DNA of 55,979 nucleotides, filler included, from Jimgerdemannia flammicorona (taxonomy: Eukaryota), in assembly GCA_003990765.1 (NCBI GenBank). It is 3 parts of 3 records of this genome, joined end to end, with 100 filler letters (N's around TTAATTAATTAA, not from the genome) between each part and the next. Parts side by side here need not be neighbours in the genome. Positions count along the whole stretch, not along the records: positions 18,698 to 37,291 come from RBNJ01002168.1; 2 more parts are not named here. One strand, written 5' to 3'. The notes under the pieces were generated by a model that saw nothing but the letters and a program-made list of their open reading frames with translations, was not told where the DNA came from and made no database searches. The translations under genes and the position numbers were made by a program. Below are positions 1-55,979 of the stretch, piece by piece; within the stretch, counting starts at the first letter, position 1, and each line of letters opens with the position of its first letter.

Positions 1-184
1 ACACAATCCCTTGCAAGCAATCTAAGAGATAACAAGACAGTTAAAGATAAGAAGTTTGAGGACTATAAGACCTTGAGAAGGCACTCCAATAAGAACTTGC
101 TTATAACAAACTTGAGTTAGTCTAAGAGATACACCTTGAAGAGAATCTGGTGTATTTGAAGGACTCAGCGACCACTACATAACA
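1..184 (+). repeat. 3' end (R/U5) of a family-A Gypsy LTR, truncated by the window start and inserted in the family-E element
   Basis: Reverse complement of 7236-7420 and 14473-14660; ends ...ACCACTACATAACA. Confidence 0.9.
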
Positions 185-704
185 ATATAGTCACTTCACC
201 TAAACAGAAGTACAGCCATTAAACACCCTTTTCCCAACTATGATAAGGATGGTTACTAATTTCTAAGGTAGCAAGTCAATAATCAAAAACTGTATTTCTA
301 AGTAATAAGATATTATAATTATGAAAAATATCCAGACTACTAAGACTGTCTATATCAGAAGATTCATCTTAACTAAGATATTACTATATATATATTGAAG
401 AAAAGAGATAACAGAACTCAGATCCAGAGAAATCAGATCAGAAAACCAAAAAAGAAAGCTCTTAAGATCTATAATCTAGAAAATAACATCCTAATTCTCA
501 TTAGATATAAAATCTATTAAGAATGGATAAAAGATATTATCAACTTTATAGAAGTTCTAGATCTTTTAGGAAAAAGAGAAATCAATTACCTTCAGAATTC
601 CTCTATTAAAGCCAGGTAGCCACATCTGAACCTTAGAGTCTAAGAGCTCATCTCCACTAGAGCCTCAGCTCAAGAATACTCCAAACTTAGCAAAGATATT
701 TTCT

Positions 705-1105
705 AGTATATCTTGCTACTTCTCAAGACCAAACTCTCAACAAAAGCTTACCAGAAAGATATAGGATACAATGTTTACAGCCTTGAATATATCTATTAAA
801 TCTGAAAGAATAAGGATACTTAGTATAGGACTAGTTATGTAGTTATCCAAAGGAACTTATATACATCTAACTAATAGTCTGGACTTACTAGATAAGAAAT
901 AACTATAGAAGGAGAAATAATATGTAGACCCCTGATATATAGGAAAAATTAAGGTTATTCTGAACAATAGTAGTATAAAATAAAACTAAATCTATAAAAA
1001 GTAAAAGATTGCACAAGTAATCTTCATAAAGATCAAGACTTCTCAACTACAAGAAGTCCTCAAACTGACTTATAGTACAAGACAAACTGAAGAATTCAGA
1101 AGCTC
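705..1105 (+). pseudogene. dut: Retrotransposon dUTPase remnant (family E, upstream of RT)
   Basis: KAYQKDIGYNVYS, ITIEG..I.D..YIGKIKVILNN, IAQVIF, R...F(G)S pattern, broken by stops and frameshifts. Confidence 0.7.
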
Positions 1106-1675
1106 AGATAAGAAAGAAGTATACCTCCTCTAGGTCAACTACTTCAAGAAGAATACTCCTCAATAAGTATGCTACTAATCAGTTAAGCTATATAAAATCT
1201 CATTCTAAAATCAGAAGAACAGACTATCTTCAAAATCTTTACATCACTCAATTCTAAAAACCTCTTCTTTAAATTCAATAAGAATATCTAGAATCTAGAT
1301 ATAAAGGATATATGTTTTCTGATAAGATGAACCAAGGCCAAGATAGTCTCATTCTATTAAAAGGAATTATTATAGGCCATCTAGTGACCTATCTCAATCA
1401 GATATATAGAGAAGTTTATAAACTAAATCTATCAAAAAACAGCAAAAGATCTCAAAAGAAAGAAAAGATCTTTTTATTACTCAGGAGAAAGTAAAGTCTT
1501 CCACTAATATTAAAGAAGAATTAATATCTCAGCAATAGTAGTAATTAGTAAAACTTCTTCATAAATAGCAGAATATCTTTACTATAGACTATGGTAATAT
1601 GCTATATAACCCATCATACTATCATAGTATAAATATAGAAAATACAATATCTATCTAACAGAAACCATATAAAAT

Positions 1676-2000
1676 TTAAGAAAGAGAGATAGATAAGTTT
1701 AGAGGAGCATTTGGTGAGATAGGAAGAGTTATTGAGAGATGTTATATCTGGCTGATGGATGGAGTGGGGCCTCCAGAGTAATTGTTTCCACTACTTAGTA
1801 GAGGGGATTTGTGAGTAGAGTGGAGAGAGAATAATGATAGTTAATAGTCTGGTAGCCTTTAATTATAAAGGAGTAGGGGGTGGTCCTCTGAGGGGGATTG
1901 GTTAGGGTTGAGATTACTATATTATATTAAGGGCTAGATAGGTTTGGTAATAAATATCAAAGTCTAAGTAACTATAAAAATAAAAAAATAAAAATAAAAA
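1676..2000 (+). mobile_element. 5'-truncated LINE 3' end with A-rich tail, inserted in the family-E RT
   Basis: G/T-rich; ends GGTAATAAATATCAAAGTCTAAGTAACTAT+An, matching the LINE end at 37262-37291; splits the QKPY/RI region before RT. Confidence 0.7.
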
Positions 2001-3409
2001 TACCTTATAGAATATCCTATTTCCTAAAGATATTTAAGAAAAAACACATTTAGAAACTCTTAGACAATAGAGTTAACTGACCCTCCACCAGTCTCTAAGC
2101 CAGTTCTATACTTATTATATCTAAGAAAGGAGGATAGAGACTCTGTATAGACTACAGAAAGCTCAACTCAGTAATAGAAAAAGATATTTACTCTTTGTCC
2201 AGAATTAATGATCTCCTAGACCAATTACAGGATATCAGATATTTCAGTAGTATATATCTTTTCACAAGATTCCATAAGTTCTCTATGGACCTTAAAGATA
2301 TTTAAAAAACAGTTTTTCTTATCCTAAGAAAACTGTTTGAATATCTCTGAATATTCTTAAACTCCAATATATCTCCAATCTTCCAGAGAATGATGAACTC
2401 AGTCTATGGTCCACTAATCTACTAATGTCTGATTATATATATGAACAACTTTAATATCTATTCAGTAAATTTCAAAGAATACCTATAATATCTAGAAGAA
2501 TTCTTCTAGCTTATCTATAAGAATCATCTGAGACTCAATACCTAAGAAATGCTACTTTGGAAAATAAAAACTTGAATTTCTTAGATTTATAGTTTCTAAA
2601 GAAGGAATCTATACAGACTCAAAAAAAAATCAAAAAGATCAATAACTGATCAATACCTAAGACCCAGAAAGAAACCCTATTATTCCTGATATTAGTATCC
2701 TACTATAGAAGAGCTATTAAGAACTTTGCCCAAATCACTACCCCAATTTGAACTCTTCTCAAGAAAGAAGTACTATATAAATAGATAGAACTGTAAGAAC
2801 TAGCCATCAGAGAACTCAAGTATTATATGACCACAGTATCAATTCTTATATAATCTAATCTGCTGAAGTCATTTATTTTATATATATACAAATATCTCCA
2901 AAGATAACCTTAGAGCAGTTCTAACTCAAAAAGGATCTGCTTAGTAGAACTATATAATAGGTTATATAAGTTAAGCTATCAATCAGCAGCAAGCTAATTA
3001 TAGCAGCACTAAACTAGAATACCTTATAGTCATATGAACAGTTACCCTGTTCAAACACTATCTTATCAGAAAAAAATTCACTCTAATAATTGACTTACTA
3101 TCCTCAAATAGCTATTCAATTATAAGAAATCTACTGGAATTCTTATCTGCTGGATTCTTATTCTATAGAATTATAAAATCACTATTATCTACAAAGTAGA
3201 AAAGGCTCACAACAATATTGATATACTTTCCCACTAGCTCTAATAAACTAGAAGAAGGATATATTAAGGAACTATACTCTAAAGGAAGCTCCTATAACTA
3301 TCAAAGTACAAAAAGATCTCATCTGATAAGAATACCAGAAAGCTTACCAAGGACAAGCAATCACTGGCCCCACCTCAGAACATGAGTCTGAGATATACTC
3401 AAGAAATAC

Positions 3410-4594
3410 CAGCCCCTTTCTCCACTATCTTACCGGTCACAAGGTTTGGTAGGCGACCTTCTGAGTCCCCTTTCCCCTAATATTACCCCTCTACCTCACG
3501 TTGGTTTACTGTGCCTGCAGGGGCATAGTGGGAGGAGGGCAATGGTGATGAGTTGTCCCTTTATTAGTATCAGATCAGTGCTTCCTCCACTTTTTCGCAG
3601 ATTCTGGTGCCTTCAGCTGTATCTGGGGTGTACCCATTTTGGTGTAGTGCCTTCTTCCTTTTGCCATCACCAATAAGGAGTTGTCTCGGTGTATCTCAGG
3701 CTATGTAGGGAGTTGGCCGACCTTGGGCATCAAGTGCTCAGTGTAGGTTATCTGCAGGTCCTCGGTGCCTGTGGTGGGGCCCTCTGGCTTTGGCGAGCTT
3801 CCTGGCAAGTACGGTTCTGGCATAGGTGACTGTTTTTTGGGTGATGTCGGGATGGGAGGGGAGATGGCCATCACAGATAGGAGGAAGGGTGATTACGGTG
3901 AACCAGTAGAGTGCCAGGCTGGGGGCAGTCGTTGGGGCTAGGGCAGATGCTGCTTCAGTGGGGCCTTTTGATTGGTGCGATGCAGTTAGGTGGTAGGTAT
4001 CACTCTCGGCTTCTTTTGGCGATTTGTGGGGTTGGGCCCTGGTTATCAGGGGGGGTTGGGGGGCCTGAGGCTACCCATTTCAGGCATCTTGGCTATACTC
4101 AACTGGAATCGGGAACTGACATAGCAATGTGATTGAGGCCTGCAGGCTTGAGTAGTGGGGTATTGGGGGTCTCCTCCCACCTCATGTATAAGTTCTCTAC
4201 TCACCTCGACTGGGAGAACCAGGCCCTACCCACTGTATTGTGCTTTGATGAGGGTTTTTTCTTTGCCTGTCATTCTCTTTGGGGTGACAGGGGCTATTCT
4301 ATTCGGCTCGAGCATGGCCTTGTACATATGTTGGGTTCTCGGGCATGCACTTTCAGTCGTTGGCATATGGCTGGATTTCCCCTGGTGGTAGGGAGAGCAT
4401 GGTGTGCAGAATGAGGTGCAGGCTACTTTGCCTTGCTGCACCTGATATGGTTAAGCTGTTGGACAATAGCTAGCCTAGGTTAATGGAGGGGCAGTGCTTG
4501 ATGGGTGGTGGGGGAGGGTTTTGGCCTATATAGTCTAGGTTTCCTTCTAATAAAAATCCATGAGACATAGAGTCCATTAAACAAAAAAAAAAAT
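3410..4594 (+). mobile_element. ~1.2-kb non-autonomous poly(A) retroposon, copy 1
   Basis: AATAAA plus A-tail; 17-bp TSD ATATACTCAAGAAATAC at 3393-3409 and 4595-4611; homologous to three other copies. Confidence 0.9.
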
Positions 4595-5164
4595 ATATAC
4601 TCAAGAAATACAATATCTACTAAAAGTACTAAGAAAAGAAGAACTATTAAGTATCACTACAACTAATTATATCATTAGTCCATATTTTCAAAAATAAAGA
4701 GTAGATATTATTAAATCTCTGTTAGTTATACTAAGAAGAAATAAATATATTTTAGTATTTATAAAACATCTGACCAAATTACCTAAAGCTTTTTCAATAG
4801 AAATTACTAATATATTGACCATTGTTGGTCTCCTCCAAGCCTCATACTTAGATATAGATCCTCAGAAGAACTTATTTCTGACCAAAACACAGAATTTATC
4901 AATTATATAATTATAAGTTATATCTGAATTTACAAGATTCACCTCAAATAAACAATATCATACTAGTCTCAAACCAATGATATGACAGAATAAATGAATC
5001 AAACCATTAAGAAAGAACTTGCCTAAGTCAATTCTATCAATGAGAACTTCTGCTTATCTGAAATCCTATGGGAAATTCAGAACATCTCTACTATCTTTAC
5101 TAAATAAAAGCTATTTGAGATGATGTTTACCAAGAAGGTCAGAACTACTAACTATGAGAACCTT

Positions 5165-5205
5165 TTTTTTTTATTTTTATTTAATAGACTTATGTCCTGT
5201 AGATA
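5165..5205 (-). mobile_element. Very short 5'-truncated copy (3' hairpin plus poly(A)) of the 1.2-kb retroposon
   Basis: Reverse complement reads ATCTACAGGACATAAGTCTATT+An; flanked by degenerate duplication TAACTATGAGAACCTT / TAATTATAAGAACCTT. Confidence 0.7.
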
Positions 5206-5515
5206 TAATTATAAGAACCTTGGAGATCTCTTCAAAAAGGCAGAACAATTGGATAATCAAGCCTGAACTTAGATAATTAGACTCAGAAAAGACAAAAGAA
5301 GTACTATAATTATAAGTAAAATAATCAGAAGATTAAGATTGGAGATCAAGTATACCAGTTTGAAGAAGTATAATCAAAACAAACTTTGAGCCCAAATGAA
5401 AAGTATCTTATCTTGTACACAATATCAAAGAAACCAATATCTATTTAAGAAGTATGAATAGATATACTCTAAGAACTTTAGTTTATACTAATTACCTTAA
5501 GATATATCTACCACT

Positions 5516-6717
5516 CACCCCTTTCTCCACTACCTTACCAGTCACAAGGTTTGGTAGGCAATCTTCCAAGTCCCCTTTCCCCTATTATTACCCCCTCTAC
5601 CTTGGGTTAGTTTGCTGTGCCTGTATGGACATAGTGGAAGGAGGGCAATGGTGATAAGTTGCCCCTTTATCAGTGTCCAATCAGTGTCTTTTCCAATTTT
5701 TCGTAGTTTCTGGTACCTTCAGCTGTATCTGGAGTACATCCATTTTGGTGTGGCACCTTCTTCCTTTTGCCATCACCAACAAGGTGCTGCCTCAGTGCAT
5801 CATGAGTTACATAGAGAGTCAGTTGACCTTGAGCATCAAGTACTCAGTGTAGGTTATCTGTAGGTCCTTGGTACCTGTGGTGGGGCCCTCTGGCTTTGGC
5901 AAGCTTCCCAGCAAGTGCAGTTCTGGTGTAGGTGACTGTTTTTTGGATGTTGTTGGGATGAGAGGAGAGATGGCCATCACAGATAGGAGGATGAGTGATA
6001 ACAGTGAACCAGTGGGGTACTAGGCTGGGGGCAGTCATTGGGGCTAGGGTGGACAATATTTTGGTGGGGCCTTTCAATTGGCTAGTAGAGGGTGGGGTAG
6101 TGCAGGGGCCAGCATCCTGGCTGTACCCAACTGGAACCAGGAGCTGATGTGGCAATGTGATCGAGACCCACAGGCTTGGGGAGTGGGGCCTTCCTCATTT
6201 GGCAGTACCCGACTAGAACCAGGAGCTGATATGGTAATGTAATTGAGGCCCACAGGCTCAGAGAGTGGGAGTGGGGTCTTTTCAGGCCCTAGCCCATATG
6301 TAAGTCCTTTGAGGAAGGTGCTGCATATAGGTCCTTTACTCACCCACTTTGAATCCACTTTGCTCTCTGTTGGTTAGTTGGGGGGTTTTTTCTTTGCCTT
6401 GGGCTTTCTTTTGGGGTTCAGGGGGCTATTCTTTATTCAGTTCTGGTGCTGCTAGATCTGACACATAGGTGTGCTCTTATGTGTAAATGATGATCTAGCC
6501 CTAGTGAGCAGACAAGTCTAGTCTATGTTATTGGAGTCGATATAGCTGGTGTTCAACAGGCATAGCTGGAGTAGTGGGACTGCTGGATAATTTAGTAGCC
6601 TAGGTTAATGGGGGGATATTGTTCAGTGGGTGGTGGGGGAGAGTTTTGGCCTATATAGTCTAGGTTCCCTTTCAATAAAAATCTGCAGGACTATAAGTCT
6701 GTTAAAAAAAAAAAAAA
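5516..6717 (+). mobile_element. ~1.2-kb non-autonomous poly(A) retroposon, copy 2 (variant middle)
   Basis: TSD AAGATATATCTA(C/T)CACT at 5499-5515 and 6718-6734; same 5' and 3' ends as copy 1. Confidence 0.9.
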
Positions 6718-7654
6718 AAGATATATCTATCACTTATAAAATAAACCAGAGAATTGACCAGTATCTCTAGACCCTTATTCTCAGCTTCTTCTAAGCTCTA
6801 TCAGTTTTCTTATCTCAGTTTCAAGAAACTAATGAGACCCATCTTCAATATATTTAGATATATAAAAGAAACCTTACCTTAATAGAATACTTATTATAAA
6901 TTCACTAACTACAGATCTCTAATATATAATTAGCCAATTACTGTAAAACCTTTCAGCCCTAGAACAGATCTGCATTTATAATACTACTGGTCTATCTTGA
7001 AATAATACCATTGCTGTAAACAAACTCTATATAATCTATAGATAAAATATTACAATACTGACTTAGGCTCAGTTTGCTCTAAATAACTTCTAGAAAATAA
7101 CTATCTCACCTATCTGAGTATTATCAATTATCTTGAAGTTCAGTTCTCTGAAAAAGAAAAAGAGCCACTAGAATAAAGTGATTCAGATATAGAAGAAGAT
7201 AATAGTATAGGTATAGATGCTAAAAATATCCATAGTATCATATAGTGGTCACTGAGTCCTTCAAATATGCTAGATTCTCTTCAAGGTATATCTCTTAGAC
7301 TAACTCAAGTTTGTTATAAGCAAGTTCTTATTGGAGTGCCTTCTCAAGGTCTTATAGTCCTCAAACTTCTTATCTTTAACTGTCTTGTTATCTTTTAGAT
7401 TACTTGTAAGAGATTGTATATAAGTGAACCAGAACTGACTTTATTTCAGAGAAAATAAGAGGGGTATTTATACAAAATATAATTCAATGATTGCTAAGAT
7501 ATAAAGCTAAATATAAATTCTAATAACTAAAATAAAATGCCAGGATAGGAAAAACTGCTAAGTTCCAGAGTTGGCACTGATAGTTGTACAGGTTCAGGAT
7601 ACTGGTATAATTTCAGTAGTACAGGAAAATAGTGCTGAAATAATTCAGTGTTAC

Positions 7655-7792
7655 ATCAGAATACTAGTGCTGGCATTATTTAGTATTATATCAGAATGCT
7701 GGTGCTGACATTATTCAGTATTACATCAGAATACTGGTGCTGGTATTATTCAGTATTACATCAGAATGCTGGTGCTGGTATTATTCAGTATA
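7655..7792. repeat. Four 35-bp tandem repeats in family-A U3 (also at 14891-15028)
   Basis: Unit about ATCAGAATGCTGGTGCTGGTATTATTCAGTATTAC, between the LTR ORF stop and the TATA element (minus-strand GTATAAATACCCC at 7461-7473). Confidence 0.9.
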
Positions 7793-7802
7793 ACCAAGAG
7801 AC

Positions 7803-8618
7803 TTAGAGCAGAATGTTCAGGACCATGGGGGCTTCATTCTCATCATTACTGAAGGAGATGAGATCCGCAAATTCATTGTCATTGTGTAGGTCACATGTTT
7901 TGTATACTTTGATATCATATGGGATAATATCAATGCTGATAATGTCATCATGTTCAGTGGTGGCAGGAAGGAGGTCTGGGGCTCTCCAGTCTATGAGATT
8001 CTCTTCTATGAAATAGGAGACAAATGTGGGGTCTTGGAGAGGTCTAACCTGGATGCTTGGGCCTTAGAATACTGAGATCAATCCTTGCAGGAATTGGTCT
8101 GGGCTGTCCTGGAGGATGGGATGCCAGAAGTCTTCTACTTCATCACTATTGAGGGTAATAGTAGACTGAGCTTCTGTAGCTATCCTGGTTTCTAGTATAT
8201 TGATATGGTGGGATAACAGGTCTCTGAAATCTGAGACTCTAATATACTCCAAGTTAGAGATTGACCATAGTACATGCCTGAAGATCTGATGGATCTTCTT
8301 AGCTGTCCTTGCTTCACATATGTCCATAGGAGTGGCATCTTGTAACTCTTAGGAGCTGGTCTGTAGGAACTTCTGGTAGAGGAGATTTCCTATTTTATAC
8401 TTCTACTATATTTGAAGGCATTCAGTAGCAATGGTGATCCTTGTTTCCATTTCATGGCAGTAGAGGATATAATAATAGGAGTCACCAGTACTCAGGTTGA
8501 TACCAGGAGTCCTTCTTGAGTGGGTCCTCATGGCTCTTCTGATGTCTTGAAATATCCTTTCTTTGACTGAGATGTCTTAGTAGTTCCTTGACCTTGAGGT
8601 TTGGCAAGCAGTAGGTAT
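7803..8618 (-). pseudogene. Family-A LTR-encoded accessory ORF, 3' LTR copy (~270 codons, internal stops)
   Basis: Colinear with 15039-15838; MDICEARTAKKIHQIFRHVLWSISNLEYIRVSDFRDL. Confidence 0.75.
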
Positions 8619-9239
8619 TTTGTTTATGGTAAGTCTTTGAGCTATTTTGGGATTGGTGGGTCTTGTTGGTTGCTGCTACTGTAGTTCCTTAATCCTTCTT
8701 TTATGTTCCTCAAGATACTCATACTGTGGTCACAATGACTCACAGTTGGTCATCATTGCTCATCTTATATACCATATGATCTTCTTGTGCTCCAATCTAG
8801 TGGCTTGTAAGGAAAGGCTGTCTCCTGTACTAATGTCATCATTCTGGGGTCACCATTACATCTTTCTCCTAAAAAAAGATCTTCTCAAGTATCCTTATTC
8901 ATTGGTCCAGTCCTGAAAAATTAGCTGATACTATAACCTCTAGCAAGGGGTCAAAAAGTGGTATTTATGGGCTGACATCTTCTCTTTGTATTTTGGTATG
9001 ATGGTGAAGGGTTGCTCTCTTTATATAGAGCAAGGATCTGATTCTGATCTTGACCAATCAGTTGATAGTTCAAACTCCTCTGGCTTTGAAAGTCTCATGG
9101 ATGAGTAGTTGCTAGTGCTATATCTCTTAGAGAATAGTCCAGACAGATAGCCTGCTGGTCATGGGACATGCTGTTATAATTCACAGACTAGAACCTTACA
9201 GGTAGTTATTATATTTTGCTTCTCTTATATAGATTCATG

Positions 9240-12200
9240 ATACTTCTTGGGTCTGTTCCTATGTACTATGGTAGGCAGTATGGTCTCTGAGATTTTTCTA
9301 AGCCAGAAGATAGTTCTCTTGATATCTTGTATATAGAAGAGTTCTTCCTATTTGGGCTCCAGTTTTTGTGACCATGAGACTTCTACTATATTTTGATACA
9401 GTAGGATCTTTTCTCCAATTTAGATGGGTTCTAGGGTCTTGTGATTCTTTTCTACATTCTTCCTTATCAGTGCTTGTAACTTGATGATGTAATCTTCAGC
9501 CTTCTTTCTGATTTGGTGTAGTTTCCAGATTTCTGCATCAACCCATCTCTAAGTTAGATCTAGATTTGTGGCTGAGGTTTTATCAGAATCTTCTTCTCTA
9601 AAGAGCAGTTCCCTTGGAGTAAAGTGTGTGCTCTGTGACCATATGTCTTATAGGACAGAGAGGGCAGTTGGGAGATAATTATCTCAATTCTCATATGTCT
9701 CTGAGATTTTCGCCAGAATGTTCTTGAGGGTCTTGTTGGTTCTCTCTGTCTGTCCATTTCCTTGAGGGTGATATGCAGTGGTCTTGATGTGCTAGATCTT
9801 GTATTTCTGATACATTATCTCATGGAATCCATTGACAAACTCTGTGCCATGGTCTGTTGTGATTTGTTTTAGTGTCTTGTAGTAGTAGATGATTTCTCAA
9901 TGCAGGAAGTCAGCTATAGAGAGGGCATTGACTTCTTGTAATGCTCCTGCTTCTATCCATTTGGTAAAAAGATCTACAATAACTATAATATAGCAGTTTT
10001 CTGATAGTGTTACTGGTAGTGGCCCAATGATATCTATTGCAATGTGGTAGAAGAGAATAGGCTCAATTCTTGATGACCCAGGTACCAAGTCTTACTGATC
10101 TTGTTTCTGTTTTTGACACTTGTCATACTCTTTGACAAATTGGCACAGGTCTTCTTCCATCTTGGACCACCACATAGTTCTTCTTGCCTTGTTATATATG
10201 TTGATTCCTCCTAGGTATCCTTGCTCATGTACTTCCTTCATTACTTGATACTTCTTGTATTCAGGTATTACTAGCTTTCCTCCTTTTCTGAGTGTAGTGT
10301 TGTCTAGTTCAAACTATTTCCAAGTCTGGTTGATGATGGTGGTTGTCCAGGGTTCAAGGTGGTTGGACATCTTCCACTGCCCAAGATAGCTGATTAATCC
10401 ATAGTATAACTCCTTATTCATGTTGAGTAATCTTGATGGGGGTGTTTCAGAGTGTCCTTGAGAGTGCATCAGTATTGGTATTAGTTCTTCTTGAGCAGTG
10501 CTTGACAGTACAGTCATACTCTTGCAGCCTGTAGATCTATCTAGTATATATTCCTTTGGGGTTCAGAGTGTGGAATAGCCAGACAAGAGCAGAATGGTCT
10601 GTTTGAATGGTGAAGTGTTTCCCAGCTAGGTAGTGAAACTTATCTACTGCCCAAACTACTGCTAAACATTTGAGCTTATATGACTCATAGTTCTGTTCTG
10701 CTTCATAGGTACCTTGGCTTGCATAGGAGATGATATATTCATGTCTATCTTTCTTCTGAGCTAGAACTGCTCCAAGTCCTATAGTACTCGCATCTGTCTG
10801 CAGGATGAATTCTAGATTCCAATCTGGTCTTCTGAGGATAGGTGCTTAGATCAACCTGGTCTTGAGTTCATTGAAGGTTTCTTGGCATTCCTTGGTCCAT
10901 TCAACTTGGTCTCCTTCTTCAGTAGCTCATAGATAGGTGCTGCAATGTTGGAGTATCCTTTGATGAATCTTCTGTAGTAGCTGGCCAGTCCAAGGAAGGC
11001 ATGGACTTCTGTGGTCATTCTGGGTCTCGGGTAGACTGCAATAGCCTCAATCTTCATGGGGTCTGTGTAGATTCCAGTCTGATTGATGAGGTGTCCTAGA
11101 TAGGTGATTTCTTGAGCTACAAACTTGTACTTCTGGGGCTTGATGTAAAGGTCATGCTCCTTGAGCTTCTTGAGAGCTAGCTGTATGTGATTGATATATT
11201 TCTATATAGTATTGCTGAAGATAATCATATTATCAATATAGACAAAGAGCTATTTTCCAATCTCATTGCTGAAGACTCTGTTCATCATTTGCTGGAAACT
11301 TGCTGGAGCATTACACATTCCAAATGGCATTCACAGGTAGATATAAGTGACATCAGGTGTAATGAAGGCTGATTTCTCATTGGTATCTTGAGTGAGACCA
11401 ATCTGATGGAAGCCTGAGAACAGATCCAAGATGGTATAGTATTTGGCTTTGCTTCCAAGAGTGGTAAGGATTTCTTGAATATTTGGCAAGAGCTGCCTAT
11501 CCTTCTTAGTGATGGCATTGAGCTTCCTGTAGTCAATGCAGAGTCTTAGTGCAAACTCTCCAGGCTTGCTTTCTTTCTTTGGGGCAAGGACAATGGGTGA
11601 AGCCCAGGAACTGATAGCTTGCTTGATAATTTCAGCTTCTTCTATTTTCTTGAGTTCTGCTCAGAGTCATTCTCTATAGGTAGGTGGTATAGGTCTGACT
11701 TTCTGGTAGATGGGCTTGGTATCACCAGTGTCAACTTCATGATAGTACTTGGATTCTTGATTGTAGATATCCCTGAAGTCTGTAACAAGTGCTCCTTCAT
11801 TCTGGTGCAGGACCTTGAGAAGTTGTTCTTCCAGGGGAAAGTTTTCTCTAATAGTATATGTGTGCTTGTTCTGGTCCTTGTCTTTCTTGTACTCAAGTTT
11901 GGTGATCTTGGTGATGGTATAGACTCCTCTTCCAGTAAATCCAAAACCTTGTTCTCCTCTCTTGGTCTTGATGAGTTCAATGTCTTCAGCAATCTTGGAT
12001 TTCTTGATTTCATAGATCAGCATCTGGCCAATCCTGTCATACTTCTTGACTTTGAATGGGGTAGTGGGGTTGTGATTCCTAACTATGAGGAAGATCTCAC
12101 CAGTGTAATCAGAGTCAATTACTCCTCCTTCAACTGAGATTTCACTTTTGGCTAGACTGCTTCTGATCTTGATAATTCCAGTATGGTTCTCTGGCAGCTT

Positions 12201-13040
12201 GACTCCAATTCCAGTACCAAGTAGGGTGGTGGTCTGTGGTTTGAGGGTAGCATCTTGAATGCTGGTGAGGTCTATTCCTATGGCTCCTTCAGTCTTATAT
12301 TCTGGGATCTTTGCTTTGGGGTAGAACTTCTTGACCTTAAGGGTGATATCTAGTTCTTGTTCCTCCTCATCATCACTGTCAGCTTGAAGCTCTGGGGGCT
12401 GGTCATCTTCTTTGGCTTTCCTTTTTATTTTGGCAGCTTCTTGCTCATATTTCTGTTGACAGATTTTCCTGACTTCACTGATACAGGACCAGCAGTCATT
12501 CAGGTGTTCAGAGTAGTACATCCTAGTACCATGAGGGCATCTTCCTTGAGGGGCATAGCTATTGATAATCTTATTATACTACTGCTCATCTGTGAGATTG
12601 GGTGTCTTATTCTTATTCTTGTTCACCAAGTGCATAAAGACCTCGGTGTCTTCTTCATCTTCTTCTTCCATGCCTGATAGGACTTCTTTATGGACATTGA
12701 TAGAGACTTGTACCTTTCTTTCTCTATAGTTAATCTGTATCTTCTGGGTATTGAGATCAATGATGGTCTTGGTCTTGTAAAGCCATTGGTTGCTAATGAG
12801 GATGTCATAGTTAGTGGCACTTGTAACAACATGTCTACTGGGATAGTAGCTCCTTCTATCTTGATGGGGACTTCTTGGATTTTGCCAAGGGGGGTAGCTT
12901 ATGTACCATCTGCTGTAACATAGACCATCTTGGTGAACTCTTCAATATTCCAGCCTAGGTGGTCAATTGCCTTCTTACTCATGTGGTATCCTCTAGCACC
13001 AGTATTAATGATGGCATCAAAGATACAGTCTTCAATCTGA
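9240..13040 (-). pseudogene. pol: Family-A pol: protease (~12780-13040), dUTPase, RT, RNase H, integrase
   Basis: AIINTGA (D-T-G decayed), WASPIVL..LCIDYRKLN, LDLFSGFHQ, YIDN (YIDD), FLGLASYYRRFIKGY, IAIDIIGPLP..IVDLFTKWIEA. Confidence 0.92.
11930..12341 (-). CDS. dut: dUTPase domain between protease and RT (family A), open within ORF 11667-12521
   Basis: All five motifs: AIGIDL, RSSLA, GGVIDSDYTGEI, DRIGQML, RGEQGFGFTG. Confidence 0.93.
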
Positions 13041-13099
13041 TATAGGGTATAGGCTGATGTCTTGCACTGGTCTTCAGATTCTTCACCTGAGTTTTCAGA

Positions 13100-14416
13100 T
13101 TCTTTCTATATATTGTGAGCTTCTACAATCTTGTACTCTTGATTCTTGGCAGTAGTTGCAAGTCTTACTCTCAACTGCTATCTAAAGGCAGGGACTTTGG
13201 CTAGCTGTCCAAAAGTAGCATTGACCTTCTGTTCCTTGAGATCCTTGTAGATATCATACTGGTGGATCTTGGTCTTATGCAGCTTCTATTCCTTCTTGCT
13301 TTCACTTTCTCCTGAGACTGAAGTAGTATCTTCAATAATTTGGCAGGCAGCTTCATCTAACTCCATGTCTTGATCAATCTCCTCAGGTTGAATAGTGACA
13401 GCTGGGGTCTTCTTTGGTCTTCCAACTGACTTGCTGTTGCTCTTCTTGTCATAGAGCTTGAACTGGGTTCTGGTACCTTCAGTAGTAGGATAGAATTCAA
13501 GCTTCTCATAGTATTCTTCATCATCAGTATCACCAATCTCCTTGATGACTACTGCATTAGTTTGTTCTCTAGTTCTGCTAGCATTGCTTAGTTGGGCTTT
13601 GTATCTTATTTCAGTTATACAATTCTTTACATAGTTGCCTTCTTCTCTACATCTGAAGCATGTGATATTGCATTCTTCTATAGCAGCTGCAAATCTCTGC
13701 ACTGGTCTCCTGTTGGCACTTCAGACTTCTCTAACAACATTACCAAGATGTGTAGTCATCTCAGCGAACTGCTTGGCAAGTTCCTCCACTGAGTCAGCTT
13801 TGGCTGCCTTGGGGGTAAGTGGGGATGGCTGTCTGTTTACAACTATAGCAGGGTGTCTGGCAGTCCAATATCTCTGTACAAAGATCACTTTCTGATTAAG
13901 GATCAGTACAGCTGGAGTAGACTGGATTGCTAGGGCAATTTCAGGATAAACTCCTTTGAGGAAGATTGAATCCACTATTTGTTCCTTGAGGGCATCATCA
14001 TAGCCAGCCAGGACAATCTGGTGACAGATTTGAGTATAGAATAAGTTGGAATCTTCACTGAGTCCCTGGCAGATTGTATTTAGTTGATCTTTGAGAGCTT
14101 GCTTGATCTCTTCAGTATAGTATATTGTTCTGAGAAAGGCCTTCATGTTAGCAAGTTTGACTATACTATTATTAGTAATAGTGGCTACATTGAACTTATC
14201 TCTGGCAGGTCCTCTGAGGCTGACTGGTAGAAGGGCCAATTGTACATCCACATCAAGGGCTTGTAAAGTAGTAAATTTTTCAAAGTCTTCAATGAGGTCA
14301 GGATTGACTCTTCAGTAGTATATCCATAGAATATAGGGGGATACATTTCTATCTTGTCTTGAATTCTTGTAGGAGTGACTCTTGTAGTCAGGGTAGTTAT
14401 TATAAAGGTTATTCAT
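13100..14416 (-). pseudogene. gag: Family-A gag with CCHC zinc knuckle
   Basis: ORFs 13721-14251 and 13286-13702; CFRCREEGNYVKNC knuckle; lies after the PBS. Confidence 0.85.
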
Positions 14417-14452
14417 TTTTCAGCTTAAAAGTGAGAGATTCATCTTGAATCA

Positions 14453-14469
14453 CCAGCCAATGGGCACCA
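14453..14469 (-). promoter_or_regulatory. Primer-binding site of family A (non-iMet tRNA)
   Basis: TGGTGCCCATTGGCTGG begins 3 nt after the 5' LTR end; TGG is complementary to tRNA CCA. Confidence 0.75.
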
Positions 14470-14472
14470 AGT

Positions 14473-16080
14473 TGTCATGTAGTGGTCACTGAGTTCTTCA
14501 AATATGCCAGATTCTCTTCAAGATATATCTTTTAGACTAACTCAAGTTTGTTTTAAGCAAGTTCTTATTAGAGTGCCTTCCCAAGGTCTTATAGTCCTCA
14601 AACTTCTTATCTTTAACTATCTTGTTATCTTTTAGATTGCTTATAAGAGATTGTGTGTAAGTGAACCAGAACTGACTTTATTTCAGAGAAAATAAGAGGG
14701 ATATTTATACAAAATATAATTCAATGGTTGCTAAGATATAAAGCTAAATATAAATTTCAATAACTAAATAAAATACCAGGACAGGAAAAACTGCTAAGTT
14801 CCAGGGTCAGCACTGATGGTTGTACAGGTTCCGAATGCTAGTATAATTTCAGTGGTATAGGAAAATAGTGCTGGAATAATTCAGTGTTATATCAGAATGC
14901 CAGTGCTAGCATTATTCAGTATTATATCAGAATGCCAGTACTGGTATTATTCAGTATTACATCAGAATGCCGGTGCTGATATTATTCAGTATTATATCAG
15001 AATACCAGTGCTAGTATTATTTAGTATAACCAAGAAACTTAGAGCAGAATGTTCAGGACCATGGGGGCTTCATCTTTGTCATCACTGAAGGAGATGAGAT
15101 CTGTGAATTCATCATCATTGCATAGGTTGTGCATTTCACATACTTCAATATCATGCAGGATGATATCATCATGTTTGGTGGCAGTGGAAAGGAGGTCTGG
15201 GGCTCTCCAGTCTATGAGATTCTCTTCCACAAAATAGAGGACAAATGTGGGGTCTTGGGGAGGTCTAACCTGAATGCTTGGGCCTTGGAATACTGAGATC
15301 AATCCTTGCAGGAATTGGTCTGGGTTGTTCTGGAGGATAGGATGCTAGAAGTCTTCTACTTCATCACTATTGAGAGTGATAGTGGACTGGGTTTCTATAG
15401 CTACCCTGGTTTCTAGTACATTGATACAGTAAGATGACAGATCTCTGAAATCTGAGACTCTAACATACTCCAAGTTGGGGATTGACCATAGTGCATGCCT
15501 GAAGATCTGATGGATCTTCTTAGCTATTCTTGCTTCATGTATGTCCATGGGAGTGGCATCTTGTAACTCTTGGAGGCTGGCCTGTAGGAACTCCTGGTAG
15601 AGGAGATTTCCTATTTCATACTCCTGCCATATTTGAAGGCATTTGGTAGCAATGGTGATCCTTGTTTCCATTTTACAGCAGTAGAGGATATAATGATAAG
15701 GGTCACTAGTACCTAGGTTGACACCAGGAGTCCTTCTTGAACAGGTCCTCATGGCTCTTCTGAGTCTTGGAATATCCTTTCTTTGACTGAGATATCTTGG
15801 TAGTTTCTTGACCTTGAGGTTTGGCAAGCAGCAGACATTTCATTTGTGGTAAGTCTTTGAGCTATTTTGGGATTAGTGGGTCTTATTGGTTACTGCTACT
15901 GTGGTTCCTTGATCCTTCTTTTATATTCCTCAAGATATCTATACTGTGGTCACAATGACTCACAGTTGGTCATCATTACTCATCTCATATGCCATATGAT
16001 CTTCTTGTGCTCTGATCTGATAGTTTGTAAGGAAAGGCTGTCTTCTGTACTAATGTCATCATTCTGGAGTCACTGTTATA
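14473..16080 (-). repeat. Family-A 5' LTR (1608 bp)
   Basis: Ends ...TGACA before the PBS; direct repeat of 7236-8860. Confidence 0.93.
15039..15838 (-). pseudogene. Family-A LTR-encoded accessory ORF (~266 aa reconstructed; one 1-nt deletion and one TAG)
   Basis: ATG at 15838; restoring the base present in the two other LTR copies joins MSAACQTSRSRNYQDISVKERIFQDIRRAM to ORFs 15345-15827 and 15039-15302; acidic C-terminal tail. Confidence 0.8.
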
Positions 16081-16143
16081 ATAGATACTATAATGATGAT
16101 TAAAAGAAAGTCTGGAGACAAACTACTCTTTAGTGAGAGCTGA

Positions 16144-17025
16144 TGTAATAAGTAAATAATGTAGTATAGTTTGATAATATGAATACTCAGTATAGTATAG
16201 TTATTCATATCTGGTTACCCATATATGCCATTACTTATAATTAGCTAAATATACTAAATTAGATTTATTGATCTGTATCCTAAATATATACTTAGTGCTC
16301 CCAAATGAGTTGAATCAATTCAAATCAAATCGAATTGAGGGTTAAACAAGTCAAATCGAATTGGGGATTTTTCAATTCAAATCAATTTGAATCAAATCAA
16401 AAGTCAAATTGAATTGAGGGTCTGATTCGAACCCTAAATTTCAAAATGCAATAACTCAGCGTAAACTCATCTAAATCTAACGTACTTTAGCTTGTTAGAA
16501 TCACATTAATACAGTGAATCTAACAAGCTAAAATACGTTAAACTTGGATGAGTTTTCGTCGAGTTATTACATTTTGAAAATTAAGGTTTGAATCAAACTT
16601 CGAATTGAATTGGACCCTTGATTTAATTGAATCAAATCAAATTTGGGCCAAATTCGATTCAATTCGATTCATTGGGAGCACTAGATATACTTATGTCTAT
16701 CAGATATATTTGTGTCTATCAGATATATCTGTACTCAATATACTCAATAGATATTCTCAGTTACTCTCTCTCCTAAATAGTATTACTATACATGCTATAG
16801 TTAGCAAACTTTAGCAAAGTAGCAAAGCTGTCTATTTGTATGATATATTTATATATTTTACCAAAAGGCACTTTCTGTTAGTCTGGTTTCAATTATTAGC
16901 CTGGTTTTAATTATTAATCTTGTTTCAATTACTCTCTTATATATAGTTTACTTAGTTCAGATTCAGTCAATATATATATTATTTATAAAGTAAAATTGAC
17001 ACTTTATACTACTAACTTTAACAGA
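16144..17025 (+). repeat. Probable 3' LTR of family E, interrupted by the MITE; right boundary uncertain
   Basis: TGTAAT start after a purine-rich tract that follows the end of the accessory ORF; no partner LTR in the window. Confidence 0.4.
16293..16683. mobile_element. hAT-type MITE (391 bp), near-palindromic
   Basis: TIRs TAGTGCTCCCAA...TTGGGAGCACTA; 8-bp TSD TATATACT/GATATACT; AATCGAATT-like subterminal repeats; long internal inverted repeat. Confidence 0.85.
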
Positions 17026-17423
17026 ACTATGAGACCTGTTGGAATATTGATTAACAACTCAATATATGATAGTTCAGTATATTCTATATTATATTATTAT
17101 ATAAATATTATTAATTTTTGATATATAAAAGTATATATACTAATATTAATAAATAATACCCTTTATCATTCTGTCAATTACCTTTCTCTAGTACTATTTA
17201 CATTATATAAATATCTTTCAATACTTTTCACATAGTCTTTAGAGAAAAGATACTAGCAATATAGCAATATATAAGAGTTCTGACAGATATACTAGATTAG
17301 GTGAATTTGGGGCCTTTAATTGGTAATATGTTGGGAGAGATTATAGTATAGAAATGGGGTTTTTGATAGTAAAGGTGGGTAAGGAGGGCCAGGCAGAGGT
17401 CAGCTACTAGGTATAGATAGAGA

Positions 17424-18597
17424 CATGCTCCTTTCTCTGCTACCTTACTGGTCACAAGGTTTGGTAGGTGACCTTCCAAGTCTCTTTTCCCTTATTATTA
17501 CCCCCTCTACCTCAGGTTGGTTTGCTGTACCTGCAGGGGCATGGTGGGAGGAGGGCAATGGTGATGAGTTGCCTCTTTATTGGTATCAGATCAGTACTTC
17601 CTCCACTTTTTTACAGATTTTGGTGCCTTTGGCTACATCTGGGATATACCCATTTTGGTGCAGCACCTTCTTCCTTTTGCTATTGCCAATAAGGTGTTGT
17701 CTCAGTATGTCTCGGGCTATGTAGGGAGTTGGCCGACCTTGGGCATCAAGTGCTCAGTGTAGGTTACCTACAGGTCCTCGGTATCTGTAGTGGGGCCCTC
17801 TGGCTTTGGTGAGCTTCCCGGCGAGCATGGTTCTGGCATAGGTGACTGCTTTTTGGGTGTTGTCGGGATGGGAGAGGAGATGGCCATCACAGATAGGAAG
17901 AAGGACAATAACAGTAAACCAGTAGGGTGCCAGGCTGGGGGCAGTCATCGGGGCTGGGGCAGGTGCTGCTTCGGTGGGCCTTTTGATTGGTGTGGCACAG
18001 TTAGGTGGTAGGTGTCACTATCAGCTTCTTTTGGCAGTTAGCAGGGTTGGGCCCTAGTCATCAGAGGGGGTCAGGAGGCCCGAGGCTACCCATTTCAGGC
18101 GTCTTGGCTACACTCAACTGGAACCAGGAGCTGACACGGCAACATGATCGAGGCCTGCAGGCTTGAGTAGTGGGGTATTGGGGGTTTCCTCCTGCCTCAC
18201 ATATAAGTTCTTTACTCATCTTGACTGGGAGAACCAGGCCCTACCCACTATATTGTGCTTTGATGAGGGTTTTTTCTTTATCTGTCATTCTCTTTGGGGT
18301 GGCAGGGGCTATTCTATTTGGCTTGGGCATGGCCTTGTACATATGTTGGGTTCTCAGGCATACACTTTTGGTCATTGGTATATGGTTGGGTTTCCCCTGG
18401 TGGTAGGGAGAGCATGGTGTACAGAATGAGGTGCAGGCCTATTCGGCCTTACTGCACCTAGCATGGTCGAGCTGCTGGACAATAGCTAGCCTAGGTTAAT
18501 GGAGGGGCAGTGCTTGGTGGGTGGTGGGGGAGGGTTTTGGCCTATATAGTCTAGGTTCTCTTCCAATAAAAATCTGCGGGACATGAGTCTGTAAAAA
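17424..18597 (+). mobile_element. ~1.2-kb non-autonomous poly(A) retroposon, copy 3 (A-tail runs into the gap)
   Basis: Colinear with copy 1 over its full length. Confidence 0.9.
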
Positions 18598-18697
18598 NNN
18601 NNNNNNNNNNNNNNNNNNNNNNNNNNNNNNNNNNNNNNNNNTTAATTAATTAANNNNNNNNNNNNNNNNNNNNNNNNNNNNNNNNNNNNNNNNNNNN
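18598..18697. other. Assembly spacer N44-TTAATTAATTAA-N44
   Basis: Artificial 100-nt linker with stop codons in all frames. Confidence 0.97.
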
Positions 18698-20343
18698 GAG
18701 TCTGAGATTCTGAGGTCTGGGGGAGGGGGTATTTATACTAGTGAGGGGCTATCTGGACTATACTGAATATGGATATAGCACTAAGTGCCTTGCTGAGTCG
18801 AAATGCAGTCACGTAGTATAAGTGTGATCTGATATGTCAAGGGATCGTCTGACTGCTGAGTCAGTTCACAGTCACGTCGTACAAGGCTAATCTATCTATA
18901 CTATGACTGCTAGACTATTTATAGGTTTAGGCACTATCTGGGTAGTCTTCGATGACATCACCATCGATTGCATCATCTCTGATGAAGTAGTCGTCTAGGA
19001 AAAGTGGTTTGCGGATTACTTCTCCTTGTTGGCTGAGGTAATAATACATTGGAACTTCATCTCCATCCCACAGGATAGTATCATCTGTTTCGTATGCTGG
19101 ATAAGGTGTTGGTGGGTGAAGAATGGGTGTACTATCTTCGCTTTCATCGGATTCGCTATCTGCATACCTTCTATAGGTTACAGCACTATGAGTCGCGGGG
19201 TTGTAGTAAGCTGGCGGCTGTGATTCAAGTCGCTCATACTCAGGTGGTGGAGTGGTTGGTTCAATCTCGAGAGTTGTCTGAAGGTACAGGTTGTGTTCTC
19301 CGGTCTCTTCATTGTAGTTGAAGTAATCGGGGATGAATGTGGGTTGGTATTCGTACCAGTGGTCATTGTCCCAATAAGTCTCGTATGCAGTTATGAACTG
19401 TTGTAAGTTCATTGGCAAGGTTGGCAGAGTGATCAGGGTTGGCAGAGATCCTTGGCTAGAGGTCATGTCGGCGTCAGAGGGGTCGTTGTCTTCTGCTTCG
19501 TCTTCATCGAAGTGGATTATATCATAGACGTCCTTCATGGCGTATCCGACTTGAGGCATTTGCAGGATATGGTAATCAGGGTGCGGGAAGGTTCTGTCTG
19601 TGGTTTTGACATACTCGAGGTACTTGTGGTTGATTTCTTGTATCATGTCATCGATTTGGCCGTAGGACAGGGTAGCAACCATTTTGCTGGTAGTGACTCG
19701 GAGGCGGGGAATAAAGGTGTTGTACTCATAGAAGAGTTCTCGATTTTTGCAGGCGATGAGCTTCTGGTGTTGAGACATCTGGGTAATGTCTGTATCATGG
19801 TGGTGTTCGACCATGTCTTCCAGGAGGCAGCTGATCTGGTAGTAGCTTGAGATTTGTCCGATTCGGTAGGCCTCGCTAAGCATGTTCAGGGCGTTCCATC
19901 AGGCTTCCACGAAGTAGAGGGGGGCCAGGCTATGGATATTCATGAGGGGCAGAGGGGGTGTGGCTCAGTTGACAATGGCATTCCAAATGTCAGTGCGGAT
20001 GCAGTTGTAGATCTCAGTAGTCATGTTTGTGTGTTTGGAAGTTGTGGTTGTTGTTTGTTTTGGTTCTCTGACTTGACACGTCTCGGTGCTCAGTATATAT
20101 GCATTTGGTCCTGATTGGTAATGTTCCATTTGTGTAGATCTTGTGTTCCGTGACTTCGTATTGACTCAGCTTTGTGTGCTGTGACTTCGGTTTGACTCAG
20201 CTTTGTGCGCTGTGACTTCGGTTTGACTTAGCTCCATGATCAAGCAGGTGATTTCCAGATTTGTTCGGAGGTCGCATGTGATTTCAGTGGCTTGTTCAGA
20301 GGGTGACGTATAATTTCAGTGGCTTGGGGGTTGTGTGCTTACA
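18698..20343 (-). repeat. Family-B LTR (5' or solo, cut by the gap), inserted antisense into a family-B integrase
   Basis: Reverse complement of 21301-22850; starts TGTAAGCACAC at 20343 with no PPT upstream. Confidence 0.92.
18927..20024 (-). CDS. Family-B LTR-encoded accessory protein, copy 1 (365 codons; the 318 aa at 18927-19883 remain open)
   Basis: 1098 nt, same length in all three LTR copies; two TGA in the first 42 codons; helical N-terminal domain plus acidic, Pro/Tyr-rich tail. Confidence 0.8.
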
Positions 20344-20875
20344 CAATCTAAGCCAGATTGCAATTGAGAATTTATCATGAGCTCAAGAACAACAATCACA
20401 GTATGTTAACCAACACTGCCGAGAAGAAACTTTTGATATTGGAGAAAAAGTTCTACTGGACATCAGAGGATACCGAGTTGACAACCTCAAGCACAGACCA
20501 TCTACAAAGCTGAACAGCAAGTTCATTGGACCATTTGAAGTCATTGCACACGTATCTCCAACCTCCTACAAACTGGCGCTACCAGACACCATTAAGATTC
20601 ATCCAGTCTTTAATGTTCAACATCTCAAGCGATACAATGACAATGATGACAAGCTATTTCCAAATCGAACCACCAAACCACCTGTACCTGTCACCATTAA
20701 TAACTAAGAAGAATACGAAGTTGAACAAATCCTCAAAAAACGTGGTAATAAGAACCATCCCGAGTACCTTGTCAAATGGAAAGGTTACCCGATCCACAAT
20801 ATAACCTGAGAACCCAAGACCAATCTCCAGAATGCTACCGACCTAGTTCAGGAATATGATTCCTTGAACAACTAG
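20344..20875 (+). pseudogene. Family-B integrase C-terminus with GPY/F motif and chromodomain
   Basis: KLNSKFIGPFEVIAHVSPTSYKLALPDTIKIHPVFNVQHLKRY; EEYEVEQILKKR...EYLVKWKGYP...T*EPKTNL. Confidence 0.92.
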
Positions 20876-21300
20876 AACCAAATACCCTGCATCTATCTGT
20901 ATATACTATATATTATCCTCCTGAACATTATAACTATCACGAACCAAATCAAGAACTCAGCAAAACAAGACAAGAATACCGACCTCTGGAAAAAATAGCA
21001 AAACTGAAAGCAAGCCTATTCTCCCTGTACCACTGGTGGGAAACGAGGTATAGACATTTAAGAAGATTCTTTAGAGGAAATTCTCCAGCAGTGAATGACA
21101 TCAGAATCACTTCCGGTGTACGGCATTGAACACATGACCCTTTAATGTATAAATCCAACACGTTAGGCAACTATACTATGAGCATGCCACTTTCTGAGAA
21201 AATGGACCTTACCAGACTTTTGACCTCCCAAACGATGTAACAACACTAGAACAAATTAGAAGGCCCCGACGAGGACATCGAAAGCTAAAAAGAGGAGAGT

Positions 21301-23301
21301 TGTAAGTGCACAACCTCCAAGCCACTGAAATTACACATCACCCTCTGAACAAAGCCACTGAAATTATACGTGACCTCCGAACAAATCTGGAAATCACCTG
21401 CTTGATCACGAAGCTGAGTCAAACCAAAGTCACAGCGCATAAAGCTGAGTCAATACGAAGTCACAGAACACAAGATCTATACAAACGGAACCTTACCAAT
21501 CAGGACTAAATGCATATACTGAGCACCAAGATACGTCGAATCAGAGAACCAAAACAAACAACAAACCACAACTTCCAAACACACAAACATGACCACTGAG
21601 ATCTATAACCGCATCTGCACTGACATTTGGAATGCCATTATCAACCGAGCCACACTCCCTCTGCCCCTTATGAATATCTATAGTCTGGCACCCCTCTACT
21701 TCATGGAAGCCTGATGGAATGCCCTGAACATGCTTAGCGAGGCTCACCGAATCGGACAAATCTCAAGCTACTACCAGATTGGCCGCCTCTTGGAAGACAT
21801 GGTCGAACACCACCATGATACAGATATTACCCAGATGTCTCAACACCAGAAACTCATTGCCCGCAAACATTGAGAACTCTTCTATGAGTATAACACCTTT
21901 ATTCCCTACCTCCAAGTCACTACCAGTAAAATGGTTGCTACTCTGTCCTATGGCCAAATCGATGACATGATACAAGAACTCAACCACAAGTACCTCGAAT
22001 ACATCCAGACTACAGACAGAACCTTCCCGCACCCTGATGACCACATCCTACAAATGCCTCAAGTCAGATATACCATGAAGGACATCTACAATATAATCCA
22101 CTTTGATGAAGACAAAGCAGAAGACAATGATCCCTCTGACGCTGACATGACCTCTAGCCAAGGATCTCTGCCAACCCTGATCACATCGCCAAACTTACCG
22201 ATGAACTTGCAACAGTTCATAACTGCATACGAGACTTATTGGAACAATGACCACTGGCACAAATACCAACCCACATTCACCCCCGATTACTTCAATTACA
22301 ATGAAGAGACCGGAGAATTCAACCTATACCTCCAGACAACCCTAGAGATTGAACCAACAACCCCACCACCTGAGTATGAGCGACATGAACCACAGCTGCC
22401 AGCTTACTACAACCCTGCAACTCATAGTGCTGTAACCTATAGAAGGTATGCAGACAGTGAATCCGATGAAAGCGAAGACAATACACCCATCCTTCGCCCA
22501 CCAACACCTTATCCAGCATATGAAACAGATGATGCTATCCTGTGGGATGGAGATGAAGTCCCAATGTATTACTACCTCAGCCAACAAGGAGAAGTAATCC
22601 GCGAACCACTCTTCCTAGATGACTACTTCATCAGAGATAATGCAATCGATGGTGATATCATTGAGGACTACCCAGATAGTGCCTAAACCTATAAATAGTC
22701 CAGCAGTCATAGTATAGTTAGATTAGCCTTGTACTACATGACTGCATTCCGACTCAGCAAGACACTTAGTGCTACATCCATATTCAGCATAGTCCAGATA
22801 GCCCCTCACTAGTATAAATACCCTCTCCCCCAGACCTCAGAATCTCAGACTTGAACAATCCGAACACAACTCCTGAGCACTTCCCCACAATATCCCTTCA
22901 TATAACTACTCCTAGTATAGCAATATCATGAATAGCGAATAAACCTATTTAATAACCCACAAACCACTCTTAAGTAAATCCGCTCCCCGTTAGGTCCTAC
23001 TTCTAACCCCGTCATGAAATTTCCTAATTGGGTATTGTCTGCAGTGATACGCCAATTCAACTAAGCTAGTCTTAGTTTCTTGAACTTCCTGAAATACGGA
23101 AAATCCTGAATATCCAGAACTAGTCCAGAAAAGGACTTTGGTTGAGACGTCAACCCAATCTTGAAATCAATAAGTATAGAGGATGTACTCCATATGAAAT
23201 TGATCTTGACCATAAGAAAACGGTCTTCCAGAACATCCAGAATATCCAGAAAACCCTTTCAGAACTACGTAATGGTCACCCTAAAAAGTAACCCTCTTAC
23301 A
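21301..23301 (+). repeat. Family-B 3' LTR (2001 bp)
   Basis: PPT AAAAAGAGGAGAG immediately upstream; TGTAAG...CTTACA termini; TATA-like GTATAAATACCC at ~22812. Confidence 0.93.
21589..22686 (+). pseudogene. Family-B LTR accessory ORF, copy 2
   Basis: 1098 nt in one frame with two TGA; YYQIGRLLEDM...IARKH*ELF. Confidence 0.8.
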
Positions 23302-26024
23302 TATATATTCGTAGAGTATCATCTTTTTTCTTGACAAATAGGACTGGGGAGCCAAAGGGTGACTTGCTTGGCTGAATAGCTCCTTGCTTGATGAGTTCAT
23401 TGAGTTCCTTCTTGACTGCTTCAATTTTGAGTGGAGACATATAGTACATTTTCTTCTTAGGTATAGCTGCATCAGGTACCAACTTGATTTCATGGTCATG
23501 GTCTCTTGAAGGTGGTAGACCAGGTAGTTTGTCCAGAAAGATATCCTTATACTTGTTCAGTATTAACTTGATACTTTCACTAATTGATAGCTTCTTGTCT
23601 TCTTTCTTTGATCAGATCAGTATCACAAAGGCATAGGTAGCTTTCTTGAGGGCCTTCTTGAACTGAATTGCTGAAAGGGTAGCAATTGGGGTTCTTGTCT
23701 GAGTCTTGTCTGGCTTGATGATAATGTTGGCTCTATCCTGAATCAAGATGACTTCATTCTTGGTCCAATCAATCTGAGGGTTGTGTCATGTAAGCCAGAG
23801 TTTGCCTAGGATCAGGTCATGGTCTCCTAGTGGTGCTACCTCGAAATCTAAATATTTCCAGTACTTCTGGATCTTGAGGGGAAGTTTAGTGGTAATTGAG
23901 TCAATTGGTAAGATGGTGCCATCTGCAGTGACAACTCCACCATTCTTGCCAGCTAGTTTGGTAAGAATCTTAAGCTTATTAATGAGGTTCTTGTTGATGA
24001 AGTTCCCAACAGCTCTACTGTCTATGAGAACATCTAGCTCTTGTCCCTTGACTAGACCTTTGAAAATGAGCATTGAATTGGCTCAGTTCTTGGCTATACT
24101 TACAACTTTGTCAGTGCTGCCAAAGCCTTTCTGATCTCGCTTGGTTGGAGACAGCTTGGTGACTTCTTTGATGACTGGTAGGGTGGCTCACTCCAGAATG
24201 AGCTGTGCAATTCTGTCACCTTCATTGACAGTGTATGGTTGGTTCTTGTAGTTGACTAGCAGGACTTACATTTCACCTCAGAAGTCAGGGTCAATGACTC
24301 CAGTACTAATATCTAATGAGTACTTGAGACTGAGGCCAGATCTTGGTGTAATTCTTGCATAATGTTCCTTGGAAATTTTGACTGAAAGGCCAGTTGGAAT
24401 GAGTCTTCTTTCATGTGCAAGAATAGTGACTTGTTGTACTGCTTGAAGATTCAAACCAATGGCTCCTGACTGTGCTTGAAGGATCTGGGTCTTAGGGTTG
24501 ACTCACATGAAATTGAGTACAACTTCTGATTTGACTGGTTGACCTTGGGTGTCTTTGGACAGGACCAGAATCCTCTTTGGTTCAGCAGTTTTCTTGGGAC
24601 ATTTGGTTGCAATATGATCAGGCTAATAGTAAAAGAAGTAGACTCCAGCCTTCTTGAGACACTTCTTTTCCTCAGGTATAAGCTTGCCTTTCTTGTTCTT
24701 GTTAATGGTATCTAGGTCCATGGGGGCAGGTCCAACAGTTCTGACTTTGGGTTCCTCCCTTCTGTGGTTGTTGTTATTATTGAAAGGCAGTCTCTTCTGT
24801 TCAAAGCAGTGATTATAGGTGATGACATCAAACCTATCAGTAATTTTCATTACTGTATTTAGGTCCTTGGGTTCTTCTAGTTCGACATGAACTCAGGTTT
24901 GACCTTTCAGGCCTTGGATGTACTTGTCGACCTTCTTGTCTTCAGTGATATATAGTAATTCTAGCAGGATTGACAGAAATTATGCATTATATGCTTGTAT
25001 AGACTTGAGTTATTTGACATTTACCAGATGGTCTCGCATGGCCTTGGTGCTATTGACTGGTTTGAATTGGTCTTGAATAGTATCAGAGAACTCACCCCAG
25101 GTCTTTATTTAGCCAGAGAATCTGGTGTTCTGGATATGATTTCGCCACCAGATTGCAGTATTTCCTCGGAGGAGTATGGTGGTGAATTGAACTAGTATTG
25201 CTTCTTCTAAATTGGTCAGTTCTCCATATTGCTTCAATTGGAAAAGCCAGGCATCAGTAGACAGTCCTCCTCTTTGACCATCAAAGGTGTTGGGTTTCTG
25301 AGGCTTGATAGTACTGCTGTCAGATGTATTGATGTTGGTAGAGGTGCAGAGGTATGAGCAGAGGTCTTACTTTCCTTTCTTTCTATGCATTCTTGAAGTT
25401 GAGCAATCTGAGCTAATGTGGTCTACAAAAGACTCTCAATGGCCTCATTTGACTAGGTAGGGTTTTGCTGTTCCTCTTTTTCTTGCTAATGGTATGAGGC
25501 ATTGCCTGGACTGTAGGTACTGTATGAAGGATTCCACCCATTGTCCTCCATAGTATTGTGACTGATATCTTAAGAGGTGTCTTAATAAGGCTAGGTGTAA
25601 CTTAACTACTGCTACTAAGTATAATGGTTCTAGTTTCTAAATAAGGAAGTGACTAGTTCTGGTAGTTCTAAGTAGCTTGAGGAGATACTTAAGGGTTCAA
25701 GTATTCTTAAAGGATTTCTGAGAGAAAATATTCTGAGACTTTATTCGTAAGAACAAAGGAGATATTTATATAAGATCTGAAGGAAGGATCCAGAAGGATC
25801 TGAGAAATCAAAAGAAAATATCAAGAGGAAAATTCTTGGCAAAGATGACAAATGATGACAAATAAAGTTCTACAAGTTTCCAGAATATTCTATGACTAGC
25901 TAAATAAGTACTAGTTAATGCTCAGTATCAAGAAGGGGATTTCTAAGTATGTGAAAAGTGCTGGAAGGTTATAGAATATTCAAGAAAGACAGAGAAAAGA
26001 AATAAACTACACTAAAATGTTATA
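23302..26024 (-). mobile_element. Family-C Ty3/Gypsy 5' half: LTR (25620-26024), PBS, gag, dUTPase, protease, start of RT; truncated by the family-B insertion
   Basis: KPQKPNTFDG..WLFQL..AIWW, GPAPMDLD, decayed knuckle, LIDSRAVGNFI, PSKSPFGSPVLFVKKKD; PBS TAGTAGCAGTAG. Confidence 0.9.
24110..24520 (-). pseudogene. dut: dUTPase between gag and protease (family C)
   Basis: AIGLNL, IPTGL, PRSGLS, GVIDPDF*GE, GDRIAQL, RDQKGFGST. Confidence 0.9.
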
Positions 26025-29000
26025 GGTTTAGAGTGTGGAATAGCCAGATAAGAGCAGAATAGTCTGTTTGAATAGTGAAGTGTTTCCTAGCTAGGTAGTA
26101 GTAAAACTTGTCTACTGCCCAAACTACTGCTAAGTATTTAAGCTTGTATGACTTATAGTTCTGTTCTACTCCATAGATACCTCAGCTTATATAGGAGATA
26201 ATATATTCATATCTATCTTTCTTCTGAGCTAAGACTGCTCCAAGTCCTATAGCACTTGTATCTATTTGCAGGATGAGTACTTGGGTCAACCTGGTCTTAA
26301 GTTCATTGAAAGTTTCTTAATATTTCTTGGTCTATTTGAATTTGGTCTCCTTCTTCAGTAGCTCATAGATAGATGCTGTAATATTGGAGTATTCTTTAAT
26401 GAATCTTCTATAGTAGGAGACTAGTCCAAGGAAGGCATAGACTTCTGTAGTTGTCCTGAGTCTTGGGTAGGCTGCAACAGCTCCAATCTTTATAATATCT
26501 GTGTAAATTTCAGTCTGGTTGATGAGATGTCCTAGGTAGATAATTTCCTGAGCTACAAACTTGTACTTCTTGAGCTTGATGTAAAGGCCATGCTTCTTGA
26601 GCTTCTTGAGGGCTAGCTATATATAGTTGATATATTTCCATATAGTATTGCTAAAGATGATCATATTATCAATATAGACAAAGAGCCATTTTTCAATCTC
26701 ATTGCTGAAGACTCTGTTTATCATTCACTGAAAACTTGCTGGAGTATTATACATTCCAAATGGTATTTACAGATAGACATAGGTGGCATCAAGTATAATG
26801 AAGGCTGATTTCTCATTGGTATCTTGAGTGAGACCAATCTGATGGAAGTCTGAGAACAGATCCAAGGTGGTATAGTATTTGGCTTTGCTTCCAAGAATGG
26901 TAAGGATTTCTTGAATATTTAGTAAAGGCTACCTATCCTTTTTGGTGATTACATTGAGCTTCCTGTAATCAATGCAGAGTCTTGAGGCAAACTCTCCAGG
27001 CTTACTTTCTTTCTTTAGGGTGAGGACAATGGGTAAAGTCCAGGGGCTGATAGCTTGTTTGATGATTCTAGCTTCTTTCATTTTCTTGAGTTCTGCTTGC
27101 AGCCATTCTCTGTAGACAGGTGGTATAGGTCTGGCTTTCTGGTAGATGGACTTAGTATCACTGGTGTCAACTTCATAGTAGTACTTAGGTTCTTGATTAT
27201 AGATGTCTGAAGTCTGTGGCAAGTACTCCTTTATTCTGATGCAGAATCTTGAGAAGTTGTTCTTCTAGGAGAAAGTTTTCTCCAATGGTATATATGTGCT
27301 TATTCTGGTCCTTATCTTTCTTATGCTCAAGTTCAGTAATTTTGGTGACAGCATAGGCTCCTCTTCTAGTAGATCCAAAGTCTTGTTCTTCTCTCTTGAT
27401 CTTGATAAGTTTGATGGCTTCAGTAATCTTAGGCTTCTTGACTTCATAGATCAGCATCTGGCCAATCCTATCATACTTCTTGACTTTGAATGGGGTGGTG
27501 GGGTTGTGATTCTTGACTATAAGAAAGATCTTACTAGTATAATCAGAGTTAATTACTCTTCCTTCAACTGAGATTTTGCTTTTGGCCAGACTGCTCCTGG
27601 TCTTGATAATTCTAGTATGATTCTCTGGTAACTTAACTTCAATTCCAGTATCAAGTAGAGTAGTGGTCTGTGGTTTGAGAATAGTATCTTGAATGCTGGC
27701 AAGGTCTATTTCTATAGCTCCTTCAGTCTTGTATTCTGGGATCTTGGCTTCTGGATGAAACTTCTTGACCTTAAGGATGATGTCTGGTTCTTATTCCTCC
27801 TCATCATCACTGTTAGCTTGAAGCTCTGGGGGCTGGTCATCTTCTTCAGCTTTTCTTTTTGCTTCAGCAGCTTCTTGCTCATGTTTTTGTTGGCAGATTT
27901 TTCTGACTTTACTGATATAGAACCATCAGTCATTCAGATGTTCAGAGTAGTACATTCTGGTACCATGGAGACATCTTTCTTAAGGGGCATAGTCATTGAT
28001 GATCTTATTATACTACTGCTCATCTGTAAGCTTAGATATCTTGCTCTTATTCTTATACACTGAGTGCATGAAGACTTCTGTGTCTTCTTCATCTCCTTTC
28101 TCCATGTCTAGTAGTACTCCTTTATGGACATTGATAGAGACTCATACCTTTCTTCCTCTATAGTTGATCTGCATTTTCTGAGCATTGAGGTTAATGATAG
28201 CCTTGGCCTTGTGAAGCCATTGATTGCCAATGAGAATATTATAGTTAGTGACACTTATAACAATCACATCTACTGGGATGGTAGCTTCTCCTATCTTGAT
28301 GGGAACTTCTCTGATCTTGTCTAGAGGGGTAGCTCATATATCATCTGTTGTAACATAGACTATCTTGGTAGACTCTTCAATGTCTCAGCCAAGATAGTCA
28401 ATTGTCTTACTTATGAGATATTCTCTAGTATTGGTATTAATAATGGCATCAAAGATACAATCTTCAATCTGACATAAAGTATAGGCTGATGTCTTATACT
28501 GGTCTTCAGATTCTTTGTCTGAGTCTTCAGATTCTTCTTATGCATTGTGAGCTTCTACAATATTGTACTCTTGATTTTTGATAGTAGTTGTAAGTCCTAC
28601 TCTCAACTGCTGTCTGAAGGCAGAGACTTTAACTAGTTGTCCAAAAGTAGTATTGACCTTTTGTTCTTTGAGATCCTTATAGATATTATACTGGTGGATC
28701 TTGGTCTTGTATAGCTTCTGTTCTTTCTTACTTTCACTTTCTCTTGAGACTAGAGTAGTGTCTTCAATAATTTGGCAGGCAGCTTCATCTAACTCCATAT
28801 CTTGATCAATCTCCTTAAGTTGAGTCTTACTTTAAATAGTAATAGCTGGGGTCTTCTTTAGTCTTCCAACTGGCTTGCTGTTGCTCTTCTTATTATAGGG
28901 CTTGGACTGAGTTCTGGTATCTTTAGTAACAGGGTAGAATTCAGGCTTCTTATAGTATTCTTCATCATCAGTATTACCAATCTCCTTGATGACTACTGCA

Positions 29001-31538
29001 TTAGTTTATTCTCTGGTTCTGATAGTATTACTTGGTTGGGCTTTGCATCTTGTTTCAGTTATGCAACTCTTTATATAGTAGCCTTCTTCTCTATATCTAA
29101 AGTATGTAATATTATATTCTTCTATAGCAACTGCAAATCTCTGTACTGATCTTCTGTTGGTACTTCAGACTTCTCAACAACATTACCAAGATGTACAGTC
29201 ATCTCAGCAAACTGCTTGGTGAGTTCCTCTACTGGATTAGCTTTGGCTGTCTTGGAGATAGATAGGGATGGTTATCTGTTTACAACTATAGTAGGTATGA
29301 TATTAGTTGACTTTGATGGCTCTATCTTGATACTAGTTATTTTCTCTATTGAGTATTCAGCAGAGTGTCTGACAGTCCAATATCTCTATGTAAAGACCAC
29401 TTTCTGGTCAAGGGTCAGAGCAGCTGGGGTAGACTGGATTGCTAGGACAATTTCAGGGTAAACTTCTTTGAGGAAGGTTTAATCTGCTATATGTTCCTTG
29501 AAGCCAAGATAATCTGGTGGCAGATTCAGGTGTAGAATAAGTTGGGATCTTCACTGAGTCTCTGGCAGATAGTGTTGAGTTAATCCTTGAGAGCTTGCTT
29601 AATCTCTTCAGTATAGTATATATATAGTTCTGAGGAAGTTCTTCATGTTGGCCAGTTTAGCTGCACTAGTATCAACAATGGTAACTATATTGAACTTGTC
29701 TCTGGTGGATCCTCTGAGGCTGACACAATTGTATATCCATGGTAAGGGCTTATATGGCAGCAAATTGTTCAAAGTCTTCAATAAAGATCAGAATTGACTC
29801 TTCAGTTATATATCCATAGAATGTAGGGGGACACATTTCCATCTTATTTTAAATTCTTACAAGGGTAACTCTTATAGTCAGGGTAGTTATTATGGTGATT
29901 ATTCATTTTTCAGCTTAAAAGTGAGGAATTTATCTTGAATCACCAGTCAATGAGTACCAAGTTATCATATAGTAGTTGCTGAGTCCTTCAAATACATCAG
30001 ATTCTCTCTAAGATATATCTCTTAGACTAACTATAAGTTTGTTATAAGCAAGTTCTTATTGAAGTATCTTCTCAAAATCTTATAGTCCTCAAACTTCTTA
30101 TCTTTAAACTGCCTTATTATCTCTTAGATTGCTTGTATAGAATTGAGAGTAAGTAAACTAGAACTGACTTTATTTCAAAGGAAATAAGAGGGGTATTTAT
30201 ACAAAATATAATTTAATAGTTACTAAGTTATAAAGCTAAATATAAATTCCAATAATCAAATAAAATATGGAATATAGAAAACTATAGTTGTAAGTACAAG
30301 TTTAAGTGTCTGTACAAATGGTTGCATAAGTCCAGAATGCCAGTAGAATTTCAGTAGTATAGGAAAAGGATATCAGAAGAATTTCTGAGTTATGCAAGAT
30401 CAGAATACTAGAAGAATAACAATTATATAGAAAAAGGATGCTGGTAGAATTCAGTGTTATCAAAAACTTAAAGCAGAATGTTTAGGATCATGGGGGCTTC
30501 ATCTTCATCACTATCATTAAGGCCAGAGGTCAGAGATAAGATATCTTCAAAGGGCAAATGTTTTGTATTTCACATATATTACACAGGATGATGTCATTGC
30601 TGATGATATTATCATAAGAAGTATCATCTCATTTAGCAGTAGCAGAGGCTCTCCAATCTATAACATTCTCTTCTATAAAATAAGGAACAAATATGGAGTC
30701 TTAGAGAGGTCTAATCTAGATACTAGGGTCTTGGAATACTGAGATCAATCCTTACAAGAACTGATCAAGATTGTCCTCAAAGATGGGATTCCAGAACTCT
30801 CCTATCTCATTACTATTAAGAGTGATAGTAGACTGGACTTCTGTGATCACTATAGCCTCCAGTGCATTGGTATAGTGGGCTGACAGTTTCTTGAAGTCTG
30901 AGATCCTAGTATACTCTAAGTTAGGAATCAACTATAGTATATGTCTGAAGACCTGATGAATCTTCTTTACTATCCTTATTTCACATATATCCATAGAGAT
31001 AGTATCTTGAATCTCCTGAAGACTGGCCTGAGAGAATTTCTAGCAGAGGAGGTTTCCTATTTTATACTTCTACCATATCTAGAGGCATTTGATAGCAATA
31101 GTAATCCTTGTTTCTATTTCATAGCAGTAGAGGATATAATGATAAAGGTTGCCAGTATCTAGGTTGAGGCTAGGAATCCTTCTTGTGTAGATCCCTATAG
31201 CTCTTCTGATGTCTTGGAATATCTTTTGTTAGACTGAGAGATCTTGGTGGTTCCTGGACCTTAAGGTTTGGCAAGCAGCAGGTATTTTATTTATAGTAAG
31301 TCTTTAGAACTATTTCTGTGAGTTTTGTTTGGATTGCTACTACTGCAGTTTCTTGATCCTTCTTTTATATTTCTTTGGATGTCTGTCTTATGATCACAAT
31401 AACTCATGGTTGGTCATTATTGCTCATCTTGTAGTCTGAATGAGTTATGCTATATGATCTTCTTATGCTCTAATCTGGTAGCTTATAAGGAAAAACTGTT
31501 CTCTATACTGATGTCATTATTATAAAGTCACCATTATA
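26025..31538 (-). mobile_element. Second family-A element (5' LTR 29963-31538, gag, PR, dUTPase ~27350-27773, RT, part of RNase H); more decayed, cut by family C
   Basis: Colinear with 10560-16080. Confidence 0.92.
30468..31285 (-). pseudogene. Family-A LTR accessory ORF, third copy (divergent subfamily)
   Basis: Colinear with 15039-15838; many stops. Confidence 0.7.
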
Positions 31539-32081
31539 CTATATAGTATAGATAGATTCTATTTACCAACCACTTCTTCTCCAATAGAGATATACTTGAA
31601 GCTATAGCTGAAGATGTTAATTAGATATAAGTAATTTTTTTTATTCATTATATTTTTTAGTTATTATATTTCAAACCAAGACTTATACTTTTTTAAAATT
31701 ATATCAAGATAGTGACCATATGTTAGTAAGTAGCTACTGATCTAATATATACCAATAATGAGAGTGATCTGTAGTTTGAGATTATTAAAGATGAATAGCC
31801 TTGGGCTACTCTATTGGAAGAGGTATATAAAAATCTTTAATGGATTTTGAGATTTTGGTCTTATTGAACTAGTATACTCACATACTCATATATATAATTA
31901 TATAGTTTATTAATATTATATTTACTAATAAGAGAAACTATAATATCAATATAGTTCTATTTATCCATAGTTCTTTTATATATTCTATCAAGTCAAATAT
32001 AAGAAAAAAATTACAGAAGGAAACCTCATGAGTGATAAGTATACTATAGAGGTAATTTCTATATAACTGTTTTCTATTAAG

Positions 32082-32112
<31 letters not shown>

Positions 32113-32189
32113 GTTATTTATTTTTTTTTTTTTTTTTTTTTTTTTAATGGATAATTGATATGTTTTTTTTTTCTTATATTTATTATAAT

Positions 32190-32895
32190 ATAATGGGTGC
32201 TAAGTTCTCCAAGTATGTCAGATTCTCTTCAAGGTGTATCTCTTAGATCAACTACAAGTTTCTTATAAGTAAGTTCTATTAGAATACCTTCCCAAGATCT
32301 TATAGTCCTCAAACTTCTTATCTTTAAACTATTCTGTTGTCTCTTAAATTTGCTTGCTTAGAATTGAGTAGAGGGCTGGAACTTCTGTACTTCTGAGTAG
32401 TTAGGGACTTGAGTATTTGAATACTTGACTACTGACTACTGACTTTATTTTAAAAGAAATGAGAGGAGTATTTATACAAAATATAATTCAATGGTTGCTA
32501 AGTTATAAAACTAAATATAAATTTCAATAACCAAATAAATAAGGTACTTGAATACAGAAAACTTCAGTTATAAGTATAAATTTGAGTGTCTGTACAATTG
32601 GTTATATAAGATCAGAATTCTAGAAGAATTTCAATAGTTATGCAAGATCAGAATGCTGAAATAATTCCAATAGTTACATAAAGAACTCAGAGCAGAATAT
32701 TCAGAATACTGGAGACTTCATCTTCATTATTATTATCAAGGCTAAAGGTCAGAGACAGGATGTCTTTAAAGAAAATGAGGTCAGTGAATGTTTTATCTAT
32801 CTTATATATTTCATATATATATTTCATATATATTATATAGTAGTGGGATAATATTATCATATTTAGCAGTAGCAGAGAGAAGAGTAAGAATCCTC
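32190..32895 (-). repeat. Partial family-A-like LTR (U5/R/distal U3), interrupted by the LINE
   Basis: Similar to 29970-30650. Confidence 0.8.
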
Positions 32896-35800
32896 TTATC
32901 AGATAGGGTCCAGTCTCAAGAGGTTAGGTGGCAGAGGATGTACTAATACATAGTGCCCAGTAAGTGTACTTTGGAGTTCCTGAGGTAGTGAAAGGGAAAT
33001 AGGTAGTAGTAGTTGGTGAGGATAAACTAATGGATGTCCTAGAGGAGGAGTGGGATGAGACTGCAAGTGTTGGAGCTGATACCTTGATGTTGGGGGAAGG
33101 GAGACCAGTGACTCTAGATGAGAAAGAGGTGAGAAATATACAATGGATGTACCAGATGATGAATAACTTAGTGGCTGAGAAGCTGAGAGAAGTAGACCTG
33201 AGGGTGATGAGTGATGATCATTAAGTATAAATCTTATATAGAGATGGAGTGGTGGAGGCCCTGAAGGTAGAGGTGCTTGTAGTTTTCTTGAAAGAAAAAG
33301 GATATGAGATCAATAAATAAGAGAGACAGAGCTAGTGATTGTTGCTAGTGAGTGGGCTGCCCTCTAGTGGGCAGAGAGATATGGGCTATAGCTCTGACAG
33401 AAGGGCTGCTTGGAGTATCATAAGAACTTTGAGAAAAAGGAGGATGGAGAGCTAGCTAAACTACTGGTTTGATTGGAGGCAAAGAGGGTTAAAATAAAGA
33501 AAGTGACTATTGAACATAACTTAGACTTGGCACAGAAGAAGATAAATATAAAGTTGTAGAGAATATACTTACCGTTCAACATTACTTCTTATGAATAGTA
33601 TAACCAATATTTTTTCTTTAAATATAAATGGGCTATAGGGATCAGTTTGATGTTATAACATTTTTACTTAGCTAAAGAGATTGGAGGCTGATCTCTTTCT
33701 TTTACAGGATGTTAGATGTAAAGATGACTTGAATAGACTAGAATAGATAAAGGAATGAAGAGGTGAGATAGTTTGGAAGGACAAGGTTGGAATCCTGGTC
33801 TAGAGAGGCAGAGAGGAGATATAAAATATGAGGAGCTAAGAAGACAGGCTGGTTTGGGGAGAGTGGATTTGACCAGGTTGAGAGCCAGTTACAGTGAGTT
33901 TCTACTACTACCCTACTGTATAGAGTGAGCAAGTGGAATAGGTGAAGGGACTCTAGAAGAGTGGGGTCCTTATAGAGGCTGGAGTGGACATTCTTGGAGA
34001 GGACTTTAATATAGTCTGAGATATGCTAGTAGATAGGACTGACAGAGGGCAGGGGACTGAGTATTGGAGTAGAGGTCTGGAGATGTAAGAGGAAGTGAAA
34101 AGGCTGAGCTCTCTGATGGATGCTGGCAGGGAGTTCTGGAGAGACAAGAGGGTATATACATATATACTAAGCAAATAGTCTGGGGATGAGGATTGACTGA
34201 GTGCTGATGGCAGACTGCTGGGGTTTAGATATTTGAAAGTCACTAGAGGCTGAGTGGTATCTATAGTTTAATCATTAAGGGCTGTTGAGATAGGGTCATT
34301 TTGGGGAGAGTGGGGATAGATCTGGACATTGGTACTTTAATTCCTCTTTGTTGACTAAGAAGATGTTGTAGGATAATTGAGTTGTGGATATTCAGTAGAG
34401 AGTGGAGAGTTGGGTATAGAAGAGTGCTCTAGTTAGTGTCCAATGGGTAAGGTTGAAGAAGGCTACTAAGGTTTATTGGAGAGAGGCTGGAAAAGTGGCA
34501 GAAAGGCAGAGGAGAAAGAGGGTGTCTTGGGCCTCAGCTAGATTGGCTGGGCTTTTGGAAAATTAGGCAGGTCTTTTGGTCCTGGAGAGAGCAGAGGACT
34601 AGAGATTAATGTGGGCTAAGCTGGAGGTTATAGAGTTATAATAGGTATTGAGAGAGGAGGAGATACAAGTATAGAGTTTGGTGATACAGTTATACTAGCA
34701 GGGGCTAGATGAGAGAGAGAGGTCCTCTAAGTATCTTTTAAGAATCCTTTGGGCAAGGAGAGTGAGACAGAGATGGGAGAGGGTACTAAATTCTGATGAT
34801 CTATTAGTATATAGTCTATAGGACATTCTAGGCTCATTGAAGGAGAGATAGAGTAGTTTGTAGAGTGAGGAGGAGGGTGGGGCTGATGCTGTCACCATTG
34901 AGCATACTTTGGAGAATTGGTACCTACTGTAAGTAGATGGGCTGGACAGCTTAGTGATACCAGTACAGGAGGAGAAGATTCATTAGATTCTTGCCACAAC
35001 TATGCTGAGCACAGCACCAGAGAGGATGGTCTGCTCTGGGACTTTTGAAAGAAGATGGTAAAAGTCTCTGGAGTGCTGAGAGAGATGATAGCACTTTGTA
35101 ACTTGGTACTACAGTCAGGGAGGTGAGTGGGTGAGCAGGATCTAGAGCTGGTAGTACTGCTCTATAAAGACAAGGGCAGGAGAGAGGACTGGAAGAACTG
35201 GAGGCCTATTATGCTTCTGGACATAGATAGAAAGTTGGTAACTAAGGTAGTGGTAACAAGACTATAGAAGGTGGTTCAGCAAGACTTGTGAGGTTTTGTA
35301 GGGGGCCAGCTCATTAGGGATGATATAGTTTGAGTGCACAGCATCATTGAAGAGGCTTGAGTCTGTAGACTGAATGGGAGATTAGTCTTCATAGATCAGG
35401 AGAAGGTATATAACTATGTTCAGTAGATCTAGTTGGTGAATACTGGATAGGATTGGTGTCCCTCAGTATTTCCAAGTAATAATGATCAGTTTACTAGAAG
35501 GGAGTAGAGTGGTGCTTATATATAATGGGTATTAAGAAGTGGTATTTCCTCTGAGTAGAGGTGTTTCCCAGAGGGACCCACTGTCTCTTATTTTGTATGC
35601 TCTATCCTTGAAGCCATTGATGGACAGAATTCAGCAGAAGATAGAGGAACCCTCAGTATTTAGAATTGTGTAGAAAGTTGGGGCCTTTGTGGATAATATA
35701 GTGGTTGATCTGAGATTGATTACTGATGTTGAGGAACTTCAGAAAATGGTAGAGTAGTTTGAGGTGCACTCTAGGGCTAAACTCAACTGACATAAGTATG

Positions 35801-37291
35801 AAATAATGGTGTTGGGTAATAGCCTAGTGGGTGGAGATATCATTGGAACAATTGTCCCTATCGGAGAGGCTGTGAAGTACTTAGGTATCTATCTTTTGAT
35901 ATATGAGTCAGTTCTACCAAGACCTTGGTGAGAGCAGTGGGTGGCTATTTGGAGGGAGGCTCTATAGAGTTGGAGAGGCCACTGCTTATCTTTGGTAGAG
36001 TATATTTCAATTCTGAATGTTTACTGACTGCCAAAGTTGTAGTATTTGGTATATATATTATCTGGACTTTTCCATCTAGATAGTGAAGAGGCTATTAAAG
36101 CTAACCAACAGTTAGATCTGGGCTAGGAGAAGAAGTCAGATTAGTTGGGAGATTTTGTCATTACTAGTAGCTAGAGGAGGCCTTGGCCTGATTGACTTCC
36201 TGAAGAGGCTGTATTGTCTGAGAGCATGGTGACTGAAGAGAGCTGTAGAACTGAGGGGTGGTAGCTGGGTTCCACTGATAAAGAAGGTCTGGGAGATGAG
36301 ATTCTTACCAAGAGGCTTTATAGAAGACCTACTGTCCTTGGTGGGGCTTTAAAATAGTGGGCACATGTGATATAAGAGCTTCTGGTGAGGAGTAGTCAAT
36401 GGGATACACCACATTGGTATTCACTAGTAGGGGGCTGAAGAGGAGATGCCTTGGGGCCTAGTGATGTAGAGATGAGATTGAGTGGTTTTGAGAGATATCT
36501 CTCTAATTGACTTTGATATTGGTGATGGAGTCAAGTATCAGAGGGGGTTGGAACAGAATATATGGCCTTGCAGTTAGCAGATAGTGGGTATTAGAGAGGA
36601 GTGGAACTGTAATGGGGTCTGGGTCTAGAGATGGTAGTAGTTGCTACTTAAGTACTAGGTGGTTTGATAGCACATATTGTAGAGGAATATTATGCTCAAC
36701 TTTTGTTCAGGACATCTTGTAGAGGGGGGAAGTTTTGACTATTAGAAGTATTATAATGTAGGACAGAAAGAGGGATTTGTATAGATGTCAGAACATTGGC
36801 TAGAGAGTATAAGATACTTGGTGACTTTTGGTTAGTAGTTGGAAATTAATTGGATATTGTTTGAAGGGGAGACAGTAAGAGGGGTTGATAGGAGGATTTG
36901 CAAAATAGACTGGTGAGGGGGGTTGGAAATGAGTAGCTTACTATGAGTTGGGCTTTGGCTATATAGATGGGGCTAGTGGGTTACTAGTTGTTTATTTTTG
37001 AGGAAGGGAGATATTTGGGTTTGGGGGAGTAGCTGTTGAGGTGAGAAGGGTTGATAGAGGACATCTTGATGGACTGGTGGCTGAGATGGGGTCTGCAGAG
37101 TGGTTGGCAGTATTATTTGGTAGAGAAAATTTGTAGGTAGAGTAGAGAGAGGGTTGGGGTAATGGGTGATAAGGTAGTGTTCAAGTATGAAAGTATAGGG
37201 GAGGGACCCCCTAGGGGGATTGAGTAGGGGGAGGGGATACTGTATTTATATTTGATAAACTGGTAATAAATAGCAAAGTCTAAGAGACTAT
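32896..37291 (+). mobile_element. Degenerate L1/Tx1-clade LINE: ORF1 remnant, AP endonuclease, RT, 3' UTR; 5' boundary approximate
   Basis: ILGEDFN (APE), LLYKDKG..DWKNWRPIMLLDIDRKL, DQEKVYN, RGVSQRDPLS, FVDN (YADD-like), KYLGI, GGLGL; AATAAA near the end. Confidence 0.88.
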
Positions 37292-37391
37292 NNNNNNNNN
37301 NNNNNNNNNNNNNNNNNNNNNNNNNNNNNNNNNNNTTAATTAATTAANNNNNNNNNNNNNNNNNNNNNNNNNNNNNNNNNNNNNNNNNNNN
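37292..37391. other. Assembly spacer N44-TTAATTAATTAA-N44
   Basis: Same artificial linker as at 18598. Confidence 0.97.
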
Positions 37392-37411
37392 AAAAAAAAA
37401 AAAAGGTATAC

Positions 37412-39234
37412 CGTGGAAACTTGCCGCACAGTACCGCGCCCTTAACAACAGCGCTGCCAGGGTCAATTGGACGGAATAACTGTATACGAGCTCCGAACTT
37501 CTCTTGAGCTTTTTTCCACAGGTACTCGCTATCCGAGAATCCGCCGACAAAGAACATCTTGTCAATCTTACAGACATCAGCACTTCGGCCTTCCGCGAGT
37601 CTTGAGCGAGTCAAATTCTGAATGCTGCGTTCAAGCTGAAGTTCGATAAGTTCAAGAGTGCTATTAACGATGGGGTTGAACATGCCAAAGAAGTCTGCCG
37701 CAGTTATGGTGATCCGTTCGAAGTCGTCATCCGCATCGCTTTCATCATCACTATCTGCATTCTGTTCAATCATCTGGCGCAATTTCATCGGAATTGGGAT
37801 ATCTTCTTCACTGTTTATATCACCATTGAATGCACGCTAGAAAGTGAAAAAAAAAAAAAAAAAAAAATCACATTTTGAATACAGTTCCACCTTTAATGGT
37901 TGGTGACTACGAATCCGTGATGTGTTTCGGTTTCTATAGGAAGATACTATTACCTTGTGTTCTTCCCATTCCTTCATTATTCTCAACCAATCGGACATGT
38001 GGGTCTCCCGGAATTTTTCTACGATCTCTGCGCCACATTTCATCTTAACAAAGTCGATGAACGCTTCGTCGATGAATGTCGATCCGCATGATTTGCCGCT
38101 ACCGTGGGAAATTTCTCGTAACGATTCCTGATTGGTGTCTGAATCGCCTTGGACTTCATGGACAGTCTTTAGAATTGAAGATGATGATAAACAGATTAAA
38201 GAATGAATTTCAAACAATTCCTCCAGATGCGATTCAGAGGAAATTGATTTTACCAAGTCAATTGTACCACCGCCGGCATCGACGATCATGAACGTCTCTC
38301 CGCGACTCAACAGGTTTTGTTGCGATTGTTGACAACAAAACATTGCCGCGGCTTCGGGCTCCAAAACAATGTTCAATCGATTTGGATTGTACTTGTCGTC
38401 TTCTGAAACCTTGTGATACAAGAAAGTGGTGGACCATTCATGAGTTTCATCTCCGCGCACATGCCATCTTTGCAGGTACTAATTAAATTCTTACCAGTCC
38501 AGCTATGACCGCAGCTTCTCTCATCTGTTGCTTTGCCTTTTCCGTCCACATCGCAGGCACCGTCAAGAACCATACAACGTTTTCCGCCTTCACGGTTCCA
38601 CCCCATCTGGCGTGAATATCCTTGAGAGCCATGGCGTAAAGGTTTCGCAGATAATCGGCGATCACGTTTAGCACTGTCTGGCCCGGTGGCAGAGGCGGCA
38701 AAGCGCCGGTGACGTCTTCGTCGAGGTAGAGTTTGAAGCGAGACACATATCGATGGGTTTCATCTTTCGTCTTAATACCGTTTTTTCTGGCTGCAAGCGT
38801 TAATAGTGAAGAAAACCACACAAGTAGAACATAACAACGTGTCAAACAATCGATAAGGGAGGGTGAGCGGGTGGACGGGTGAATAATAGTGCTTCGTACC
38901 AGTGTAGCCCCACGCTTCCACTGTGGGCGTTGACGTAGGCGTATCATACGCATACAGTATGGCCGTAAGGTTCTTGCTGTATTTAGCTGGCTGGTCCTTC
39001 CACTGGTAATGCGCTTCGACGACAGTGTTGGTGTCCGCGATATGAACCTAATTTGATATGAGGTGAGCTATTTCTCCACATATACATATATGCATGTTCA
39101 TTTTAGTCGGGATCGTTTACCATTGCATAGCCCGAGTGTGAGGTCCCGAAGTCGATTGCGGCGATAACTCGGGCGTCAATACCAAAATGCGGTTGCAGAC
39201 TGTTTGCCTGAGATGCTGACAATATATCGTTCAT
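37412..39234 (-). CDS. HSPA12-like Hsp70 / actin-like ATPase host gene; exons 39234-39121, 39047-38900, 38790-38495, 38409-38254, 38166-37954, 37836-37412; 3' part lost at the gap
   Basis: AIDFGTSHSG, LTVPAMW, LEPEAAA, IVDAGGGTIDL, CGSTFID, VGGFSDSEYL, AVVKGAV; splices in frame at GT-AG junctions with no stops. Confidence 0.92.
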
Positions 39235-41659
39235 GCTGAGTTTGTCTATTTTTTAATAAAAAAGAATGTAACTTGAGTCGACGTTCATAACAATTGAATA
39301 TCGCTGTTACCAACCCTCTACAAGCCGACCCACCAGAATTAAACCGTTCAATGAAGACGCAAGCATACCTCGAGTGTCAGATCAACGAGCCTACTATAAA
39401 GCAGTTGAGGCCTTTTCACTGTTGGATGCGCGTACTGCGCCGCAAGATTTGTTTTTATATACAAAAGGCAAATGTTACACAGGATTAATGTAATTAACCG
39501 CCATACACAAACACACATTCATTCGGAATACAAAAGCACATATAAGGTGACCATATTCAAAAGGTTACTTTCTTCCTGTTTTTGAGTCATACTAAGTCAC
39601 CAGAGCCAAAATTTTAAAAGTGGCCGGCTCATATAGGGTATAGGGATTCGGCCATCCGAAATTCCACCAAATATACAATACACGTATATACTCGAGGGGA
39701 TGCGGGGCCGACATCCATTCTCAGAGCGCAGTTCCCAGAACGCAGTTTTCGGGCCACAGCAACCAGTAGCCTCGTTCCTTGATGCATGTTTCGACTTTTT
39801 TTTCGCAATTCCTCGACAATTGTTTGCTTCTGTCAACTAAATTCTCAGGGGTGCAACTTATTGATTTTTGGTGGTGTTGAAACACTCTGCAAGTTCCTAG
39901 GTTAGCATGGTGGTGAAGAATAAAGTAACTACTGTGTTTGCAGTGGTGTTGATCAAAAGACCTGTATAAGGTATGTGGAACTGCGGAACCGGAACTGCGG
40001 AACTGCGGAAGCAGGCGGTGTAGCTCGATTTTGAACTATCAGAACCCAATCCGGAAATCGCTGTGTATCGTTTGGATCTAAATTGCCCATTTCTGAGGTT
40101 CGTGAGATTCCTGCATTGTCATTATATTGTGGCTCCCACATATCCACAAGATATCCACGACATCGATTGGATTCAACGTAAGGATCTCGAATTATTTTCT
40201 CATTTCTACATTCGCATTAGGATCCAACCCCTTCGAGCGTTTTCAACCAGCCGGTAATAATACCCAAATCTCAGGAGCATGTCGAATTGTTTAAGCATGT
40301 TGTTGTTTGGCAAAGATAAAGAGCAATAGCTCCCAACTGAATCAAAAATTTGTGAACACCTTCAAAGTTCTGATTCCGAGAGCCGGAAATGTAGAACAGA
40401 CCAAATGGTCTCGATACTCTCAGCATATGATCCTGGCGTCTGAAATTAATTCGATTGGTTATGATAACAAGGGAGCTGTTCGTCATCTCGATCGAGATTG
40501 CAAGGGGCTTGAGAAACTTGAGAAGAGTTTTAATGAGGCGACACAACAAAACCAACAGTTGAAGACGACATCAGGGTCATGCACCAAGGAAGACAGCGCG
40601 GGACCAGAGGAACCGCGAGCTGACTTACGAGAATTAGTGCCTACAATAGCAGCGTTCGAAGGACGTCGAAAATTTAAAGGCCAAGAAAGCGATAATTTGT
40701 AACAAATATATATTTAGTTGAGCTTCCGCCCGCGTAACGGAGACAATAACAGCAATACCGGTCTGCATGCAATGGATGCGGCATAACATCATCGAACAAT
40801 GCTTCCGGAGTTACTCGGTTCAACAAGTCCATCCAGTCAAATGTATCATAACAGCAAACTGACTATAATTTGGTGACGTATTCGAGCTCGTCCCAGCTGA
40901 CACGATATCCCCCGAGTTAGAGCAGACGTTTGGCGTATTAAAATCTATGAGACCAAATCCCGGTAAGGATGTTCTAGTTACCGAACTGCAGAAATTCTTG
41001 GCGTTCGCTGTTGCTCGTTTCATTGCCATTGAGCACGACCGTGTTGACGAAGGACGTTTTAAATGAGCCTGTCAAGAGTTTTGTCGGACAGATCCAGTGG
41101 GGCTTCGACCAGCAGGTCGAGTCATCGAAGCATGCATGATCTCCTCAAGAAAACTTTATTTTTTAGTATTATTTTGCCTACATTATTGAAATATGAATAG
41201 CCCATTTGGTCCATTAATGTAGTGTTGCCCGCGATGCGAAAGTAATAGAATAGATCTGGCTGTATTAGTACAAATGCATTCTAAAATCTTGGCTAGTGAG
41301 TGGTCTATATCAGTGAATGTATTCCAACACGGTTCATACGCGATCAGGCATCATAAATCATACAGCAAACGCTACAACGTTTAACCTCTCCTGCTTCGTT
41401 TGAGCTGAGAATAGGTTTATTGATGGTCGATTTATGTTTACGTTCTTTGGTCACCGCCCTGTTGTCTCCAGGAGTCTTTGGTAGTCAGTCGGGCACAATT
41501 TCCGTGTTTGAACGTCTTCTAGCTGAGTAACCGCCGCACAAACGAGATTCTACTGTCGACCAAGATTTATTGCTTTCATTAGAATATGAATTACATCCAC
41601 TCCGTTAAGGCCATCTTCCAACAGCAAAGACCTCTCGGCCGAGATTTGCATCGCCTGTC

Positions 41660-41810
41660 GACATTTGCCAAATCGTCGCTTGGCAAATCGTCGCTTTTCG
41701 GCCTTTTGGCAAATCGTCGCGACGATTAGCCAAGGGTGATGACTTGCCAAAGGGCGACAATTTGCTAAAGGCGCGAAATTACGATTTGCCAAAAGGCAAA
41801 AGGTCCATTT
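41660..41810. repeat. Cluster of direct and inverted TTGGCAAATCGTCGC-like motifs
   Basis: About 7 copies that switch orientation around AAATCGTCGCGACGATT at ~41711-41727. Confidence 0.75.
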
Positions 41811-42056
41811 TCAACTTTCAAAGTATCCTTTTCAACTCCAAACATAATAAATTTTTTTTAGCAAAGACCGTATATACGACATTACGAAAATTTTCTGCTC
41901 CAATTGTATATATATATGTGTATGGTAATTGCCTGGTGACTCCCTTGAAAAAATATCTAAGGTATTAGCATATCCAGATGGCCACGCGACATCCCGAGAT
42001 TCATGGGTGTTACGGCTGCCGATTCTCACCCATTACAATACCTCAAACATGACAAT

Positions 42057-42583
42057 TTATTTGTCCAAGGGTCCCTCAACCAAACTCGCCGAAGCCTTGG
42101 TACACGCCAAGGTTTCGGAGCGCGATGATCCGCCTAATTTCCTCGACAGCAGTTTCAAGTTCCTTCTGCTAAGATCCCGATGCTGGTAAGACCTCATTTG
42201 CGCTAAAAGGTAAGGCAGTGGATGAGTTCCGTGTATCCAATCTGAGCGATGCTTGAAAAAAGAATGCAAGGCCACGGCAACAAAAAATGCCAAGTCAAGG
42301 AGGGTAAAGATGGTCGCCAATATATTCCACACAACCCAGTTCAAAGCCCTGTTGTCCTTTGCTGCGGAGCGATCTCTCAGGACAATCAGTCTACGATTGC
42401 TTTGGCAAAGAACCTATAAATCATAGCGCAGCTGCTGGAGCAAATAAAACCAGCTCACCAAATGGTCGGATTTTTCTCGAGCTCAATGGCGACGTAGACC
42501 TCGACGGCATCCCGTATCTGAATAGAGAGTTCTGACTAAGCTTCGCTTTGTTCTGGGCCGTTTCAGAGTTGGTTTCTGCCATT
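42057..42583 (-). other. Possible small gene or pseudogene with one hydrophobic segment
   Basis: WVVWNILATIFTLLDLAFFVAVAL; upstream ATG and a GTGAG..TAG intron candidate, but the splice phases do not match. Confidence 0.25.
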
Positions 42584-42757
42584 CTGAAAGTGTTGGCGCG
42601 GTTTATTTTGTCTTAAACATGGTGTACATGCAAATTTCCTTCTGTCTAAGATATACATATGAGATATATATATGAGACTGTTGTGACGAACAGAAGAAGC
42701 ATGGCGTAATCACGTGTTGACATATCGAGTTGCCATCCCAACAGAGACATTTGTATG

Positions 42758-43984
42758 TATACAGCTCCTTTCTCCACTACCTTACTGGTCACAAGGTTTG
42801 GTAGGCAACCTTCTGAGTCCCCTTTCCCCTCTTATTACTCCCTCTACCTCAGGTTGGTTTGCTGTGCCTATATGGGCATGGTGGGAGGAGGGCAATGGTG
42901 TTGAGTTGCCCCTTTGTCAGTATCAGATTGGTATCTTCTCTACTTTTTCACAGTTTCTGGTGCCTTCAGCTGTGTCTGAGATATACTCATTTTGGTGTGG
43001 TGTGGTGCCTTCTTCCTTTTGCTGTCACCAATAAGGTGTCATATTGATATATCATGGGTTGCATAGAGAGTTGGCTGACCTTGGATATTAAGTACTCAGT
43101 GTAGGTTACCTATAGGTTCTCAGTATCTGTAGTGGGGCCCTCTGGCTTTGGCAAGCTTCCCAATATATAGGTGACTGTTTTTCAGATATTGTCAGAATGG
43201 GAAGAGAGATAGCCATCACAGATAGGAGGAAGAGTGATAATGGTAGACCAGTAGGATGCCAGGCTGAGGGCAGTCATCAGGGCTGAGGTGGGTGTTACTT
43301 CAGTAGGGTCTTTTGATTGGTGCAGAGCAGTTAAGTGGTAGGTATCACTCTTGACTACTTTTGGCAATTTATGAGATTGGGCCTTGGTTGTTTGGAGAGG
43401 TCAGGGGGCCCAAGGCTATCTATTTTAGATATCTTAACTATATTTAACTGAAACTGAAAGCTGATGTGACAATATGACTGAGGCTTACAGACTTGAGTAG
43501 TGGAATATTAGGGGTTTTCTCCTGCCTCATGTATAAGTTCTCTACTCATCTCACTTGGGAAAACCAGGTCCTATCCACTATTCTGTACTTTGAGGAGAGT
43601 TTTTTCTTTATCTATCATTCTATTTAGAGTGGCAGAGACTATTCTATTCAGCTTAAATATAGTCTTATATATATGTTGGGATCTTGGGCATATACTTTCA
43701 GTTGTTAGTATATGGCTGGATTCTTTCTGGTAGTAGGAAGAGTATAGTATACAGAATGAGATATAGGCCACATTAGGCCCTGCTGCATCTAATTTTTTTT
43801 TTTTTTTTTTTTTTTTTATAGTTCTGCTGCATCTAATATAGTTGAGCTGTTAGACAATAGCTAGTCTTGATTAATGGAGAGGTAGTGCTTGGTGGGTAGT
43901 GAGAGAGGGTTTTGGCTTATATAGTCTAGATTTTCTTCTAATAAAAATCTGTAAGACTCTGAGTCTGTAAAAAAAAAAAAAAAA
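42758..43984 (+). mobile_element. ~1.2-kb non-autonomous poly(A) retroposon, copy 4
   Basis: TSD AGAGA(C/T)ATTTGTATG at 42743-42757 and 43985-43999. Confidence 0.9.
43794..43823 (-). mobile_element. Minimal LINE insertion (AACTAT plus poly(A))
   Basis: Perfect 14-bp TSD CTGCTGCATCTAAT at 43780-43793 and 43824-43837. Confidence 0.8.
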
Positions 43985-44215
43985 AGAGATATTTGTATGA
44001 GATAATTTATGTAAAAAAAATTATAATAAAAGAATATCTTAACTTTTATGGAGTCTTTTAGTCATTTTGAAAGCTTGACAGTTGAACTTTATCTTACAAC
44101 TCAGAAAACACCTTTTTCTCCCTCTCTACTCTTTTATTATAAATGATAAACAACTCTAATAGCAATAATATAACCAGGCTACTATAGCTGAATATACTGA
44201 GTTTCTTTTAAAGAC

Positions 44216-47200
44216 TGTTATAATCAGCCTTGTTTTTCTCTACCAGACCCAGAGATTATAAACTAGTATAAATAATAATGAATCATTGATGCTCTGTTTC
44301 TTTAATAATTCTATTAGAATGATAACTTAATATAATAATAGGTAATTGTATCATTTCATTAGTTTGATATTATTTATCAGTAATATATAAATATATAATC
44401 TATACAACTTCAATAAAATCAACCTCTCCTCTTCTCTCTATTATAATAAGATTATGAGCCTAGTTAGTACTAAGTAGCTAACTCTTTAATATATATGTAT
44501 TATACTAGAAATATCAAGTAATAATCAGTCTAGTAATATAGATATACTAATTATGAGCATTTTGGTAATAGTAGAAATAGTCTCCATTATAATCACAATA
44601 AGTATGGAAAATATAGTCTTAGTTATTAATATAAATATAGCTAAGAGATCTATCACAATCTTTAATAGAAAAGATTATATTATTTGGAAATTTTATATAT
44701 CAAATCTCTTGAAAGAATATAGCTTAGCAGAGTATATAAAGTTATGAGCAAAAATTCAAGATTATGATACTATAAATAATCACTAAGTATTATATAAAAT
44801 TGTATTCATATTATTGAATTTATAAATAAAGCTCATAATATATATAATAATAGCTTATAAAATATAAAAGACTCTATATAATTATCATATATAAGCATCT
44901 ATATCAAATTGATTCTATCTGAAATTTCAGTTATTCAATCTATAGATAAAGTTTAAGAAAATGATTTACAAATATATCAGTAATATTAATAATTTGATAA
45001 ATTAGATAAATTCTCTAAATATATCAGTAGAGTATATTGACAATGAAGATGAGATTATAATACTCACAAGAGGACTTCTGAAAGTATATAATATTGTTAT
45101 CACAGCTTTATATGAGAATGGTAAGCTTGGGGACTATATTTATATAATATATAATGAGCCTTATAAATAAGAAAATATATCAAGAAAATAGTAGTAATAA
45201 TAATAAAAATATCTTCTATAGATTTTACAGATATAGTAGTACTAAATAAGATTATAAGCACAGATAACAATAAGAGTAGAAAAGATAAACCCAAACTCAA
45301 AATAAGCTAATCAACTAAGTATAATAGTTACTGTAAATACTACAGTAAGTATAGATATAGAAAATGTCATTATTATTACTAAGAGAATAATAAAAATAAA
45401 GAGAGTGATAGCAAAAACAAATATAAAAGTAAAAAGAACTATTGAGGTAGAGAAAAGTATAATAATATAAATATTACTAAAACTGATAATATGATATATT
45501 CTTCATATATGCAACACATATAGATAATAGTTTTTCTACTATCAGTTCTACCAGTATGAGATCTATAAACAGTTTTACTACTAAATCCACTAATCAGTAT
45601 CTATAAATCCTGATCAGAAAAATACTTTTGGGCTAATGAAAAGTGATAATATCAATACTATAAGAAGTATAAGTAGTATAACTAGCTCTATATCTATCAA
45701 ACTAGGAGATAACAATATCATTTATACTCAAAAAAAGAAAAATATAGTTAAATATATATATTATATATATCTCAAAAATCAGTAAAAATCTCTTTTCAAT
45801 AGATAAGATAATGTCTTATAGTAATATAAATATATATATATATTCAAAGAACATAATAGTCTATAATTTAAATGATAATAAACTAATAATAGCTTTAAAA
45901 TATAATAATTATTATATAATTAATAGGATATTAAATAGTATAAAAACTTCTGTATATATGACAACTATGTCTAATATATATATATATATATTCAATATAT
46001 AGTATTAATACTTAGAGTATATAGGTAATATGAGTTTAGAAAAAATGATCTGAAATAGATATATATAAGAATTATTAGTAATATATCTTGAGAATTTCTA
46101 TATAGTATATATATAAAACAAAGTATTCCAGTACTCTTTCAAGAAATAGATGAAATATATAATAAGAGTTCTCAATCTAATTTATATATATATATAGGTC
46201 AATGTATACTCCTTCCTATAGTAGAAAGAGATATTTTATCATATTTATCAATAATTATATACATATAAAGTATATATATACTTCTTATTAGTAAAGAGTA
46301 AAGCTTTAGACAAATTCAAAGAATTCAAAGCATTATTAAAAATAAGACAGAATATAGAGTATATATACTATTTGCTTAGATAATAGATATATATAAATAT
46401 ATCAAATGATATATTAAAATAGTTCTTGAGAAAATATAATATATTATCAAATAATAGCTTCTTATATATTCTAGTAGAATGATATAACTGAGTAATTTAA
46501 CTATATAGCTATAGAAATAGTATATATAATAATTAATATAGCTAACTTAGAATACTTTTATTAGGCCAAAGCTATCAATATAGTAGTATATATCTGCAAC
46601 TATTATATATCTTAAGTATTAAGCAAGAAATCTGAAATAGTAATAAGTATTTCAGAAATGATGATCTAATCTCTGAGAAATTATAGAGTAAAGCTAAGTC
46701 TGATATATTGTATCTATATATATTTAGATATAATATATATATCCTTAATAAGAGTAATATTGATTAATATAAGTTTGAGCCAAAAGCCAGCAAGTATATA
46801 TTTCTTGAGTATTCTAATAAGATATATTAATTCTGAGATCTATATGAGCAGTATATAATTATAATATATAATGTATAGTTTAGAGAAAAAGGCTCAGATA
46901 TCTAAATAGATATACTGATCAGAATCTCTATATCCATATAGTAATTAGTATCAATCTCTCTAGTGGTCAATCAAAATTATTTTCAACCATTATATATATC
47001 TGAGCCAGAGTTATCTAAGCTAAGAATAATAGAGATCAAAAATAAAGATAATAGCAAACTCTTTAATAATAAGAGATCTTTTATGAAGAGTAAGCAAAAG
47101 TACTCTAATATTTACTGAAAAATTTATTTAAAATTAAAAAGTTATTGAGATATACTAGTAAGCCTCAGATACTAATATAAGAACTATATGAGCTATACAG

Positions 47201-47530
47201 AAGTATATAAATATATATTGTAATATATATCTTCTAGTAAGTTAAATATATATAATAAAGCTATGACTAACTCTGATAGAAAAAGATAAAGGTGAGCTAT
47301 AGATGAAGAATACAATTTACTCATCTAGAATATCATATAGGATTTAGTATCTCTTCTGCTAAATTACCAAATAACTGAATCAAAGTAGGTCTATAAAATC
47401 AAGTATAAGAGTGATGGAAGTATAGTATAGTATAGAGCTTATTTTATTATTAAGGAATATTTGTAAGACTATAGTATAGATTATAATGAACCCTTTTTAC
47501 CTATATTTAAGCTTACTTCATTAAGAATTA
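44216..47530 (+). mobile_element. Extremely AT-shifted Ty1/Copia remnant (putative LTR, PBS at ~44450, gag, PR, INT, start of RT)
   Basis: GATTATGAGCC (decayed GGTTATGAGCC PBS), FNRKDYIIWKF, RYFIIFINNY, KFEPKASKYIFLEY, AIDEEY..SK*VYKIK..DG..IDYNE; INT precedes RT. Confidence 0.85.
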
Positions 47531-49036
47531 GTACTCAAAATAAATGCAATTTATCTGGATAAGATTCAATTCAGATTTATTATGTAATAGATTTAAATTA
47601 ACTCATATTAGTTCTATAATCTGATCCAGATCACTCAAAATCTTTAGTGATATTACTCTTTCTTTATCTTTAGTGATATTATTCTTTCTTTGTTCTTTTA
47701 TTCTCTCTGATGCTTCTTTTTATTTCTTCTGCTATATCATGAATAAATAAATAATAGCTCTTAATTATATATTGGTCTACTCATTTTTTTACCTAATGAT
47801 CATCAAAAGAGAGAATATTTGAGATAGGAAAGTACTCTCTACTGATAATATTAAATTTTTTCTCATATGGGCAGCATACAAGCTGCTCATTGAGAGTTAA
47901 AGTAGTAATGGCAATGGTAATAATAATGATAATAGTGATGAGGATGAGGGAGAATTCTAGCAACAACTCATGATAACTCTTTGAATCTCAGAATTTATAG
48001 ATCTCATAGCTATATATGTAGCAGTCTTTTTAAAGCAGTCAGTTGTAGATGTAGGTTGCCTTTTTGCCATTATATTTAAATTCCCACAATATAATCAAGC
48101 TCATTTCATACTATTTCTCTTTTTCTTAGAGTCTACAACTCTACAGCAAGATCTGCTGACTTTATTACAATATCTAGTCAAGATAAAGAAAGGCTGGAGA
48201 ATATTGTGAGGCATACCTTTGATGGCTGAGCTATTGAGTCAATGTATCATATAGTAGAGATCTCAAAAGAATCAAAAGTAAGACTTTGTGAGCAATCTTA
48301 TATAACTTATCTCTATATAACTCATTTACATGTAACTCATTCTTATGCTCTTTTTCTCTATATTTTATTTAATATTATTTTTATATGTTCTCTTTTAAAA
48401 ACTTCTAAATAATACTTATATATATATAATTTGTCTACATACTTAACTTGGTCTACTACTTAAATCAAGACTCAGTTCTACTGCAGAGGAGAATTCAAAG
48501 TTACCCAAGTTTGACTACATATGATATCTGATCAAATAGAGAAGTTTGAGGGTAAGTTATTTAGTATGAGTAATATCAATATTATCATTAAGGCTTAGAG
48601 GTCTGTATTCAAATTGAAGTCAATCATTCTTGATCAAGGAGCCCATTGGTCTGTTGGAGTATTAAACAATAAAAAGAACTATATCATTATTAACAAACAT
48701 AGAGAGATTGTTGTAGTGGTGGTAAGGAATCTCTATAGTGATAAGCTTTGATATAATATTAATGAGGTTTATAAGAATTGCATCAAATACCAAGTAGTGG
48801 AAAAGAGGAGATATAAAAAGTAGAGAGGAGGAGTTTGGACTGAAATTAGATATATCACAACATTGGTAAAAGGTGGTTCTCTTGAGTTTTTTCTATATTC
48901 ATCTCCTTTTTTTTAAGATTTTCTTTACTAACCTATTTTTGTTAAATTTCTAAAGATATATAGGATTCTGTACTCTTATTAGAACTTTAGAAGTACTGAT
49001 AAAGAACAAGATGCATAAGCATAACACAGTCTATAT

Positions 49037-51113
49037 AGTAATAGCAGTTATAATCTGGAGTTCTTTGAGCAGATTACTAGACTGAACAACAGACCAGCTT
49101 AGTAGTGCTTTCAATATAGCTATTGTAATGTAGCAGACACTTACTCTTGAAAGTATGTCGGATTTCTATATCTTGAAAACTTGATCTTCTCTGACTCCTC
49201 AGAGTCCTTTGAGTTGCAGGGGAGGGTGGGTGAGTTCGAAGTGTATCTGCCTGCAGGCTTACTAGTTCCTTTGCTATCTCTTTGCTTTGAACTATTTCAA
49301 TCTGAGGTTTATTCACTCAAAGATACTGAGTTATTTATACAAGTTTGCTAGCTATGAGATGGTTACTGAGTTACGTGGCTAAGTTATGAATCATTTAACA
49401 CTTTGCAAAATATTTCACCAGTTGCAAAATGCTATACTATATTGAGAAGCTCGATCTTGCACTTTGTGAAATATTTAGCAAATGGCAGAATCGAGGACTG
49501 CTAACTATGTGGCTATACTACTTTGGGACTGGGTGCGATCAAGTGTCTGTTCTCTATTTCCTTCTTCCAAATCTGGCTATACCATTACAACTTCCTCCTG
49601 AATAGATGATCTTATCCCTAAAGCATCTATTCAAACTCTCAAGCTTCAATGGTCTGTATGGTCTTGTATTGTGCAATTTGTTGTATTACTGTTTCCCAAT
49701 GGTATCATCTGACTTGATCGAAGTCTGAGGGAGTCACTCCTTGCAGGTGGGCTAGTGCTGATTCATCCTCTTGGAATAGCTTGTAGATTCTCTTAGCAAT
49801 GGTGATCTGGGAATAGGAGAGCTGACATTCTGTGATCCAATTTTCTTTGGTCATTTCTGGGTCTTGGTTGAGTACTTGGCCAAGTTTGAAGTACTCTTGA
49901 AATTCGTTTCGATGCTGATAGGCTTTAAAGTGTGAGATTCGAGAGAGATGAGTCTATATGATGCTTTGGATACTGTCATAAGACTCCTCTATGGTCAGAG
50001 GCTTGGTGGTGCACTATTGTCTCTTGATGGCTCTTTGGGCAGTACTAGTGATCTTGAGTGCCATCGCAGTACTTTTGTTACTAGTTATTATATTTCTTGA
50101 GTCAGTTTCAGTGAATGGTGGTGGAGATTATTGTGCCTGAGAGTTTTCATAGCCAAAAGGTAGTCTCTTTTATATCTTGCACAAGGTAAGGTTCTTCCCA
50201 CTTGGGCTCCAGTTTTCGTGACCATGAAGCTTCTACTATATTCCAATATACCAGGACTTTGTCTCCTATCTTAATAATCTCTGAGGGTTTGTGGGTCTTT
50301 TTTGCATTCCTCCATTATAGTGTCTGCGCCTTGGTTATGTAATTCTCAGCCTTCTTCCTGATTTGGTATAGTCTCCATATTTCCATGTCCATGCATTTCC
50401 ATATAGCATCTCCATTGGATGATAGGGTTCCCTGAGAACATTCTTCTCTGAATAGTATTTCTCGAGGGGTAAAGTGGATATTTTGTGATCAAATATCCTG
50501 GAGAGCAGATAATGCTATTGGCAGATAGTGATCCCAGTTCTCATAGTTATCGCAGATCTTGGCTATAATATTCTTGAGGGTTTTGTTGGTCCTTTCTACT
50601 TATCCATTTCCTTGAGAGTGATATGCTGTGGTCTGAATATGCTGGATCTTGTACTTCTTGTAGAGAACTTTGAAGAACTGATTCACAAATTCTGTTCCTC
50701 TATCTGTAGTTACTTGTGTGGGGGTCTTGAACCAGCAGATGATTTCCTTGTAGAAGAAATCAGTGATTGACTGTGCATTGGCTTCCATAAGGGGTCCTGC
50801 TTCTATCCATTTTGTAAAAAGGTCTATGATGACAATGATGTATCGGTTGCCAGTCAAAGTCAAGGGTAGAGGGCTGATTACATCCATTGCAATGTGGGCA
50901 AATGGTACTGGTTCTATGTATGCTGATCCTGGGGCTCAATTTTGTTGGTCTTGTTTCTGTTTCTAGTATTTGTCACAGGTCTTGACGAATTGTCTGATAT
51001 CTTCCTCCATCCCTGGCCACCATATTGTTCTTCTTGCCTTATCATATGTATTTGTTCCTCCTAGATGGCCAAGTTCATGTACTGATTTCATCACTTGCTC
51101 CTTCTTGTGTTCT
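49037..51113 (-). mobile_element. Family-D Ty3/Gypsy 3' part: integrase (50160-51113), accessory ORF, PPT, short 3' LTR (~49037-49589)
   Basis: HELGHLG..WWPGMEEDIRQFVKTCDK, IDLFTKWIEA, TDRGTEF, KLEPKWEEPY; PPT AGGAGGAAG then TGTAATGG. Confidence 0.88.
49627..50064 (-). pseudogene. Family-D accessory ORF between integrase and PPT (146 codons, four internal stops, no frameshift)
   Basis: MALKITSTAQRAIKRQ...EFQEYFKLGQVL...LSYSQITIAKRIYKLFQEDESALAHLQGVTPSDF. Confidence 0.75.
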
Positions 51114-51398
51114 TGTAAGCACACAACCTCTAAGCTACTGAAATTATATGTCACCCTCTCAACAAGCCACTGAAATCATATGCGACCTCTGAACAAATCT
51201 GGAAATCACCTGCTTGATCATGAAGCTGAGTCAAACCGAAGTCACAGCGCACAAAGCTGAGTCAATATGAAGTCACAGAACACAAGATTTACACAAACAG
51301 AATCTTACCAATCAGGACCAAATGCATATATACTGAGCACTGAGATGCATCAAATCAGAGAACTAAAACAAACAACTACAACTTCCAAACAGACAACC

Positions 51399-52496
51399 AT
51401 GACCACTGAGATCTATACCTGTATCTACACTGACATTTGGAATACCATTGTCAACCGAGTTACATCCCCTCTATCCCTCATAAATATATATAGCCTAGCA
51501 CCCCTCTACTTCATGGAAGCCTGATGGAATGCTCTGAACATGCTTAGCGAGGCTCACCGAATCGGACAAATCTCAAGCTACTACCAGATCGGCCACCTCC
51601 TGGAAGACATGGTCAAACACCACCATGATACAGACATTACCCAGATGTCTCAACACCAGAAGCTCATTGCCCGCAAACATCGAGAACTCTTCTATAAGTA
51701 TAGCATCATTATTCCCTACCTCTGAGTTACCACCAGCGAAATGGTTGCTACTCTATCCTATGGCCAAATTGATGACATGATACAAGAAATCAATCACAAG
51801 TACCTCGAGTATGTCAAAACCACAGACAGAACCTTCCCACACCCCAATGATCACATCCTGCAAATGCCCCAAGTCGGATATGCCATAAAGGACATCTATG
51901 ATATAATCCACTTCGATGAAGATGAAGCAGAAGACAATGATCCCTCTGACACCAACATGACCTCTAGCCAAGGATTTCTGCCAACCCTGATCACTCCACC
52001 AACCTTGCCGATGAACTTACAACAGTTCATAACTGCATATGAGACTTATTGGGACAATGACCACTGGTACAAATACCAACCCGCATTCACCTCCAATTAC
52101 TTCAACTACAATGAAGAGACCAGAGAACACAACCTGTACCTCCAGACAACCCTCGAGATCGAACCAACCACTCTACCACCTGAGTACGAGTGACATGAAC
52201 CACAGCCGCCAGCTTACTACAATCCTGCAACTCATAGTGCTGTAACCTATAGAAGGTATACAGACAGCGAATCCAATGAAAGTGAAGACAATATACCCAT
52301 CCTTCATCCACCAACACCTTATCCAGTCTATGAGACAGACGATGCTATCCTGTGGGATGGAGACGAAGTTTCAATGTATTATTACCTCAGTAAACAAGGA
52401 GAGGTAATCTGCGAACCACTCTTCCTAGACGACTACTTTATCAGAGATGATGCAATTGATGGTGATGTCATTGAAGACTACCCAGATAGTGCCTAA
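51399..52496 (+). pseudogene. Family-B LTR accessory ORF, copy 3
   Basis: 1098 nt in one frame with three TGA stops. Confidence 0.8.
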
Positions 52497-55199
52497 ACTC
52501 ATAAATAGCCTAGCAGTCATAGTATAGTTAGATTAGTATTATATGATGTGACTGTGAACTGACTCAGCAGTCAGATGATCTCTTGACATGCCAGATCACT
52601 CTTGTACTATGTGACTGTATTCCGACTCAGCAAGGCACTTAGTGCTACATCCATATTCAATATAGTCCAGATAGCCCCTCACTAGTATAAATACCCCCTC
52701 CCCCAGACCTCAGAATCTGAGACTTGGATACACAGAACATTTCTGAACACTTCCCCACAATATCCCTTCACACAACTACTCTTAGTATAGCAATATCATG
52801 AATAGCAAATAAATCTATTCAAATAACCCACAAACTACCCTTAAGTAAATCTGCTCCCTGTTAGGTCCCACTCCTAACCTCGTCATGAAATTTCTTAATT
52901 GGGTACTGTCTGCAGCAATATGCCAATTCAACTAAGCTGGTCTTAGTTTCTTGAACTTCCTGAAATACAGAAATCCTGAACATCCAGAACTAGTCCAAAA
53001 AAGAACTTTGGTTGAGACATCAACCTAATCTTGAAATCAATAAGTATAGAGGATATACTCTATATGAAATTGATCTTGACCATAAGAAAATGGTCTTCCA
53101 GAATATCCAGAACTTCCAGAAAACTATTCTAGAACTATATAATGGCTACTCTAAAAAGTAACCCTCTTACAACTTAGTAGTAGTGGTTTACAATCCAATT
53201 CCACTTTAAGATGCTTCCTCACTCTGCTACAAACCCTTCTGAGAATTCCTACAATTTGGTATAAAGCCCAACCTCTGAACTGGAATTTATCCTGAACTAT
53301 CTGACAATCTGGAGAGAATTGAACCTGACGTACAAGGACAATTTGACCTCCACACCTGCAACAAGTGGGATAAACTTCATTCAAAGAAAGAAGTACTCTG
53401 GTTAAACTAGCAAATAGGTGAAACCTATTCACTGAACTCCTTGCACTACACCCAGTAAGTCAAGATAAAGAAGGTCTTATTGAAGCCTTTTTTACTCTTC
53501 TCAATAAGAGTTTTGTCAGCTCCATAAATCTGAGTGACCTAGAACAACCAGCAGCAGTCTTTCTAGCCTTAGTTCCTCACGAAGCCCAAAGCCTCTGTAG
53601 CCAAGTGGCTCAACTCTACCAACTTTCACCATACCAGGACCAAGACCGCATTATACTACTGATTCCAGAACAGCAAGGCCCACCATATCCTTAAAGAAGA
53701 AGTAAGAGAAACCCTTCATCAACTACCTGACCCTGAACCTGAAGCAGGCTCTGCTACAGCCCTACCTGAATCTGAAATGCAAACCGAACCTGAACTTGAC
53801 TTTGAATTAAGCCCATCTGAAATCAGATATACAACTGATTCCGTCTACTTTGAAGCTGAGCAAACCCAATTACATGGGGACCAAACTGAAAAAGAGGAGG
53901 AGTATCTCAGTAAATTCAATCCCAGATATACCACCGAAGAAGAAGTACCCCCATCAGGACAGAATACACCTACACAGCAACAAACAGTTACCTATCAAGC
54001 CCTCACTCCAGACCCACAACTACTACTTCAGCAACTTACCCAGACCTAAAGAACCCCATCACACTCTGCACCAGTACCTCAAGTAGTACCAGTAACACCA
54101 CTACCAGCAGTCCAACCACCTCTAGCAAACAATATGGCAAACCAACAGATTCTTGATCTCACAGCCCAAGTAGCTATAATGGCAGAAACCATTACTGCCT
54201 TAGCTGAACAGATCCGATCTACCAAAAATCTGAGCCTACCTACCTTCAATGGTATTGCACAAGAAGTCCAAAGCTTCATTAGTATAGTTGATACCAACTT
54301 TGAAGCCAATCAATGGACAAATGAGCAAGTTGCCGACTGTGTTCTGACAAACAATCAAGACCACACTCTGGAATAACTCTTTGCTACTACTACAGCCTAT
54401 GTCTGCCAAGTTGTTACATTCTTCCGAGGATCTCCCAAAGAATGGTGGTGAACCCTTCCTGAGAAACCCCTCACATGGGATACCCGACCTGCAGTAGTTG
54501 CTCAGAATGTAGCAAACAATGCCCCAGGATATGGAGTCCATCCTGCAGCATCTGGACTTAAACAACTCATGATTGCTCAATACCATAGTGAAACCATGAT
54601 TGCCGAATCTTGAGTAAAACTCCACAACCTCAAATTTGATATACATGACAAAGAAGAATTCGAAACCTTCTATACAAAACTCAAGTCACTCCTGAACACT
54701 ATTGGCCTAGGATATATTGCCAATGATGAAGCATGAAATGGTACAAGAGCAGACTATTTATTCAATGCCCTGCCTGAATGGCTTACTAGAAAAATCCGAG
54801 AACAAGGCCACCCAGTTGGTTGTGATCACCAACAATGATGCCTGGCAAGAATCAAGACCATGGTCAAGTGAATCCTAACAGCCAGACCAATTCTGCCCCG
54901 AAGACAATTCAACAACAAGGAAAGGACTTGGACTAAGAAAGAAGAACCCAAGCATGAAACATCCTGAGCTCCCTCTACATTCACCTCTTGGACACCTAGA
55001 AATCATGAACCCACCCAGCCAAGTACCTTCAATAAACTCACTGAAGGTGAAAGAAATGATCTTCGAAGAAGTGGAGTATGCTTCTATTGCCGAAACACAG
55101 GATACATGGCCAGTGCCTGCCCTAACCAAAAACCCCAAACAGCAACATGAGCAACTGTTACCACTCTGCACCACCTCAACAACCTGACCACCAGAACAC

Positions 55200-55605
55200 T
55201 GGACTTTGTCAAGTTAAGACAAACTGCTAAGGCCCCAACCAAAGGAAGTCAGAAAGTGGCTGGATATGACCTGTATGCAGCTGAAGAAGCTACAGTTTCC
55301 AACTGAGAAGTCAAATAAGTCTACACAGGAATCAGTATCCAAATCCCTGAAGGATATGTTGGAAGAATATGCTGTCACAGCAGCCTAGTACTAAAAGGAC
55401 TCTCAGTAGAAGGAGGAGTCATTGATGAAGATTACACAGGTGAAATCATTGTCCTCATTCGAAACCATAGTTGGACACCTTTCAAGATCCCTATTGGCTT
55501 CTGCATCGCCCAGATTCTATTCAAAAAAATTGAGTCAACCCTGACAGTCAAGGAAGTCCCTGAACTACTGCCTACCATCCGAGGATCCAAAGGATTTGGC
55601 TCATC
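55200..55605 (+). pseudogene. dut: dUTPase between gag and protease (family B)
   Basis: AGYDLYAA, TGISIQIPEGY, GGVIDEDYTGEI, IAQIL, RGSKGFGSS. Confidence 0.92.
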
Positions 55606-55979
55606 AAACAAGGCCCCAGCCCAATATACCATGAGCAAAGAAGAACAATTCTACAAGAAGGTCGAAGATGGATATGTACCAAGTGGCTGATGCCCTCATG
55701 GCATTGGAATGTACTCTTCCCGAATGATTGATGATTGCTTCTTCTGTATCAATGAACTGGCATAAAGAAGAACCAATAGAAGGAAAGCTCCTACAACCGA
55801 AATCACCACCATTGGATCAGACAAACTGCTCACCCTTAAGGCTTTTGTCAATGGAGCATCTGTCAAGATTATGATAGACAGTAGTGCCTCAGGCAACTTC
55901 ATCAATGAAGAGACAGCCAACAGACTCAAGGTCTTCACCTCCCCAGTACAGCAAACTCAAGCAGTTGCTACAGCTGATG

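Follow-up and report, generated by a model that had tools for sequence, protein, structure and literature searches.

One LTR of a dUTPase-bearing Ty3/gypsy element in the Jimgerdemannia flammicorona genome holds a 266-codon reading frame that is, with a probability of roughly 0.88, the decayed copy of a real accessory gene lying wholly inside U3. Judged by comparison with its relatives, the gene is conserved at the protein level between element lineages that have diverged, and intact versions of it exist elsewhere. In the window – the whole stretch of 55,979 nucleotides that was analysed, filler included, joined from three parts of assembly GCA_003990765.1 – the copies are pseudogenes that have decayed after insertion almost only by transitions. 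In retroviral-type replication both LTRs receive their U3 from the 3′ end of the genomic RNA, and each insertion therefore carries two copies of the gene, of which a solo LTR would keep one.

The carrier element and its LTRs

The element that carries the frame (copy A2; Table 1) has direct LTRs that begin with TG and end with CA and are flanked by a target-site duplication. The termini of A1 and A2, TGTAAT... and ...ATGACA, are partly decayed; A2 starts with TATAACAGTGAC and ends with ...ATGACA, and A1 starts with TGTAATGGTGAC. The cover of A2 by metagenome contigs falls to about zero past position 16091 in four runs. Both a polypurine tract and a PBS-like site are present, as in a Ty3/gypsy carrier; the PBS-like motif also follows the A3 LTR, and Rfam and tRNA scans of the window gave no match. 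Pfam matches on the minus strand run from dUTPase (12578 to 11670, E 1.2e-27) through RVT_1 (11660 to 11334) and RT_RNaseH (10845 to 10540) to Integrase_H2C2 (10313 to 10095), which is the pol order of Ty3/gypsy elements (Metaviridae), with the integrase last. Pfam made no call for a protease in this element, a D(T/S)G-like 'IINTGARG' being spotted by eye only, and none of 2692 long-polyprotein candidates scored against the dUTPase reading frame. The block TGTATAAATACCCCTC around the main TATA box is conserved in A1, in A3 and in L001, a metagenome contig described below, and the 35-bp array next to the frame is shorter in A3 and absent from L001.

Table 1. Features of the U3 reading frames and their LTRs, with positions counted along the window.
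Feature	Position	Strand	Remarks
Family-A 5′ LTR, copy A2	14473..16080	-	1608 nt; 88% identity to 7236-8860
Family-A 3′ LTR, copy A1	7236..8860	-	same element as A2
Family-A LTR, copy A3	29963..31538	-	5′ LTR of a truncated second element
Target-site duplication CTAT	16081..16084, partner 7232-7235	-	read directly
PBS-like TTGGTGCCCATTGG	14457..14470	-	2 nt past the 5′ LTR end
Internal region	8861..14472	-	gag with knuckle-like motif, dUTPase, RT, RNase H, integrase (Pfam, ORFs)
Polypurine tract AGGAGAAAGA	8870->8861	-	abuts 3′ LTR A1
Candidate promoter TATAAAAG	15918..15925	-	putative; 87 nt upstream of the ATG
U3 ORF of A2	15039..15838	-	266 codons, ATG to TAA; basic N-terminus, acidic tail; broken
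1-nt gap (frameshift)	15762..15764	-	compared with A1, A3 and some of the contigs; alignment column 377
In-frame TAG	15345..15347	-	Trp codon in both sister LTRs, in all database homologues covering the site and in nearly all contigs
Tandem array	14867..15027	.	35-bp unit, 4.6 copies; directly past the ORF stop codon
Main LTR TATA box TGTATAAATA	14702..14711	-	within block TGTATAAATACCCCTC
AATAAA poly(A) signal	14677..14682	-	about 20 nt past the TATA box
A1 copy of the ORF	8618->7803	-	ATA in place of the start codon; 5 in-frame stops
A3 copy of the ORF	31285->30468	-	9 stops and 2 broken codons
Family-B LTR ORF, copy Bx	18930..20024	-	365 codons; 2 in-frame TGA
Family-B LTR ORF, copy By	21589..22683	+	in 3′ LTR 21301-23302; 2 in-frame TGA
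Family-B LTR ORF, copy Bz	51399..52493	+	in 5′ LTR ~51114-53172; 3 in-frame TGA
Remnant of a third, more distant ORF version	49708..49953	-	hmmsearch E 2.1e-5; tblastn with P0014

The reading frame and its lesions

The first-pass annotation had described a 266-codon sense-strand frame in U3, ahead of the repeat array and the TATA box, with an acidic tail and two lesions in A2, and on all of these points we agree with it. The frame runs exactly from an ATG (15838-15836) to a TAA (15041-15039) on the minus strand, the ATG lying 242 nt inside the LTR and the stop 328 nt before the TATA box, so that a complete frame stands in U3 upstream of the LTR promoter in the layout of MMTV Sag; the last 60 residues of its product have a pI of 4.1. 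Both lesions stand out against the sister LTRs, and it is because of this 1-nt gap and in-frame TAG that the ORF track splits the frame into pieces at 15889->15749, 15839->15345 and 15344->15039.

Soil-metagenome contigs were compared at both sites. Six sequencing runs are listed, five of them with small shares and none holding RNA, and the contig cover over the LTR tail and the repeat array is thin, those parts being left out of the interpretation. A letter other than that of the TAG is found at 15346 at a depth of 1229.5 of 1234.3 in run X1, 216.5 of 219.5 in X2, 67 of 67 in X3 and 44.7 of 48.4 in X5; the extra base at 15763 is found at 120 of 357.3, 11.1 of 68.2, 5.1 of 31.6 and 0 of 16 in the same runs.

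Comparing the copies does repair the A2 lesions, as had been claimed, but the sister copies are more broken than this implied: all three are dead, A2 with one stop and a frameshift, A1 with five stops and A3 with nine. Their majority reading has a stop at one codon, where two of the three carry TAG. The lack of an open frame in the consensus LTR had been named as one observation that would speak against a gene; we find instead that intact homologues exist and that no stop is common to A1, A2 and A3 across 290 codons, as against 73-179 codons in the other five frames. Three of 1000 column shuffles reach a shared open run of this length, a moderately strong test, and upstream the frame is closed by stops common to the three copies.

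Homologues of the product

Ten database proteins match the A2 product, the intact ones being 247-342 aa long with 41-79% identity. Seven of these homologues came from a first search among 161 candidates (55-77% identity), and a profile search of 1.84 billion representative proteins returned five clusters at 50% identity, three of them additional to the first search, at a best E value of 9e-15. The database homologues were predicted by gene callers, on contigs 778-1625 nt long, and one relative is named 'hypothetical protein'. The intact homologues carry conserved motifs, and the full-length forms (4 of 4) start with MPA or MPP; P0004, of 271 aa, starts MPAARQ... and ends ...LNFLL. Contig L001 has an intact 323-codon ORF with TGTATAAATACCCCTC and AATAAA behind it, the order seen in the window LTRs. 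The contig stops short of both LTR termini and is taken for an LTR on the strength of this shared promoter block.

No Pfam family was found at E up to 1 for five A-family and two B-family proteins, and no chain among the PDB sequences matches the LTR-ORF proteins at the same limit. PHROGs gave one match only (E 0.093), and a scan of IMG/VR gave 65 pattern matches and no relatives. In the Atlas the neighbours of P0004 are all below threshold (best 0.83) and its own model has a pLDDT of 0.35; AlphaFold2 confidence is likewise low, with a mean pLDDT of 38.7 from a 7-row alignment and 46.7 from a 10-row alignment, values that are insufficient for fold comparison. The product shows no relation to the element's own gag (P 0.7).

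A second family and a third version

A larger ORF occupies the corresponding place in family B, whose repeats are marked as LTRs by their ends (TGTAAG...CTTACA), by the polypurine tract that precedes By and by a TATA box past the ORF. Alignment of the two families by hhalign spans 125 columns, joining A 24-151 to B 8-133 with P 8e-4 and a probability of 24%; its score of 33.1 compares with 14.2 ± 2.5 (maximum 25.1) after shuffling, and none of 200 shuffles reaches it, the column shuffle being a lenient null. The two are also reciprocal best non-self matches among 1299 window ORFs (E 0.078 and 0.18). These results support a distant homology between the N-terminal ~125 residues of the family-A product and the larger B ORF, and this apparently collinear N-terminal region is what defines the LTR-ORF superfamily that we propose here.

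The first-pass annotation had aligned the A N-terminus with the stretch of B upstream of a TGA shared by the three B copies, and had argued from this that the TGA is a decayed CGA. The alignment stands for the domain as a whole; the stretch upstream of the common TGA, at codon 42, falls into the register expected, but 8 of 80 shuffles reach its score and it has no significance by itself. At each of the remaining family-B stops the TGA stands opposite a CGA in a sibling copy; descent of the shared TGA from CGA would fit this pattern and is plausible.

The remnant of a third version sits between an integrase at 51175->50603 (Pfam rve and Integrase_H2C2) and a copy of TGTATAAATA at 49341->49332.

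Expression and possible function

How the gene is expressed can be addressed from its upstream region. A2 and L001 share the block GAATATAAAAG, in place of which A3 has AAATATAAAAG and A1 GAACATAAAAG. The TATAAAAG within the candidate region is one 8-nt motif in an AT-rich setting, altered in A1 and with no clear counterpart in family B. We tentatively suggest that the gene may be transcribed from this promoter of its own in U3, using the LTR poly(A) signal, in which case each LTR would be a self-contained unit of ~1.25 kb.

The main alternative, although one on the unlikely side, is the route of sag and nef, in which a spliced subgenomic RNA would be made from the main LTR promoter and would express the copy in the 3′ LTR only, those in 5′ and solo LTRs being silent. 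Retroviruses usually express their 3′-end genes in this way, no canonical TATA precedes the ATG in family B, and the family-A TATAAAAG is, as noted, short and in an AT-rich setting. However, inspection by eye, unscored, of the 240 nt that precede the ATG finds no evident polypyrimidine-AG acceptor, and L001, distant as it is, retains GAATATAAAAG between diverged flanks.

As to function, the first 45 residues have a pI of 11.2-12.0 in P0003, P0004 and P0011 and of 7.8 in P0013; across the A-family proteins profiled the pI of the last 60 residues is 4.1-4.5, and the family-B product has no basic N-terminus. The combination of a basic N-terminus (pI ~12), a helical core and an acidic tail might indicate a nuclear regulatory protein, an assignment that we hold to be doubtful and that is read from the distribution of charge only. 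Such a regulator could be a transactivator of the adjacent 35-bp repeats and promoter, or an RNA-handling or anti-silencing factor. The fuller proposal that each LTR is a self-contained gene with its own TATA, a 270-365-codon ORF and a poly(A) signal, and that all LTRs could express a regulator needed by the element, seems rather unlikely as a whole; if true, hundreds of promoter-equipped orphan reading frames would be scattered through the host genome. The very large orphan gene families envisaged by the first-pass annotation would likewise be a prediction, set against five clusters at 50% identity among the 1.84 billion representatives.

Origin, selection and decay

The U3 frame could also have come from the host, as a captured gene or gene fragment whose database homologues form a cellular gene family. 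Retroelements do take up host sequence, and the DNA context is known for one of the ten database homologues, L001. Passages of the report on fungal dUTPase-bearing elements (PMC2864245) treat the dUTPase, too, as a probable acquisition. Capture is nonetheless very improbable: that sole homologue with DNA context has the LTR promoter block right past its ORF, ORFs related to each other occupy one and the same U3 position in two or three element families of the window, and there are only five clusters among the 1.84 billion representatives, with no Pfam family. Moreover, the LTR is matched by hundreds to ~1,700 short pieces of contig per run, as a repeat should be.

The check proposed by the first-pass annotation, codon-position and synonymous bias, gives a strong result between lineages. 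Over 227 codons A2 and L001 differ at 77, 48 and 124 first, second and third positions (chi-square P 2e-8), and 107 of the changes are synonymous where the null gives 63.4 ± 6.0 (z = 7.3), a value reached in 0 of 2000 simulations; across the comparisons with L001 the synonymous excess has z of 7.3-7.8, again with 0 of 2000. The family-B copies show the same excess (z 4.0-5.0, 0 of 2000), with z of -0.7 to -4.1 in shifted frames. The shifted-frame controls that show no synonymous excess are those for pairs other than the ones with L001. Comparison of A1 or A2 with A3 gives a weak signal (z 1.5-1.9; 152 and 78 of 2000 simulations reach the observed values). Nei-Gojobori dN/dS was dropped in favour of spectrum-matched simulations, since under transition bias a control frame, too, seems constrained: one shifted frame already has a low ratio of 0.37.

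The two LTRs of the full element behave differently. A1 and A2 are separated by 33 synonymous changes against a null of 32.8, and stops have accumulated between them at the neutral rate (5 against 3.5 expected). Since A1 and A2 are neutral and the lineages are under purifying selection, it is the element lineage, rather than this insertion, that selection has acted on, and the protein would appear to serve the element rather than the host at this locus. The 15-nt indel between A1 and A2, which had been offered as a sign of coding, is real (alignment column 976), but it arose after insertion and the differences between these LTRs are neutral, so that it is uninformative on selection.

On the branches leading to the two LTRs, A1 and A2, transitions make up 76 of 80 and 79 of 84 changes. 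Against the contigs of run X1 the window copy shows A or T in place of G or C at 97 sites, and the opposite at 22. When changes are polarised by A3, T>C are as many as C>T, which we read as homoplasy at hot sites.

That the window copies, or some solo LTR copies, have become domesticated host genes is highly improbable, and for these three copies we consider it refuted. A precedent exists in the endogenous Mtv sag genes, which according to the parts of PMC12548423 consulted are often kept intact, possibly to the benefit of the host; here, however, all three copies are broken, and the neutral divergence of A1 and A2 extends both to their synonymous changes and to their stops.

It is scarcely credible, and in our view refuted, that the frame is a chance opening in the purine-rich, T-poor strand of a non-coding LTR, repaired from noisy copies. 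In favour of chance, every window copy has stops, the column-shuffle null already averages 148 ± 35 codons and extends up to 295, and a shifted control frame yields that Nei-Gojobori ratio of 0.37, but chance does not account for intact homologues of the length and identity described, sharing motifs and an MPA or MPP start, nor for the third-position and synonymous excess against L001, which the shifted-frame controls of the other pairs lack.

Relation to known systems and implications

To our knowledge, genes wholly inside an LTR are textbook matter only for MMTV sag, and the literature searched yielded no account of an ORF carried in U3 by an LTR retrotransposon outside the retroviruses. In gene placement MMTV sag is the closest analogue of the accessory gene described here, with a complete frame inside U3 that is present in both proviral LTRs and in solo LTRs, and with a variable C-terminal part. 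The likeness does not extend to sequence, there being no relation to the family-A and family-B proteins (Pfam, E up to 1), nor to topology. Sag is a type II transmembrane glycoprotein, whereas the maximum 19-residue Kyte-Doolittle mean is 0.47-0.86 in the five proteins examined and 0.47-0.74 in those of family A, with no hydrophobic segment, the usual transmembrane threshold being ~1.6. The carrier differs too, being a Ty3/gypsy element without env, of a family seen in soil metagenomes, and not a betaretrovirus. The nef gene of HIV/SIV and bel2/bet of foamy viruses are 3′-terminal accessory genes that share DNA with U3, but these begin upstream of the LTR and only overlap it, in contrast to the family-A gene with its ATG well inside (242 nt). 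Rev, Rex and Tat, regulators with an arginine-rich basic segment and a separate effector segment, serve as a working analogy only, with no sequence or fold match.

Non-retroviral LTR elements of bdelloid rotifers (PMC5408684) and Cer1 (PMC10309623) have an extra gene beside gag and pol; the CERV protein of Cer1 in C. elegans is a regulatory protein needed for export of the genomic RNA (PMC10309623). In the passages of these two reports that we consulted the extra ORFs are named beside gag and pol, with the LTR unmentioned. Fungal Ty3/gypsy elements with a dUTPase include PosPlaTy3-3, -4 and -5 of Postia placenta and elements of Phanerochaete chrysosporium and Tuber melanosporum, in the portions of PMC2864245 consulted, and the dUTPase placement in our elements is as described there, between PR and RT in family A and ahead of PR in family B. 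The text passages of that report place none of the 'add. ORF' of its elements in an LTR, although its figures or supplements may show their position.

The window thus presents a non-retroviral Ty3/gypsy clade with the sag layout, clear in two families and accompanied by the remnant of a third version. LTRs are usually masked and taken as non-coding, and such genes are therefore missed or filed as 'hypothetical proteins'. Dating by LTR-LTR divergence presupposes neutral change; in these elements that is true of the time since insertion and untrue of the comparison between lineages. The layout also provides a testable case, both for what an element may gain from a third protein and for whether solo LTRs can seed orphan genes.

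The carrier element and its surroundings

The window holds a nest of eukaryotic LTR retrotransposons, and the ORF under study sits in the 5′ LTR (A2) of a complete minus-strand element whose 3′ LTR (A1) is 88% identical to it. A 4-bp duplication, CTAT, lies on either side of this element, a polypurine tract (AGGAGAAAGA) directly adjoins the 3′ LTR, and a TGG-type primer-binding motif is found 2 nt past the 5′ LTR. Pfam matches on the minus strand follow the order dUTPase (E 1.2e-27), RVT_1, RT_RNaseH and Integrase_H2C2, which identifies the carrier as a Ty3/gypsy element whose dUTPase lies between protease and reverse transcriptase. The LTR of a second element (A3) shares about 74% identity with A1 and A2, and positions 1-187 (+) hold the final ∼187 nt of a further family-A LTR, which is oppositely oriented and truncated by the start of the window.

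PMC2864245 describes dUTPase-bearing gypsy elements of fungi in which the dUTPase either precedes PR or sits between it and RT. Two placements are likewise seen in related elements of this one window, between protease and RT in family A and ahead of protease in the family-B type, at 55319-55978 (+) and 24502-23789 (-).

The family-A element is flanked by two copies of a third repeat family of ∼1.2 kb, of which there are four copies at 75-88% identity (3410-4593, 5520-6081, 17427-18597 and 42762-43984) and whose ORFs gave no Pfam match. Just outside the 5′ LTR, a short element at 16290-16680 with terminal inverted repeats (GCTCCCAA...TTGGGAGC) and internal palindromic caaatcgaattg repeats looks MITE-like. 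Three successive stop-separated ORFs of 194, 213 and 166 aa at 37336-39067 (-) contain EPEAAA, DAGGGTID and FVGGFS, which we take to be motifs of Hsp70/actin-like ATPases; Pfam gives only a faint HSP70 match (E 0.18), the N run at 37292-37391 cuts the end, and the region could be the remains of a host gene, or a passenger. The segment 44001-48000, with 21-23% G+C against 35-45% in the surrounding transposon sequence, may be native intergenic DNA.

Positions of the LTRs, their internal landmarks and the related ORF copies
Feature	Position	Strand	Remark
5′ LTR (A2)	16080->14473	minus	
Internal region	14472->8861	minus	
3′ LTR (A1)	8860->7236	minus	
A3 LTR	31538->29963	minus	heads truncated second element
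A2, LTR start	16080	minus	
A2, TATAAAAG	15925->15918	minus	
A2, ORF	15838->15039	minus	
A2, tandem array, 35-bp x 4.6	15027->14867		sense order after ORF
A2, TATA box TGTATAAATA	14711->14702	minus	
A2, AATAAA	14682->14677	minus	
A2, LTR end	14473	minus	
ORF-version remnant	49953->49708	minus	between integrase and another TGTATAAATA; weak match to profile core, E 2.1e-5
ORF tail fragment	32791->32690	minus	match to profile tail, E 0.0013
Family-B copy Bx	20343->18699	minus	
Family-B copy By	21301-23302	plus	
Family-B copy Bz	about 51114-53172	plus	

An open reading frame within U3

A minus-strand ATG at 15838 opens a frame of 266 codons that is closed by TAA at 15041-15039, and the order of elements within the LTR places this ORF wholly inside U3, upstream of the repeat array and TATA box, in agreement with the first-pass annotation. 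The 1-nt deletion and the stop reported there to split the frame are both present in A2 (a gap at about 15763 and TAG at 15347-15345), both sister LTRs being unbroken at both sites, and the 15-nt indel separating A1 from A2 is confirmed. The accompanying claim that comparing copies repairs the frame holds for these two lesions, but the sisters are worse off than it implied: A1 has ATA instead of the start codon as well as five in-frame stops, nine stops and two broken codons disrupt A3, and because TAG occurs in two of the three copies at one codon, reading by simple majority does not give an open frame. There is nonetheless a 290-codon stretch of the ORF frame without a stop common to the three copies, compared with 73-179 codons by the same measure in the other five frames, and only 3 of 1000 column shuffles reached a 290-codon run. 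Two more LTR remnants with the TGTATAAATA block, at 49332-50080 (-) and 32183-32923 (-), represent ORF versions that are more distant or more decayed.

Relatives of the predicted protein

Among 5.8 billion proteins, a word-indexed search yielded 161 candidates, seven of them relatives at 55-77% identity, including P0004 (271 aa, full length, MPAARQ... to ...LNFLL) and P0003 (247 aa). When 1.84 billion cluster representatives were searched with a profile, only five clusters matched, three of them new (P0012-P0014, E 4.5e-60 to 9.4e-15). Where the first-pass annotation envisaged very large orphan gene families, these protein libraries contain no more than a few clusters. In the aligned family the MPA/MPP start is conserved, as is a core (WxEYEI, HQxFRHxP, NPxLxDNPDQ, FxGPxI and PYF..E.xIDWR), and the tail is acidic and of variable length. 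One scan of JGI metagenome contigs (315 pattern matches, one relative) provided a single locus, L001. Its ORF of 323 codons is intact, and 176 nt beyond it come the TGTATAAATACCCCTC block and AATAAA that the window LTRs also have.

Past selection and present decay

Over 227 aligned codons (56% protein identity), differences between A2 and L001 number 77/48/124 at the three codon positions (chi-square P 2e-8), the bias that the first-pass annotation had proposed looking for. Because transitions account for 76 of 80 and 79 of 84 changes on the two LTR branches, and the Nei-Gojobori ratio is low in one control frame as well, we used simulations with the same base-to-base substitution spectrum. 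These gave 63.4 ± 6.0 synonymous changes between A2 and L001 against 107 observed, a value reached in 0 of 2000. Comparisons of A1 or A2 with A3 show only a weak synonymous excess (z 1.5-1.9). The difference between A1 and A2 is neutral, with 33 synonymous changes where 32.8 are expected and 5 new stops where 3.5 are, in keeping with decay after insertion. Purifying selection therefore acted on the protein while lineages propagated, but not at the window locus afterwards.

The LTR was also compared with contigs of four public sequencing runs from three studies (three soil metagenomes and one coded organism), in which 188 to 1699 short pieces match it at at least 85% identity. Contig cover ends at the LTR boundary, with zero or near zero beyond 16091. 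Nearly all pieces carry the Trp-giving letter at 15346, and part of them the extra base at 15763. In one run (X1) the window copy has A/T where the pieces have G/C at 97 places and the reverse at 22, showing that it is a member of an abundant family decayed by transitions; only four CpG remain in the A2 LTR, counting both strands.

A1 (7236-8860) and A2 (14473-16080) have diverged by about 12%, with 95% of changes transitions. Parsimony-polarised C>T changes are mostly in CpA context, a polarisation confounded by homoplasy, and the decay could be methylation-driven or RIP-like.

A related gene in family B

The copies of the second LTR family start with TGTAAG and end with CTTACA; By is preceded by an integrase SH3 domain and a polypurine run, and gag, dUTPase and protease lie downstream of Bz. 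N runs at 18598-18697 and 37292-37391 each consist of 44 N, 12 bases and 44 N, and the first cuts Bx. Each copy has a 365-codon frame with two to three in-frame TGA and GTATAAATACCC after it, there are no indels among copies, and synonymous bias is strong (z 4.0-5.0, reached in 0 of 2000; shifted frames, z -0.7 to -4.1). One database relative, P0010, is 64% identical.

The proposed homology between the A N-terminus and family B is upheld by profile comparison, and we accept an N-terminal domain common to the two predicted proteins. The profiles are collinear over 125 columns (A 24-151 to B 8-133, P 8e-4, probability 24%), their score of 33.1 is higher than that of any of 200 column-shuffled controls (14.2 ± 2.5, maximum 25.1), and when the 1299 ORFs of the window were searched with HMMs, A and B were each other's best outside match (E 0.078 and 0.18). 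The signal is carried by B codons 43-140 (1 of 80 shuffles reaches the score). The stretch upstream of the shared TGA (codons 1-41), said also to align with A, does so in the register originally placed but is not significant alone, being equalled in 8 of 80 shuffles. That this TGA is a decayed CGA is plausible, since each of the remaining stops (codons 20, 95, 109 and 265) is a TGA for which a sibling carries CGA; at codon 109 the three copies have CGA, CAA and TGA.

Known arrangements, possible function and possible expression

The retroviral genes nef and bet do no more than overlap U3. The nearest known arrangement is MMTV sag, which lies inside U3 and has a variable C-terminus (PMC12548423); the family-A ORF is alike in placement but unlike in sequence family and membrane anchor. 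Extra ORFs are noted for rotifer elements and Cer1, and a figure of PMC2864245 shows an 'add. ORF'. A literature search of partial coverage found no description of a U3-borne gene in a non-retroviral LTR retrotransposon.

Overall the predicted protein is acidic (pI 4.5-4.9), and its N-terminus is basic, with a pI of 11-12 in three of the four full-length forms. It lacks a hydrophobic segment, and its low-confidence structure models are mostly helical. Our guess, held at low probability, is a nuclear regulatory role; no family or fold in support of it was found in Pfam or PDB sequences.

In LTR elements U3 is present once in the genomic RNA, at its 3′ end, and reverse transcription copies it into both LTRs. 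A 3′-terminal cistron would need its own mRNA. In family A a GAATATAAAAG block is located 87 nt upstream of the ATG; the distant L001 and A3 retain it, and A1 has it with a single change. We tentatively favor a promoter inside U3 and a transcript ending at the AATAAA of the same LTR (probability about 0.35). The main alternative is a spliced RNA resembling that of sag, which we regard as only slightly less likely. Since U3 is copied to both LTRs, each insertion gains two copies of the gene and a solo LTR keeps one; with an internal U3 promoter and its own AATAAA, every LTR would be a self-contained unit.

Follow-up and report, generated by a model that had tools for sequence, protein, structure and literature searches.

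The window, i.e. the whole analysed stretch of 55,979 nt of Jimgerdemannia flammicorona DNA, contains Ty3/Gypsy (Metaviridae) elements with pol of the PR-RT-RNase H-integrase order, LTRs with TG...CA ends, polypurine tracts and a PBS-like site. RVP_2, RVT_1, RT_RNaseH, Integrase_H2C2, rve and SH3_Tf2-1 domains were detected by a Pfam scan of 150 out of the 151 stop-free segments that reach 70 aa or more. One of the families, B, is a chromovirus, whose pol ends with the integrase SH3 (PF24626, 20381–20704, plus strand) and Chromo (PF00385, E 8.4e-14, ~20714–20860, plus strand) domains. For family A, no Chromo domain was found in any of the three frames over 390 nt past pol, and its chromovirus status is not shown.

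The ~2-kb family-B repeat is a true LTR with the termini TGTAAG...CTTACA, and each of its three copies holds, at an equivalent place, a 1,098-nt frame of 365 codons. The first copy (B1, 18698..20343, minus strand, 5′ end TGTAAG at 20343) is inserted within pol of a plus-strand B element and lacks its 3′ part, as it is truncated by the contig linker (N run 18598–18697); its frame occupies 18927..20024 (minus strand). The second one (B2, 21301..23301, plus strand, TGTAAG...CTTACA) is a 3′ LTR that comes after the SH3–Chromo end of pol and the polypurine tract (~21287–21299), with the frame at 21589..22686 (plus strand). The third (B3, 51114..53171, plus strand) is a 5′ LTR inserted within the integrase of a minus-strand family-D element, and a PBS-like site, gag and dUTPase (55319–55687) come after it; here the frame lies at 51399..52496 (plus strand).

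The B frame begins 285–319 nt past the LTR start and ends 127–190 nt short of a conserved TATAAATA. Tandem ~31-nt repeats, each with TGAGTCA, precede it (51227..51264, plus strand, in B3, ~135–170 nt 5′ of the ATG; 21415–21452 in B2; 20162–20199, minus strand, in B1, where a third unit is present). On the 3′ side, B3 has TATAAATA at 52686–52693 and AATAAA at 52808–52813 (both on the plus strand), the same two motifs are found in B2 at 22813 and 22938, respectively, and the TATA motif of B1 is at 18730–18737 (minus strand). A TATA motif GTATAAATAYCCC, with at most one mismatch, is present in all six A and B LTR copies. Since the frame is upstream of TATAAATA and AATAAA, which mark the putative U3/R region, it is tentatively placed in U3. 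The earlier note had described an open reading frame in U3 of all three LTRs, and its position stands, with U3 assigned from these motifs, while its openness does not: none of the three B copies in the window is open, the in-frame TGA codons being at positions 20 and 42 in B1, 42 and 95 in B2, and 42, 109 and 264 in B3. There are no stops other than TGA, and CGA or Arg is found at these codons in other copies or in the database protein P0002. As the codon-42 stop is common to B1, B2 and B3, the B progenitor may have been defective beforehand, or translation may have begun at Met48.

A comparable ORF is found inside the LTR of family A. In a complete element it is present in the 5′ LTR (14475–16073), at 15039..15752 (minus strand) with one in-frame stop and a true start that may lie ~29 codons further upstream, and in the 3′ LTR (7238–8853), at 7803..8531 (minus strand) with four in-frame stops. 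The LTR of a second, diverged A element carries the ORF at 30468..31198 (minus strand), without indels in the first 185 codons and with a frameshifted C-terminus. Moreover, a heavily decayed C-terminus of the A-type ORF (32279..33178, minus strand, HMM E 3e-4) is followed by a TATA-box motif at 32465–32477. The family-D ORF of 153 codons (49627..50088, minus strand) carries mutations in its start codon and in several other codons. It is located outside the LTR, after pol and before the polypurine tract, with the LTR boundary drawn from a single copy; both the ORF and the polypurine tract are upstream of the LTR start (TGTAATGGT, 49581–49589, minus strand), and the ORF start overlaps the pol stop (50081–50083) by 8 nt. 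A candidate stretch in family E (6600..7237, plus strand) is heavily mutated and without statistical support, as about 6600–7200 scores 2.6–5.2 bits, under the null maximum, and the membership of this family, proposed previously, is not upheld.

The conservation of the B frame is seen both in gaps and in substitutions. In the three-copy alignment we observe no gap runs in the 1,098 ORF columns versus nine distinct ones in the 1,000 other LTR columns; approximately 9.9 runs would be expected in the ORF at the flanking rate (P of zero about 5e-5), and the indel-free state of the frame noticed before is thus confirmed. In Logan contigs from four public runs, which cover the whole B ORF in all four, all listed indels (nine rows) and all three joints fall outside 51399–52496. 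Out of 159 singleton changes in the B ORF, 83 are synonymous (54.6 expected) and 76 non-synonymous (104.4 expected), yielding omega of about 0.48, a value matched in none of 5,000 simulations. The changes are distributed over codon positions 1, 2 and 3 as 54, 21 and 84, whereas the control frames have omega 1.32 and 2.38, so that the synonymous excess and the deficit at the second codon position are confined to the ORF frame. The B copies taken singly yield omega 0.39–0.55 (P 0.0008–0.008). As the two LTRs of the complete A element were identical at insertion, their divergence serves as an internal control for neutral decay (omega 1.23 and 1.60); the A copy of the other element has omega 0.58 (P 0.002). 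The accessory gene is under purifying selection, and the 365-codon frame of family B is, with high confidence, a real, selected gene.

With hhalign, the homology of the A and D proteins is established (probability 87.7%, E 3.4e-6, 105 columns). For B, comparisons with A alone (P 0.042) and with D alone (P 0.053) are marginal, and the merged A+D profile yields P 0.012 and a score of 25.2, exceeding all 118 column-shuffled controls (mean 14.1, SD 2.5, maximum 22.0). The HMM built from A and D recovers all three B copies among 1,116 six-frame chunks (E 0.002–0.011, with the top reversed-sequence score of 7.4 bits as the null), while with either family on its own the HMM scores for B do not exceed the null maximum. 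A, B and D fall in one register in the MAFFT alignment, the same by every method, and the C-terminal parts of B do not align with those of A and D. Given that B and A share only 43% identity even in their dUTPases, an accessory protein retained at 20–25% identity is plausible. On these alignments, B is probably homologous to A and D, by a link weaker than that between A and D, with P-values near 0.01. Out of the four Gypsy families to which the protein had been ascribed, A and D are retained firmly and B less so. A match of the B HMM at 4868–5005 (plus strand) was rejected as a false positive, as by eye it belongs to the C-terminal portion of an integrase.

Intact homologues of all three types are encoded in other contigs: P0001 (247 aa, 64% identity) and P0002 (128 aa) for B, P0004–P0010 for A (60–77% identity, P0004 with 97% query coverage), and P0011–P0018 for D. 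Among 1.84 billion representative proteins the B query has three matches, two being the same ORF and one a weakly matching repeat protein; the latter, P0003 (436 aa, tandem repeats, E 6.5e-4, six stretches), was discarded as a low-complexity match. Two scans of JGI metagenome contigs returned 74 and 188 pattern matches, none of which encodes a relative, and the ESM Atlas yielded no usable match for the B protein and, with a pol fragment, only dUTPase clusters. No Pfam family was found at E ≤ 1 for any of seven B-, A- and D-type proteins, which leaves the resemblance to DUF3102/DUF1016-N suggested in the earlier note unsupported, and the B ORF pieces among the scanned stop-free segments have no Pfam matches. 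In PDB sequences, the best E-value was 0.06 with the A profile (an asparaginase) and 0.92 with the D profile, both taken as chance, and fold searches with the D-type model produced no significant match. The protein therefore corresponds to no described LTR-element domain in these three kinds of search and is an orphan without any known domain. The sparse trace of the family in databases likely reflects the gene being located in mutated LTRs and skipped by gene callers.

These data bear on three alternatives to a shared accessory gene. If the frame were not a gene but had arisen by chance in an LTR that is young and of biased composition, stops in every copy would be natural; this is close to refuted by the synonymous excess and second-position deficit solely in the ORF frame, by the exclusion of indels, and by intact homologues at 60–77% identity. 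A more serious alternative is that the B ORF is unrelated to those of A and D, the families having gained orphan genes independently at one 3′ position, with a chance likeness of the N-termini. The marginal pairwise P-values, the failure of the A-only and D-only HMMs to lift B over the null maximum and the unalignable C-terminal parts are what this predicts, but the merged profile raises the score above the null maximum, its HMM finds every B copy above the null, the register is method-independent, and the ORFs agree in orientation and in where they lie with respect to the conserved TATA box; we regard independent origin as unlikely. The ORF could also be a piece of a host gene picked up by transduction, or else counteract host silencing, instead of serving the expression of the element itself. 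Retrotransposons are known to capture host sequences, as stated in PMC7264820, and the protein is an orphan. At the same time, the near-absence of matches among the representative proteins argues against capture, and one-off transductions would not recur, as the ORF does, in all copies seen and in diverged families, so that this explanation seems quite improbable.

In contrast, the data support a conserved, selection-maintained and previously undescribed Gypsy accessory protein common to at least A and D, with a weaker link to B. Its N-terminal domain of ~90 residues is conserved and helical, and is common to A, D and probably B. The modelled D-type core consists of three helices (pLDDT 74–83), while AlphaFold on the full B protein (five sequences) produced an unusable model with pLDDT 30.7. 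The 225-aa tail of B contains 48 D+E versus 8 K+R, 24 P and 32 Y/F/W residues, and the A tail is similarly long, acidic and rich in proline and aromatic residues; the D-type protein entirely lacks an acidic tail. PPxY-like motifs in the B tail were dropped from consideration, as they are not conserved in P0001. No transmembrane segment was found by 19-residue hydropathy in any of five proteins (top Kyte–Doolittle mean 0.77 in the B protein, 0.19–0.97 across all five), in line with the earlier view that the protein is not env-like. The combination of a helical N-terminal domain with an acidic, aromatic-rich tail suggests, with low confidence, a regulatory factor.

Overall, we favour, with some reservation, the reading that this is a decayed but real accessory gene of a dUTPase-carrying Ty3/Gypsy clade, acting as a regulatory factor. 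The gene follows pol and is read in the same direction. In D it is still ahead of the polypurine tract; in A and B the LTR begins before the gene, which is thereby copied into both LTRs and would wholly belong to U3. Its expression could depend on a promoter of its own within the initial ~290 nt of the LTR, possibly formed by the TGAGTCA tandem repeats followed by TATATA, or on a spliced subgenomic RNA, with AATAAA of the LTR as the transcript end. In the reading we prefer, the helical domain would bind LTR DNA or element RNA, and the acidic-aromatic tail would recruit host machinery in a transactivator-like manner. Such a mechanism is tentative and, taken by itself, unlikely, the more so as a common one is weakened by the absence of the tail in the D-type protein. 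Alternatively, the protein may act post-transcriptionally, like Rev, Rec or CERV of Cer1, binding unspliced element RNA and aiding its nuclear export or packaging, a function that a 3′ ORF would need if expressed by splicing. The arginine-rich N-terminus of the A-type protein and the subgenomic RNA implied by the 3′ location of the gene agree with this, and a Gypsy-type accessory protein with such a role has reportedly been published (PMC10309623). The N-termini of B and D, however, are not basic, and no known export factor resembles the protein in Pfam and PDB sequence searches, so that we consider this role doubtful, somewhat more so than transactivation.

Extending the regulatory reading, the LTR of A and B could be a self-contained cassette of repeats with TATA, ORF and polyadenylation signal, serving the family in trans. 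Every LTR, including solo LTRs, would then express a trans-acting factor for the whole family. The cassette might go back to a shift of the plus-strand priming site to a position upstream of an ancestral post-pol ORF, which drew the gene into U3 and doubled its dose, with D keeping the older arrangement. In D, the pol stop and the ORF start, overlapping by 8 nt, might instead permit termination–reinitiation. This extension is speculative, and we give it little weight.

Accessory genes set "complex" retroelements apart from simple gag-pol elements, and to our knowledge almost none has been characterised in fungal-type retrotransposons. Another extra gene of fungal Gypsy elements, brtn of Botrytis Boty-like elements, reportedly described by Zhao and coauthors in 2011, is said to be antisense, whereas the present ORF is sense. 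Among retroviruses, accessory genes in or overlapping U3 are MMTV sag (wholly in the LTR), HIV nef and foamy-virus bel/bet, and MMTV Sag is a type II membrane glycoprotein. As in these systems, the gene in A and B is 3′ of the polypurine tract and 5′ of the presumed LTR promoter, hence in both LTRs; it differs in having no sequence or fold similarity to them and in residing in a retrotransposon without env. A search of open-access full texts found no paper pairing "ORF within the LTR" with "retrotransposon", and among the matches listed for LTR-borne ORFs the sole relevant one was MMTV, with the phrase "LTR contains an ORF" occurring in a review (PMC9412291). Passages of Novikova et al. (2010, PMC2864245) describe fungal Gypsy elements with dUTPase at the amino-terminal side of Pol, some with an "add. 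ORF" whose function is left unexplained there; the likeness to our elements is in the Gypsy type, dUTPase and, for B, chromovirus status, and as the comparison is with text passages, it provides no sequence link between the "add. ORF" and this protein.

The closest described category is aORF-3S, the additional ORFs that LTR retrotransposons carry in sense orientation after pol and before the 3′ LTR (reviewed in PMC7264820). Like them, our ORF is sense, 3′ of pol, present in most family copies (3/3 B LTRs, 3/3 A LTRs plus one decayed A-type remnant, and 1/1 D), conserved like other element genes, and without a cellular homologue. The aORF-3S described there are mostly env-like, with transmembrane segments, from plants and insects, while the ORF studied here has no such segment, belongs to dUTPase-carrying Gypsy elements, and is wholly LTR-internal in two families. 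It is, then, a fresh variant of the known sense additional ORF 3′ of pol. The three families, with one gene now within and now outside the LTR, provide a natural experiment on how LTR borders shift and how a retroelement gene becomes LTR-borne, and if the protein does regulate LTR activity, it would offer a handle on the retrotransposition bursts that inflate such genomes.

Nested Gypsy-type elements, all heavily mutated, make up the stretch, and they include an accessory gene located 3′ to pol that has been under selection; in families A and B the LTR itself carries this gene. Among stop-free segments of 70 aa or longer, 150 of 151 were scanned with Pfam, which identified protease, reverse transcriptase, RNase H, integrase zinc-binding and core, and Tf2-type SH3 domains, as well as four separate dUTPase domains (11670–12578, 24281–24502 and 27200–27790, all (–), and 55319–55687 (+)), upstream of the protease wherever a protease is found. 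The accessible text of one study describes dUTPase-bearing fungal Gypsy elements and, in some fungal elements, unexplained “add. ORFs” (PMC2864245). By that study, the chromodomain (family B), the dUTPase upstream of the protease and the occurrence in soil metagenomes of the elements studied here would suit a fungal host.

Repeat families were delimited by self-BLAST. The family-B repeat is present in three copies: B1 (18698–20343 (–), with the 5′ end present, cut by a linker), B2 (21301–23301 (+)) and B3 (51114–53171 (+)). Ahead of B2 are a polypurine tract and the last part of a (+) pol, which contains SH3 and Chromo domains (E 8.4e-14 for the latter); after B3 come, on the same strand, a PBS-like site, several gag-like ORFs and a dUTPase. 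With one copy on the 5′ side of gag and another on the 3′ side of pol, the repeat is a true LTR; it starts with TGTAAG and, in complete copies, ends with CTTACA. Insertion of B3 breaks the integrase of a (–) element of family D exactly at 51112/51113.

All three copies share a 1,098-nt ATG-initiated frame beginning 285–319 nt into the LTR. Conserved TATAAATA is located 127–190 nt 3′ of its stop codon, with AATAAA approximately 120 nt further, and these motifs suggest a U3 of about 1.6 kb holding the entire ORF. The ATG is preceded by two or three units of ~31 nt in tandem, each with the heptamer TGAGTCA, which we take to be a putative AP-1/Gcn4-type site, and, in B1 and B3, by TATATA at a distance of ~65 nt. 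Hence the earlier claim of a gene in U3 holds for the frame, found in three of three LTRs, and for its position as read from motifs, while no copy is open (two, two and three in-frame stops). All the stops are TGA, and at each of these codons another copy reads CGA or the homologous database protein P0002 carries Arg. The TGA at codon 42 is common to B1, B2 and B3 (19962–19964, 21712–21714 and 51522–51524; Arg in P0002), reflecting either three independent CpG transitions or a progenitor with this stop that used Met48.

Four independent lines of evidence show that the family-B frame was a gene. In the three-copy alignment, gap runs are absent from the 1,098 ORF columns, as the earlier note had claimed, compared to nine distinct ones in 1,000 non-ORF LTR columns (about 9.9 expected in the ORF; probability of none ~5e-5). 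When B3 was compared with contigs of four public runs, three of them from soil metagenomes and one from a coded organism (3,419, 399, 55 and 349 aligned contigs; differences listed at a 20% threshold), all contig indels (nine rows) and joints (three) fell outside 51399–52496. From B3 to the commoner contig sequence we observe T>C at 82–88 places and A>G at 40–44; mostly B3 has T or A where the contigs carry C or G, indicating that B3 decayed via C-to-T and G-to-A transitions.

The dN/dS check proposed earlier was run on the three copies, with changes polarised by their majority and placed at random, under the null, among sites matched for base and CpG status. Out of 159 singleton changes, 83 are synonymous (54.6 expected) and 76 non-synonymous (104.4 expected), so that omega is approximately 0.48, the synonymous count being reached in none of 5,000 simulations. 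Changes at the three codon positions number 54, 21 and 84, and the other two frames of the ORF, used as a control, yield omega of 1.32 and 2.38. Single copies yield 0.39–0.55 (P 0.0008–0.008), and by region omega is 0.43 for codons 141–365 (0 of 5,000 simulations), 0.52 for codons 48–140 (P 0.026) and 0.61 for codons 1–47 (P 0.12).

A complete family-A element has LTRs at 7238–8853 and 14475–16073 (–), flanked, in our reading of the alignment, by a 4-nt CTAT target duplication. Identity between these LTRs is only about 89%, showing heavy post-insertion transition mutation. Both contain an ORF of 237–242 codons, starting ~320 nt past the LTR start and ending ~330 nt ahead of a TATA motif also found in family B; a third, more diverged copy is at 30468–31198. 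The true start may lie ~29 codons upstream of the ATG used, judging by P0005, a database protein. As an LTR pair is identical at insertion, its private changes are neutral and provide a built-in control: here omega is 1.23 and 1.60 (29 and 27 events), compared to 0.58 (101 events, P 0.002) for divergence from the other family-A element.

The family-D ORF (153 codons, 50088–49627 (–)) belongs to the element with the integrase that B3 interrupts. Its start codon position precedes the pol stop codon by 5 nt, and the 8-nt overlap (50078–50091 (–)) could allow termination-reinitiation. Next come a purine-rich tract and TGTAATGGT, with which the family-A LTR also opens, and then a TATA motif (two mismatches) ~250 nt further on; in this single copy the ORF therefore lies inside the element, between pol and LTR. 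In families A (8854–9290 (–)) and B (20876–21300 (+)), the interval from pol stop to LTR start measures approximately 400 nt and has no recognisable domain; the family-D ORF fills the matching space.

The fourth line of evidence for the family-B gene comes from intact relatives in databases: P0001 (247 aa, 64% identity) lacks stops, and P0002 (128 aa) shares the start codon. Beyond these, family-B searches yielded very little, with one match out of 359 candidates in a set of 5.8 billion proteins and three matches among 1.84 billion representatives, one of which, P0003, was discounted as a weak repeat protein. The family-A profile search retrieved 15 proteins, labelled “hypothetical protein” at most: seven A-type (P0004–P0010; 60–77% identity, several full-length and open) and eight D-type (P0011–P0018). 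The family-D ORF agrees in length and end with full-length P0011, and in end with P0014.

For copies from the stretch alone, similarity is weak and in constant register (A–B P 0.042, D–A P 0.012, D–B P 0.031). With database sequences added, profile comparison of ten A-type and nine D-type sequences yields a probability of 87.7% and E 3.4e-6 over 105 columns, by which the A and D ORFs are homologous. Family B is marginal against A or D singly (P 0.042 and 0.053) and scores 25.2 against the merged A+D alignment (P 0.012), above all 118 column-shuffled B alignments (mean 14.1, SD 2.5, maximum 22.0). Moreover, an A+D HMM built without any B sequence and applied to 1,116 six-frame chunks puts the three B copies at the top of its non-self matches (13.4, 13.3 and 11.2 bits, E 0.002–0.011; best reversed-sequence score 7.4 bits), and a joint MAFFT alignment places A, B and D in one register. 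The B and A dUTPases are only 43% identical, so identity of about 20% is expected for a fast-evolving accessory protein. Thus the family-B ORF is probably homologous to the other two. Sharing had been proposed for a fourth family, E; its stretch (~6600–7200 (+)), 3′ of a decayed (+) pol, scores 2.6–5.2 bits, under the null maximum, and is thus not supported as a member.

None of seven proteins has a Pfam family at E ≤ 1, so the DUF3102/DUF1016 likeness suggested earlier fails this test; PDB sequence searches gave chance-level matches only. As had been stated, hydropathy reveals no TM segment in the accessory proteins. The D-type model (21-sequence alignment, mean pLDDT 56.9) has helices at residues 40–75, 81–88 and 92–114 and a core, residues 60–115, with pLDDT of 74–83, with nothing significant in Foldseek (best E 1.2); the B model has pLDDT 30.7. 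In the 225-aa B tail, acidic residues outnumber basic ones by 48 to eight, and there are 24 prolines and 32 aromatics; the A tail is similar in composition.

The gene would be expressed via a subgenomic RNA or an LTR-internal promoter, and its product may have a regulatory role. We tentatively favour, as a reading still rather unlikely in itself, a transactivator-like protein in which a helical domain would bind nucleic acid or dimerise and an acidic-aromatic tail would act as effector; a role in RNA export or packaging is less probable, and a host-defence suppressor or captured host gene, taken together, quite improbable. The family-D protein consists of the helical domain without the tail, which counts against one shared mechanism.

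MMTV sag is a gene wholly inside U3, and the brtn gene of Botrytis is reportedly antisense. Phrase searches of open-access full text found no gene within U3 of a retrotransposon; additional ORFs in sense orientation that lie between pol and the 3′ LTR form an established class, described as mostly env-like in the accessible text of PMC7264820. Hence, with respect to open-access text, we class the protein family as undescribed and its position 3′ of pol as belonging to an already known class.

Two identical structures, 44 N, TTAATTAATTAA and 44 N (18598–18697 and 37292–37391), resemble artificial contig linkers that carry stops in every frame, and parts on either side therefore need not adjoin in the genome; the whole is probably a pseudomolecule. 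A GC-richer ~1.1-kb repeat, which has ORFs in either orientation and lacks Pfam matches, is present in four copies of 78–88% identity (3406–4574, 5518–6049, 17423–18589 and 42759–43791), two of them interrupting an AT-rich (+) element at 1–7200, and may be the LTR of a further family. The 44000–48000 block, with GC content of 21–23% compared to 31–46% elsewhere, is presumably an extremely decayed repeat.
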